Assembly (NCBI GenBank): GCA_900617105.1 | Contig: UYFQ01000254.1 | Coordinates: 1-63,895 of the forward strand | From: Hydrurus foetidus | Taxonomy: Eukaryota | Length of the DNA: 63,895 nucleotides | Direction of reading: 5' to 3' | Shown: positions 1 through 63,895 of the stretch, piece by piece | Layout of the letters: each line of letters opens with the position of its first letter | Numbering within the stretch: the first letter of the stretch is position 1 | The notes under the pieces: generated by a model | Told to the model about the DNA's origin: nothing | Databases searched by the model: none | The model's input: only the letters and a program-made list of their open reading frames with translations | Made by a program: the position numbers and the translations under genes

Positions 1-430
1 CTCAAATGCCAAATCCCAATATTTCTGTGGTACCCTAGTACCAAGGGGTTGCCTGATTATGTCGCACTTCATTGAAAGTACACCGACTTCACGTTCTGCA
101 ATTTCATTTGCATGTTTGCCGCGAGGTGGTGTCGGTTCCAATCGCTACCATGTAAGACTATCGAACAGTTGTCACCTTCTAGCGTTCGCAGCGAAGGTGG
201 AGAAGAAGCTGCAGTCTAGCTTCTCAAGTCAGGGAGCTATCGAGTAGACGATACTGTGAAGTACAACGTATTAAGTTCTGATTAGAGTTTACAGATAGCC
301 ACACAAAAGAGTCATCGGAACATCTCATGACAACGCGAACTACCTTGAGAGAGCAATCACAGAGCTGTGTAGTATGCATAGCATGTGCTTGAGGAACATT
401 GCATGAAGCATATTGTAACGAAGTGAATCG
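1..430 (-). pseudogene. Degenerate Copia-like integrase core fragment, running off the window start
   Basis: Manual translation of 144..1 on the minus strand gives RLEPTPPRGKHANEIAEREVGVL...VPQKYWDLAFE, matching the Copia integrase TP..N..AER / P..W..A pattern; upstream part is interrupted by stops. Confidence 0.65.
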
Positions 431-464
431 GCGATGATGAAGATCATGAAAATCCAACGACTAT

Positions 465-945
465 TTTTGTACGTGATGTGAGAGTACGTACAAACTGCTA
501 CTCGGTGTTAGTACGGTGTACATACAGGTGTATATGTATATATGAACGTATATACATAAGTACGGTTGTACTTACGTACGTGCGAACGTACATATACGCC
601 TTTCATTGTACACGTGCAGGCGTACGTACGTTTATAGTGATATTAACGTACATGTGTAAGTATGTGTATGCGCATACGTACATAATGATATGAACACACA
701 CATGTAGGTACATGTGTACGTATGTTTGATATCATGTGTCTGGTTATGTCGACATACATGCGTACGTACATATGCGTACGTACATATATATTGATATGTA
801 CATATATGTGTAAGTACATGCGTACGTATATATGTTACTATACCTATATGTATGAACGTACGTTCGTACCGAGTAACGTACATATGTGTATTTATAACTA
901 CATATGCAACTATCCCACTATAGACATATCTAAGCTATATTAGAT
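465..945. repeat. Low-complexity alternating purine/pyrimidine tract (TACGTA/CATATG/TGTACA-rich)
   Basis: Direct reading; all ORFs here are Y/T/C/I-biased artefacts. Confidence 0.85.
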
Positions 946-1029
946 AGTCTAGCAGCAACAGATGTGTGAGAAGGATGTGTGGGAAGGAGTGTTGATCAAC
1001 GCACTAACACCATTACAACCTAACAACAT

Positions 1030-2497
1030 CATAACCAGTAGTATGTTTTTAAAAGATAAGTATACTGCAGAAGGTAAATTCGATAAGTGAAAATCGAGAT
1101 TAGTTGCAGGAGGTCATTTACAGGATAGAGATATTTACGATAATGGCTCATCACCTACAGTTAGTACCAGTAGTGTGTTCATAATTCCTTCAATTGCTGC
1201 GAAAGACAATTGATCATTAGCTACGATATATTTTCCAGGAGCATTTTTAAATAGCGATATGCCACTAGAAGGTAGTCACACTGTGTTTATGAGATTGAAT
1301 AAATATTTGACTGGAGTTTTGACATCCATAGATAAATCATATATGAAATATATTAATGATAAGGGTACATGGATTGTTAAATTCAAAAAAGCATTGTATG
1401 GATGTGTTGAATCTGCAAAATTGTGGTACGATAAAATTTCACATGACTTGTCTGTGTTAGGGTATACCGCTAATGCATATGACATGTGTGTATTTAATCG
1501 AACTGAAAATAACAAATCACAAACCACACTGATAATTCACGTTGATGATATGATGATATCATGTTGCAGTGACAGATATGTTGATATGGTGATTGATGAA
1601 ATTGAAATGCTATATCCCGGACTAACAAAACATCGAGGAAAAATACTTAATTATTTAGGTATGACTTTTAACTTCGAGACAGCGGGACAAGTGAAGATAA
1701 CTATGGAAGGATTTATCAAAGAGCTGCTAGAAGACTGCAAAGAGATTTTAGGGGTGGCACGGACACCGGCCAAACCGGATTTGTTTACAGTTAAACCGGA
1801 TACCTCTAACTCACTACTAACAACTTCTGCTCGTGAGTTCTTTCATTCCATTACAGAGAAGCTGCTATACTTAAGCAAGAGAGCGAGGCCGGATAATCTG
1901 ACGCCGGTAGCGTTCCTGACGAAGCGAGTGACTAAACGTCAAGTCGATGACTTAAAAAAGCTGGAACGTACCATACAGTACGTACGTCACACTAGAGACC
2001 TGGGCCTGACATTACAAGCAGAAGATCCCATCACTGTTACATGCTATGTTGATGCTTCCTACGGAGTACATCATGATATGAAGAGGCACACAGGAAGCGC
2101 CATCACATTAGGGAAAGGCGTAGTGTATGCTAAGAGTTCAACTCAAAAGCTAACCACGAAGTCAAGTACCGAAGCAGAGCTAGTAGGACTTAGCGACTCA
2201 GCCAACCAAGTGCTATGGACCAGACTATTCTTTATCAATCAAGGATATGAAAACAGGAGCGCCATCATATTTCAAGACAAGGAATCAACCATCCAACTGA
2301 TTAACAACGGTCGCTCCAACAGCGAACGCACGCGGCATATCGATATCCGGTATTTCTTCCTACATGACCGGATAAAAGAACAAGAAATCACCATCAGTTA
2401 CAAATCAACCGACGAGACGTTAGCAGACATGCTAACTAAACCCCTTCAAGGAGAGCAATTCAGAGCTTTCCGCAACCAACTACTCAACACCACCTGA
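1030..2497 (+). pseudogene. Ty1/Copia reverse transcriptase-RNase H, 5'-truncated and decayed
   Basis: KKALYGCVESAKLWY, IHVDD, YVDAS, KSSTEAE, RHIDIRYFF and ADMLTKPL motifs; upstream (K)SRLVAGG segment has in-frame TGA stops near 1088 and 1211. Confidence 0.92.
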
Positions 2498-2989
2498 GTA
2501 TTCCAATCTGTCAAATCTCTTCTATCTACGCTTTGCCAACACCATTTCTGCTACCCTGGCCAATATCAACGCTATGTATTATATGAATCTGTTTATATGA
2601 ATCTGCAATACAACATCAACCTCCAAGACCTGAACACTGAAGACACCTACACTCGAGCCTACATCACATATGGTCGAGATACATTAGCTGAAGACCCATC
2701 ATGACGAAGACTCCAGCACCAAGATTCCTACTATAAACTATTTCTAACTGCCAACTTTGCCAAAAAAACAAACTTCCTTCTATAAACGGCAATTCCTACC
2801 GCCAACTTCTAACATATTTCTTTCCGACTGAGATCGATTTTCAAGACACTGACGTAACATTCCCGGGCCATTGACAAAACTTTACTTACGATTAATATTA
2901 AATGAACGTGTATGAATTAATTTAATGCTTTTGAAATAACGATTGAATAAACCTGTTTGAATTGAATAAGATATCACATCATAGGGGTG

Positions 2990-3342
2990 TGTAGTAATAT
3001 CAGTATTATGTAGACTAGATATTCCGTATGCGAATTGTGATGCTATTATCTGTATTTCATATTTGAACCACACGTACGGTGTTGCACCACAGCAGTACCG
3101 TACTACATACGATATGAAGTATTTGAACCAGAATAGCCACCAACCTGTTGCAACAACTACCGACCACACTCGACTGCTACTGCGTTGCAGTAGTGCTAAT
3201 TAACCCAAACTCGTAGCCGTTCGTGAAACTTCTCTTCTGAGTCCAGACAGAACGAGTAAAGCCACATCGGAGAGTGCAGTGGGGAGCTTATGACCAACCG
3301 TATGGGACATACGTCACACCTTTGAGTCCACTATTCACAACA
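2990..3342 (+). repeat. Probable 3' LTR of the decayed Copia
   Basis: Preceded by TAGGGGTG, as is the 3' LTR at 54071; starts TGTAG and ends CAACA; no partner LTR in the window, so the right end is inferred. Confidence 0.55.
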
Positions 3343-3389
3343 GATAGTCGAGAGTGTAGGGTGGTCGAGCAACCGGCAATAATTTACTG

Positions 3390-3840
3390 TGTACTGAATT
3401 AATAGTTTGATGTACTGAAATCAATACTAAAGGTTAGGATTAGGGTGAAGATTAGGGTTACATGCGAAATACACAAAAAACGAAACCTCAATCCTCGAAT
3501 CCTCAAAACACGGGTTTCCAGAATTCCAGCCACTTTTTCGAACCAGCCACTTTTTCGTAATTTTGAGTTTTGAGGTTATCAAATTCCTCGTTTTTAAGCC
3601 CTCATATCGAGGACTTCAAAACGAGGAAATCAAAAAAACACGAGGTCTTGGGTCCAAAAGGGCCGAGGATTTTCGGAAAACCCGTGTTTTGAGGATTTTT
3701 GTTTTGTATGTTTCGACTGTTAGGATTAGAGATAGTGTTAGGGCTAAACTCAGAGTCAGGGTCTGGGTTAGAGCTAGAATTAGGGTGTATTCAGTGCATC
3801 AAACTATTAATTCAGTACATCAAACTATTAATTCAGTACA
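3390..3840. mobile_element. MITE-like element with ~30-bp TIRs and internal degenerate TTAGGG tract
   Basis: TGTACTGAATTAATAGTTTGATGTACTGAA (3390-3419) is the reverse complement of 3811-3840. Confidence 0.7.
3461..3719. mobile_element. Nested MITE with TTA target duplication
   Basis: Imperfect TIRs CATGCGAAATACACAAAA / TTTTGTATGTTTCGACTG, inner inverted repeat AATCCTCAAAACACGGGTTT, TTA on both flanks. Confidence 0.6.
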
Positions 3841-3902
3841 CCATTAATTGGGTCGCGTGCACCGGAACCTCGGCCCGATTATCCAGCCTCACTCATCAGG
3901 CT

Positions 3903-4686
3903 GGTCCTTACAGGAGTCGGATTTTTTCCAGTCTGTGTCGAAAGTCCAGGGTTTACTTATGTAAGCCCAAAAGGGGGTTTGCTTTTTTTGAACTCGAGCT
4001 TGCAACATGAAAAGCAGTCACTTCTCTCTCTACTCCAGATTACACAACTAACCAACGGAGCCACCTCCTTGACTCCGGTTTGGATTTTCGGAGTCACGCT
4101 GACATCAGCCTACAGGTAGAATTTTTAAATCCTAGATTCCATGCAGAAATAATTTCAAATGACTCCATACATTTAAAATAGGGCCGTTTTGGCAACCCAA
4201 CTTTTCTGACTCGTGAAATCTTCTATTACTGCATTTCAACCCTTGATTTTCTCTAAGTCTTTAGAATTGATACCACTCTGCATAGAGCCAAAATTTCAGC
4301 TCTGTACGATGCATTCCAAATGATTGCCACATCATCTCATTATCGTTTTTACACCCTATGATTTGCAGATCACTCGTCAAGCCATCAACATCTTGTTGGC
4401 GACGATTCAGAGCACGAATTTTTGTGAGGTCTCAGTAAACGTAGTACTATGACTACTCGTAAGTTCAACTCTTTGATTTGAGCTGCACATTTTTCTGTTC
4501 TGCTGTTCTAACAGTGTATTTTTCACATTCAAATGTGCACCATAGTTTACAGAGTAACTTTCTTATAGTGACTGCTCTTGATCTACTTTTTCATTTTTAT
4601 TGCACGTTAATATATATTGTGAAAGCCTTCTGATTTTTTTTCAAGCCGACTCATCCTTGATAATATCGATACCATATCATTTTTCT
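3903..4686 (+). repeat. Dispersed ~790-bp repeat, copy 1 (3'-truncated)
   Basis: Highly similar to 43734-44518 in direct orientation. Confidence 0.9.
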
Positions 4687-4760
4687 ATTAGCTGTTAAAA
4701 ACTTTAAGACATCTCCAGACTACAAGTAGCGTATGGAGTCGTCAGTCAGGGACTACCTCG

Positions 4761-5612
4761 ATGAGAACGGATTGGAAGATATGGCTGCGCTTGCCACTAA
4801 GTACAGTGTTAGCAAGTCAGCAATCCAAAGGTGTTCAAATTATCATGCAGAAAAAACATATCTGTAACGCTTTACTAACTCAGTGGTTATCATTTCACAG
4901 GCATGTTGCTGCCCGAAAGAAATTAGGGCCAATTAATGTTCCGTCACCAATAAATATATTTATGGGAAGAAGAAGATTAGTTAGTGATGCGATTATAACG
5001 AAGCTTAGGTTACAAAATCAAGCTGCCAACTTAGCAGGGGCAGCAGTATCTAGCCGTGTAATGACTAGTCAAATAGAAATAGAGAGAAGGTTAGAGTTAG
5101 GTCCTGGTGCAAATATAGATGCTTTGACTCCACCATATAGAACTATTGCATTGAGATATGTTGCAATGATAGCACGTGTAGCCATTCGAAATCCTGATAT
5201 ACAGAATCAACGACGTTTAGATGCTAAAAATGATATCTTTAATCAGATTTCTTTGGCCGCCGTTGTTTCTGCCATATTAGCTCCCGTCGAACCAGGAGTA
5301 AAATCCATCTACAAGCGGAGCAATATTCACTGTGTGGATGCTATGTCAATCCTGCTATTTAATCGTTTGAATGATACAGTTAGAGTAGGACCAACTGTTA
5401 GGAAGGAAATGAAGACTCAGTCAAGAAGTGTTAGCGTAACAAAGAATCAACCTCAGTGTCGTACTGTTAAATGTTATTTTGATACATCTGCAGATGGTTT
5501 ATTGAATGTTGTTATTATCTCAATTGCTGATAGGCTATTCATTGAGAAAAGGAAGTGGTTCCGTTTAGATAGCGGTAGTAATGATTATACAGTATGGGTA
5601 CTACTGATATAA
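4761..5612 (+). CDS. Hypothetical 283-aa ORF, no recognisable domain
   Basis: ORF length only; lies between TEs. Confidence 0.25.
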   Translation: MRTDWKIWLRLPLSTVLASQQSKGVQIIMQKKHICNALLTQWLSFHRHVAARKKLGPINVPSPINIFMGRRRLVSDAIITKLRLQNQAANLAGAAVSSRVMTSQIEIERRLELGPGANIDALTPPYRTIALRYVAMIARVAIRNPDIQNQRRLDAKNDIFNQISLAAVVSAILAPVEPGVKSIYKRSNIHCVDAMSILLFNRLNDTVRVGPTVRKEMKTQSRSVSVTKNQPQCRTVKCYFDTSADGLLNVVIISIADRLFIEKRKWFRLDSGSNDYTVWVLLI

Positions 5613-5924
5613 AAAAATACCAAAAATAAAAACTCGATATTAGGGAAAGAAAATAATCCATCGAATGCTAAGGTCAATCCATACGGTTGGACGAAATACG
5701 AAATACAAAATAGAAAAACACTGTAATCCTCCGGGTGATCGTTTGTTATGGTGGAGGATCCGAAATACAAAATGAAAACTTATGTTTTTCGTGATCCTCC
5801 GGGCGGTTGCTTGACAAAATTTGGCTCCAGATTCTCCGTGACAAAATGGCGTGACAGAATAGGAATTATTCACATTAAATTTAAGAAATCATCAGTTTTA
5901 AGCAATAACAATTAAGTTGCAGCT

Positions 5925-7475
5925 ATGGAAAAGTCACCAAAACTTCGGGACTGCATTGGTGAGGATGGGTATCCAGATTTGGAAAGTTATGTCATCTTTA
6001 AGAAGAGGCGCGATGAGCTATTAGAAGAAAACGAGGCTGCCGAACCAGTTCCACCAAAGAAAATGCCCTTTCGTAACAGAAATAACGAAGGATACAATCC
6101 TAATGACTGCTTTGAGTCAGATTGGTATCGCAGATACGTCAGATTCCCTGATCAACCACTAAATAAGAAGCATATGAACCTATTTAGAAGAAGATTTAGA
6201 ATGCCTCACACTGCATTCTTAGATCTAGTGAGGGAGGCTAGAGAAGATAAGTGGTTTCCTGATTATGAAAGACGTAACGCTCTTGGGGAGATGGGCATTT
6301 TACTGGAAATATTGATTTTGGGAGCACTACGTTACCTGGGAAGGGGCTGGACTTTCGATGACCTCTACGAGGCTACAAGCGTCTCTGAAGAAGTACATCG
6401 TCGATTCTTCAAAGTATTCGTTGTAGCATGCCGCAAACATCTCTATCCCAAGTGGGTGAAGAGGCCGGAAACCCCTGAGGAGATAGAAGACTTTATGTCT
6501 GAATATGCTGAGGCTGGTTTTGATGGGTGTATTGGGTCAGCGGATGTTACACATATCATATTGGAGAGGTGCCACTACAAGCTTAAGAATCAGAATTTAG
6601 GAGGGAAAAGTTCTCATACGACGCGTGCATTCCAAATCGTAGCCGATCATCGACGCCAGATTATCGCGTCAACAGTTGGATATCCCGGAAGATGGACTAT
6701 AGTGCGATTTGATGGATTTGTGACTGACATGCAGAATGGTACTTACTTGAATGATCATCAATTTACACTGAAAGATAGCGAGGGAAAAGATGTAAATTAT
6801 ACTGGGGCCTGGATCCTTGGGGATGGGGGATATTCAAATTGGTCCACACTTATATGTCCCTTCAAACATTCACAGTCGAAGAAAGAACAGCGTTGGTCCA
6901 AATGGGCCGAGTCTATGAGAAAAGACGTCGAATGCACCTTTGGAATACTAAAAGGTAATTGATAATAATTCATTAATATATTCGTTAATATGTTTAATAT
7001 ATAATTACTATATTCATAGGGAGATGGAGAATTTTAAAATCAGGAATCAGAGTTCATGGGATCGAAGCTGCTGATAACATTTGGTTTACTTGCTGTGCCC
7101 TACACAACATGTTACTGAATTTTGATGGATTAGACAAGAAGTGGAAAAAAGGTGTACCAAGTCAAATTAGGGTGGCATGCCGTAGGTGATGTTGAAACTT
7201 ATGCCCCTCTTATATTTCGTAGAGTTAGAGATGGATGTGATATCAGAGAACTTGATACTTCAAAGTTTGCCCGAGGCAATGATTTATGTAATAATCTTTC
7301 AGACAACCGAGAAGAAGAAATAAAAAACTTAAAAAAGAGTGGAGAAGAAAATACTTATAAAATATTAAGAATGAGAAATAAAGATTTTAGAGACAAATTA
7401 GTAACTAGTTTTCATAGGAGGTGGGCAGTTAAAGATATAGTATGGCCTTCAAGAACAGGCAAAATGAAAGAGTAA
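5925..7475 (+). pseudogene. PIF/Harbinger-type (Plant_tran/HARBI1-like) DDE transposase with one intron and a C-terminal frameshift
   Basis: FRRRFRM, GSADVTH, GDGGY, RKDVECTFGILKG|RWRIL, CCALHNML; GT-AG intron 6955-7019; frame break near 7160. Confidence 0.88.
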
Positions 7476-7511
7476 ATTAATAAAATATTATTGAATTGTA
7501 AATAAAACATA

Positions 7512-7935
7512 TTAAACCATCTTTGAAATTGTACTTCTTGTTACGCCTCTTGTCTTCACTTTTGAGATCGTGGAACTGGTAGTGCCGTAATGTTTCGCAC
7601 ATGCAATGTTGTTCGCCACGTCTCTCCTGATACGCTCTTGTGCCAGGTATTCCTCGTCTTCACGATCCCGTTGCTCTCTCTCACTTATGGTCAAGGAATC
7701 TCTTGGTGGGTATGGATTCACGGTTTTGATAGTATTGAGATATGGCTGTATGAACTCTAGTTCCCCCTCTGTGTCTTCTTCTTCGTCTTTATTTCGTCTG
7801 TCTTCTTTCTCTCTCTGTTCCTTCTCCCTAATCTCCTTTACTATTCTCTCTCTACTCACAGTTATCGGAATCCTTTTCTCTTTCTGGTTCCTCTACGATA
7901 AAGTCATTGGGATCATAGTACTCAGAGTCCTGGGT
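7512..7935 (-). pseudogene. Charged C-terminal fragment of a convergent ORF, probably the second gene of the Harbinger element
   Basis: E/K/R-rich reading frame convergent on the transposase, cut off at the Gypsy gag junction. Confidence 0.4.
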
Positions 7936-10146
7936 TAGAACCACAATCCCGAAAAATCTAAGCCAAAAGACAAGAGATCCCTTAAGATCAAGCCCCTCGC
8001 CAAGAAAAAGTCCCCAAAGGCAGGTCCCAAACCTGCCCCAAAGGACAAAAAGGTGAAAACCAAAGCCGATGCTAAATCCGGCAAAACACACCGCGCGCAA
8101 AAGGCGGAAAACTCGGAAGAGGATTCCCCCCCACAACGCAAAGCGGGTTTGCAAACCTCCATCATCAACATGAAGGAGGCGTACTACCTCACTCGAGATA
8201 AACTCCTCGACGACGCTGATAAAGCAGCAAGAGCGTTTCACGAACAAGCATACCGCCCCGGTATGTTAACCAGTTGGGAAATGCTAATCGAAATGGATGC
8301 CATCCAAACGATCCGCGACCAGTTGCTTCGATGCAAAAGCGAAACAGGTTACAACACCAAAACTTGTCTCGTCTGGCCAACGGTCGACGGCAAAACGCTA
8401 ACGTTAAAAAAGATTGCAAATGATCTTAAAAAGATCTTTTACAAAAACAAACGTACGTCTTCCCATTTCGACTTCGAAATGAAGTTAAAAATTGCAAATT
8501 CCGCATCAGCTGGAAAGATCCTTCCGTTGAAGACAGAGCTCTCTCTGAGTTCCGTGACATCCTTCTCGGATTCTGGACGTCATACGATGCTATCGATGCC
8601 GACATGCAGAATGACATCTGTAAGGCCTTCTACAAGAAGCTGCCAAAGAACAACAAGTTCACAGACAATTTCATGGCAAAAACAAAACGTAAGACGAAAA
8701 AGACCGGGAAGGACACCATCTTCAAAATGCTCACGCGTCTTGTCGTCATGCTGGGCGAAGCACGCCAGATGATCAAAGACGCGGAGGACATGGGAGGTCT
8801 CGACTTCGTCTTCGAGTCGAAGCTCACACCAACCGACCAAGACGACGCCTCACCGCGACAACCACTCGGCTAACGCCTACAAGGCAATCTCAAAACGTCA
8901 GGTGGACCCTGAGTCGTCCGGCCTCAGCCGGGCGACCAACTTCTGTCACACCTGTGGCAAAAAGGAACACAACCGTTACGAATGCCAAAACCACATGAAC
9001 CCTCACTGCAACTGTAGCCACCGCGCTTGGTCGCAGTCTGAGGGGGCATAGGACTTCAAACGGATTGGTCACGAACACTTCGTACCAAATGTGTACATCA
9101 ACGGGGAACTTACCCGAGACACCAACAATCTCGGGGCGGCTACCTACGTGTATCCAACTGACGACGTTAAGAATGACTTCTCCCCTCCAGGAAGAGCCCA
9201 AGACGACCGTCCGACCAAGAAACAAAAGCTGGCCAACAACAACAAGTGCAATAAGTACAAGAGCAACCAGACTCAACCCGATCGGGACAACGATCGTTCC
9301 AACACGAACAAATTGAGCTCCAACTACAAGGGCAAAAGTAAGTCACAACTTGCTAACCCAATTACGGACATAATCGAGTACGCTCGAGAATTACCAACAA
9401 TGAAACAACTTCTATCAGCTTTATTAACTGAAAACATAGATGATTTCTTACAAGTTCACATATCTCTACCACAGATCTGATCCCCAACTTCAAACCAAGT
9501 CGCGACCGACCTGACGATCGCAGAGACAACTCGCACCAGGCGGAGAGCAAGGAGGCGGACAGACAGAAGTCCACTTCTTCCTCCTCCTCCAACCAATACG
9601 TGCCAAAATAGAGGCATGGAAGCCTTGGCCCAAATCGACACTGGATGTCAAGTCGGGGACGTCATAAACGGCAGAGTCCTTCGGGGCCTCCGCGGCGAAA
9701 CCCACTTGAGAAATTCCGACTCACCCATGTGGATGTGTTCTGGCTTAAATAATCAATGTGTAGAATCTACAAATGTGCTTGATAATGTTGTATCATTTAA
9801 TAAAAGCGATTTAAGACACACTTTTAGTCTTCCTGTCCGAATGGCTCCGGAGTCAAAAGTCGACCTAATCTTAGGATTACAGACTATAAAAAATTTAAAT
9901 TTAGTAAAAATCATACCAGAGTTCTTTCAGAACCTAGATAAAATAACGCCTAGTGCGATACCGGCTTCACCGCTGAAGAAACAAAGGGTGTCGTTTTCGG
10001 CTGAGGACGATGCACTAGTGCCCTTCACGGTACTTATAGACACCGAACTACCACCCGAGGTACTATCAGCCAAATCAGTTTCAGCAGACAAAATCCAAAC
10101 GGAAATTCCTTTACCATTACTAACGGAAAGAGAAATTGTCCAACAG

Positions 10147-10362
10147 TGTGGTCTCACTAGGACTCTGGGCTGGAACGGAGGGCTGCTGGAACGCGGGCGA
10201 AGGAAAGGGGGTGATGGGGCTAGTGCTATGGATAGCAAAGTGGTTAGCTTACAGATAAACACAGCAGGTATCATGGCAATGAATCGTGTGGATCGGATCG
10301 TCCTCGATCCGATCCGAACGTACGCCTGTACCCGTACCGCCCGTACGGGTGTACGGGTCACA
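10147..10362 (-). repeat. 3' LTR of Gypsy B
   Basis: Direct repeat of 17359-17574; PPT adjacent. Confidence 0.96.
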
Positions 10363-10645
10363 GTGCCCCTCTCTATCTAAAGGGGTGTACTAACTATCAA
10401 AATTCACCATCAAAATACTAACTATGAATAGATTCTAACTATTGAAAAACTATTTCAGACTGAAACCGGAAGTTTCGTACTGAATAAACCTCCATAAAAC
10501 CCGTTGGGATTCAATGTAGGAGGAATCTTTATGATTTAGTGAATCAAAATGTTGTGTTTTGGTTTTGGTTTTGTTTTGTTTTTTTTTTATTATTATTTTT
10601 TTATTTATTTTTTATTTATTTATTTATTTATTTATATGATATCGG

Positions 10646-13600
10646 TTATCGGTAGTTCGCGATGAATTCGCGTGGTATTAAATGTTTAAGGTTCTTTTTT
10701 ATCAAAAATTCATGTACTTTTTGCGACTTGCGCATATGTGTCCACGGTTCCCAGGTGTTGTGTTCCTGAGTATAGTTGAGCCATTTCACATGAAATGTGA
10801 GTGTTTTGTAAGCTCGAATGTTACCTTTCATTTCTAAAATATCTTCGATGAAGAATTCTAGGTAGTCCCTACGAGCTATGTCGGTTGGGTCTACATGAGT
10901 TGGGTCGAATTGGAAAGGTTTTAATTGTGTCATGTGGTACACTTTTTCTTTATGTGTTATTAGATCGAGTAAAGTATACTCTGCGAAGTTGTGACTGACA
11001 ACTCGCATCGGACCACGCCACAGTGTGTGCATGCGTGTTTCTGGTGTTGTTCGCTGTTGCACAAGTACATATGTATCGACTCCAAATTGTGTGATGTTGG
11101 GTGATTGTTGTGCATTGTGGATGTCGTCTGATTCTTTGAGTAAACGTGCAGTGATTTGGATAAGTTCATCCTGCAACGTCAACATTGTATCTGTTGATTT
11201 CGATAGTGAATGGGATTCCAAATCGATTTCGTCTCGCGGGAGTAGGATATTGGCATCGAGGTCGATAGCGTTGCCATAGATGAGTTGTGCAGGTGATACT
11301 TTCATACGGTCGTTTACAGTTGAATTTAGTATTCTTTGTACGAATGGTAGTATTTCCGCGTAATTTTCCGTTGTTGCGCGTTCGTACGCGTATGCGGTGA
11401 TGTGACGATTTATTTCTTTGTTGATACGTTCGACGATAGCGTTTTCTTCTGAACAGTATGGTAATATTTTGTTGTGGGTTGTACCAACAATTTTCACGAA
11501 CTCATCGATAATGTGAGCGACGAAGTGTGGGCCATTATCTGATCGAAGTATAGATGGTGTGCCGTATCGGCCCACGTGTTCTATGAGTGCTTTGCACGCT
11601 GCTTTAGCTGTTGCATCAGGTGTAGCATAGAGTTCGACAAATCTCGAAAATGTGTCGATCATAACAAGGATGTATCCTTTATCTGGGAATGGTCCGATGA
11701 AGTCAATATTAAGACATTCCATTGGTTTGTATGTTGATGTCGTGTACCTATATGCATTGATGGGATATTTCATAGCCGACATCTTTTGGCAACAAGGACA
11801 ATTTTTAATGAATGTTTTTACTGCGTCACGCATTCCCAACCATATGTTATTTGATTTTTTTAAGTTACGCAGAGTGCGTTGAACACCACCGTGTCCGACT
11901 GTAGTGTTATGACACTTTGCAATTATGTTATATTGCTCTGTCGTCATCGGTTTGTGTGTCAGAATTGCAGCTATTATTCCTGAGGTAGCATTCTGTTTTT
12001 ACATAGGCGAGACATTGCATCGGCAATTTCGTTTTGTTTCCCAGGGATATATCCTATCGTATATTCTAATTCTTGCAGGGCCATACGCCATCTGATGACC
12101 ATTTCGTTCTTGTCTTTTTCAAGGAACGTAAGATTTTTGTGGTCTGTTAGAATAGTGAATTTACGATCTCGTAGCAGTGCGTCGAGATAAGTACAGCAGT
12201 AGTATAGCGCGAAGGCTTCTTTATGTATTACTGACCATTTCAGTTGAGTCTTGGTAAGAGACTTGCTTACGAGAGCGACAAGTTGTTTTTCCCCGTCGAC
12301 TTCTTGATAGAAATAGCCGCCTATACCGTAATCCGAAGCATCGGTCATTAGGGTTATGGGCGCTGTATCGTGTATAAAATATAATAAAGGACTCTGTGCA
12401 ATTAGATCTTTGATCTTTTGGAAAGAGTTCGCAGCGTCATCTGTCCAGATAAGCAATGATTGCTTTTTCGCTGCGTGATCGATCATTTTATGCAGTGGTG
12501 CAACCACGTTAGAGTGATTTGGTACATGATCCCGAAAATAGTTGGTGAGACCAAGAAACGATCTTAGTTCGGTCGTCTTTCTTGGCATAGGAAAGTCGGT
12601 CACACCTCTTATTTTTTTTAGAGCTCATAGTTATACCATCTTTAGATATTTGTTTACCAACATATTCAACTAATTTTACATTTAGTTTAAGCTTTGCAGC
12701 TTTTAGTGATATGTTTTTTTCTTCGAGACGTTGAAACAATATTTCTAAACGTTCGCAGAACTCCTCAAATCCATTACCATAAACGATTATATCGTCGAGG
12801 TATACTTCACAAATGTGATATATTAGTCCCAGAAGGACTATTGTGGCCATCATTTCTTGGAAATATGAGGGAGCTCTTTTGGGTCCGAATGGTAGTCGGG
12901 TAAAGTGGTAAATACCCATAAAGGTGATGAACGCGGTGTACACGCGTGTACTCAGAGTCAGTGGGGCTTGGTGATAACCTGCAGTGAGGTCGATTACACC
13001 GAATGTGTCTGCCTTTTGTGAACCTAATCTCGCTAACATTTGTCTAATATTAGGAATTGGCCAGCTTGCTGACTCTGTTGCATCGTTGAGGTGACGGTAG
13101 TCAATACAGAATCGGTATGAACCGTCTGGCTTAGACGCAAGTGTAACTTGTGAGTAGTATGATGCCTCTGATTTGACTATTATACCCTGTTCTAGCATAG
13201 TATCAACTTGTTTACGGATTTCAATTTGTTTCCGTATTGACGTTGGTCGGGGTGCTACACGATTCCTGAATACTTTCCATTCTGGATCCCGTACGGGTAG
13301 TCCAAACGGTGGAATACGTGCAGGTTCCGGCCCGAGTTTGTTGTTGAAAAGCTTAATGTGTTTGACACAGATTGCTCTTATTTTTACTATTTGGTCAGGG
13401 GTACCATCGATGTGTATTAAATCGATGAGGTACATTTTATCCTCTGTTGGATTGTCTTGGAAAGGAGCGAAGGTATCCTTCGACTTGTAGTCAATCTCTT
13501 CGGGTCCGAAGGGTTGAACCTCCGGGAGTTCTTCACGCTCCCGGAGTAGAGCAGCAACTAGACCACGCGTTTGAGCTGGTGCCTTGGATGAGGGAGTTGG

Positions 13601-16600
13601 AGTAGCTAATTCCGGACTCCTGTCGGTTGTTAAACCTAAATCACTGTGTCGGGGAGGTGACAACAAAACTGCTGCCTCGACCGTAGAGTGCACAGTGAAC
13701 TCATCTAAAACAAGTTGAGCCGCTGCCGCAGCTGAACCTGTGGGACACCCGCATGATGCAGTGCATGTCTTGCTTGTACAAGCACCTCGAGCCACCAGGT
13801 CGTCTTGCCATCGACTGTCTGCGTCTGAGGGTTTTATCCCCTCCTGGCTAGTTATAACCAGAGGTATGTTGTGTGTGTTTTTATTTTGTTGCGTTGTGTC
13901 AGTGTAGGTGACGACATGTTCAGGTTCTGCATATAGCAGCTGTACTGGAATAGTTGTAAGAACGTCCGTTCTCGACTTTTGTAATTGTTTTGACGTCGGA
14001 TGTGGAAGAAGTTCTGTTCCGATTTGATCTACATTTTGGAAGAATTCTGGAAGAATTTTTACCAGGTTGAGATCTTTGATTGTTTTTAATCCGAGGATTA
14101 AATCGACTTTGGAGTCTTCCGCAATTCGGACAGGAAGAGCGAAAGTGTATTTGAGAAAATCTTTTTTAAATGATACAACAATATCAAGCACATGTGTAGA
14201 TTCAATACATTGATTATTTAGACCGGAACACATCCATAAGGGAGTGTCCGTTGTGCGCAAGTGGGGTTCGCCTTGCAGGCCCCGAAGGACTCTACGGTTG
14301 ACTACGTCCCCAACTTGGCATCCGGTGTCGAGTTGTGCGAGAGCGGCCAAGTCGTTACTTGGGCTCGTATTTGTTGGAGGAGGAGGATTTCCCGGAGGTG
14401 TTGTTGTCGTCCCGGCGGTTGTCTTTGTCTTTCGCCGAGTCGCGCGACTCTTCCTTGCGGGAGTTGTCACGGTCGCGATCGTTAGCGCGGTGGTTGGGAC
14501 GGTAACCGGGGATCGGATCTGTGGTAGAGATATTGTTACTTGTAAGTAATCGTCTATGTTTTCAGGTAATATCGCTGATAGTAGTTGTGTCATGTTTGGA
14601 ATTTTCTGACTGTCGTCAGAATGCAATGTATGCGCGTCAGTCAATGACAACTTACTTTTGCCTTTGTATCCGAACTCTTGGCCGGTTTTGTTGTTGACGT
14701 TTCCGCGGCTACGGTTTGCGTCACGATCGGTGTTGCGGTCGTTGGCGTTGTTGTTGTTGCGTTCGTTATCGCGATCGTTGTTGGTACGATCCGACTTCGC
14801 ATTGTTGTTGTTGTTGTTGTTGTTTTTGTTATTGTTGTGTTTGTTTTTGTTGTTGTTGTTTTGGGGTTGTTTCTCTGGACCCTTCCGTGGGATAGATGTA
14901 TGTGGACGCTCCATGATTGATGGTAGTTTTCGTCATTACCCCGTTGAGGTAGACGTTTGGCACGAAGTGAGGGTGGCCGATTCGGCGGAAATCGGCTGAC
15001 TCCGGTGACTGTGACCACGTGGTGTGTGTGTTGTTACAGTGTGTGTTCATGAAGAGTGTACACGTGTAACGATTGTGGCCGACCACCCCACACGTGTGGC
15101 ATGTGTTGGTGGAGCGACTGAGGCCGTTGTGTTCGTAGTCTTGTGAACGTGAGAACATGCTTTTGTATTGGGACTGCGGCACGTACTCGTTGGGTGGTGT
15201 GTCGGCCTGTTCCCTTAGGGTGAGTTTTGTTTTGAAGTGGTATAACAATCCACCCATGTTTTGTGCGTCCTCAACTGTTCGGCGGGATTTCTGTAAACAG
15301 ATGTTGAGGCGCTGAATCATGTCGGGGATGTTATCCTTCTTTTTCCCTTTGATGTATTTTTTTGTTTGGGCCATGAAGTTGTCGGTGAATTTGTTGTTGA
15401 TGGGTAGCTTCTTGTAGAAGATTTTACACATGTCATCATGTGTTGTTGAGTCAATCAGAGAATATTCGCTGTAGTGTCCCAAGATGATGTCTCGGAACTG
15501 CGCGATTGAGGCGTCCTCGAGGGATTCGTCTTGCCAGCAAAATTCGAATTGGAAATTTTTTAAAGATAAATCCAATTCGAATGTTGTCAGCGTACGTTTG
15601 TTATCGTAGTAGATTTTTTTAAGATCTTCTGCGATTTCCTGAAGGGTGAGTGTCCCCGAGGGGAGTTCGGGCCAGGCTTTACACTCAGCTCTGGTGTAAC
15701 CGGTTTCCTTCATGTGTTTGACTAACCGATCTTGGATCGATAGTCTCGCCTCTTTCTCAATGACTTCGTCCCATTTGGATTTAAATCCCGGGCGATATGC
15801 CTGTTGGTAGAAAAGGCGTGCTGCCTTATCCATTCCACCAAACAGGGCTTTTCGGTCCAGGAAGAAAACCTCTCTCATATTAATGAGTGAGGTGGATATT
15901 TCTCGGGCTTCCTTTTGGGGGTCGCGGGACTCGAAGACGAGATCTGTGTCATCTTGTTTGCGTTTTCGAATAGGTTTTTCAGCTGTCGGTTTAGACGCGA
16001 CTGATGTTACCTTTGCTTTTGCTGATGATGTAGATGAGGATGATGATGATTTGTCTTGTTTGGTAGCCCTTGCGGGCTTCTTCTTCGCCAGAGGCTTGAT
16101 AGCCAATGGTTTAGATTTTTAGACTTGACGACAGGGAGTTCGACAGCGTCTGAGTTTGACTTGTCGTCGTCGTTGTCGTCTTCCTCGTTGTCGTCGTTGT
16201 CTTCATCATCATCCTCGCCGTTGTCGTCGGCGTCGTCATTGGTGACGTCGTCGTCGACGTCGTCAGTGTCGCTGTTGTCGTCATCGTCCTCGTCCTCCTC
16301 ATCATCGTCGTCGTCGTCGTCCTCCTCAGACGAGGAGTTGTCGTTCTTTTCCTCCTTCTCCTCTTGCGACTGTTTAACGTCTTGGTTGTTGTTGTCGTCA
16401 TCAAGAGGAGTTGGTGGGGTGACTCGACTGACTGATAGGGGCGTTGGTTTGTGTCGACGGATGCGACGAGGTCCCTCATTTCTTCCTCGTCAGCGCCAAC
16501 TTTGTCTGCCCATTCTTGCAGCTTAGCAATGCGTTCGCGTTCTGCGATGCGCATTTTATTTGCTTCGCGCTTGGTTATCTTGCCGCGAGCGGCTTCGTCT

Positions 16601-16806
16601 TGAAGACGTGTTGGGGTATCTCCGACTCGGATGGCTTCCTTAGCCAGAGCCGCAGTGGATTTTTCGACATTGCGGAGGCGTTCCCGCTCCGCTGCTGCGT
16701 GTTTTTGCCTCGCAGTTTGCGGAAGCTGGCGCTGGTCGGATGGGTTTGAACCCTCAGAGATAGCATCGCTAGAGCTCCGTTTGTTGGCATTTTTGCCTTT
16801 GGCCAT
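10646..16806 (-). pseudogene. Gypsy B gag-pol polyprotein, broken by about five frameshifts
   Basis: CHTCGVVGHNRYTC knuckle, AQLDTG protease, RFCIDYR/YLDD RT, TDASD RNase H, H-H-CPCC and DDE integrase, chromodomain FHVKWLNY..NTWEP. Confidence 0.93.
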
Positions 16807-17358
16807 CTTGAAAAGTCGTCGGCAGTTGGATCGATGGCGCTTCCTGTCTTGGTCAGCAACGGAACTCGGACGCTATGCTAAATGATCAGTAGGATGTGCT
16901 CCTTCGAAAGAACTGTTGGTGGTATGTTGGCGGCTGTAAAAAGTGAAGATTAGATTAAGATGCTTTCCCCCCGATTTCGGGAGAAAATTGATGGAAAGTT
17001 GAATCGGACGGTGGAGCTCGCAGGACACGAAGTTGGGCGCGACGTCTGTAGGCTTTCGTTTACGAACGAATTTGATGTTTTCACTTGCTTACAAGTTACT
17101 CGCTTGCGTTGTCCTTCAAGTTTTGAATGGAGCAACGATTTAAGTCGGAAAAAGTCGTCGAGACGAACTTTTTACTGGAAGCGTTTCAGAGGCTGTCGCT
17201 TTGACAGAGCCTTTGTAGTGTGTTTTTATGATGTTTTCACTTATAAAAGTTACTCGCTTGGTGCGGCACGCCTTTGAAAAGGACGCTGCCGACTTTTTTT
17301 GGATGTTTTTGGAAGCTGGTCTCGTAGAGAGATCCTAGCTGATTCCAAATACCGGTAT

Positions 17359-17574
17359 TGTGGTCTCACTAGGACTCTGGGCTGGAACGGAGGGCTGCTG
17401 GAACGCGGGCGAAGGAAAGGGGGTGATGGGGCTGGTGCTATGGATAGCAAAGTGGTTAGCTTACAGATAAACACAGCAGGTATCATGGCAATGAATCGTG
17501 TGGATCAGATCGTCCTCGATCCGATCCGAACGTACGCCTGTACCCGTACCGCCCGTACGGGTGTACGGGTCACA
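17359..17574 (-). repeat. 5' LTR of Gypsy B
   Basis: Direct repeat of 10147-10362; followed on the minus strand by ATACCGGTATTTGG. Confidence 0.96.
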
Positions 17575-20500
17575 ACAGGAAAATAAAATAGCTGACCCAA
17601 GGTCCCCACTACCTCCTGGCATTTCTGTCATGGAGGGCATCAATCCCTCGACTACAGACTTTCCCCGGCAGGATAACCTGGTAGCTCGAGGTGCTTGTAC
17701 ACACAAGACTTGCAACTCTTCATGCGGGTGTTCTACAAGCTCAGCGACGGCAGTTGCTCAGCTTGCTTCCGATGAGTCCATACTACGCACCACCAATTTG
17801 ACAACACTAGTGTTGCCACTTCCGCGTCAGAATGGATCTGGTGTAAAAACCAAAAGGCGTAAGAGAGTAGCTACTCTTACACCCTCATCCATAACACCAA
17901 CCGAAACGCGTGGTATTGCGGCAGCTCTACTTAGGGAGGAAGACGAAGACCTCCCTGAGGTTCGATCTTTCCGTGATAAGGAAGGGATCGACTACAAGTC
18001 GAAGGATACCTTCGCTCCTTTTCAAGACAATCCAAACGACGATTCGATGTACTTAATTGATTTAATACATATCGATGGTACACCAACTGAGATTGCCGAA
18101 ATTAAAGCGATTTGCATAAAACACAAATCGCTTTTCAAAAACGAGCTGGGTCCAGAACCCGCTCGAATTCCCCCTTTTGATTTCAAAAAAGTAAACATAC
18201 CTCAATGGAAACACTTCCGTAATCGGGGTGCTCCCAGAGTCGCTTCGACTATGAGACAAGAGGAAATCAGGAAACAAATTGTGGCAATGCTCAAAAAGGG
18301 GATAATCAAACCATCCGATGCCCCATATTACTCACAAGTAATACTTGCAATAAAACCAGACGGTTCACTCCGATTCTGCATAGATTATAGGAACCTCAAT
18401 GAGGCAACCGAATCTGCAAGTTGGCTGATCCCAAATATAAAACAAATGTTATATAGACTCGGCGCCCAGCGGCCAAACACATTCGGCGTAATCGACCTTA
18501 CGGCCGGATACCACCAAGCCCCAATAACACTGGCGGCACAAGTATTTACCGCATTTATAACATTTATGGGTATATACCAATTCACACGACTACCATTCGG
18601 TCCCAAGATGGCCCCATCATACTTTCAACAGATGATGGCGTCAATAGTACTACTTGGCCTTATATACAGCATCTGTGAAGTCTATTTAGACGACATCATC
18701 ATATATGCTGATGGACACATACAATTCTGTGAACGTTTAGAAATATTGTTTCAACGTCTAGAAGATAAAAACATTTCACTCAAAGCTGCAAAGCTAAGAC
18801 TTAATGTCAAAGTAGTTGAATATGTTGGTAGACAAATATCTAAGGAAGGTATATCAATGAGCTCCAAAAAGATAACGGGTGTGACTGACTTTCCGATGCC
18901 AAGAAAGACAACTGAACTACGTTCGTTCCTCGGTCTCACCAATTACTTTAGGGATCATGTACCAAATCACTCAAATGTGGTAGCACCGCTACACAAAATG
19001 ATAGATCACGCCGCCAAAAAGCAAACATTGCTTGTCTGGACAGACGAAGCGGCCGACGCGTTTACGTTAGTCAAAGATCTTATCTCCAAGAGTCCCTTAT
19101 TATATTTCATCGACGATGTAGCACCTATTACCCTCATGACAGATGCGTCTGACTACGGTATAGGTGGTTATTTATATCAAGAAGTCGACGGAGTCAAACA
19201 ACTCGTCGCTCTCGTAAGCAAATCTCTTACCAAGACCCAGTTGAAATGGTCCGTAATACAAAAAGAGGCTTACGCCCTTTACTTTTGCTGTGACTATCTC
19301 GACGCCCTGCTACGAGATCGTAAGTTTACTATCCTGACCGATCACAAAAATCTTACTTTCCTGCACAAGGATAAAAATGAGATGGTCGGAAGATGGCGCT
19401 GTGCGCTACAGGAATTAGATTTTACGATAGGGTATATCCCTGGGAAAAATAATGAAGTCGCTGACGCAATGTCACGCCTATGTAAAACAAGATGCCGAAA
19501 CACATCATAACAGCAATCCTTACTTGCAAACCGCTTGCAGCGGAAATATATGCATACTTAATGCGTGTCCACAACTCTACCGTTGGGCACGGAGGATTCA
19601 ATCGCACTTTGCGAAACCTAAAAAAAATAGGGAAAGTATGGGAAGGTATGAGACACAATATAAGAGCATACATTAAACAATGCCCGTGTTGCCAAAAGAT
19701 GTCTGCTGACAAACAAAAACCCGTCACCCATCGTTTCACAACATCAACATATGCACCTATGGAATGCATAAACATAGACTTTATTGGTCCATTCCCGGAT
19801 AAAGGATACATCCTTGTTATGGTAGACACCTTCACAAGGTTTGTCGAACTATCAGCCACAACTGATAATACTGCAAAATCGGCCGTAACAGGCCTAATAG
19901 AACACATCGGTCGCTACGGAGCTCCCAAATTCCTGCGATCCGATAACGGTCCCCATTTCGTGAACAAAATCCTCGAGGAATTTGTAAAAGTTGCCGGCAC
20001 AACACATAACCTTATTCTACCATACTCTTCGCAAGAAAACTCAATAGTCGAGCGTATGAGTAAGGAAATTAACCGACACATTACGGCATTTACATTTGAC
20101 CGTGCAACTACGGAAAACTACCGAGAAATTTTACCGTTCGTACAACGAATTGTAAATACAACATTCAACGTACGAACACAGTCAACAGCAGCGAAGCTAA
20201 TATACGGCAACGCTATTGACCTTGATGCAAACATCCTTCTCCCTCGAGATGAGATAAACTTAGACATGGCTCATGTCACCCATTCTACTGAGAAAATTAT
20301 GCAGATGCAAGATGAACTCATCAGAATCACTGCTGAACTACTCAAAGAAGCGGACTAGAAACGCAAAGCAGGCGGTTCCACCGACTACACAACGTTCGAA
20401 ATCGACTCGTTGGTACTGGTTACCCACCGCACATCAAAACCAACACGCATGCACACTTTATGGAAAGGTCCCATGCAAGTGGTAGCAAACGATCTCGACG

Positions 20501-20874
20501 AGTATACACTACTCGATCTTATTACCAACCGCGAAAAAAGATACCACGTATCAAATATTAAACAATTTGAGTTTGATGCCACGAAGGTCAACCCAACCGA
20601 TATCGCCCGACGAGATTATCTCGAGTTCTTTATCGAAGATATCCTAGCAATGGAAGGGAACATCTGAGTGGTGGGAACATTCAAATTTCACGTCAAGTGG
20701 CTAAATTATCCCCACGACAGAAACACTTGGGAACCGTGGAAAAACATGTGTGACGCTGAAAAAGTACACGAGTTCTTAATTGCTAAAAACCTAAAACACT
20801 TGATTCCAAGTAAATTCGCTGCAAATTATCGTTAACCGATAAATAGTACGAAACACATAGGTTAACAAAAAAAA

Positions 20875-20905
<31 letters not shown>

Positions 20906-21005
20906 ATCCTAGGCTTGAAATAGTAGTTATATGTTAGTATTTAAGCATAGATAAATTTGTTCATGAAAATTTAGTACACCCTTTTTTTCGAGAGAGGGAG
21001 GCCAT

Positions 21006-21222
21006 TGTGACCCGCACAGCTGTACAGCTGTATGGGTACCGGCGTACGTTCGGTTCGGATCGAGGACGATCCGAGCCATCCGATTCATGACTTGCCTATC
21101 TCTATGTTTATCTGCAAGCTAACCACATTCTTTAGCCAACAGCACCAGTTCTACAGCTGCCTTCCTCTTGCCCACGCGCCTCGTCCCATCAGACCCACCG
21201 CTGAGCCCATAGTTAGGCCACA
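21006..21222 (+). repeat. 3' LTR of Gypsy A
   Basis: TGTGACCCG...GGCCACA, homologous to the B LTRs, preceded by a PPT. Confidence 0.92.
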
Positions 21223-21609
21223 GCGGGGATCGAATTTCCAATCTCAAATTCTTCCGAAACTATGGTAGCGGCGTTTGAATTTCTAATCTCGAACTCTTCC
21301 GAAAATATCTTAGCGGCCTTCAGATTTGCAATCTTCAGGACTACAGTTGATACCACGGTGTCGCAGATCTCTGATAAATTGGAGAGAAACTTCATCATGC
21401 TGACAGCTACAATATGCTTGATCATCTACGATGTGAACTGCTGGTAGCTGGTGAATCGCTCAGCAATAATTCTTAATTCTAAATTCTAATCCCCGAATCG
21501 GATAAAAAATTTGAAAAAAATGCTGGTTCTTGAGGCTGGCTTCCAGTGCTGGATTCCTTCCCCGCCGGAACCTTGTACCAGGAACGTGCATATAACGCGC
21601 GTGTGTACT

Positions 21610-22520
21610 CAAGCATATAAAACTGATAATTGTACAATTAATTCTTAACGGAAATCATTTTACAATTAATAATTGCAATTAATAAATCTGAGAAACCAAT
21701 TAATAGATATTGTACACTTAATTGTTGCGGATAATAGATAGAATTAATTGCAGTAATAATTGCTACAGTCAGTTTATTGGTCCAATCAATTGCAATTAAT
21801 TGCAGTATTTATTGTCCCAATTTTTTTTAGGGCGCCATGATCAACGCTCTCACCTGGTCTCGAAGTCTTCGACGATCTCCGATCGTAATCTCCAAAACAT
21901 TGTTTTAGATGAACACTACTGTACTTTACTGCAGTTGTTTTGAACAAGTAATATCAATTGACACTCATTGAATCATCCAATGACACATCATTCATGTGAA
22001 AGATCACACAGAATGGAGACAAACACAGCTATCAGTCGTAATAATACGATTATTATTATATGTTTTACACTTATTTCCATTGACATTTATTTACCTACAC
22101 ACATATTCTCACTGTACAAAAGCTAATAGCTTTTGTAATACATCGAGTTCATCGCCCCCACTTCATAACCATGATCATAATACATATACGTAGCAGTTTT
22201 ATATCACGTTTGATAGTAATGAAACATTTGCCTGAGCTACGGCCAAGTTAGTCAGGAACTTAGCTCGGCCTGGGCAAGTTGGGTAGGCAAGCTCGGCCAC
22301 CACCCCTGCTCAATTATGATAACCCAATTAATTGAAAACAATTAATTGCTAACTATTTAATAACAATTAACTGTATATTACTTACCAATTAATTGGATAT
22401 TACTAAACAATTAATTGGATATGAACATACAATTCATTCTACAGTAATTGGCAGTTTTCAAGACAACAATTGGTCTTTCCGAACAATTAATGATTGCAAT
22501 TGTTGGCGATTATTTATTTG
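21610..22520 (+). mobile_element. hAT-type non-autonomous element, copy 1 (right end missing)
   Basis: Starts CAAGCATATAAAA; CAATTAATTG-rich subtermini; homologous to 32619-33688. Confidence 0.82.
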
Positions 22521-24104
22521 TAGCTGAATCAATGCATCATGGAATGATTGCGGCTTCAAAATTACCCAACGTCGACCAACTCTCTCCTTTTGCTAGACTA
22601 GCCTATGAATGCCTTTCGTCCCCGTTGAAATATAGTACCCCCATCGGATTTAAGTTATTTTTGTTGATATGGGTATAGAAAGGTTAGGGGTGCAGATTTT
22701 ATAAGAAAATAAGTATGAGTAGATTAGCAGTATAGGGCATCTTATATTCCATTCCACAATGTCGTTATATCCGTTCACATTTGTGCTAGTCTCTAATCCT
22801 AATTGTCTTATTTTCTGCTCTCGTTGTAACTTAGTAACCCTTCTTACTTCTTACCAACTATTACCCTCCCTATCGGACAGCAAAATCCCGTACATAAACC
22901 TTACATTTTCAAGACTTGTTGCGGTTGACAAGTTAGAGACGTACATATTATGCAGTGGACAACCACTCAATTTAACAGTAACATCTCAAAGTTGCCAACA
23001 TCAGCAGCCACTCGATGGTCGGGTGGGAAGAGTTACAGAGGGTTTTAAGAACAGATCTGGGATCATATGTTATACGGTATTTTCGCTGGTGCGTCTTCTT
23101 CTGAAACTCAACTGTAACAGATATAACAGAACTCGCGGGGTCTCCAAACTCAACTACAACGTTTCCAGCGCTCATACTCCGCGTTTGGAGTCGGTAGTTG
23201 CTTCTTCTGTCGGTATCATTGAATCATTTCATCATCGGAGATGCTCCTTAGCGAAACCTTGTACTCAATTTCATCCGTCACTCTCGTCGGGAGCTTCGTT
23301 ATCTTTTTCTGGGTCGTGATGTGGAAGTATGTTTTTGAGCCGAACCCTCTGGTAAGGGATTTCTTCGACTTAGATCGGAAACCGAAAGTGGAAGTGAGCC
23401 CGAAAAATAAATAAGTTTCAGATGAAACACATAGTCGAAGGCATTTTCTGTTTTGTCTGGTGACGTTATCTTTGAGCTTCACGGAATTTATGATCGGCGA
23501 GGAGAGCAACATTAATTCAGAGGACGCAGAAAGCTTCTGTGACATATTAAAGGGCTCTTTTCGTTATATCCTCACGATAATCTTTACGATCACTACAAGG
23601 CAATATCTAATTTCTCGGACAGAATCTCTTACCCCGCGCCACAGACATTAGCTTGCGAAGATTGCAGCTGAATAGGATCTGCTCTTTTAAAGCTTTTGCT
23701 GTTGAGCTCTTGCTCAACAATGACGCGAAAGTCGCCATTTAGGATGATTGAGCGAGGGGGATCCATAACTGTAGAAGCGATGCCTTCCTTTTTTGGCCGT
23801 CGTTACATTCATTGCGAATCAAACCTGTTCTAGGGATTGGAACAACACATTCTAACAGACTATTGTTACGACTTTTGACAATCTCTCTAAACCTTACTGT
23901 TTTTGCCGATATTCAACGCAATAGTTCTCGAGATACGTAACATGAGGAGTATTACTCAGATCGGTGCTTCTTAACCTTAATTCATTGGAGATAAAAATTG
24001 GTCATAATGTAAATAGATACCAGCAGCTCCTGCTGTGCTCACTGAATTTAACCACAAACTGTTATGTACACTGTTGTAAGAAACTGAACCATCTTCGTAA
24101 CCCA

Positions 24105-24761
24105 CTAATCCAACTTCCGAGAGTCAGCTTTGGCTGCCTTCGATGACATTTTGACCGCCATATCATAGGTCCACTTGAAACCAAGCAGAGTTAATATCGA
24201 TTGCAGTATAGGTGCAAGAAGCATGATGTTGAACCAGTTTCCCCCTGAGTGATCCCTAGTGAACCTTATATATTCGTAGGAGAAAAATACGACAATCGTG
24301 GGAAATATGATGAGCCTCAGCAATATCCAAGTGGCGAGGAAACAATGATCTAAAAATGTATATAATGATGATGCTGGTGCGGCCTGTCTTCGCAGGATCA
24401 GAAACAGTGTGTTCACTTCGACGAATAGGTTCAATGCACCATGCCATTGAAATTGTTCCTCGAAAAAAGGGATGGATAAGAATACAAACGACGCGACGTG
24501 GTGAATGATGAGTGCCGTTGGATTCGATAGAACGCACTTTGGTTGAACAGCGATCCAGATGGTGTCAATGAGCATGTAAACGGAAAAAGTTGACAGTAAT
24601 ATGTGACCCATCTGATAATGATCGCCTCCTAGAACTGAAGTTCCAATTTTCTCCCAATCCGTCGCATGGTGCAGATATCTAAAGTCCAAAAAAATAATGA
24701 CCAAAATCGAGAAAATGTTGAAAATGTCATGAATGAAAACTGGATTGAGCTGTGCTATCAT
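24105..24761 (-). CDS. TLC (TRAM/LAG1/CLN8) domain membrane protein
   Basis: Multi-TM; Y..D, IIHH, VEVNTLFL..RR, W...RL motifs; ATG at 24761 (track start at 24788 is a GTG). Confidence 0.8.
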   Translation of the reverse strand: MIAQLNPVFIHDIFNIFSILVIIFLDFRYLHHATDWEKIGTSVLGGDHYQMGHILLSTFSVYMLIDTIWIAVQPKCVLSNPTALIIHHVASFVFLSIPFFEEQFQWHGALNLFVEVNTLFLILRRQAAPASSLYTFLDHCFLATWILLRLIIFPTIVVFFSYEYIRFTRDHSGGNWFNIMLLAPILQSILTLLGFKWTYDMAVKMSSKAAKADSRKLD

Positions 24762-26080
24762 TGTTCCCAAGAGAATAACCTTGTCCACGGTTACAAGTTT
24801 GCGGACAAATTCGATATCGCCACCTCAGCCCTTCCTCCTCATTTAGAGCACCTCTTTTTTCCAGAGTGATGAAGTCTAGGCAAATCGCAATTACTCCTGG
24901 TGAGTAGAGATAGCATAACTATCAATTGAGCAGAGAACAGAGGTATATAGGTCACCAAAAATCAAAAATGTGTAGACTGGAGAGCGGAGAGCGGAGAGAC
25001 CCTCGACCCCAGGACCCCACGTCAAGCTTGGATGTCCATCCGTATAACGCCTGTGTATCGACACTCATGAAACGACATCCTTCCCTGAGCTATGCATTCG
25101 CCACTTATTTGGATTTTTCATCCACGGAAATTACTACGTCAATTAGAAAATGGAATGCATTTTCAGCTACTTTCCAGTGCGTTGGAGCGTGGATTACTAA
25201 TAAGCCCTATTAACCCTACATGATGAAGAAGCATGCAATTGAAATAAGATCCTCAAAAAACAAGTCATATCACCGCGCATAACTCACGAAGTATACGCTA
25301 GTTAAAAGTCAAAAATCTTGAACCCGTGTATCGGCATTCAGGACAAAAAGCAGCAAATCCTGGGCTATCCGAGCATGGCTTAATCACACATGCGGCAAGT
25401 AAGTTAATACGAACCTTTTTTTATGAAAAAAAAAAGGATAGTTTCCGGGGAGATGAAAAGACAGTAAGTCTAGGATCCCTCCCCTTTCTGGTTCTTTTTT
25501 TCGGATTTTCTCCTCTTAAACTCTTCTAATTGAGTCTTAATACTTACCTTGTAGAGTAGGGTGCCATCATCGCTACTGTCAACGGGTATCGCCATCTAGT
25601 TTTTGTAAATCGAGTCTTCTGATGACAATCAATGTTGTTTCTGCGAGCAGTTGCCCGAGAAGTTAAGTCATCGTCAAGATAAACATTGATTGATAGGAAA
25701 CTAATCATCACATAATCGTGAGAAGAAATAGAAAATGCACAGTCCTCGAATATTTAATAGGGCTTACAAAAAGGTAAAAATTGATATGTTCAGGAATGGT
25801 GCAAGTTTAAAGTAGTCGACATTTATCCCGACTAAATAATCTAGTCGTGATTCGCACCAAGGAATAGAGCCGACCGGACTTCATTCATCATTTTCGATTT
25901 CCGATTTCCGCAAGTCGAAATATGTGTAATCATTTAATATCATGGCGCTGCTCAAACGAGCTACATCGTAATTTCAATCACTTCTCCTCAACTACATTCA
26001 TCACTAATGTAAATCACGTTCTTTGGAATCTAAATGTATGATCACTTCAGTTCCGTCCACAGCAATCAAAATTGTAGTGC

Positions 26081-27169
26081 TTAACAGCAACTCTTCGATT
26101 TCGGGTTGTGCGCCTTAGCTTTCTGTAAATTCACGTTACCACCCTCTGCGCCGTAGTGTTCAGGATTTTCCTTTAACCTCTCGACAATATCTCTAAATGG
26201 TGATCACAACATATGACTCATTTTATAAGAAATTTTGTAGTGATTGTTCGCATTGTATTTCGGAAGTATTGAACACAGAAGTACTCATATTGGTGAAAGG
26301 GAATACATCGCAGTATAAACAGACATTGAAAAACATGTTCGTCGATAGAGAAAATATTTTATGAATGATGTCCGAGAAGAAAGCGCCTTGACATGCAATA
26401 AAGAAACCCTCAAAGAATCACCTTGCAATTGACATAAACGCCATGTCAACTCCAGAATTCACTTTCGCGGATGTCTCGAAGAATTTTATTGAGAACTCAT
26501 CTGCAAGAGCTTTCCCTTTCTCAAAGGATACTTTCTAAAGAAGCGAAGAAAAACAAATATCGACAAATAAGTGCCAGTCTGATAATGATATAGATCAGAG
26601 AGAAAAACTATACAGTCGGGAATATTGACGAACCCTGTGAGATGAATTTTCTGAATCAACGTCAGCTTTGTTGCCGATCAGCACTCGATTAACATTTTCT
26701 GCGGCATTTTGATCGATTTGCCTCATCCAATTCCGTACATTTGTGAAACTATTCTCATCAGAGACATCATAAACGAGGAGAATGCCCATGGCACCTCTAT
26801 AGTAAGCCGTTGTTATTGTTCGAAATCTCTCCTGACCTGCTGTGTCCCATATTTGTAATTTCACTTTCGACTCGTCGATCAATATAGATTTTATCTTGAA
26901 GTCAATTCCAATTGTTGTGATGAATGAAGATGTAAATGAGTCGTCTGAGTATCTCAATAATAGACAAGATTTGCCGACGCCTGTAGCAGAATTTTGTCGT
27001 TTTATCTTTTCAGGGAGATGTTATTTTCTAGGTTGTTGTCTCAGATGACTTACGCAAGAGAAAAACATTGAGACAATCTTGACTCACCACTGTCACCGAT
27101 CAGGAGGAGCTTGATAAGATAGTCGTACTTGGCAGCCCGGGATGCCGGCGTTCTATAATTGCTACTCAT
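26081..27169 (-). CDS. RAB8: Rab8/RabE small GTPase, 4 exons (27169-27088, 26980-26634, 26534-26422, ~26192-26081)
   Basis: [54 protein letters not shown]-terminal CC; GT-AG introns. Confidence 0.93.
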
Positions 27170-27523
27170 GTTCCCCGGTAAAGATGCTGTGGCTTCGAAT
27201 GGTAGTCACAATTTTTCTTTCACCCAGAATTATTGCAACCTGTCAGAGCAGTTGCGGTTGCAAATAGACAACGTCTAGTCTCCACTGCTGCTCTTCAAAG
27301 AGTGGGCTATTTCATGAGGCAGTCACGGTAACGGGTCTGTTAGGCAGGCACTCGAAATTCGAAATACGAAGAGGCGGAGAACATTTTACAAAACGGGCAA
27401 CAAAATTTGCCCCCAATAATTCAAGTGAACCTAGAACCAAGGGGTACCCCCCTCTTGCTAAAACGGACCCAGGACAACGAAGTACGTACAACGAAGTACG
27501 GACCAAGGGGAATGAGTATCCAG

Positions 27524-28100
27524 CAGGGGTTGCACGATTGACAGACCAGAACAGAACTGGACCAAAAGGCCGAGGCCAATGATATAGTATTCATCATCAT
27601 TACCAACAAGCTGTCTATCCCCACCAGCGAGTCAGCTTGATCGCCGGAGACTGTCGAAGACTTGATCGGGGAGAAAGTCTTCTCCGGCGATCAAGCTGAC
27701 ATCTCTGGACAGTGTGGTACAGAGTGTCAGCAGCCCGTTAAAACTGCACCAGCTACCATTAATTCTACTACTATACTAGAGAAGAATCAATCTTAAAATC
27801 ACCCGCAACTTCTCTGGTTGTTGAGTTATGACCGAAAATGATGATGAAAATTTGAATACACGGTGCGGAGACCCACTTTGCAATTTTTTGAAGCATTTTC
27901 ATTGAAAACTAACTCAGCCACTAAACTTACCATGGTCGAATTACTGAGGTCGAGATACTTTCTTTACAGATCGAGCTATCTCTGGTGTGAAAGTTTGCTC
28001 TGAAAAGACCCCATTCAAAAGTGATTTTCTCACTGTTCGTGACTGTATCAAAAAAGCCGGACTTGAGTGGGGGCGTGGTCTGTCAATCGTGCAACCCCTG
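27524..28100. mobile_element. Small TIR element inserted in the MULE left TIR
   Basis: 25-bp TIR CAGGGGTTGCACGATTGACAGACCA / TGGTCTGTCAATCGTGCAACCCCTG, flanked by CCAG on both sides. Confidence 0.75.
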
Positions 28101-28260
28101 CCAGGCCAACGAACTGGGCCAAAAGGCCAGGCCAAGATATAGTACACCATTACCCAAGCTGTCATCACCCCAGCAGCCATTGGCCATTATATTTCGAAAT
28201 CTTGTAGACATTTGGCAGTTTAAAAGACGTTACTAAACTTCATCAGTCTGCTGCAATATT

Positions 28261-31238
28261 ATGATGGAAGAAGAAGTTGATGCTCAACTGTTAACAGCTG
28301 ATGACGCTGAAGCTGTATCTCAATTTGAAGAAGCGACGAAGAAGATCAATTCCGCTTTAAGGGAACTGAGAGAAAGTAATACTTCATTGGCACGGTGTCC
28401 ATGCCTCATTTTTGAAGGCTATGAGTTAGACAAAATAAGCGATAATGAAGTCTCTGAATCTGTTATTTCTGCACTAGTGCAGCGTACAGGATCAGAGAAG
28501 GTGGTCAACTAAAACTGGTTACACTACTACAAAAGGTGTTAAAGTTTATAGGGGTGTGTGTTCACGGAGAGGAACTCCTACACACAAACTGGTGCATCGT
28601 AATAGTAGGACATCTAACAAGTGTGGCTGCAAGGCATCGTATACTTTATGCAGTGACGGTCACGTGGATTTTAATAACGACCACTGCCTTCCAGATCCAA
28701 ACATGGGCAATGATGGCTATGTATTCAATTTAGGATTGTCCCCAACAAAAAAGGTCTCAATGATATCAAATGTGACTGATATGTTCAGTGATTATGGTAC
28801 AACAGCTGTAGCTGCTAGAAAACAGATTGAACAGTCTCTCGTAAAAAGTGGTGACACCGGGTTCGGATCAGGTATAGCTTAAAAGTTTGTTTGACTGAAA
28901 TAATTTGTGACTAATGGTTTTAATTTTTACGTTCACAGGTCAGTTATGCGCCCCACTGTCATCATTTTCCAACAGTATTATACAGAGCGGAAAACGTGCT
29001 AGTGGATTAATTAATGGACCGAACGACGATAGTCTCACTGATTTCTTGAAGAGTCTGGTTGAAGAATCTTTACCTCATAGAATTCTATACGATGATGATG
29101 ATAATCAAATCGTTAAATCAGTAAGCTTTCACGATCCGAAGTGGCTGCCAGAGAAGGCAACCAAAAATCAACTGCAATCTAATGTGGCTGCATCAGATGT
29201 TGCTTTTGGTATCACTATGCCTAAAAGTGGAATAAGTAAGTGGTTTTTCATCACCATGTTGACTCCCGGACACGAGGCTTTTGTTATTGTAGCTTCCGCA
29301 ATAACGCAAGAAGATACAGCTACTTTCGTGAATGAGATGGACGTCTTACTAGACCTGTACCCATCTCTCAAGTATGACAACTGGGTCCTAATAGTTGATG
29401 GTGATCCGGCGAAGTTTAAGGCAGCTAGAATTCAGTTTCAAAGAGTTAGAATAGTTCTGTGCCTACATCATGCAACGGAAAACATCAAGAAACATTTTGG
29501 TCGCATGTGTCTTACTGTAGATTCAGAGGCAGAAGGTACTCCATCGCTTTAATAGCTTCAAACCCTTTATGGTTCACTCAATCATAAATTCTCATTGTTT
29601 CAGCTACAGGCGACTCAAAATCAGCCAAAAGTCGTTGGATACAATGCGATAATTGCGGCAAATGGCGCAAACTCAGCGAGGGAAGCGAATACCCCCAAAG
29701 ATTTACTTGCTCCTCTGTCGGTCAAGAAGAGCCTTTTAATAGCTGTGAAGCTGTCTTGCAGGATGGTTCTCGAACCGCTAATGACGCAGAGCAAAAGGGG
29801 TCCGATGATGAGGTAACTCACATCAATACAGCATATACGTTACGTAAAATCACTTTGTGCTGAGACAAATTCAATCTCGTTTGCTAGGGTTGCGGTGCGG
29901 TTAGCTGCTTAAAGATAAGTCTTACTACAATCACGTGGCACGCCATATGGAAGTATCTTCGATATGCACCGGCTTTACCGTATGTTCGATTGCGTCTTGA
30001 TGAAGTTTTAATCAAATATCCAAATTCAAAGAAATATATTGATTTTCTATGGCGTAATGTGTCCACTTGGGCAGCATGTGCGTTTACATGGGAATTCGAT
30101 TACGGCTTCCAAGCCAGCTCTATTCAGGAAGGTGATTGGTATCTTCAGGGGTGATATTATCAATACTCCTATTATTGACTGTGACATCAAACTTCTTACA
30201 CTCATTCATGCCGTTACTGTTACTTTTTCATGCAGGAATTCATTCCACTTTAAAACTGGGGCTCCGTAGAGTATTGATTCCACTCCACATGACGCTGCTA
30301 TACTTTCGAGAGTCGTTGATTAGAAGAAAGTTGAACGTCGACAGGAGGCAGTCGGTTTCAACAATCAAAGTGCTACTGGGTGAAGTTGCCGCTGCTGGCT
30401 TCTCAAGATTTGCAAAACACTTGACTGCATCGCTTACAGATGAGGGTATAAAGCTGACCTTAGAACAATCATCGAGGGTGATTACTTTAAGGTGACATCA
30501 AGAACAATCAATGGCTATATAGACGTTGTCTTCATTAGTCCTAGTGGTAACATTGCATGCACCACACTATCGTACGCAAGATGGGGTCCTCCAAGTAAGC
30601 ATATTCTAGCTGTGTTCTATCATGGTAGAATATGTCTCAATATGAGACAGCACTTTCATCCTGTTTATCATTTACAATTCATGAATGATATTGCAGTTGA
30701 TGCAATTGCTGATTACACAGTCATGAGTGATGTCCCACACGACGTAGTGAAACATACTGATGCAACAACGTGCTGGAACTGGGCTCAGAAGACATCTCAT
30801 GAGTCGTGGGAGAAGATTGGGCTAGGAGGCATAGCATACGAAGCACTTGCATACCCCAGTGCAAAATTAAATACAAAGATGGCTATCAATTTTATTGTAC
30901 CATATATCAATAGCAGCTCGGAGGAGAGAGAGATATTCTGTCTTAATTATGAAGGCCTTCTCAAAAGGTACAATTTTTTCTTCTAATTTAAAGTGCTTTG
31001 TGTACTGACATAAATATAATTTGAAAATACTAGGAATGCTGCAAGGGCTGTATTGGAGTCTAATGCCCATCGGAGAAGTCTAGGGAATGCAACATTGGAT
31101 CCGACCGCAATCCCAATTCAACATGATATCCCAGCAGTATTACCTTCGCTAACAGCTAGCAAAGGTAAAAAGCGAATAATACCTGCAATTGAACGACGCA
31201 AGAAAACGTCGAAAAAAGAACTTGAAAAAAGAAAATGA
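28261..31238 (+). pseudogene. Intron-containing MULE transposase (FAR1/WRKY-like DBD, DDE core, CW zinc finger, degenerate SWIM)
   Basis: CSRRG...S.KCGCKA..H; SDVAF, VDGD, LCLHH, QE|GIHSTLK; WIQCDNCGKWRKL; WGPPSKHIL; in-frame stops present. Confidence 0.82.
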
Positions 31239-31329
31239 GATCACGAAGCTAACAGAGAATCCCCGCTTTTGTAATGAGTTAACTTTTTAAATTAGTATAA
31301 CTTAATACATAAAACGAAATTAAACTGCA

Positions 31330-31572
31330 AGACAGAGAGAGTGAGTGCAAGAGAGAGAGAGTACAAGAGAGAGTCAGTGCAAGAGATAGAGAGAGAGAGC
31401 AAGGGAGAGAGAGTGAGAGAGAGTCAGAGAGTGAGAGAGAGAGTCAAAAGAGAGAGCAAGAGAGAGAGGAGTGCAAGAGAGAGAGAGTGAGAGAGAGAGT
31501 GCAAGAGTCAAGAGAGTGCAAGAGAGTGCAAGAGAGTGCAAGAGAGAGAGAGTGCATGAGAGAGTGAGTGCA
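31330..31572. repeat. (GA)n / GAGAGTGCAA compound microsatellite inside the MULE
   Basis: Direct reading. Confidence 0.9.
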
Positions 31573-32618
31573 ACTACTGAGTAGTTATGTCGAAATCCAC
31601 TTGAGTCTTTCCTCCCCTCTGAAGTCCTGGGTCTTCTCGAAATGGTAAGTCCTTCTCCAGAACTGCTGAGCGTGTAGAATAAAACCAAATTGAACCGAAT
31701 AGTGAGTTATTATGCACACTAATTTGCTCGATCAAATAAGTCAAATCAGATTACTCGAGTAATCGGCAACAATCGGAATATCATAAATAAAAACTGTACC
31801 CACATCATGCAAATAGAATTCACTATTGAAACAACTCTGATGGTATCATCCCCTGCACGGTTGCGGAGAATTCGCCTAATAGATGAAAGTTTAATAGAAT
31901 TAAATTGGCCCAGTGCTTCAGCACAAGCTCAAAATTTATAGGCAACTTCGAGCAGCTTCAAATCAGGTCATAAAAGGATTCCATGTTCACTCAAAACCAT
32001 TCGGAAGTCGTATGAGCTTGTTCTCAAATCATCCGTCGCACAAAAGTGTACGCAGGAACTGATCCGTCGCAGAATACGCAGGAACTGATCTAACTTATCT
32101 TATTTGCTTCATGAAGAAATAGGTGCCCAATTTTGAAGAACAAATTAAGAGGCATAGATGGTGAAAGCGGTTGATCTAACCTTCTCAGCCCGATCTGCGA
32201 CCAGTTTCCTCTTGTTCTTTCTATCGGAACCCTTACCTCAGACGGGCGGCACTTGAATCGATGGATGAGAGCATTTGCCAAGAGAAATAAAATCAATTAA
32301 ATTTTGAAGCAATATTCTTCATGAAAAAATGGCCGGCAAAGAGGAACAATGGCAACGGTCAGAGACACCTGTTAAGCTAGGGGCAGCTGACAAAATCATG
32401 ACACTCGGAAGGTCAGCAAACTCAAAATTAGTTGTGCTTGGCTGGCAGCGATTATCATTGCTGTGGGAATTCATATGACAACGGTGACTGTGCTGGTGAC
32501 AACAATTACTGGTGTACTATATCTTGGCCTGGCTTGTTGGCCCAGTTCGTTGGCCTGGTTAACTCTCCCCCGGACCAAGGGGGTAGGTATTTTTTTTTGA
32601 AGGATATCATGCCGGCTT

Positions 32619-33688
32619 CAAGCATATAAAACTGATAGTTGTACAATTAATTGTTAATGGAAATAACTTTACAATTAATAATTGCAATTAATAAATCTGA
32701 GAAACCAATTGATAGATACTGTGCAATTAATTGTTGAAGATAATTAATTGCAGTAATAACTACTATAGTCAATTAGTTGCAATTAAAAAAAAATTAGAGC
32801 AATAAATACTGCAATTAATTGCAATTAATTGCAGTATTTATTGCTCCAGATTATTATCAGGGCGCCATGGTCAACGCTCTCTCCACGTCTCGAAGTCCTC
32901 AACCATCTCCAATCGTAATCTCCAATGGCTATATTTTAACGGTGTTTTAGATGAATACTACTGTACTTTACTGCAGTTGTTTTGAACCAGTAATATCATT
33001 TGACACTCATTGAATCATCCCATGACACATCATTCATGTGAAAGATCACATAAAATAGAGACAAACACAGCTATAAGTCGTAATAATACGATTATTATTA
33101 TATGTTTTACACTCATTTCCATTAACATTTACCTACACACACGTACTCACTGTATTATGGCTTTATAAAGCTAATAGCTTTTGTAATACATCGAGTTCAT
33201 CGCCCCCACTTCATAACCATGATCATAATACATATACGTAGCAATTTCATATCACGTTTGATAGTAATGAAACATTTGCCTGAGCTACTGCGCGGCGGTG
33301 GCCGAGTTAGTCAGGAACTTAGCTCGGCCTGGGCGAGTTGGGTAGGCAAGCTCGGCCACCACCCCTGCTCAATTATGATAACCCAATTAATTGAAAACAA
33401 TTAATTGCTAACTATTTAATATCAATTGATTGAATGTTACCTACCACCTACCAACTAATTGGATATTACTAAGCAATTAATTGGATATGAACATACAATT
33501 AATTGTACAATAATTGTCAGTTTTCAAGACAGTAATTGGTGTTTTCCAACAATTAACAATTGCAGTTATTGGCAATTAATTTTTAATTGGCATTCGGCTG
33601 CCCAGCCCAACCAATTAATAATTGCTAATGAATAATTGCAATTAATTGGCAATTAAATTAAAGTACAATTATTGCTTTTATATGCTTG
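32619..33688 (+). mobile_element. hAT-type non-autonomous element, copy 2 (complete)
   Basis: TIR CAAGCATATAAAA / TTTTATATGCTTG; 8-bp TSD GCCGGCTT/GTCGGCTT. Confidence 0.88.
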
Positions 33689-33820
33689 GTCGGCTTCCCG
33701 CCGTCCCCTATAGGGATGGCGGGAAATTTCGATTAGTCGTCCTCAATTATTTATCACCTGTTACTCATTAGCATCGGGCATTGTCTAGAGGAGGCGTGCA
33801 ACAAAGCAACAGTCTGAGTA

Positions 33821-36392
33821 ATGGAAGACGTTGTAGAGTGCAGTCAACTTGTATCTGGCGGCGTATCTCGCGCTACAGAGTCTGGTAGAACAAGTGCTAA
33901 GAGAAATTGTGATGCATTCTGCCTCTCGAAAAGGATTGGCATGAACGTCAATGGTATTGCCTCCTGCGAAAAGGCGACGGAAGATGAAATTTGTAACGAA
34001 AATATTTTTCTGTGAGTATGCAACATACCTCACAGCGTTTGCTATAAGAGGAGATGGAGCCTTATTCAAGTCGGGGACGGCAGCCCAATACCTTTCAGCT
34101 ATCAAGGATATGGCTATGAAAAATTTCCCTGACAATAGGCTACGGGGAGATAGAGTGCTTGATAAATGGTATCCTTCTCTAAGGATGGCTGTAGAAAGAC
34201 TGTGAACAGGCGAAGAATTCCGAAGGGCAGTCGATTTCTGAGAGCTCTTTACCCATAGGCCGAAGTCTACTTCTCAAGATGTGCACATCGCTCATGAACA
34301 ATGGGAAAACAGATTGTATGAAAAGGAGATTAGCTATAGTGACAACTTTTTCAGCTGTCGGTAGATCAGGAGAAGTCGCTTGCTCAACGTGGACATCAGC
34401 CTCATGGGATCATGATCTCGGAAATCTTCTGATGGAGTGGAATGAAATAAAAACAGGTTGGTGGATAGTTTCGATTAAAATAGAATTGTACACTTTCAAA
34501 CATTGAATCTCTTCTTCTTACAGGAGAATCAGACCCCTTGAATTTTTTCTCTGATGCAGAGCACATGGAACTGGATTTTTATCACAGTATGTCATGTTAC
34601 TTGATTCTGGGTGGGGGGAATGCGAAGTTAAGCCAACCAAGCGATTGCAACTGGATTATTCCAGATCTAGCGAGAAATGTTGATCTAGCCTCTGCTGTGC
34701 TGACGAAGTATGTTAGGGAGGGGCTTACTTTTTGTTTGGAAGCATATATATCCGCAAACTCAGGCTTATACGAGGGAACTTCTCTCAGCTTAGTTACAAT
34801 AGCGCCAAACAACTGCAGTCTATTCGATTCTAGATTTATTATCAATGGCACCTCACTACTTCCAAATGACAGAGTCGGTGCTGCCACTCTACTTACTGAT
34901 CATCCAACAAGCAAGCTGGAGAATACTATCTTCAGAGGAGGCTGGGAGGCAAAGGGATTTAGCCGAGCATTCTGTTACATAGGGGGTATATTGAATCCAA
35001 TATCGACGGCGGGTAGAGCGTTGTCAGGTTGGAAGGATTCGAGAGTTCATGTGCACCAATCTGACTGTGCATCTCTACTTGGTCGGAATGAAACTCAAAT
35101 AGAGAACCTCATCGTCAAGTTATTCCATTGCTCAGTCGCTGAGATGCGTCCACGCGGCAAGTTGTGGCCGCTCGCGAAATGTCTATTCTCTACATTCTTG
35201 ATGCATCTGTCAGAGATGAGAGTGAAGTATCCAGAGAGCAGTCAGTGAGAAGAGCATTGAATGCGGTCTCAATATGAACATCCTGTTAGAGTGGGGAGAA
35301 ACTATTGGGAGTAAATGGATCTCTGATAATATGACGGCTGCCATTGAAAGCTGTGAATGCCTCATTACTATTCTACTAGAGCGTGTTGTTATGTTGGAGA
35401 GGAACTCAAAAGCGCAACAGGAGATAAGATACATTCAAATATGACTGATAACAAATTGAATTTCACACTGGTTATATTCTATACACGTTGCATGATGATC
35501 AAGATCACGAGGTCAATGTCCACTGCATTGCAATCAATGCAAGGGCGGCTCAATGGCGAAGATGTGTTCAAGCATGATGCACGAAAGGACACCAAGAAAA
35601 GATAACAACACTTCTAAAAAAAGAAAACTCGACGATGACGCTGTGCATTTGGAGGCGGACTGCAGAACTCAAGAATCCTTACCTGATGTACCCACAAGAC
35701 CTAGTGAGAAGTCATTCAGTGATTTTTCCAAGAGGACATCCGAAGGGTACGCCTCCGCATCACTCGGGTCACAGTCGGCAGAGGAGTTCCTGTACGACTG
35801 GTATGCAAAGAGCCTAGGTACAGTTAAAGGTAATACTGTGACACTAACCTCAGGTCGTTGGCAAATTACAGTCGGTCATAAACCTAGCACTGACAATCAA
35901 GGAGATGCAAAGAATGTCATTTGACTGGCCGAGAAGTTAGGGAGTGAAGCTCAGCTCAAAACAATGAAGGCACTGCAACCTGATGCTGCCAAGGATTCGT
36001 CATACTCAACCTGGGAAATGGATATGAAAGCAACAGCAAAGGCATTGACAAAGCTGATAGGTGATTTTCTTATTCTAAGAGAAGAAAAGGTTGGTAATGC
36101 AAAAGCATATACAGTTGGTGCTCTTGCAAGACGCTGGAAGCAACTGAAGTATCCTGATCCGACTGAGGAGGAACGAAGACAGCTGCAGGATGCGGTGGTA
36201 CAGAATACCAGAAGCACAAACAGGCAACAGCAGCAGTAGCAGCAGCAACAGCGGCAACAGCAGCAGTAGCAGCAGTAGTTCAAGCAGCAGCAGCAGCAGC
36301 AGCAGCAGTAGCAGTAGCAGCAGTAGTTCAAGCAGCAGCAGCGGTAGCAGCGGCAGCGCAACATCAAAGAGTACCTGATTATCACTTACTGA
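33821..36392 (+). pseudogene. Intron-containing tyrosine recombinase, Crypton-like DNA transposon gene (decayed)
   Basis: Ordered catalytic-type motifs GRSGEV, EIKTG, TSL|RVGAAT, RGGW, FCY; GT-AG intron ~34458-34523; no RT nearby; frameshifts and stops. Confidence 0.75.
36225..36360 (+). repeat. CAG (polyQ) repeat interrupted by TAG codons
   Basis: Direct reading. Confidence 0.9.
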
Positions 36393-36739
36393 TGAGTCGA
36401 CTCACCTATCATCGCAGATCTCCACTTGATAACAGTCCCCAGAGTAATCCTGTCTCAACAATTTTAATGTAATCTAGTAAGTCAGTTCTACCAATTAAAT
36501 TTTTCCAATGGGGAGTAGAGCGATTATAATCGCTGAAGATGACTTGTGATAAAAAGTGGACATACAATTGGAGGTTGTGTGCAGGACATCCTGTACCGCT
36601 TAGTATGGATATTGCATGCCTCCAAGCTCCGGCGGACGGTGCGGTTGAGCTCCGATGGGGAGAGGGAGGAGTGAGATGATTATAACTGCTATGCAAGACC
36701 AGCAGTGGACATTGGAAAGAGAGAGAGGGGAGAGATGAT

Positions 36740-36992
36740 GCTGCTGCTGTGGAGGCGGTTGCTGAATCAGAAGATTGATGTTCCAGCTGGGAGAAGTTGA
36801 TATATCAACTGAGTAGATGATTAGTTATTATGTCAGACAGTGGCGGTTGAAATAGGATGGACAGTCGCAACTCGATGATGATGTGCGGCGCCGTTGGTAT
36901 GCTGCTGCTGATGCCGGTGCTGCTGCTGTGGAGGCGGTTGCTGGATCAGAAGATTGATGTTCCAGCTGGGAGAAATTGATATATCAACTGAG
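36740..36992. repeat. Local direct duplication (~73 bp, two copies ~180 bp apart)
   Basis: GCTGCTGCTGTGGAGGCGGTTGCTG..TCAGAAGATTGATGTTCCAGCTGGGAGAA..TATATCAACTGAG occurs twice. Confidence 0.8.
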
Positions 36993-37930
36993 CTGATAAA
37001 CTGCCTTCATGTCAGATGGCATTGGTCTGGCGTGATGATGCTTCAATATTCTCTTGAAAATATTTCTTGCAACATGTCAACGATGAGAGCCCGTCACGCT
37101 GACGATTCACAGCTGTTGTTCTGTCAGTTTCGGTTGATGGTTGAAGTCAATCTGCTCTCTGGCAGCGACTTCCTAGTTAAAGAAGTGCAACGTCACCTGT
37201 TGTTCCTGAAATGAATGGTTTCGGAACACTTGAATGCGAAATATAATTTTTGCTTAAAAATATAGTACGCAACTAAAATCTGGAAAAGATAACTTTTTGT
37301 ATGGAATCACCAATATTTTTGTGGAGTCACCACTATTAGAGAATTGGCAGCAATTTCCGTTAGAAAGCAACTAAAAAGAAGATTCTAGAGATCATGCTCC
37401 TCGATGGAATCGGCATAAGACTCTTGTTGGCGACGATAGCTAGCTGATGTAGCATAGCAACTTCTCCAATGATCTGATGTAATACCAATTGTGTGTTTTG
37501 ATTGATGACACTTTATCTCAATTGAGCCGTGGAAACAAAAATATCAGATCTGAAATTGTTGATTTCCTTGCGACTGAGCTTGATGACGTTCATTTGAGGG
37601 AGTGGAAGTAAGCTGCCAATTCTCTATTCATTGACATGTGGAAATAAGCTGTACTACGTAATTTTTTTGGTGGCCTTTTCCATTTTATAGTGGTCATTCC
37701 ATTCTTTTGTGGTGTTTCCCAGTTTACGGTAGTGTTCCCATTCCTTTAGTGGTGGAAAAAATAAAGTGGCACCAAAATCAATGAAAGGATCAATTTCCAG
37801 GAAATAGTTGTAATTCCATAAAAAGTTGTAGTTTCTAGATTTTCTCTGTTCGTTATTTCGGTCCCAAATAAATATCCCACCTGATTGTGCAAACGGTCCG
37901 AGAACGGACCCAGGAAACCGTATTCAAATA

Positions 37931-38089
37931 TTGTGCCGGTCAAAACTAAACGGTGTTGCAAAATTTATTTTGCGGCATATTCGTGTTTTTGACCGCAGAA
38001 TCAAAGTAACAGTTATTTTGACCTCTCTCAAAAAAACGAAAAAACCTCCCCGCAAAATAAATCCTCCCGCTTAGTTTTGACCGGCACAA
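37931..38089. mobile_element. Small MITE-like inverted-repeat element
   Basis: 19-bp IR TTGTGCCGGTCAAAACTAA / TTAGTTTTGACCGGCACAA. Confidence 0.6.
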
Positions 38090-38150
38090 CACGTACAGCA
38101 GTGAGTACGAAGTATGAACGCACTGATTTGACAGGAAGATACAGTATCAG

Positions 38151-39471
38151 CAACCATATAAAAGCAATAATTGTACTTTAAATTAATTGTCAATTAATTG
38201 CAATTATTTATCAGCAATTATTAATTGTTTGAGCTGGGCCATCGAATTCCAATTAACAATTAATTGCCAATAATTGCAATTATTAATTGTTCGAAAAGAC
38301 CAATTATTGTCTTGAAAACTGACAATTATTGTACAATTAATTGCATGTTCATATCCAATTAATTGTTTAATAATGTCCAATTAATTGGTAGGTAACATCC
38401 AATCAATTGTTATTAAATAACTAGCAATTCACTATTTTTGATTATTTAGCAACTAAATGGGTTATCAGAATTGAGCAGGGTCGGTGGCCGAGCTTGCCTA
38501 CCCAACTCGCCCAGGCCAAGCTAAGTTCTTGACTACCTCGGCCACGGCCTAGCAGTAGCCCAGCCAAATGTTTAGTTACTATCAATCATGATATGAAACT
38601 GCTATGTATATGTATTATGAACATGGTTATGAAGTGGGGTCAATGAACTCGATGTATTACGAAAGTTATTAACTTTATAAAGCCATTATACAGTGAGTAT
38701 GTGTGTGTAGGTAAGAGTTAATGGAAATAAGTGTAAAACATATAATAATAATCGTATTATTACGACTAATAGCTGCATTTGGCTCCATTTGGTGTGATCT
38801 ATCGCACCAATGATGTGTCATGGGATGATTCGATAAGTGCGAAATGATATTACTGGTTCAAAACAACTGATTTCGTTCTTCCAAGCTTTTGGCTATTGGC
38901 CGTGACCGAGTTGGCTGTGACAAGCTTGGCCCGGCCACCAGCTCTACAATCTACAATCTACAATTGAATGGTCAGAGTTCAAACTGCAACAGGGCAATTT
39001 ATAAGTATTCTATCACTCTATTGCTGCATCGATATAAATGACACATACCAGAAGTCACAGCATCGACTGACAGCCAGTCACGTAAATGTCTTTCAACAAG
39101 CTTATTGTATATTGTAGCTCACTTCTTCGAGAAAGGAGAGAATTTTGTTGAACACCTCAAGAAGAAGAACATCTACAAATGTCTTTGCGCAGAAATCTGC
39201 GGCAGAGAGTGCGTCAGCAAGCACAATTCCTTCTCAGTTATCGCTAACAGTGGTTACACAAACCTGAGGAATCACATTAAAGAATGCATACCAGATTGGG
39301 AGTCCGTTTATAGTAATCGTGGCGTTGGGAAGTGTGACATCAGAAATCATATTGTACAATTAATTGTACAATATCTATTAATTGGTTTCTCAGATTTATT
39401 AATTGCAATTATTAATTGTAGAATTATTTCCGTCAACAATTAATTGTACAATTATCAGTTTTATATGCTTG
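38151..39471 (-). mobile_element. hAT-type non-autonomous element, copy 3 (inverted), with internal BED-finger-like fragment
   Basis: TIRs CAACCATATAAAA / TTTTATATGCTTG; perfect 8-bp TSD AGTATCAG. Confidence 0.9.
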
Positions 39472-40253
39472 AGTATCAGATACCAGATATACCAGATAGG
39501 TAAAATTGAAAGTTAGATGCCCATGATTTATTCTCTCGAGGAAGTCCTTAGCTATGGCGGATGCACCACAGGTTATATCATTCACTTTATCTGCGTCAAT
39601 CCTAATCGTACTACCGTAGGAAATAAACCTGTGTTCAGGTGATCCTAATGAATCCGTATATAATTTCCAATACTCCCAACGATGCTGCACAAGATAGCCC
39701 ACATAAGTACAATAGATATCATTAAACAATCGTGAATAAATTGATATGTTTCGTGTCTTCGTATGGCATCAAGGAGAAATTCTGTTTTTCTGATTTCTTT
39801 TGGTTTTGACAATCGTATAGTACCATCACTTTGGCCCTTCGCATCGTAGGGTCATGACCAACAATTTCTGTCCCACAATGGCGATTATAAGCAACAAATT
39901 TTCAGATTTAATTTTTGACTGCTTAGAATTTAAAATTTCAAGTTTCGATGTTGCTGCTTAACAATCAGCATATTAAATACTTACATTGCGCGCTAAATGA
40001 GGTCGTAAGTTCTAGTGTCGCGAAAATTCAACATGAGTCGATTTCATTACGTCAGCGTACGGAGTGAGTAATAATCAAAAACAAACAGATATTCGTTTTC
40101 ACATGCTGGAAAGTGTGAAAAGTGGAGAAAAATATTCTCACAAAAAAAGTGCGTTGTATGCTGATATTTAAAATTCAAAATTCATGATACAGCTTTCTCA
40201 TGTGCTTGTATTTGATGGGATTCAAGATAATATGACGGTATTTGAGAAACTCT

Positions 40254-43200
40254 TCAGCCACTATTTCTCATGCCGTTGGCAATACCATTAATGGTGATTA
40301 GAAGAGCATCCCTCAAAATCTTTTCTTCTGCTTCATTGACGTCTTTGTGCTCATGTCTGAGTCTCTTGAGTAGCTCCGCTTGAATAACGTTGAGAGGATC
40401 AACATACGGATTTCGCACTGCCATACTTTTTAAGAGAGTTTGATTATTCTCTTGTAGCACAGTGTGTCCTGAAATGGCGAGAACTGTTTTACTCGTAGTT
40501 TCCAACTGTGCTCTTAATTCCCTACCAAGCGCCAAGCACTCCTCATCATGCACCAACTGCAAATCATAATTTGCAGCAATATCCGTCTCACTTTTCGCCA
40601 GAATCATTTCAACTAAATCTATGATGGTGCGGAACCACGGCCAGTCCTGATACATCTCCTTCAGTATCACAGGATGAGATTCCAGTTCTTGCTGTAGAGC
40701 AATACCAACACCAAGCCATGCGGGAAGATTCAGTCTGGTCTGGGTCCAAGCAAACACCCATGGGATGGCACGTAGACTTTCTACGCCCCCTTTAGGGTTT
40801 CTCTTCGCTGGCCGGGACCCTACGTTAAGCCCAGATAACTCCAATTCCGGAGTTGCGCTTCGGAAGTACGGAACAAAGCGTGGCTCTTCCCGCACTACTT
40901 TGCGATAAGCAGCGCATGATACAGTGGAGAGGCGTTCCATGACATCCCTCCACTCTTTCTTTGGCTCTGGACGAGATGCAAATCGCTCTGCTAATACGCC
41001 TGCAGTGAATAGATCGAGAGTCTTCTCTGCCATACCTTCTTGACCCAAATTCTGAGTAATCATCTCTCCCTGCAAGAGAGCGTGTGACGGTGATAAATGA
41101 TTCTGGAAAAAAATGAACCATGGGAACTGGTATCATACAGCGAGCAACAGACATACCTGCTCAGTCACTCTGAATCTTCCGTTGATAGTCTGGGGTGGAT
41201 GGGCTAGAATGGCGTCATACACCGCAGGGTTGCCCCCTCTCCCCACCGTGCCGCCTTTACCGTGAAAGAAGGTAACCTCTATACCGTGTCTTACGGCACA
41301 CGCGGCCATAACCTTCTGTGCATTGTACTGAGCCCAAGATGCTGCGAGTCTGCCTGCATCTTTGGCTGAATCACTGTACCCTACCATGATCTCTTGTTTG
41401 CCGTGGATGCGTCTCGTGTACGCCTCAGTTGTAAAGAGAGTTTCTACAGCGCCTGGGGAGTTGTTAAGATCATCGAGTGTCTCAAATAAGGGCACAACTC
41501 GAAGGCAGGGCGTAACGCCTGCATCCTGCTGTAGTAGAAGCACAGCCATGACATCTGATGCTCTCTGGCACTGAGATATCACGTACGCGCCCAATGAGCC
41601 TTGTTCTAGACTAGCTGCTAATTCGAATGTTCTTAACGTATCTAGGACAGTCATGGAGAAACCTAGCGAAGAAAGGGATCGTCCCCGGGGCAGAAGGGGT
41701 CGATTTGATGTCAGCTCGGTGGACAGCCAAGCGATTCTTTCTGTTTCACTCCAGTCATCGTAGTTACCAAGTCCAAGAAAAGATGTGATCGCTGTGAGAG
41801 CCTCTGTGTGTCTGGTGGACTCCTGTCTGATATCTAGTGGCATCAGTGCAAGTCCAAATGCCGCTACTCTACGAATAGTATCAGCTAGTGTCCCACTAGC
41901 AGCTGATCCCATGCCTGTCTCCATGAGAGACCTGTGCATCATCATCAGTGGATCCATCAAATCAGAGTCGTGGATCAGAGGTTGAGCGCCGCCACTCTGA
42001 CCAACCCATTTCTCTCCTTTAATGCCTGCAGCGGACCATTCTAATGTGGCATCTAGACGTGCTTCAAGGCCCTTCATCAGCACTCTGTACGGCTCTCTGT
42101 TTCCGTCTGCTGCTGCTATCAACTCAGCTGAAGCGTGTCTGAATGACAGATTATTCTTCAACTCGTTTATATCCGTCCTGAACAAGTTGGCAGCTGTCCA
42201 GCGGGACATCATTGACACTTCACGAGTAATCTCTGGGGTAACATTCGGGTTGCCGTCTCTGTCGCCACCCATCCATGAAGTGATCTTGATGGGAGTTATG
42301 TTCAATGGTAGGGACTTCCCGAACTCTTGTTGAAGTGCGTCATCAAGTTTGCGCAAATAGTTTGGAAGAGAGTACCACAGCACATTCTCCACGATAGCTA
42401 ATCCGCCTCTAGCTTCATCGAGAGGAGTTGGCTTGCTGCGCATGAGCGCGTCAGAGTTCCACATTGAAAGCACTTCTGCCTTCAGCTGCTTAGACAATTG
42501 ACGTCTCTCGTACTCCAGAAGATCAGGGCGATCTTGCTGCTCAAGGGCTTCTTTGATTCTTTGATGCTTGCGCAGCATGGTTCTTCTGTTCACCTCAGTG
42601 GGATGTGCTGAAGAAGAAAGTTGCAAGTTAAGTATTTGATAAGGTTGGGACAATCATAGATGAGCAAACGCCGTGTTCATCTTCCTAAAGTGAGCATATC
42701 AAGTTCACCTGTTAGAACTATCTCCACGGATTGTTTGCTTAGTGCATCGAGAACTTCATCAGCAGTCATTGCATGCGTTGAAACCAGTCTTCGGATTGTG
42801 CCAAGTGCAGAATCATGTTTGGTCGATAGAGCAGCAGTCGCTTGGGTTTCTAGCATATATTCTCGTAATCTTCTCATGCGATGATGATTTTCTGCCGAAT
42901 TTGATAGCGAAAGGAAATGACTGAAGGCTCGTCCAACGTTACTGATCTTCTTCGCGTCGTAGCTTTTCACCTCCTCGACCATTTCGTTCAATTTACCCTT
43001 ATCACCACCAGGCAATCGCCACTAAATTGCAAAGGTTACAAATGTGAATTTCGATTAATGCTCTGAGTATATTCATTGAACATGTTAGAAAATGTGCACG
43101 AACCTCGCGTCCTAGTTGACGGAGTTTTTCAACAGCTTCGAAGACATCACTGTCCTCTGCTTTGATAGCGTCACCAAGAGTAATTCCAAGAAACTTTACG

Positions 43201-43298
43201 TCATTGCGAAGCTTTTGATTGCTGGAAGACGCTGCTTCTGCGAAACCCCTTCTTGAATTCAGCTGAACAACGCTGCTGCTGATAATTCTCCGTAGCAT
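40254..43298 (-). CDS. PEPC: Phosphoenolpyruvate carboxylase, multi-exon, with mitochondrial-type presequence
   Basis: VLT|AHPTE, SWMGGDRDGNP, QEIMVGYSDSAKDAG, FHGKGGTVGRGG, RVTEQ|GE, LRAIPWVFAWTQ, C-terminal MRNSG; GT-AG introns. Confidence 0.96.
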
Positions 43299-43733
43299 TT
43301 TTGACTTTTACCACTGGATGCTACAAAATTTGATCAGAACAACCGTATGATTACCAGCCTTTCAGATTGACGGCTGCACGATTGAGAAGCCTTGTCCGAG
43401 AGCGCTAATTTCTCGCTGGTGTACGTGGGTCACAATTATAAGGAAACGTTGCGAGGCAAAGCAAGTTCAATTGCAGGAGGACACACAGCTTGCAAATGCA
43501 CATTCCGTAGTCGGAATCCACCGGTCTAGGGTCTTTGTTGAAATTTGCCGGAAAAGAAATTCTTGGTCCATAACACCTTTTCAGTCTTTCACCCACAACT
43601 ATTTTCAATGATCGAATTATTGACTTCTGAATAGCGCAAATTGTAGACCATGTAAAGATTAGTGGTTTGGCCGAAGAAAATTGAATACAAAAATCTATTG
43701 ATGATGATAGAGCACTAAACGTCAGTGATGATA

Positions 43734-44527
43734 GGTCCTTACAGGAGTCGGATTTTTTCCAGTCTGTGTCGAAAGTCCAGGGTTTACTTATGTAAGCCCA
43801 AAAGGGGGTTTGCTTTTTTTGAACTCGAGCTTGCAACATGAAAAGCAGTCACTTCTCTCTCTACTCCAGATTACACAACTAACCAACGGAGCCACCTCCT
43901 TGACTCCCGTTTGGATTTTCGGAGCCACCCTGACATCAGCCTACAGGTAGAATTTTTAAATCCTAGATTCCATGCAGAAATAATTTCAAATGACTCCATA
44001 CAGTCAAAATTGAGCCGTTTTGGCAACCCAACTTTTCTGACTCGTGAAATCTTCTATCACTGCATTTCAACCCTTGATTTTCTCTGAGTCTTTAGAACTG
44101 ATATCACTCTGCATAGAGCCAAAATTTCAGCTCTGTACGATGCATTCCAAATTATTGCAACAGCATCTCATTATCGTTTTTACACCTTATGATTTGCAGA
44201 TCACTCGTCAAGCCATCAACATCTTGTTTGCGACGATTCAGAGCACGAATTTTCGTGAGATCTCAGTAAACGTAGTACTATGACTACTCGTAACTTCAAC
44301 TCTTTGATTTGAACTGCAAATTTTTCTGTTCTAATATTCTAACAGTGTATTTTCACATTCAAATGTGCACCATAGTTTACAGAGTAACTTTCTACAAATG
44401 ACTGCTCTTGATCTACTTTTTCATTTTTATTGCACATTAATATACATTGTGAAAGCCCTCTGAATTTCCTTTCAAGCCGACTCATCCTTGATAATATCGA
44501 TACCATATCATTTTTTTCTTGTAAGGG
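43734..44527 (+). repeat. Dispersed ~790-bp repeat, copy 2; possible short TIRs CCTTACA/TGTAAGG
   Basis: Matches 3903-4686; no clear TSD. Confidence 0.85.
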
Positions 44528-45213
44528 TCGATGGAGCTTATTTATACGGTAGAATTTGCTGTCAAGGTGGTTGGCAATGGCATGAACAATGGCCGTTGCA
44601 TCTCAGGCGACAGTTTGCATTTCGTTCGAGAGTACGACAATGCGCACGGTGGGTGATCATACGCGAGAAATTACTAACCTACCTGAATATTATGTAGACG
44701 GTCACTAAAAATCACTTATTTTTTTGTATAGGACCGTTCGCCGTGAGAGTTGAGAATTTGGACGAGCCTGGAATAACCATCGGCAGAATTAGGAGACACT
44801 CATCAGATGATGAGGCATGTATTTCTGCTTTGTTAGAGTACATAGATCCTAATGTGTACACTGTTGCGTACGTAACATTAAGTGATTCTGATAAGTCATA
44901 CAAATCATCAATGATTGGTTTTGATGTTAGCATCAAAGTAGGCTGTAAACTTGAATGTAATTATGATAGTCTCCTACAATTCTTGTCTGGTTACAATATT
45001 TCTGAGATGACCTTCGCGTAGTTGCACATTTTTATTACTTATTAGTTAATATTCATAACATCACGGGAAATTGCTTACTGGTTTTAAATACTAGAATTTG
45101 TTGCAGTTAAGCATGAATTGTTAAGCAGTGTGCATGGTGCTTTTTAAATCTTTTTTTACAATTGACTTTGTAGCAATACCAGTTTGCGCAAGTAGTGCAC
45201 CCCAGCCAACCAT

Positions 45214-45640
45214 TGTGACCCGCACACCCGTACGGGCTGTACGGGTACAGGCGTACGTTCGGACCGGATCGAGGACGATCCGATCCATCCGATTCATTGC
45301 CATGATACCTGCTGTGTTTACCTGTAAGCTAACCACATTGTTTCCATAGCAAAAGCTCTCCCAGCTTCTTTTCCCTTGCTCCCGCTCCCAGCCGTCCCGC
45401 TCCCAGTGCCTAGATCCTGGCAAGGCCACAATACCGGTATTTGGAACCAGCTAGTGATCTCTAAGATCCAAGTTGACCAAACGTCCCAACCAAAAATCCC
45501 GCAACGACCGTAAAACAGTCTGAGCAACAAGTTGAGTAACTCTCCAAGAGTGAAAACCACCCAAAACGATACTACAAAGGTCTCGTCAACACGACAGCCT
45601 CTGAATCGTAGTCGTTCGCGACCTCAAATATTGGCGATTT
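45214..45640 (+). mobile_element. Gypsy C: 5' LTR (45214-45430) plus leader, same family as A/B, no coding region retained
   Basis: TGTGACCCG...GGCCACA then ATACCGGTATTTGG; leader aligns with the B leader (CTACAAAGG..CGACAGCCTCTGAA). Confidence 0.88.
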
Positions 45641-45927
45641 AGAGCTCGTTCGGTAACTCCTGATTCTGCTGTCTTTCTCGAATCGACCCACGAATTCGCT
45701 GTCTTTTCACAAGGCACTGTCCTCGACAAGACAGCGGAATATTCTGACCAGAAAAAAACACTGCATTGAGAGAAAAGCACTGCTTCGTAGATACGACTCC
45801 GGACTCGTATCTTTTTCGCTGTATTTTCTTCTTTCTGCTGTCTTCAGCTGACGCTCTCCAAAAAGCAAATTGCACACCATTCGAATACTTCTGCTCACAT
45901 CTCTCACAAATACATAGCATAACAAGC

Positions 45928-46854
45928 ATGGCAGAACGAACGAAATGGACAGAAAGGAGCCGCGCGTGTTTTATCAAAGCCATGATCTCCGAGATAGATG
46001 CAGGAGTCTTCGTTGACTCTGGATTCAAGAAAGCATCGTGGCAGAAAATTGTTGCAGCCCTCAACGAAAACTACGAAAACAAAAGGGAGACATCCGAGCC
46101 CAAGTTTACGTATACGAAGCAACAGTGCCAATCTTATTACTCCAAAATCAAAAGTCAGTGGTCAGTCTACGATATGCTGATGAACAATAGTGGATTCGGT
46201 AGAGATCCTGACACAGGAGGCCCGACTGCCTGCGACTCTGTCTGGAACGCCGTCATCGCTGCTCACAAAGATGCAGTGAATTACAGGCACAAGGTACTCT
46301 CACTGTACGAGGAATGCACCTACATCTTTACTGGGAAAAGCGCAACGGGGAAGTATGCGATATCTTCGGTGTTCACGACACCTGACGTTCCTTTCAAAGC
46401 GGAGAAGAAAAGGAATCTCGAGGACAGCTGGACTGACGATGAGCCGCAGAACTCAATCGACATAGAGGTTGGAGGAACGCAATCGTCCCACAAGAGAAGC
46501 TCGACATTTGAAGATTGTGGAAGCTCCGTCGAAGACTCCGTCACAGCCGTCAAGAAACCGGTCAAACCTCTGCCATCAAAGAACGGGTACAAGAAAAACA
46601 GAGCGAGCCCCCAAGATGAAGTTTTAAAACTTCTGAATGTCATCGCTAAAAACCAGGACAAATTAGTGAGTCATCACACCGCGCCGAGTGATTTAGCACA
46701 GGCAATAGCTCTCTTCAAAGCTGAACACTCGGGTGGCCTGGATGCCGGCCAGAGATCCAAGTTCCAGAAGTACTTGAAGGAAAATTGCGGTATCTTTATC
46801 CTACAGGATGAGGAAGAAAGGAACGAAAGTATTAGAGAGTGCTTAGATGCTTAG
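45928..46854 (+). CDS. Myb/SANT-like DNA-binding protein of the Harbinger element
   Basis: MAERTKWT...SGFKKASW...YTKQQCQS...K.QW...NSGFGRDP...VW pattern; first ATG at 45928. Confidence 0.88.
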   Translation: MAERTKWTERSRACFIKAMISEIDAGVFVDSGFKKASWQKIVAALNENYENKRETSEPKFTYTKQQCQSYYSKIKSQWSVYDMLMNNSGFGRDPDTGGPTACDSVWNAVIAAHKDAVNYRHKVLSLYEECTYIFTGKSATGKYAISSVFTTPDVPFKAEKKRNLEDSWTDDEPQNSIDIEVGGTQSSHKRSSTFEDCGSSVEDSVTAVKKPVKPLPSKNGYKKNRASPQDEVLKLLNVIAKNQDKLVSHHTAPSDLAQAIALFKAEHSGGLDAGQRSKFQKYLKENCGIFILQDEEERNESIRECLDA

Positions 46855-46999
46855 TATTGTTAATACAGCTCACTTTTCTCTAATCTTAATAATCTCTTGA
46901 TCAAGAATACCACCATACTTTGACATTAAAAACAAGCTGTGAAATTGAGTTGATGTCGATACAGCGTAATCTGAATCTTTATTTACGTCACGACAAAAT

Positions 47000-48204
47000 T
47001 CACTCATCATCTTCATCTTCACCCTCAGATCCATATCCATTCTCTTGTATGTAAGCTACGTAGTCATTCCACATAGCAGTCGAAATTCCATCACGCCATT
47101 GCTTCAACTCATTGCCATTACCAAGAACTTCTGCTACCTCATCAACATCGTCCTCATCATCATTAGCATTATTGATTTCAACATCAGGTATATCAAATTC
47201 GTCATCGTACAGCTGGTGAGAACGAATAAAGTTATGCAACATCATAGCACAAAGCACAAGATCGCATTGGAAAGGAAATGCATAGGGGCTCATTTCAACT
47301 AAAATGGGGAATCTCTTTTTCACTACACCAAATATTCTTTCAATTACATTCCTTAATGAAGAATGTCTCAGATTATATAACTCTTTCGCATTCTGTGGCC
47401 TTCTATTACCTTCAGCCCACTCCCTTAAATGATACCGCACCCCCCTGTACGGAGTCAGGACTTTCCATGATAAGGCATATCCTGCATCACCCAAGTAGAA
47501 CTTCCCTGGCAGAATAGGTAAGCCCTTCATTCTGGCATCATCTAGGACTCTGCTGTCGTGGGCAGATCCTTCCCAACCAGCGAGAATATAGCTGAACAAC
47601 ATGTCAAAATTTGCAACCGCCAGAACATTCTGACTCATTGTATTTTTCCTGTTCCGAAAGGGTTTTCTCTCATCTGGCGGAACAACTGCGTGGATGTGAG
47701 TTCCATCTAAAGCACCGATACAATTATCGAAGTAAGGCGAGAACTTGCGTGAGTTCGATATTTTCGACTGGATAGGATCTAGTACTGTAGGTGGAACAAT
47801 CAGATAATGTTTGCACATTTTCATGACTGTGGCAACTTGGTGAACTACGAGTGAAATTGTAGAACCAGAATGTTGCCACCTTTCATTGACTGATCTATTT
47901 GTGTGACCCACAAGAACCAAAATAAAGATGAGAAGTTTCTCTCCAGTTGACATATACTTGGAATCCCTGAATCCTCCACGACTCTCCAAAAGTAACAGCA
48001 GTTCATCAAATGTGTTTCTGTCCATTCGCGTGACATTGTGGAATCGGACTGTACTTTGGGTCTCAAGAAGTTCCTGCACAGTTGTCCCGTCAATATTGAA
48101 TCATGCTGCGCTATTGGCTCTTTAGCTGCTCGTACGACATTGCTTTTCAGAATTAATGCCACTAGAGAAACGGTATCTACGCCAAGCAACCCAACTTCGT
48201 CCAT
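47000..48204 (-). CDS. Harbinger/HARBI1-like DDE transposase (frameshift near 48082)
   Basis: HDSILTGQ|VQELL, CIGALDGTHI, GWEGSAHDS, YLGDAGY, RNVIERIFG..K.RF, LHNF. Confidence 0.92.
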
Positions 48205-48548
48205 GCTCTTTGCTGTGCGATTGCTGAATAGCTACGTGCAAGTATGATGGATCGATATATGTGATGAGGTATTGCTGCTGCTGTTGATAGGAAGCAGTGA
48301 TTTGATTTGTGTACATCGTGTTCTGTAGTCCAATCCACTGTCTGAACCGATCCACTGTCTTTTTCTATTACAGTGGATCGATGAAGACAGCGGAATAAAA
48401 ATCGAAAGTTACCGAACGAGCTCTAAAGGTGGAACCACCATCCGGTTAATCCCCCAATTACCGTATAAGAAACAGAAGCAAGAACGTATGGAACGTACAG
48501 ACCGTCGAACGTTTCAACTTTTTATTACCGAACGGAACGAACGCTCTC

Positions 48549-48951
48549 TGTTGGGATATGCGTAGACTAGGAATCCCTTTGGGGATAATATCATGAACGA
48601 TATCCAGTCCGGATAGTTGTAGCTTAGGCATACGTTTTATGATTCCTTGTAGACCGGTTGATACTATACACCAACCCGCGGTCACATCAGGAATGAAATG
48701 TTGGAGTGATGAATCACACCAAGTAGCATACTAGCAGTTAGTATACAGCTGATGAAGTGGATGTTTTGACATGCTAACCACTTCTTATTAAAAGAGACTA
48801 TATGACATCACGTCATTATACCTACACTAGTTGACTTTTCTGCTGCTCTGGCTAGGCTTGCATTTCACAAGGTGTATTCTCAACGAATCACTAGCAACCT
48901 ACCAGTTCAGTACCGGGATCAGTTATCCCTAAAGGAACGGTTTTACCAAGA
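48549..48951 (+). repeat. Copia 5' LTR (TGTTGG...CCAAGA)
   Basis: Direct repeat of 54071-54473. Confidence 0.97.
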
Positions 48952-48978
48952 TAATAAGAAGCCTTTAAAGACTTTATC

Positions 48979-51900
48979 ATGAGTCAAAAAGGGTCCAAAG
49001 GTGGTGCGCCACCGAGGAAAGATGAGGGTGCAAATGGATCCCTTGAAAAGAGGATCATACCCGCAGGATTGGTTGAGATCAGCCATGATTGCCACAAGCA
49101 GTGGGATTCAATCATAGCTAAGCTGAAGGCGTACTGCAGGGACAACTATCAGGATCTAAAGTCAATCTGTCAGGATCCGATGAAAGTGACTGTTGCACCG
49201 GCTTACCGGAAGCACCTACCACCTATGGCCACTGAGGCAGAGCTGGAGGCGATCGTGGAAGCGAACGATCCATCAGGAAACAAAAACAAGATCTTCATGG
49301 GACTCCTCAGCGGGAGGAACAATCAATACCTCAAGTTGATGACCCAACAGAGGATCGACAAGGAGAACTGCTACACAGTCATTCGAGACATGTGCTCAGC
49401 ACAGCTCAACTCGCTACTCTCCGTCGACGCCGCTTTCATAGCCTGCGAAGAAGATGACCCACTCGAATTACTCAACATAATTAAGCGCCTTGTCACGGCA
49501 CGGCCAGATGGAAATGAAGAACTCGACCGTCAGAAAGCCCTCAGCGAGTGGTTTGGACTGAAAATGGAACATGGGGAGGTGATTCTGAATTATGGCCGGC
49601 GTGCTATCAAAACATTCGAAAGACTCACCACAACTGGAATACCAGTTGAAGAACAGCCAAAGCCAAAGCAGCAATCAATGCGCTTCATTGATGGGCTCGA
49701 TGGATCAGTTCCGGCATACCACGGTTACAAGATGTACCTGATCAATGCCAAACAGCAAACGGATCGAGACATATACCCTGCGACCCTCGTCGACGCAATC
49801 CTGCGAGCAACGAGATTTGAGACATCATTCATTGAGAATATCAATGCAACCCTCCCTCCGACAACGCCACATTCAGCATTCGGAGCTCAGCAGCAGACTG
49901 AAGATCGAGGAAAAAGGGTGGCAAGCAGTTGGGGAAGGGCAAGGGTCACAAAGACAAACCTTCCAGCAAAGACACCAAGGCCGAATCTGACAAAGACAAG
50001 CCAAAAACAAAGTTCGAAGGCGAGTGTTTCAACTGTGGCAAGTTTGGCCACCGAAAATCTGAGTGCCGGAGCAAGGCGAAAGACGAGCCGAAAAAGGTGC
50101 GATTTGAGAAAAATCCAGAGCCGGCAAACAAGGCGAGCAGTCACTCCTCATATTACACATCATTTGGCAACATGCATGATGAAGAGGATGAAGAAATGGA
50201 AGATGATGATCGAAGATGCAATGTCGCGTTGAAAGGATCTCCACCCGACGACGGTGACGGAATCAGTCTACAGGCCACCCGAACTTCAATCCAACCATCA
50301 TCGACCGAAGCGATTTTCGACACCGGTGCCACCGGCACAATCATCACAAGCGCTGATGTTCTCTCAGAGATTTGGACGTGTCGGCCAACTGTGTTTAAGG
50401 GCTTGCATGGATCCTTGACAGTGACAAAAGTCGGCAGACTTGGTGATATCGGCATCGTTCACTTCGATGATCGGGCGGCGCTCTCCATCATTTCAGCTTC
50501 GGATATCCTTTTGCAAGGACACAACTGGGAGTTCCAACGTGGAGGACATGTTGATCAAGATGCTTTCCTGGTGCACACAGCAAAACAAACCTATCGCTTT
50601 CAACATCGAGGTGGACTCTATGTTTGCGATCTTGCATCACGACCAGAGCCTCGACATGAGAGCTCCAACAAGTCGAGATTAGAGTCAGCCAACCCCGCCA
50701 TCGCTCTCAATAAGGCAGGAGGACCTTTTTTCTCAGCTCCTTTGCCAACAACAACGGCAAATGAGGCAGCGTACTCCAAGCGCGAGGTTGCTCGAAGCTT
50801 CGATGCCCGACGGCTACAAGCAAGCCTTGGATTCCCACCCGACGCCAAGATGATCTCTGCTTTGAACGCCGGAGCATTCCTCAACTGCGACATCCTTCCT
50901 GAAGATGTTAATCGAGCAACTGCGATCTGGGGTGCCAACATCGCTGCTCTGAAAGGGCGAACAGTTCGAGCCCGACCATTTCCAGCATTGCAAAGTCACC
51001 GTGATTTTAAAAGTCACCGTGATTTTAAAAGTCACCGTGATTCTGATGAGCAACACATGCATTGTGATGTCATGTTTGTCAATAAGCAACCATTCCTGGT
51101 TTCCATCACACATCCTCTTGGCATTGTCCTCGTTGCTTGCGTGGAGAATCTCACAGCGCCAATCCTGAGACAAAGCATCAGGAGGATGTTCGGCACCATC
51201 GGATCCCGCAGTATCAAGATCACCCGCTTCACCAGCGACAATGAACGAGGGATCGCGGCGCTTGCAGGAGACATGAATGCAATGGGTGTGGCCGTCTCTC
51301 TCGTCGGACCAGGTCAGCATGATCACATCGTGGAGCGGATGATCCGCCACCTGAAGGAGACCATTCGGGCCACCATACACAGCCTACCCTACCTAGTCGC
51401 TGACGCGATGATGAATCACTTGGTGCTGAGCTGCTCCAAGAAACTACTGTTGTTCCCTTCGTCCACACGAACGGACAAAATATCTCCCTTTGAGGCCTTC
51501 TTCGGGAGAAAGGCTGATACAAAGATGGACATCGGTCCACCTTTCGGCACCTACTGTCAGGTCACCAACCGCACCATGTCGAATGGCATGGACCAGCGCA
51601 CGATTGGATGCCTTTACCTGGAGCCGAAGATGAATGGCACAGGAACACATGCATTCCTTCGGTTGGACAATCGGGCGACCATCAATGCGAACCACTATGT
51701 GGTACTGCCGATCCCACCCATCGTTATCACTACCGTGAATGGGTGGGCGGCAAAGAACAAGCTGCATACCTCGATCGACCCGATCTTCACATTCCACGAC
51801 CGAGACATCACAAATGATGTCGACAATGATGCCGTCGGAAACATTACTCGTGCAGCACCACCGACAGCGGCACCAATCGGAGACCGCGGACCCATTCAGG

Positions 51901-53891
51901 ACCCATTTCCGCCGTCAATTCCCACCGCACCAATCGGTTTTGAATCCCCACCGACACAATCGCCAATGGAGATTCGGGGTGAGACTGATACGGTTCCAGA
52001 CACAGAAAACCTACATGAAACTTCTGGCGAAATATCGGAACCAACGGAGCCCGTTGAAGAGATTCCGGAGGAGAACGCTTTTGATAGTGCACCGGTGAAC
52101 GTACGTAAGTACACACCTCGACCCATAGAACCAAGGGAAAAGTCATCCAGACTGAAGAAACCAATCGACCGACTTAACTTAACAGCGGAAGAAGTATCAA
52201 CTCAAGCACAAGAAATCGACAATCCGCATGTTTGGTCGATGATGTCAGTTACTCGGGGACTGAAGCTCTTCCCGGAAAAGACTGCATTCGCCATCGAGTC
52301 AGAGGTCAAATCGCTCCTCGCAAAGGACACATTCTCAGGGGTGCACATGTCACAACTGACACAACCACAGCGAAACAAGATCCTGCGTTCGATCATGAAC
52401 GTCACGGAGAAGTTCCTACCCACACTAAACTCGGAGGGTAACCGAGAGATCGACAAGGTCAAGGCCAGGTTCTGTGTCGATGGGCGCGCGCAAGTGCGAA
52501 CCGACTACAAGCCCGATGAGATCGAATCACCCACTGCTTCCATGGCCGCAATATTCACCGTAGCGCAACTGGCGGCAGCGGAGAAACGGTTTGTTATGGT
52601 GGGTGATGTGGGGTCCGCGTACCTCAACGCGAAAATGCCGCTGGATAAACCGGATAAAATCCTGCACATGATGATAACTAAAGATGTGGCGGATGAAATC
52701 GTACGACAAGACAAGTCATTTGCTGCGTACCGAATGCACAATGGAAGCATTCTGGTACGTCTGAACAAGGCACTATATGGCTGTATCGAGTCTGCCAAAC
52801 TGTGGTATGAGGAAATAGCCGGAACCCTACGGTCCAACGGTTTCACGGCCAACCCGCGCGACCTTTGCGTCTTTAACAAGAGCATCAAAGGAAAGCAATT
52901 CACGATTGTTGTCTACGTCGACGACTTAAAGATGACGTGTGTTGACAAGGACGCTGTCCTCGCCATGGAACAGATCCTGCTAAAAGTTTACGGCCAATTC
53001 AGGACAACACAGGGGCCTATCGTATCGTACCTAGGCCTGACCTGGGACTACAGTGAAACAGGATACGTGAAAGTTTCACAAGCAGGGATGATCCAAGACA
53101 TTGTTGCTGCAAGAGAGAAGACTCACAAAGACCGCGGAACCAAACCCGCTGGAATTCCGCACTCACCAGGTGCTCCTCACCTGTTTGATCGAACCCCTGA
53201 CAGTGAGCTGTTGAGTGCCAAGGATGCAGAAATATATCACACCGACACCGCAACCATTGCATGGACATGCTCGCGTGCACATCCGAGCCTCACAACAGTG
53301 GTGGGCGAACTCTCAAAACGAGTGAAAGCACCATCCTACGAGGATGACAAGAAGCTCGACAGGGTCATCAGCTATGCGAAGTACGTACGTGACGTACCCC
53401 TACGACTCAAAGCTGACCTCCCACCAAGAGTCACGGTATCAATTGATGCTGCATTTGCGAATCGCGACAACATGAAATCAACCTCAGGAATGTGCGTCAC
53501 ATTAGGGGTGGGATTTTTCATCACGAGTTCCAAGGTCCAGAAGCTGAATTCCAAGTCGAGCACGGAGGCTGAGATCATCGCGGTGTCCGACGGGATGAAC
53601 ATCCCATTATGGCTCGCAGACTTCATCCGCCTTCAAGGATACGATCCACAACCAGTGCGATTGGAGCAGGATAACCAATCCTGTATCACACTACTCACGA
53701 AAGGTCGGTCTACCGCAGAGACCACCAGGTTCATCGAGATCCGGAAATTCTGGATCTCGGACTATATCAAGAACGGTGCAGTGGACATTGTCTATGTTCC
53801 CACGGCGGAAATGACTTCCGACTACTTTACAAAACCGTTGCAAGGTGCGATTTTCGACAAAATGTTCAAGAAAATAATGGGACAAAAGTAA
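48979..53891 (+). CDS. Copia gag-pol polyprotein with a single frame break near 49912
   Basis: CFNCGKFGHRKSEC knuckle, FDTGA protease, HCD/TSDNE/VER integrase, KARFCVDG/YVDD RT, IDA/SSTEAE/SDYFTKPL RNase H. Confidence 0.94.
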
Positions 53892-54070
53892 CATCTCTTT
53901 ATCTCACACTCAAAAAGTCACCGTGATTTTTGACTATATGGTTATGATGATAACTACGCAGAAACCTATATTAGTTATGATAATTACCACGTTTTAACAC
54001 CATGTGATGATAAATAATTTGCATGATACCTAAACAACCATGTGACTGAATGTCGATGACATTAGGGGTG

Positions 54071-54473
54071 TGTTGGGATATGCGTAGACTAGGAATCCCT
54101 TTGGGGATAATATCATGAACGATATCCAGTCCGGATAGTTGTAGCTTAGGCATACGTTTTATGATTCCTTGTAGACCGGTTGATACTATACACCAACCCG
54201 CGGTCACATCAGGAATGAAATGTTGGAGTGATGAATCACACCAAGTAGCATACTAGCAGTTAGTATACAGCTGATGAAGTGGATGTTTTGACATGCTAAC
54301 CACTTCTTATTAAAAGAGACTATATGACATCACGTCATTATACCTACACTAGTTGACTTTTCTGCTGCTCTGGCTAGGCTTGCATTTCACAAGGTGTATT
54401 CTCAACGAATCACTAGCAACCTACCAGTTCAGTACCGGGATCAGTTATCCCTAAAGGAACGGTTTTACCAAGA
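54071..54473 (+). repeat. Copia 3' LTR
   Basis: Direct repeat of 48549-48951; followed by TSD CTCTC. Confidence 0.97.
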
Positions 54474-54940
54474 CTCTCAGACCTCAGAGACAAAATAAGG
54501 ATGAGGGATGGCATCCGCTCGATTCAGCAACAGTTGAAATCCACCATTCAATATTTTTTGTTATTGAGACTACGGGGATTCAAGAAGAAACGCGTACGGC
54601 TTCGCACCGTACCTCTCAAGAGGACTATTGTCGGTTCGGCTGGTTAGGAACAGCCGAGAGAATTATGTGGGGGAAAGAACCGACGAAATGCAAGGTAAAT
54701 CCGATGAGCGGTGCACTGAAACTACTTCCACTTAGACGATGGGCTTCAACATACGCTTCAGATTTAATATACTCTTCAACTTTTCCCTTGTCGACGATCG
54801 GTTTCTAGAGGAAAAGTCTAAAGGCGAATGATTGCGATGTCTTACGAGAGATAGTTCTTGCCTTTTATCTATTTTTCCAATTCCTGTCTATTTATATTTC
54901 TTTTGACGACAATTGCCTGATAATTCCCAACCCCTGCTTA

Positions 54941-55396
54941 GATTTGCACGAAGGCTGTCTATGTCATGGATCCTCAGATTAATCTCGACGGATCGATTTT
55001 CCACAAGCACTGCGCAAAATGCAAAGATTGCAACTGCCAGATTAACTTATCCAATTTCAACAAGAGTGAAACACCCGATCTCACTTTCCTATTGTGCAAG
55101 ACCCATTATTTTCAAAGATTCAATGAGGTAAGGGGTGCAAAAAAAAGTTCGCTGTACTGGACATGAACCAACCGCGATTTCATTGTATGACCCTTTTTTT
55201 TAATTTCATGAAGGGTGGAGGTTGCTATTTAGGCGATGAGAAATATAAGAGCAAACAGAGCAACCGCACGAATACTTTTAAGAATATAAACCAAATTAGT
55301 CCCATCGTAAACTCGACACATTCAGCACCAAATAAGGTTATTGCATACGACCTCACGAGTCCCCAACGTATTCGCGTTGAAATCACTCCAGCCTAG
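54941..55396 (+). CDS. LIM-domain protein (first exon not resolved)
   Basis: ICTKAVYVMD...FHKHCAKCKDCNCQINL...LLCKTHY LIM pattern; probable intron 55128-55213. Confidence 0.65.
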
Positions 55397-55410
55397 AATT
55401 CGACATTTAA

Positions 55411-55483
55411 GGCCGATGATATCAATTGAGTCGCCGATAGTAACTGTACAGAGCTGACAGTCAAGGTATTACTGTCATCGGCC
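55411..55483. mobile_element. 73-bp Tourist-like mini-MITE
   Basis: TIR GGCCGATGA/TCATCGGCC with TAA on both flanks. Confidence 0.6.
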
Positions 55484-56880
55484 TAAATTCTGGTAACGTC
55501 TTGTGCCCACAGTGAGATGCACATCGAGTGCTGACAATATAGATATATTGTATATTACAAATGAAATCTCATGCATATAGACATTTGCCATCTTTTATCA
55601 TACTGAATTGAAATGTTTACATAATTGAGCCCGGCCACTTCCCACGCTGCTATATTTTTCTGGAGAGATATTCATGATCCGTGATAGTGCTTCTTGTCAT
55701 CAGTCATACACTGTGATAGTGTTGCATATTACGTAGCTATCATATTTATCTGTTCCTCAAAGTGTAAAGTTCACTCGGTCACACTTCCAGTCCACTTTCA
55801 GTTTTAAAAGCATTTTATGTTGCATGTCAACCCTCAACAACACCTTACATGTCAACATCCATCAGTTTTATGTCAACCTCATTTCTTTTTTTCCTTTTGA
55901 TGTGTTAAGAACTTATCATTGGTACGTGGCATCTTGCTTTACAAACTTTCATGTTTGTCGCAGTACGAAACAAATCTCTTCAGGGCAACCTGGAGAACCT
56001 GTCCGGTCTATTGCAGCTTACATTCTGTCGCTATGCTTTGGTCAAACATGTATGGAGGCGACTCAGATGAGAAATCCACGGCGCCGTCGTTGCAGTGGTG
56101 TGTGCACCGTCCGGTGCCCTATTATTTGTATTTTCTATTTCCGGAAAATCGTCATTTTTGGCCATCCAGTGCGTAATACTGATGCCGCTCTAGAGAGCTC
56201 TCGAGACTTCAGCTACTGAGGAAGTGCTACGCAGCGAAGTGTATGACAGTCTGCGAAATATTTCTAGTTTTTTCCTTATACTTCATTCAGGAGGGATTTT
56301 TTTACATCTCGGTACCGGTTGATCGAATTATTTCAAAATGCGGGAACGTTAGAAAATATCGAAATGAGCAATACACTCAAAATAGTGTGCTGAATCCGAA
56401 TCCATGATCAGATTTTGATGAAACACTGACGTTGTGGAGATAAATTTTTGGGAAAAACTTCGTTTTATTTGTTTTCGTCGTTCTGAGCGTAAAAAGTGAA
56501 TCGTGATACCACAGAAAATACAAATAGTAGGTTGGCGGACGGTACTTGAGAGCGACAAGCTCTGTTTTAATCTTTAATGGATGCGGTTGAGGACCCGAGA
56601 CATGTCGTAGAGGAAGTGCTGCGGATACAAAATAGACAATTCCAGAGACGCATTTCCTTCTTGCAGACTTCCGCAGAGCAAATTGAGGAGTAAAGGAGAA
56701 CGTTCTGTGGGATTTCGACTTATTTATTTACAATTCTAATTTAGCGTAGTGAGTATACCTTCCTCCAGCGTATTTCTGGCAGTCTACAGCGGCAGCAATA
56801 GATATCTACTCACTACGTAAAGGAGTCATGCAATGCAATCATTAGTCTAGTCCACTAATATGGGCGGATTACGAATCGTT

Positions 56881-57936
56881 CTAGATGGAGCCGTTGACGT
56901 GGTAGACACGGATGGCGTTGTCAGTGTAGCCTGCGAATAGATCGGATCCGTCAGCAGACCACGCGAGGGACGTGCAGAATGGCATCTGTGCGTTCTTGCC
57001 AACTGGTGCGAAGTCAATGCGTAGCTCGTCAACCATGCCTTTACTCTCCAGATCCCAGATCTTGATGGAGCTGGTGGTTGCGGCCACGAGCCAGTATCTG
57101 TTGGGTGAGAAGACAAGGGAGTGAATGATGTCACCAGCCTCAAGGGAGTAGAGTCTCTTGCCCTCCGTGAGGTCCCAGAGCATGGCGATACCGTCCTTGC
57201 CGCCTGAAGCGCACAGGGAACCATCAGGTGATACGGTGACACTGTTGAGGTATCCACTGTGACCTTCAAGGTTGTTTCTGAGTTTGCAGTTCGTCAGAGA
57301 CCAGACCTTCACGACTTTGTCCCAGCCAGCGGAGACGATGACAGGCGCAGCAACAGAGGGAGAGAATCTCACGCAAGAGACCCACTCGGTGTGTCCCTCC
57401 TCAGAGATGGTGTACTTGCACTCTCCAAGAGTGTTCCAGATTTTCACGGTGCGATCACGACTGCCAGAAACGATTTGTCTGTTGTCGGCGGAAAAGGCTA
57501 CTGACAGAACGTCCTTGGTGTGACCAACGAATCTGCGAGTGCATTTTCCGGTCTCGATCTCCCAAAGACGGAGGGTTGCATCCCATGAGCCCGAAAGAGC
57601 GAACTGACCGTCGGATGAGATGACTACATCGGATACGAAGTGGTTATGGCCTCTAAGCGCACGACGGGCGTAGCCGTAGTTTCCCTCCTCGCGGGGTAGC
57701 GTCCAGACGATAATAGTCTACCATAGAAAGTGTCAGGCAATGTAACATTAGGATGATGGGTGCTGTTCAGTTATTTTCTTCATTGCATCTTCGGAATTGT
57801 TTTCGTTAAGAGTTTATTGCACCTTGTCACGAGATGCCGTGAGAATCATGTTGGGGTTCTCAGCGGTTGTGGCAATTGATGTAATCCATCCACCATGACC
57901 CAAAAGGGTTCCGCGAAGTGTTAGTTGTTCTCCCAT
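56881..57936 (-). CDS. RACK1: Receptor for activated C kinase 1 (WD40), intron 57718-57822
   Basis: [83 protein letters not shown]. Confidence 0.97.
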
Positions 57937-59088
57937 TTTCAATAATTACACTGCATTTGAAGATAATGATTTAATTAGAATCAATGTCATCTTGGGCAAA
58001 AAGGCGTTATAGAAAACAAACGAATATCAGCATGATTCCGCGAGGAGGTGATTTGGAGCAGCGTAGGGTTTTCTGCTTGCCTTTGGTTGATGCCGCTGTA
58101 TAATGAATATGAGAAGACGGAGGGGAAAGCATCACAATATCACAAGCTGAGGGAAGCCTAAAAAGCCCAAAGCCACCCATTTTATTTCGAGGAGTCTAGT
58201 TTACGGTTTATTCCGGTAGAAAACGTCATTTTTGCTTTCTGCTACCTAGGTTTTTAGTAGATTTTAGATTTTAGCACGTATATTTCAATTACTGAGTGCA
58301 TCTTGGTTTGATCTCTCTTCGCAAGTCCAAAATGTTCAATCGCTTTTTTCCTTTTTCTCTTGAGCCTTGATATGAGCAATATCATGCGTGGGAGAAGTTT
58401 TTCCCGACGCAATTCTTTATTTTCAATACTTTTTTGATCAATCTCTTTTCTTCAATTGTAATCCTCCTTCTAGAAGACTACATTTGATTTCTCTTCGACG
58501 ACGACCGTGTGACTGACACGATGGGCCATCAGATTCCTTAATCTATTTTAAAAGATTGAAACAAGTTTTGCATAAATCCGTCGTTTTTATCCTATTGCTT
58601 TACCCAATAAAATCAAATACAAAAAATTTCGCTTTTTTAAAATTTTTGATAGTCAGCTACCTGGCTATCCCAAAAACTCACTTCACTGAAGGTGTCATGG
58701 CAAATAGCTAGATTATCAGATGTGCTAGATTATCAGATGTAATCAAAAATAGTAGCACTCTGTTACTATACAGGAACATGCTCGATACTATCCAACATTG
58801 GGCTATACAGGAATATCGGTGTCGAGAATTTTAAGTCCTGCCTCGGGTCTGCTGCATGCCGTAATAACTGCATAGTCTAGTTAGTTATCAGTTATCATGA
58901 CGCCATCTCTAAAGGGATCTTGGCTCTGCTATATCCGACAGCTATCTATCGTACAGTTGATGGTTGATGGTTGGTGATGCCTCTGATAAATCTGATATGG
59001 AAGCGTGGACAGGTAACAGTAACAGACGATTGTAAACTGACTCAAGGAAGACAAGACTCTGGAAGACTGCATATCCCAACCGTGAACC

Positions 59089-59760
59089 ATGATATCCTTG
59101 AAATGCCTTCTCGCATTTTTCTTGAACATAGTTCTTATCCTGAAAATAAACGGATACAGAAGTGTCAGATTATCACCATATAGAACTAGCTTCTGCAATG
59201 GAAAGTTCAATGAAGCGCATCAACTGAGTTGTTCGGATTCATCTGATCAGACAGCCGAAGGCGACGACGATAGTGCAGATTTCCAGATTTGGACCAATCC
59301 TTCGTATCCAGAGGAGCAGGTCAATAAATGGTACCTCGGAATTGATAGGGCACTTATAACAGTTGGCTCCAAAGGAGTTACGAATGGTCAAATAAATTCA
59401 GTCGCCGATCTTTTGCAGCAACATGTTCATATTAGAGTGAAAGTAGCGAGCGATAAATTGGACTCACACCTGTTGTCGAAAGAGATGGCTGATAGCGAAG
59501 TACTTGTCGGAAAAGCAGAACTGCTTCAAATTCGCAAGAGAGGCTTTATGTTTGGCACAACAGAAAAAACAGCAGCGAAAAATACAGCAATTAGAAATGC
59601 GAAGCTCCTCGCAATAGAATCGAAGGACGTCTCAAAAATCCAATGCTTTAATTGTGATCAATTGGGGCATTATAGCAGCGACTGTCCTGAACCGAAGCAG
59701 AAGGAGAGTAAAGCCAGTGAAAAAGCCACGTCCAAGTTCAATTCAAAGATAAAGAGATAA
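59089..59760 (+). CDS. CRM (CRS1/YhbY) RNA-binding protein with N-terminal signal peptide and C-terminal CCHC knuckle
   Basis: LITVGSKGVT...L.QH..IRVKV matches the YhbY pattern; CFNCDQLGHYSSDC; hydrophobic N-terminus. Confidence 0.72.
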   Translation: MISLKCLLAFFLNIVLILKINGYRSVRLSPYRTSFCNGKFNEAHQLSCSDSSDQTAEGDDDSADFQIWTNPSYPEEQVNKWYLGIDRALITVGSKGVTNGQINSVADLLQQHVHIRVKVASDKLDSHLLSKEMADSEVLVGKAELLQIRKRGFMFGTTEKTAAKNTAIRNAKLLAIESKDVSKIQCFNCDQLGHYSSDCPEPKQKESKASEKATSKFNSKIKR

Positions 59761-60038
59761 TCCATCTCCTGTCTTTGTCATTCCCGTTATGTAAATAGTA
59801 TCACTTATGCAAATGTTGTAATTTTAAATGGCATATTTTCAGATTCACCAATTGTATCACATACTCTTTGAATTAACGTCTTTCCAAGATGTGCACTAGA
59901 AGCGAGACATCTTTCCCAAAAGCAAAATCGACCGCCAGTAATCGTCCAATAAAAATAACTTTAAATGCGTAATCTATGCCGAAATAAAATCACTGAAAAA
60001 AAGAGAGAAATCCTCAGTTAGGATGTGCCTTTCTATCC

Positions 60039-62085
60039 CTAACGACCACGTCTAATAGATAAAGCGTATATGAGCCCAATGAATGCAACCGTTGTGACCA
60101 CCGATGAAAGTGCCACATTGAAAGAGGAGGAATCTGATACTGGTGCTGGCACAGAGGAACCAACCGATTCAGTTTTCTTCTTCAAGGAGTTAATTTTTGA
60201 TCTGACGAATTTTTCGATCTCAGCGAGTGAGTTAGGTAGGTGAGAGTAGCGAGTGGGCATCACGAATAGATCATTGAGTATCTTTGGTCGGGGTGGCGTG
60301 ACACGGCCCTCCACTAGTGCCAACTCCACCGCTTCTTCGAACTTGGCGGGGTGTGCGGTGGCGAGAATGACGGTGCGAGAGGACGGGAGACCCAGCTCGC
60401 GTACTGCTACAACAGCTGTAGCTGTGTGGGGACACACAAGGTAATGTTCTACATCGAACATATTTCTCATTGCCACAATGATGTCCTCCTTGCTGGATGA
60501 GTATGAGGCCAGTTCGCTTCTCGCAGTCATGAGCAGCTCTACAGGAACCTTGATTTCCCCTGTTCCTTCGAATGAATCCATCCATGACTTAAGTGTGTCT
60601 GAAGAACTGCCCGCCAAGTAGAACAGATATCGCTCAAAGTTGGATGAGACGGAGATGTCCATGGATGGAGCGATGGTCAGTGTTGCTGCTTTCTTGTGAT
60701 ACACACCAGTCTCCAGAAATCTAAATGATTAGAAGATTACTATCAGATGCGAAAATACTCATGGGAGATCTAAATTTTTCGACGGACGTACCTGTGTAAG
60801 ACATCGTTCTCATTCGCACATACTACCAGGCGGTCTACCTGTAGGCCCATAAGCTTCGCATAGTACCCGGCCAAGATGTCACCGAAATTACCCGTAGGCA
60901 CAGCGTAGTTTATTTTTGTAGGGGTTTTGCCTGAAGCTACTGTGCCATCTGTGACTCTTAGCCAGGAGTAGAAGTAGTACGTTATCTGAGCAAGAATGCG
61001 ACCCCAATTGATAGAATTTATTGCCCCTAATTTCACTTCCTCTCTGAACTTCATGTCAGCGAAGGCATCTTTCACGATTAACTGGGCATCATCGAAATCG
61101 CCCTGTGAATAGAGTGGCAGGGATGTTTTGAGTGTATGTCGGTATGAGTATCGGTTATGAGGAAGAAATGATAAGGAGCTTCAAGCATGCATCACAGAAC
61201 TTACATCGATGCTGATGCAGTGGACGTTATCATCGAGGATAGACGTCATTTGCCTCTCCTGGATGTCAGTAACTTTGCCTTTCGGGTACATGATAAAGCA
61301 ATTCACATTCTTCTTCCCTCTTAAACCGTGAAGAGCTGCACTGCCGGTGTCGCCAGACGTTGCGCCAAGAATAGTAATATGGCTTTGAATCGTTCCTTTC
61401 TCAAGGAAATACTCAAAGGTGTTCCCTAACCATTTTAAAATGTAGCGAGGACGATTTTCAAAAACAAGCTAATAGAGATCAAAAATGTTTATCGCATTAT
61501 CATTCGTCTGCATGAGAATTTGTTGTGGTTATGGTGACGACAGCTAGTTCTCTTTTACCAAGGAATTGAAGAGCCACATCTTTGAATGCGAAGGTGGGAC
61601 CGTGAAATAGCTCCAGTACCCAAAAGTCCGCGTATTTAACAACTGGCGTCACCTCTGAAAAAGCAGAATAGGTGATCAGTGTTTGATAGTCTGCTTCATT
61701 TTCATTTTGAGATTGAGAGTAGTACCTGGGGTGCGGAAGGTAGAGAAACTCCTCTGCAGAATATCCTTCAGCTTATCAGTAGGGATATCCTCTGGATGAA
61801 CAAATTTCGAAATGACCTCATACGACAATTCAATGTATGTCATCGTACGCATCTGTGAATGAATTGAACGAAAGCAGTAACACGATGTCTAAGTACGACG
61901 GTTCTCAAAACGATTCCTCAAATTTTCATTAAACTTTCAACGACCTTCTCGATTTCCTCAGTTGTGAAAACTGGAATGGATTCGGGAACAAATAGGCCCC
62001 TATCAGTTGCCAAACCTCCAAGTATGACTTCCTCAAATCGGAGTCCATTTTGCTTTCCTCTTGTTGATCGATACTTGATCGTCAT
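60039..62085 (-). CDS. THR4: Threonine synthase (fungal/bacterial THR4-ThrC type), multi-exon
   Basis: KYRSTRG, GLATDRGLFVP, ELFHGPTFAFKDVALQ, GATSGDTG, NSINWGRILAQ, VPTGNFGD, PSMDI..SSNFER, CPHTA, ATAHPAKF. Confidence 0.95.
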
Positions 62086-63312
62086 ATTTGCCGCTCGAAT
62101 TCAACCAATACAGGGCGCTCTGATCAGAGACTTGAAGAGTGACTGGGCCCTCAAATAGAGAAGCTGTGGCTGCAGCCTTTTTACTGTGAGAAACGTACTG
62201 ATAATCAGCTTATTATCGATCGATCCCACCTCCGTAATCTGTAATGCATGTGTGACGTCTCTCTGTGTCGAATCTGCTGCATGCCCTCCGGTTCAAGATT
62301 TTGGATTTTGTGGTGTAAAAGTACCCCCCCTGGGGCAAACTGAATGTATGCGTCAGACACTGTTACATTCAACATTTGATACAGCTTACAACAGTGTGTA
62401 ACTGTGGGGGATGCCTATGCAAATGCATTTTATCATCAGCTGCAATGGACTTGCACGCAACTCAAACTAAAAACTTTCCAACAACTTATATCGCATCGCG
62501 ATATCTGGATTGAGGAGGGTTCATTCGAGAACACATACAATTGTAACCATTGCATCGGTCACCCACACATAATCGGAACATGTTTCTTACGAATGATATC
62601 TTTAATGAATTTCCGGCAAAATGATCATGTTCGAGTGGCGGATTGTCAGTTAGATGTCGAGGTCCACGGTCCACATCTACAATTTGCTTGTCTCGGGTGC
62701 ATCGATGTACTCACATCATGCAGTCTGCATTGCTAATAAAAGTGCTGTTGATTATTTGTGAGGTGAACAAAAGTGTGTAAGCAATTCTACTTAATGTGGA
62801 CAGTGTTGTGCACAGTGATTCACAGCTCAACAGCTTTTAGATGCTATCTAATCCTCTACGTGCCACGACAGAGGACGGATATTGTGCAGATGCAAACTTT
62901 CGTTGCAACACAAGTTTAAATTCGCTGCTATAAATAAGTAGACATCAAAAATACACGCTCTCTGAAAATTTAGTCCTTCATTAATTGAGAAAGATGAAAT
63001 AGAACAAATTCAGCCTCGAAAAGGTCGGATGTGAATAAATTGAATCCAGTACTAAATATGTGGATGTGCACATATGATGATTGAGAGGATATTGCTGTGA
63101 TAATTGGGAGGAGATAAAAGCCTCTGTATCATGGACCCATGACCTATAAGCGGCTACGAGAGAGTGCACTTGTCACCGCGCACCGCTGATCCATATCCGC
63201 TACTCCGGTTAGGGACCGCTACAGTCGACAATTATATTGTGACGATACTTAGAAATTCAAATTGTGCAGATGAGAGAATAGCAGAGGACGTTTCTACTGT
63301 GTATGCCACTTA

Positions 63313-63758
63313 CTAACCAATGTAGCTGTCAGGATTGATATCGACCACCATTACAGTGATGTCATCCATCCTCATCTGAGTTCTCTCCCTTCTTCGATAA
63401 GCCTTCTGCGCTAGTGCTGAAGCCAGCACTCTTGAGTCTCTGTTGGCCTCGGTGAGTCCGATGCATCTAACACTCTCAAGAGACACTACATCCCAGAATC
63501 CGTCTGTTGCCATGATGAATCTTGCGTGCGTGTTCTGTGGTGTTAAGTTGAACAAGTGCGCGTCTTGCAGTTATCAGCAATTAGCATAAACAGGGCACCA
63601 GGCTATCTGAGAAATGCAAGCAATATTTACTCAAGAGGACTGAGAGTTGCTCACCATAGGGACGGTGTACGCACTGACTTCAGGAAGGGAGATGCAGCTA
63701 CGTGGACCGAATCTGTCCCCAAGGGACCTAGTCATCAAGATAGAGATGTTGTACCGAC
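63313..63758 (-). CDS. Protein phosphatase 2C family, last two exons (gene continues past window end)
   Basis: LMTRSLGD...PEV, FIMATDGFWDV, DDITVMVV. Confidence 0.85.
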
Positions 63759-63895
63759 CTGTGGGAACATAGGAATGAGGTTAGAGGGAGAGTAGAAGAG
63801 GTAGAGGGATGGGCAGAGAATGAAAGGTTTGGGATGTGAAGGAGATGAAAGAAAGAAAGAGCAAGTGAAAAAGGAACGATATAAGAAGAAATAAA

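Follow-up and report, generated by a model that had tools for sequence, protein, structure and literature searches.

A predicted optional intron at the Gag-protease junction of a chromodomain Gypsy retrotransposon family in Hydrurus foetidus

A Gypsy retrotransposon family with a chromodomain, found in a 63,895-nt stretch of Hydrurus foetidus DNA (the window), probably uses optional splicing resembling that of BARE1 to make a Gag-only mRNA. Judged from two DNA copies and from homologous proteins, the GT-AG segment at the centre of this reading is real and conserved in the family. The family encodes Gag-Pol as one reading frame, which would carry a short, optionally spliced GT-AG intron at the Gag-protease junction. 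Retention of the intron would allow in-frame reading into the protease, reverse transcriptase (RT), RNase H and integrase, and the unspliced RNA would also serve as the genome. The host spliceosome may remove the segment from part of the transcripts; the spliced message would then pass into the −1 frame, in which approximately 33–60 residues would be added that continue the D/N/R/K/S-rich Gag tail, up to a conserved Y-x-P-K-stop located 26 nt before the catalytic Asp codon. Splicing would set the Gag:Pol ratio and supply the excess of Gag.

The segment lies in an element, referred to as B, whose two LTRs carry 2 differences across 216 nt and which is flanked by a 4-bp target duplication, ACAG (Table 1). 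As to a primer-binding site, a TGG-containing stretch follows the 5′ LTR, a self-priming match of at least 8 nt being absent. The order Gag-protease-RT-RNase H-integrase was found in B as well as in the homologs P0010, P0021 and P0031, using Pfam and, for the protease, the DTG motif and ESM look-alikes; the chromodomain at B's integrase C-terminus (PF00385, E = 3.4e-08) is present in these three proteins too. The protease core of B has retropepsin look-alikes in the ESM Atlas at 0.93 and a weak Pfam Asp_protease match (E = 0.096), and Ty3 Pol is the best match among PDB sequences. Between protease and RT, a Cys-rich motif, C..K.CT.SCGC (window 13860–13700, minus strand), is conserved in B, in its sister element A and in relatives. 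Protein searches returned P0001, P0002 and P0009 as homologs of the gag product of B. The gag frame of B is broken by frameshifts near 16450, 16050 and 14870, the last of which leads to a premature stop 175 nt upstream of the predicted donor, and pol contains frameshifts near 12520 and 11990. As assembled, B is broken upstream of the splice-like segment and would make neither Gag nor Gag-Pol, a defect overlooked in a preliminary description of this DNA. Since this copy is damaged, the question of splicing concerns the family and not copy B.

Table 1. Positions in the window of elements B and A and of the features bearing on the predicted optional intron.
Feature	Position	Strand	Remarks
Element B	17574-10147	minus	Ty3/Gypsy retrotransposon, inserted into sister element A
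5′ LTR of B	17359..17574	minus	TG...CA, 216 nt
3′ LTR of B	10147..10362	minus	after purine tract 10381-10366
gag region of B	14656..16806	minus	ATG 16806; CCHC knuckle from 15101; Asn/Asp/Arg-rich tail
Premature gag-frame stop in B	14829..14831	minus	after frameshift near 14870; by comparison with P0001, 89% identical
Predicted donor GTAAGT	14650..14655	minus	Pol codons S-K; homologs [S/R][K/E][S/L/F]
Predicted optional intron	14519..14655	minus	137 nt, in frame in Gag-Pol
Candidate branch point CTTAC	14542..14546	minus	about 25 nt upstream of AG; identical in A (9447-9451); putative role
Predicted acceptor TCTCTACCACAG	14519..14530	minus	identical in A
Dual-coding segment	14355..14518	minus	D/N/R/K/S-rich predicted Gag tail (−1 frame); T/P/A/R/K-rich linker (Pol frame)
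Stop TAA of shifted (predicted Gag-only) frame	14355..14357	minus	TAG at equal offset in A
Retropepsin protease core of B	14021..14354	minus	DTG 14329-14321
RT, RNase H, integrase, chromodomain of B	10646..13500	minus	Pfam RVT_1, RT_RNaseH, Integrase_H2C2, rve, Chromo
Sister element A	~7940-10146, 17575 onward to 21200	plus	3′ LTR begins 21006
Homologous GTAAGT...CCACAG segment of A	9338..9474	plus	137 nt, donor at 9338
Dual-coding segment of A	9475..9611	plus	shifted frame ends TAG 9609-9611; protease DTG 9637-9645

The preliminary description had placed a donor at 14655 and an acceptor at 14519 of the minus strand, and both positions, as well as the length of 137 nt, proved exact. The two reading frames run as it had described them: the unspliced frame continues through a linker rich in T, P, A, R and K into the AQLDTG of the protease (Asp codon at 14329), and the spliced frame is open to the TAA at 14357–14355. 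On the 7.4-kb sense strand of B, GT[AG]AGT occurs a single time, at the predicted donor, and the acceptor ends with CCACAG at 14519. Eight introns of host genes in the window, called by eye from gene homology, are all GT-AG introns of 71–133 nt with a GC content of 0.32–0.44 and donors such as GTAAGT, GTATGT and GTACGT; the 137-nt segments of A and B (GC 0.36–0.38) fall at the upper end of the host intron range. Downstream of the acceptor, D, N, R and K together make up 0.54 of the second frame of B, compared to 0.69 of the upstream Gag tail and 0.19 of the Pol frame. Two other arguments were rejected. The open shifted frame of 68 codons is exceeded by stop-free stretches of 81 and 78 codons elsewhere in that frame, and the intron length modulo 3 was discarded, the 3n+2 length following from the conserved phases of donor and acceptor.

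Sister element A provided a natural replicate. This element lacks the 5′ LTR and the start of gag and contains several stops and frame shifts. Its protease is 75% identical to that of B, and silent differences between the two copies affect 38–53% of the conserved codons in protease, RT, RNase H and integrase. A and B have in common the donor, the 137-nt length, the last 15 bases of the intron, a CTTAC located approximately 25 nt upstream of its AG, and a shifted-frame stop. Of two occurrences of GT[AG]AGT in A, one is at the homologous donor site. An in-frame TGA of A (9478–9480) has another base in nearly all contig depth of sequencing runs X1, X2 and X4, and looks private to this copy. Within the final 20 codons of the intron, 13 of the 16 conserved residues have identical codons in A and B, compared to 0.47–0.62 elsewhere, and RT too has runs of 9–10 identical codons; the two frames of the dual-coding segment, taken in full, show equal A/B identity (22/45 and 22/46). 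The suppression of synonymous change anticipated in the preliminary description is modest at the acceptor in this pair of copies. Directly upstream of truncated A lies a short open stretch rich in E, R, K and D (window 7560–7920, minus strand).

DNA-level verification covers A and B; homologs were judged by whether their protein residues are compatible with the codons that the sites impose. We examined 14 homologs, of which P0001 stops short of the acceptor and P0003 begins only beyond the donor. Left out were P0027, whose frame shifts within the linker, P0029 (a cluster mate of P0006), P0002 and P0033 (which end earlier) and fragments. All 12 ORFs that include donor and acceptor fit the two signals, with K-S-[K/E] and [IL][SC]L[PLS]Q, and represent about 8 lineages, with protease cores 59–99% identical; the first homolog query (8 proteins and cluster mates) contained the intron, which biases this set toward members that have it. 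The implied intron lengths in these 12 homologs are 128 nt (5), 134 nt (1) and 137 nt (6), and a stop-compatible dipeptide is present at equal offset in 13 of 13 homologs reaching the protease. P0021, P0031 and P0032 are single uninterrupted Gag-Pol ORFs of 2019–2086 aa in which the segment is retained. Donor, acceptor and stop, whose loss from relatives the preliminary description had set against its proposal, are kept in the DNA of A and are compatible with every homologous ORF that spans the junction.

The main evidence is how these sites vary: the swaps are non-conservative in Pol, yet they leave both the splice signal and the second frame intact. At the donor, the Pol residue K or E corresponds to GTAAG or GTGAG, leaving the splice signal unchanged, and in P0069 the replacement of S by R alters only the base before GT, with donor and intron motif present. 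Across the alignment, GT[AG]AG was compatible with all rows at 4 of 5658 column/phase combinations, the donor included (9 rows; P0007 is gapped, and P0031 and P0032 matched through a neighbouring R-K), these rows being kin, so that the column counts are backgrounds and not p-values. At the stop site, the first two bases for the Pol residues N, R, D and E complete TAA, TAG or TGA. Two codons before it, the Pol residues P, Q, L and R all fit one second-frame residue, and, of 10 rows, 9 fit the K and 8 the Y of the second frame. Stop-compatible columns with four or more residues number 4 of 518 on the same related rows, and 10 rows are reached only at the predicted stop site.

We weighed these patterns against a reading without splicing, in which the motifs would reflect protein constraints (protease strand, cleavage site, basic linker) and the excess of Gag would come from Pol turnover, as in Tf1 and Ty5. 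The 3′ half of the predicted intron encodes a hydrophobic motif, LLSAI..YLQV.ISLPQ, that is itself conserved as protein, so that conservation of the acceptor is partly explained without splicing. The segment is richer in T and poorer in GC than the flanking exons (T 0.25–0.27 vs 0.07–0.14; GC 0.36–0.38 vs 0.45–0.59), as is characteristic of BARE1/EVD-type introns, but this carries little weight because the protease gene has the composition of the intron. Summed depth of the divergent contigs of run X1 reaches 24,000–77,000 on 14510–14570 compared to about 2,000 on the flanks, with the same shape in X3 and X8, but contig depth, which gives no copy number, is high at the start of the protease too. 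Single-ORF elements with a Pol-turnover logic do exist, namely Ty5 and Tf1 (passages of PMC7175516). Protein constraint does not, however, predict the K/E and S/R swaps at the donor, the N/R/D/E and P/Q/L/R swaps that preserve the second-frame P-K-stop, the coincidence of the sole GT[AG]AGT of 7.4 kb with the donor, or a second frame having the composition of a Gag tail, and we regard this reading as unlikely.

The residue patterns at the head and at the tail of the dual-coding segment show constraint on the second frame. The linker, which the preliminary description had explained as a dual-coding segment, behaves as one, and two proteins read the predicted tail: P0034 is frameshifted late in the linker and ends with KYNPK at the predicted second-frame stop, and P0050, in which a small deletion precedes the AG, follows the second frame over its full length and ends with QYVPK at the predicted stop. 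In the Pol frame of the linker, [R/H]ATRR is conserved (window 14450–14425, minus strand), the R/H swap being silent in the second frame (S-R-D-S).

A second query consisting of Gag only, without the junction, gave 59 hits, of which 55 were new and 19 had tails long enough to examine; P0034, P0050 and P0069 came from this independent query. No spliced-junction protein was present among these 19 of the 55 new matches. In the distant P0044 and P0068 (26–29% Gag identity), the residues S-E or R-E are compatible with the donor, and both proteins have a hydrophobic motif that closes with Q as well as a T/P/A-rich linker; in P0068, a stop-compatible dipeptide is absent at equal offset. Among the matches to the Gag-only query, P0072 and P0059 end without such a motif, and the remaining examined ones end before the junction or are shifted. 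Two further protein searches, both weak, returned 2 proteins each: one had a length window of 235–751 aa, too short for the roughly 770 aa of a complete spliced Gag, and the other scored 7989 candidates and missed its own seeds. Relatives' DNA was sought in viral, metagenome and genome contigs, with no confirmed locus. The C-terminus of P0002 resembles the second-frame tail without a donor motif and could be a contig end or a misassembly.

A real second frame could also be entered by a programmed −1 ribosomal frameshift instead of splicing: this frame is −1 relative to Pol, and in B the shifted-frame stop has upstream of it an in-phase heptamer, G GGA AAT, at 14393. However, the heptamer is absent from A, the homolog residues at its position differ, and a divergent contig of X1 differs from it at two bases. 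Conservation of the second frame begins at the AG, approximately 120 nt upstream of the heptamer, and the donor would be left unexplained. With a slippery heptamer in B only, −1 frameshifting was rejected as the family mechanism, and entry into the second frame by this route appears extremely unlikely. Splicing could alternatively have another outcome, either through use of an upstream in-frame AG (81, 102 or 117 nt) or because the spliced RNA is a by-product of decay or silencing rather than the main Gag message. Three such in-frame AGs are found in both A and B, and with about 4 kb of 3′ UTR behind its stop, the message would be a target for decay unless it is polyadenylated early, as in EVD (passages of PMC5580714). 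Yet the AG at 14519 is the first one more than a few bases beyond the candidate branch point common to A and B, and the conserved head and tail of the second frame argue for a translated product, making such an outcome very unlikely in our view.

The 40 variants listed for the DNA-like runs leave the GT, the AG, the stop and 14518–14572 untouched, differences near contig ends being unlisted. Shortly after the AG, the two dominant variants (14517 and 14505) alter Pol and are silent in the second frame, and the 13 variants of the dual segment split evenly, 6 being silent in the second frame and 5 in Pol. Among the joints listed for X1, X2 and X4 (DNA-like, of a kind not on record) and for X20 (guessed to be RNA, with no cover at the site), none is at the predicted sites. 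In X19, guessed to be RNA and possibly DNA, a contig identical to 14300–14478 stops 40 nt before it would reach the acceptor, and a second, divergent contig crosses the acceptor unspliced at a depth of 6.7. These joints and contigs speak neither for nor against splicing.

In retropepsins, a hydrophobic strand precedes a Gly-containing turn located about 8 residues before the catalytic Asp. A Gly about 8 residues before the catalytic Asp is present in 9 of 10 rows of our alignment, and the residues preceding it are the dual-coded P/T/N/S stretch. Since the Gly turn is preceded by this stretch and the hydrophobic motif is in the intron, the switch may sit inside the protease, and the intron-encoded motif could be its first β strand. 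Two AlphaFold2 models made for this idea had a mean pLDDT of about 35, Foldseek with the second model gave no match, nothing came out of a PDB sequence search, and no N-terminal protease was matched by Pfam. A broader proposal, possible if rather doubtful, is that the whole algal chromodomain Gypsy clade, out to P0044 and P0068, has a splice switch inside the protease gene, in which the retained intron would encode the first β strand and the next exon both a selected Gag tail and a protease loop of 33–60 residues, with an origin independent of the Copia cases.

Comparison with known systems draws on passages of the papers cited here. BARE1, a Ty1/copia element of barley, carries an intron of 104 nt where gag ends, which is alternatively spliced, and its Gag-only mRNA was shown in RNA (PMC3735527). 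It resembles the B family in having a single Gag-Pol ORF and, as predicted for that family, a short intron at the gag end and a frame shift to a stop, and its nearly full-length spliced RNA gives Gag only (PMC3735527). BARE1 is a Copia element with a stop three residues after Gag, whereas the B family is Gypsy and would add a conserved tail of 33–60 residues overlapping the Pol linker; splicing was demonstrated in RNA for the former and is deduced from sequence for the latter. By analogy, the B family would work like BARE1, yet with the domain order of Gypsy and not that of Copia. The preliminary description named copia and EVD as precedents and missed BARE1, the closest one. EVADE (EVD), an Arabidopsis Ty1/copia element, makes its shGAG by splicing centred on the protease, with a frameshift and a new Gag stop, in a manner conserved across its clade (PMC5580714). 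The B family would share the splice-made frameshift, the new Gag stop and the conservation across a clade, but the EVD intron takes out the protease entirely and is linked to early termination (PMC5580714). In Drosophila copia, the spliced RNA that supplies excess Gag arises by removal of an intron of about 3 kb comprising nearly all of pol (cited in PMC5580714 and PMC3735527).

Within Ty3/Gypsy, Arabidopsis elements are described in the passages of PMC5580714 as having no such conserved splicing. Transcripts of the plant elements Ogre and CRR are partly spliced, as proposed for the B family (PMC6317226, PMC3735527), but the logic of Ogre splicing is opposite to that proposed for the B family (PMC6317226) and CRR splicing removes rt (PMC3735527). 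The Tf1/sushi, Tcn1 and Tosmo/Tj1 chromoviruses have the same protease-RT-RNase H-integrase-chromodomain order as B, with a CCHC Gag in many; they rely on −1 frameshifting, on readthrough of a stop or on a single ORF, splicing being unlisted in the passages of the source (10.1101/2022.12.06.519325). A wrongly annotated intron is on record for Tcn1, a caution for intron calls made from sequence only (10.1101/2022.12.06.519325). In the mainly open-access literature searched, no Gypsy element was found with a Gag-only mRNA from a short intron, and its passages treat splice-made Gag as a Copia strategy. For single-ORF Gypsy elements, Pol turnover as the source of excess Gag is largely an assumption and not a demonstrated fact. 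With a short conserved intron and an overlapping Gag tail under selection, splice-made Gag would reach Ty3/Gypsy and a protist host, and an [S/R][K/E] donor, a Q acceptor and then a T/P/A/R-rich linker are suggested as a signature for screening other single-ORF families.

Besides many transposons, the window contains host genes with introns, coding for PEP carboxylase, threonine synthase and a RACK1-like WD40 protein; presequence-like N-termini occur among them and suggest that the host is probably a stramenopile alga. The PEP carboxylase gene (40254–43300, minus strand) has three short introns and a presequence-like N-terminal stretch. A Copia element (48549–54473, plus strand) has 403-nt LTRs that are 100% identical; its gag and knuckle-pol frames are offset near 49905 at a purine run, which is either an assembly indel or a frameshift site. 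The LTR and leader of a third B-like element (45213–45608, plus strand) are cut off by a Harbinger-type transposon with Myb/SANT and DDE genes (45748–48100). An unassigned repeat of about 1 kb is present in three or more copies that are 83–96% identical (21606–22518, 32618–33688 and 38151–39475). Finally, an ORF at 59086–59760 (plus strand), whose start resembles a signal peptide and which has a weak hit to the CRM domain, continues into a CCHC knuckle stretch; it probably represents a piece of a transposon fused to a host gene.

What the first reader, a model, noticed from the sequence alone, without database searches (positions are those of the whole stretch)
48780..48963. Copia element with no tRNA PBS but a Tf1-style self-priming duplex
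Seen: the 5' LTR ends at 48951 and is followed by TAATAAGAAG (48952-48961), with no TGG or tRNA-like PBS; the gag ATG is only 27 nt later. These 10 nt are the exact reverse complement of CTTCTTATTA at 48781-48790 inside the LTR. That sequence sits in an initiator-like CCACTTC about 35 nt downstream of a TATA-like GTATACA. The 3' base of this 10-mer pairs with the first base after the LTR, the register needed to start minus-strand synthesis at the LTR edge. U5 also has AGGCTT (~48854) complementary to AAGCCT overlapping the end of this site. Established: S. pombe Tf1 primes by annealing the first 11 nt of its mRNA to the PBS followed by RNase H-dependent cleavage, and this is described for Gypsy-type Tf1/sushi elements, whereas Copia elements use tRNAs or tRNA halves. 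Inference: an independently evolved tRNA-independent self-priming Copia lineage, recently active given identical LTRs.
Basis: partly seen in the sequence, partly recalled or inferred. Interest (0 to 1): 0.92.

Follow-up and report, generated by a model that had tools for sequence, protein, structure and literature searches.

The report
Self-priming Copia retrotransposon in golden alga
A young Copia-type jumping gene, likely from a golden alga, has in place of the usual tRNA-binding site ten bases that pair exactly with the predicted start of its own RNA, and dozens of distant relatives keep this pairing with different letters, so the whole lineage likely starts copying itself from its own RNA end.

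Summary
Confirmed. The 10 nt after the 5' LTR (48952-61) are the exact complement of LTR 48781-90, just behind an initiator-type YCA; LTRs are identical (403 nt). In 58 related regions the longest inverted repeat sits at the LTR end in 39 (2.4 expected) and at a YCA in 40 (3.6 expected); sequences differ widely, none starts with TGG, and eight non-lineage Copia controls lack the arrangement. Best reading: Tf1-like self-priming by the RNA's own 5' end, shared by a lineage spanning a likely chrysophyte host and diatoms. Start site, cleavage and priming are inferred; no RNA data were obtained. Corrections: self-priming Copia is not unprecedented (predicted for plant TAR elements, Neumann 2019); the TATA and AGGCTT pairing are not conserved; this copy is frameshifted. 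Differences from Tf1: predicted primers of 9-19 nt and no conserved flanking 'pretzel' helices. New lead: C is enriched right after the paired run (21/43 vs 10.7), as if the primer's cap were copied. This scan noted the same mechanism before in diatom genomes (32 notes).

The parts
48544..48548 (.). 5-bp target site duplication, left copy (CTCTC)
48549..48951 (+). 5' LTR, 403 nt, TG...GA ends, identical to the 3' LTR
48778..48784 (+). Initiator-type motif CCACTTC (fits YCAYTYY); predicted transcription start at A48780 or C48781
   Evidence: sequence; lineage context T-2 32/42, C-1 39/42; motif definitions in PMC3599244 and PMC4686930; start site itself inferred
48781..48790 (+). Predicted self-primer (with A48780, 11 nt), exact complement of the primer binding site
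   Evidence: conserved letter for letter in L029 while the LTR-leader is 60% identical
48952..48961 (+). Primer binding site, directly after the LTR, no TGG; followed by C48962 (possible copy of the primer's cap)
48979..50232 (+). gag-start ORF; matches relatives' gag up to about 49915, then runs out of frame
49911..49915 (+). A5 run where this copy leaves the reading frame kept by near-identical family members (defect or homopolymer error)
   Evidence: P0123, P0127, P0129 read through
49902..53891 (+). Open frame with zinc knuckle, protease, integrase, RT (RVT_2) and RNase H in Copia order; RT and RNase H acidic residues present
   Evidence: domain order read from motifs in the translation
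54064..54070 (+). Polypurine-tract core AGGGGTG before the 3' LTR, conserved in the lineage
54071..54473 (+). 3' LTR
54474..54478 (.). target site duplication, right copy

Best explanation
The ten bases after the left LTR pair exactly with the ten bases that follow an initiator motif inside the LTR, and the element likely primes reverse transcription with this predicted 5' end of its own RNA instead of a tRNA. Inferred steps: transcription starts at A48780/C48781; the first 10-11 nt fold onto the primer binding site, closing a 160-nt R-U5 loop; the RNA is cut just 3' of the paired stretch, most likely by the element's own RNase H as in Tf1, giving a 3'-OH in register with the LTR edge; RT makes minus-strand strong-stop DNA; later plus-strand synthesis copies the capped primer back into the binding site, which would keep the two sequences strictly complementary as they drift. 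The trait belongs to a broad Copia lineage (RT motif ALYG[C/T]) in a likely chrysophyte host and in diatoms.
For: Unselected test: in 58 LTR-to-gag regions the longest perfect inverted repeat has its downstream arm at an ACA junction in 39 (2.4 expected) and its upstream arm at a YCA in 40 (3.6 expected). L001 has two LTR copies that diverge exactly where the paired stretch begins. 43 non-redundant families: 41 distinct 10-mers among 42, mean pairwise identity 0.40, all four Watson-Crick pair types in most columns; each site matches its own LTR (mean 13.5 nt) and not others' (4.55 nt; >=10 nt in 2 of 1806 cross pairs) ('own' values are partly by selection). No TGG in the first 5 nt in 43 of 43; primers 83% A/U. 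The duplex is in the predicted fold of 42 of 42 leaders; window leader z = -3.1. Later-examined loci L072, L083, L096, L159 also show it. Eight Copia junction regions outside the lineage show no such match near gag, and one has a canonical tRNA-Met-type site. With G-U and mismatches allowed, 36 of 55 best alignments are still pure Watson-Crick. RNase H acidic residues are kept. Precedent: Tf1 (PMC7175516), whose primer is copied into cDNA (PMC11042837).
Against: No RNA evidence for the start site, the cut or the primer. The two flanking helices that Tf1 needs are not conserved here: own 4.10 vs cross 4.10 nt and 4.52 vs 4.33 nt, so how the cut site is chosen is open. Predicted primer length varies 9-19 nt. 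Of the 60 regions, 12 were set aside before the family counts: 6 without a real 5' junction or false hits, 6 unclear (L055 pairs 15 nt with two G-U, L041 and L048 9-10 nt, L057 doubtful, L032 and L062 show nothing). The host tRNA set could not be searched (no genome held). Families are related, so counts overstate independence.
Confidence: 0.84

Rival explanations
1. Same primer sequence, different source: short capped start-site RNAs or a host nuclease supply the 10-19-nt primer, in trans or in cis, without a cut by the element's RNase H.
For: No conserved Tf1-type flanking helices; primer length varies between families; no conserved sequence across the predicted cut (next base T 23, C 9, A 9, G 2 of 43).
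Against: The cis duplex dominates the predicted fold in 42 of 42 leaders; RNase H active-site residues are conserved, though they are needed anyway; the one tested case, Tf1, uses RNase H.
Confidence: 0.08
2. The duplex is a regulatory RNA structure (translation, packaging, dimerisation) and priming uses some other primer.
For: The helix closes the whole 5' leader and ends 17-60 nt before the ATG in many families.
Against: It begins at, or one base before, the LTR edge in nearly all families, which only priming requires; it is almost free of G-U pairs while other predicted leader helices have 168 G-U among 1540 pairs; no alternative primer site is seen.
Confidence: 0.04
3. A host tRNA or tRNA fragment primes at this site; self-complementarity is secondary.
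For: Most Copia use tRNAs or halves (PMC6317226); host tRNAs could not be searched (none in the window).
Against: 41 different A/U-rich 10-mers in 42 families, none with TGG, each matching its own LTR; no Rfam match near its threshold in 48500-49050.
Confidence: 0.02
4. The 10-mer is the tail of a short LTR intron (branch-point-like TGCTAAC just upstream, AG just downstream) and a splicing product primes.
For: Sequence at 48772-48795 looks like branch point plus acceptor; the same 11-mer occurs in a Gypsy LTR of the window.
Against: The closest relative L029 keeps the primer but has lost CTAAC; CTRAY lies within 12 nt upstream in only 5 of 42 families, while YCA is near-universal.
Confidence: 0.015
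5. Chance complementarity.
For: A 10-nt inverted repeat somewhere in this region arose in 4 of 30 shuffles.
Against: Register-specific expectation 9e-4; lineage-wide conservation with changing letters.
Confidence: 0.005

Closest known systems
Tf1/Tf2 of Schizosaccharomyces pombe and the Tf1/sushi group (Ty3/Gypsy chromoviruses); self-priming shown experimentally for Tf1
   Same: Primer binding site directly after the 5' LTR is complementary to the predicted first bases of the RNA; 11-nt predicted primer in this family; no tRNA site.
   Different: Copia, not Gypsy; predicted primer 9-19 nt across families (15 in 18 of 42) rather than 11; the two flanking 'pretzel' helices are not conserved; nothing here is shown experimentally.
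Plant Ty1/Copia TAR lineage (Houba, Osr-1), self-priming predicted in Neumann et al. 2019 (PMC6317226)
   Same: Copia superfamily, 5-bp target duplication, >=10-nt complement of the post-LTR sequence inside the LTR (their criterion), which this element meets.
   Different: Stramenopile rather than land-plant hosts; RT is distant from typical Copia (RVT_2 only 64 bits; 20-26% identity to other Copia RT-RH). No TAR sequence was compared, so common or separate origin is not settled.
Diatom CoDi Copia lineages (CoDiI/CoDiII; Blackbeard, Surcouf; Maumus et al. 2009, PMC2806351)
   Same: Named diatom RTs (Chaetoceros, Nitzschia) nest among loci with the self-complementary site; some of these loci have an extra ORF before gag, as noted for CoDi.
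   Different: That paper's main text does not discuss priming ('tRNA' 0 occurrences); no named CoDi sequence could be compared, so identity with CoDi is likely but untested.
Fungal GalEa Copia with a Conserved Hairpin Site (PMC5445492)
   Same: Copia elements without a tRNA site.
   Different: There the hairpin lies downstream of the LTR and no LTR-internal complement was found; here the partner is at the predicted RNA start inside the LTR.

Membership tests
Ty1/Copia LTR retrotransposon | RVT_2-type RT with integrase before RT-RNase H | tested here: met
   RVT_2 E 1.6e-17 at pol residues 760-987; protease and integrase motifs upstream, read from translation and alignment; Pfam did not call the integrase
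Ty1/Copia LTR retrotransposon | Direct LTRs, target duplication, PPT | tested here: met
Ty1/Copia LTR retrotransposon | TG...CA termini | tested here: not met
   ends TG...GA; 39 of 42 families end in CA, 2 in GA, 1 in TA
Tf1-type self-primed elements (mechanism) | Post-LTR site complementary to an LTR-internal stretch, covarying | tested here: met
Tf1-type self-primed elements (mechanism) | The complementary stretch is the 5' end of the transcript | tested here: inconclusive
   initiator-type context only; no RNA reads obtained
Tf1-type self-primed elements (mechanism) | Two flanking helices ('pretzel', PMC10085805) | tested here: not met
   no excess over cross-family controls; a 6-bp helix 48962-67 with 48932-37 is possible in this copy only
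Tf1-type self-primed elements (mechanism) | RNase H-dependent cleavage releases the primer | not testable with these tools
   acidic residues conserved, which does not show the activity
Tf1/sushi group (clade) | Gypsy chromovirus with chromodomain integrase after RT | tested here: not met
   RVT_2, no Chromo hit in this element
Plant Copia TAR lineage | RT-RH-INT phylogeny within TAR | not tested
   no TAR sequence available; lineage is separated from 18 other Copia rows by a 0.54 branch, SH 99
Diatom CoDi lineages | RT clusters with named CoDi1-7 elements | tested here: inconclusive
   diatom-named RTs fall inside the lineage but none carries a CoDi name; the paper's supplement could not be read

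The most novel reading that the evidence does not exclude
An ancient stramenopile-wide Copia lineage (golden algae and diatoms, probably including CoDi elements such as Blackbeard) evolved self-priming separately from Tf1 and plant TAR, with a simpler design: one duplex of 9-19 nt and no pretzel, cut at the LTR junction; and RT copies the capped primer through its cap, leaving the C seen right after the binding site, so the binding site is rewritten from the RNA start at each cycle.
Probability: 0.3. Interest if true: 0.72.

Novelty: new variant of a known kind. Interest (0 to 1): 0.55.

Why it matters
Self-primed reverse transcription is proven only for Tf1-type Gypsy elements and predicted for one plant Copia lineage. 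A large aquatic Copia lineage that does it with variable primer length and without Tf1's flanking helices would show that cutting an RNA duplex to make a primer is a repeatable property of LTR-element RT/RNase H, bears on whether hairpin priming preceded tRNA priming (raised in PMC3601003), and would put these elements out of reach of tRNA-fragment silencing (inference). It is testable in a model diatom. It also matters for annotation: tools that require a tRNA site will miss or mis-score these elements.

Tried and rejected
No whole genome is held, so host tRNAs and other copies were not searched. No sequencing runs were obtained, so start site and splicing are untested. Scans with the close-clade alignment A1 found nothing in viral or metagenome contigs; the broad alignment A2 found nothing in viral contigs. 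Intron/branch-point idea rejected. Tf1-type flanking helices not found. The first IR search looked only 75 nt before the ATG and wrongly scored the diatom-like clade as negative; corrected. Of 12 linear contigs checked, 3 showed the junction pairing, 4 gave no match (junction mostly not on the contig) and 5 gave only matches away from a junction. The maximum-likelihood tree did not finish; FastTree was used, with L022 and three duplicates left out, and row P0425 there was mis-cut and is ignored. The window's Gypsy element has no self-complementary site. Rfam and ARAGORN gave nothing relevant. PMC1563812 is not held.

Full report
Observation. The element spans 48549-54473: LTRs of 403 nt, 100% identical, a CTCTC target duplication, termini TG...GA. 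The first 10 nt after the 5' LTR are the exact reverse complement of 48781-48790, starting at the first base after the LTR; the register-specific chance expectation is about 9e-4. The pol frame carries an RVT_2 domain. Relatives have one ORF of about 1630 aa; this copy leaves the frame at an A5 run (49911-15) that three near-identical family members read through, so it is either defective or mis-assembled there. The host is likely a chrysophyte: the best named hits of the neighbouring PEP carboxylase are Chromulina and 'ChrysophyteH2' at 70%, ahead of brown algae and diatoms at 59-62%.

Related loci. Many are collapsed elements in which LTR and primer site lie between pol and gag. A region up to the gag ATG could be cut for 59 of 106 loci plus the window; the others were fragments or were missed by my pattern. 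For each I took the longest perfect inverted repeat, with no prior on position. In 58 regions (two duplicates dropped, the window included) the downstream arm starts at an ACA junction in 39 (2.4 expected) and the upstream arm at a YCA in 40 (3.6 expected). In L001 two LTR copies diverge exactly where the site begins, fixing the register independently. LTR starts follow a conserved purine tract.

Covariation. Twelve regions were set aside (six with no real junction or a false hit; six unclear, of which L055 pairs 15 nt with two G-U, L041 and L048 9-10 nt, and L032, L057 and L062 gave nothing convincing) and five duplicates dropped, leaving 43 families. Their sites match their own LTR over 13.5 nt on average and other LTRs over 4.55 nt; own is strictly best in 41 of 43; 2 of 1806 cross pairs reach 10 nt. 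The 'own' figure is partly by selection; the cross figure and the sequence diversity (41 distinct 10-mers in 42, mean identity 0.40, three or four pair types in most columns) are not. None has TGG in its first five bases and the primers are 83% A/U. The closest relative with a junction, L029, keeps the primer and site letter for letter (11 pairs including A+1) while LTR and leader are 60% identical (250 of 419), and has lost the TATA-like, AGGCTT and CTAAC motifs. Loci examined later (L072, L083, L096; L159, with a bulge read by eye) also show the pairing. As a control, eight Copia junction regions from outside the lineage gave CA-anchored self-matches of 0-10 nt; the only 10-mer lies 2137 nt from the ATG in an element with a tRNA-Met-type site.

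Start site. The upstream arm begins at, or one base after, the A of a YCA: T at -2 in 32 and C at -1 in 39 of 42; YCAHW in 35 of 42, YCAYTYY in 13. These match initiators described for an oomycete (YCAYTYY; PMC3599244, passages) and a diatom (TCAHW; PMC4686930, passages). The window has CCACTTC, and an unrelated Gypsy LTR in the window shares GCTAACCACTT, which fits a host promoter motif. This is inference; no RNA reads were obtained.

Mechanism. Shown: sequence, register, covariation, lineage restriction. Predicted: the duplex forms (pair probability above 0.5 in 42 of 42 leaders; window z -3.1). Inferred by analogy with Tf1, where the first 11 bases pair with the site and RNase H cuts between bases 11 and 12 (PMC7175516, passages): a cut at the duplex end frees the primer. 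RT and RNase H acidic residues are conserved. Two departures from Tf1: predicted primers run 9-19 nt (15 in 18, 11 in 6 of 42), so a cut would be set by the junction rather than by distance from the cap; and the two flanking helices Tf1 needs (PMC10085805, passages) show no excess over controls. Pairing is unusually clean: with G-U and mismatches allowed, 36 of 55 best alignments are pure Watson-Crick, against 168 G-U in 1540 other predicted leader pairs, as expected if the site is re-copied from the primer, as Tf1's is into cDNA (PMC11042837, passages). The base right after the paired run is C in 21 of 43 (10.7 expected, nominal p 6e-4), 13 of 19 where pairing reaches +1, and 19 of 31 after collapsing close kin; the diatom-like clade has A instead. 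That RTs can copy a cap G as C is recalled, not from a call; this is a lead only, and the rows are not independent.

Lineage. In a FastTree tree the trait occurs throughout the ALYG[C/T] group, which is separated from 18 other Copia rows by a 0.54 branch (SH 99); Chaetoceros and Nitzschia RTs nest inside it among loci with the pairing (Atlas neighbours are mostly diatom). Long outgroup branches make the topology tentative, and no TAR or named CoDi sequence was included.

Known and new. Neumann et al. 2019 (PMC6317226; passages, abstract, methods section 20, part of the reference list and supplementary file 3 rows seen) predict self-priming for plant Copia TAR (89% of 203) and cite an earlier proposal for Houba and Osr-1 that I did not see. 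So a self-priming Copia is not categorically new. Ten full-text searches of the open library listed no paper reporting it for diatom or chrysophyte elements; subscription journals, Repbase and GyDB were not searchable, and the CoDi paper's supplement could not be read and may list primer sites. Its main text (passages and section 6) does not mention tRNA. Also seen as passages only: PMC5445492, PMC3601003, PMC5776459, PMC4600332, PMC12786077. This scan's earlier notes report the same arrangement in diatom genomes (32 notes, at least 6 genomes, read after my own tests); they are not independent evidence. A search of those notes for the cap-copy idea with a chrysophyte host returned none.

Verdict. 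Real feature; most likely self-priming (0.84); a new variant of a known kind. The additions here are the likely chrysophyte host within the same lineage as diatom elements, the lack of a pretzel, the variable primer length and the C-after-site lead. Interest 0.55.

Noticed in passing
window 10147-17574 (- strand): Chromodomain Gypsy element with 216-nt LTRs (99%) and a 4-bp duplication; its post-LTR sequence is a perfect 10-nt palindrome with no TGG at the edge and no complement in its LTR, so its primer is unexplained.
   Followed up: partly
window 48773-48783 and 10238/17450 (- strand): The Copia and the unrelated Gypsy LTR share GCTAACCACTT, possibly a host initiator motif.
   Followed up: partly
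window 956-2497 and LTR about 2990-3342: 3' half of a second Copia of the same lineage (35-46% identical), same PPT, LTR ending CAACA; its 5' end lies outside the window.
   Followed up: partly
window 48949-48951 / 54471-54473; L029, L033, L078: LTRs end in GA (or TA) instead of the CA that integrases normally need, yet the insertion has a clean 5-bp duplication.
   Followed up: no
window 50992-51042 and 53913-53930: An 18-nt unit repeated three times in the integrase region (KSHRDF) also occurs once in the 3' untranslated region; P0002 lacks the tandem.
   Followed up: no
L042, L044-L046, L050, L051, L058, L060: The diatom-like clade has a small extra ORF between the primer site and gag, and an invariant 15-nt predicted primer.
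   Followed up: no
L176, L177; G001, G005: Two 'plasmid' records of actinobacteria are Copia retrotransposon DNA, and one bacterial bin holds 67 Copia RT matches: eukaryotic contamination in public prokaryote collections.
   Followed up: partly
window 45928-48025 and 4761-6962: Harbinger-type transposon gene pair (Myb/SANT plus DDE_Tnp_4) directly left of the element, and another DDE_Tnp_4 gene earlier in the window.
   Followed up: no
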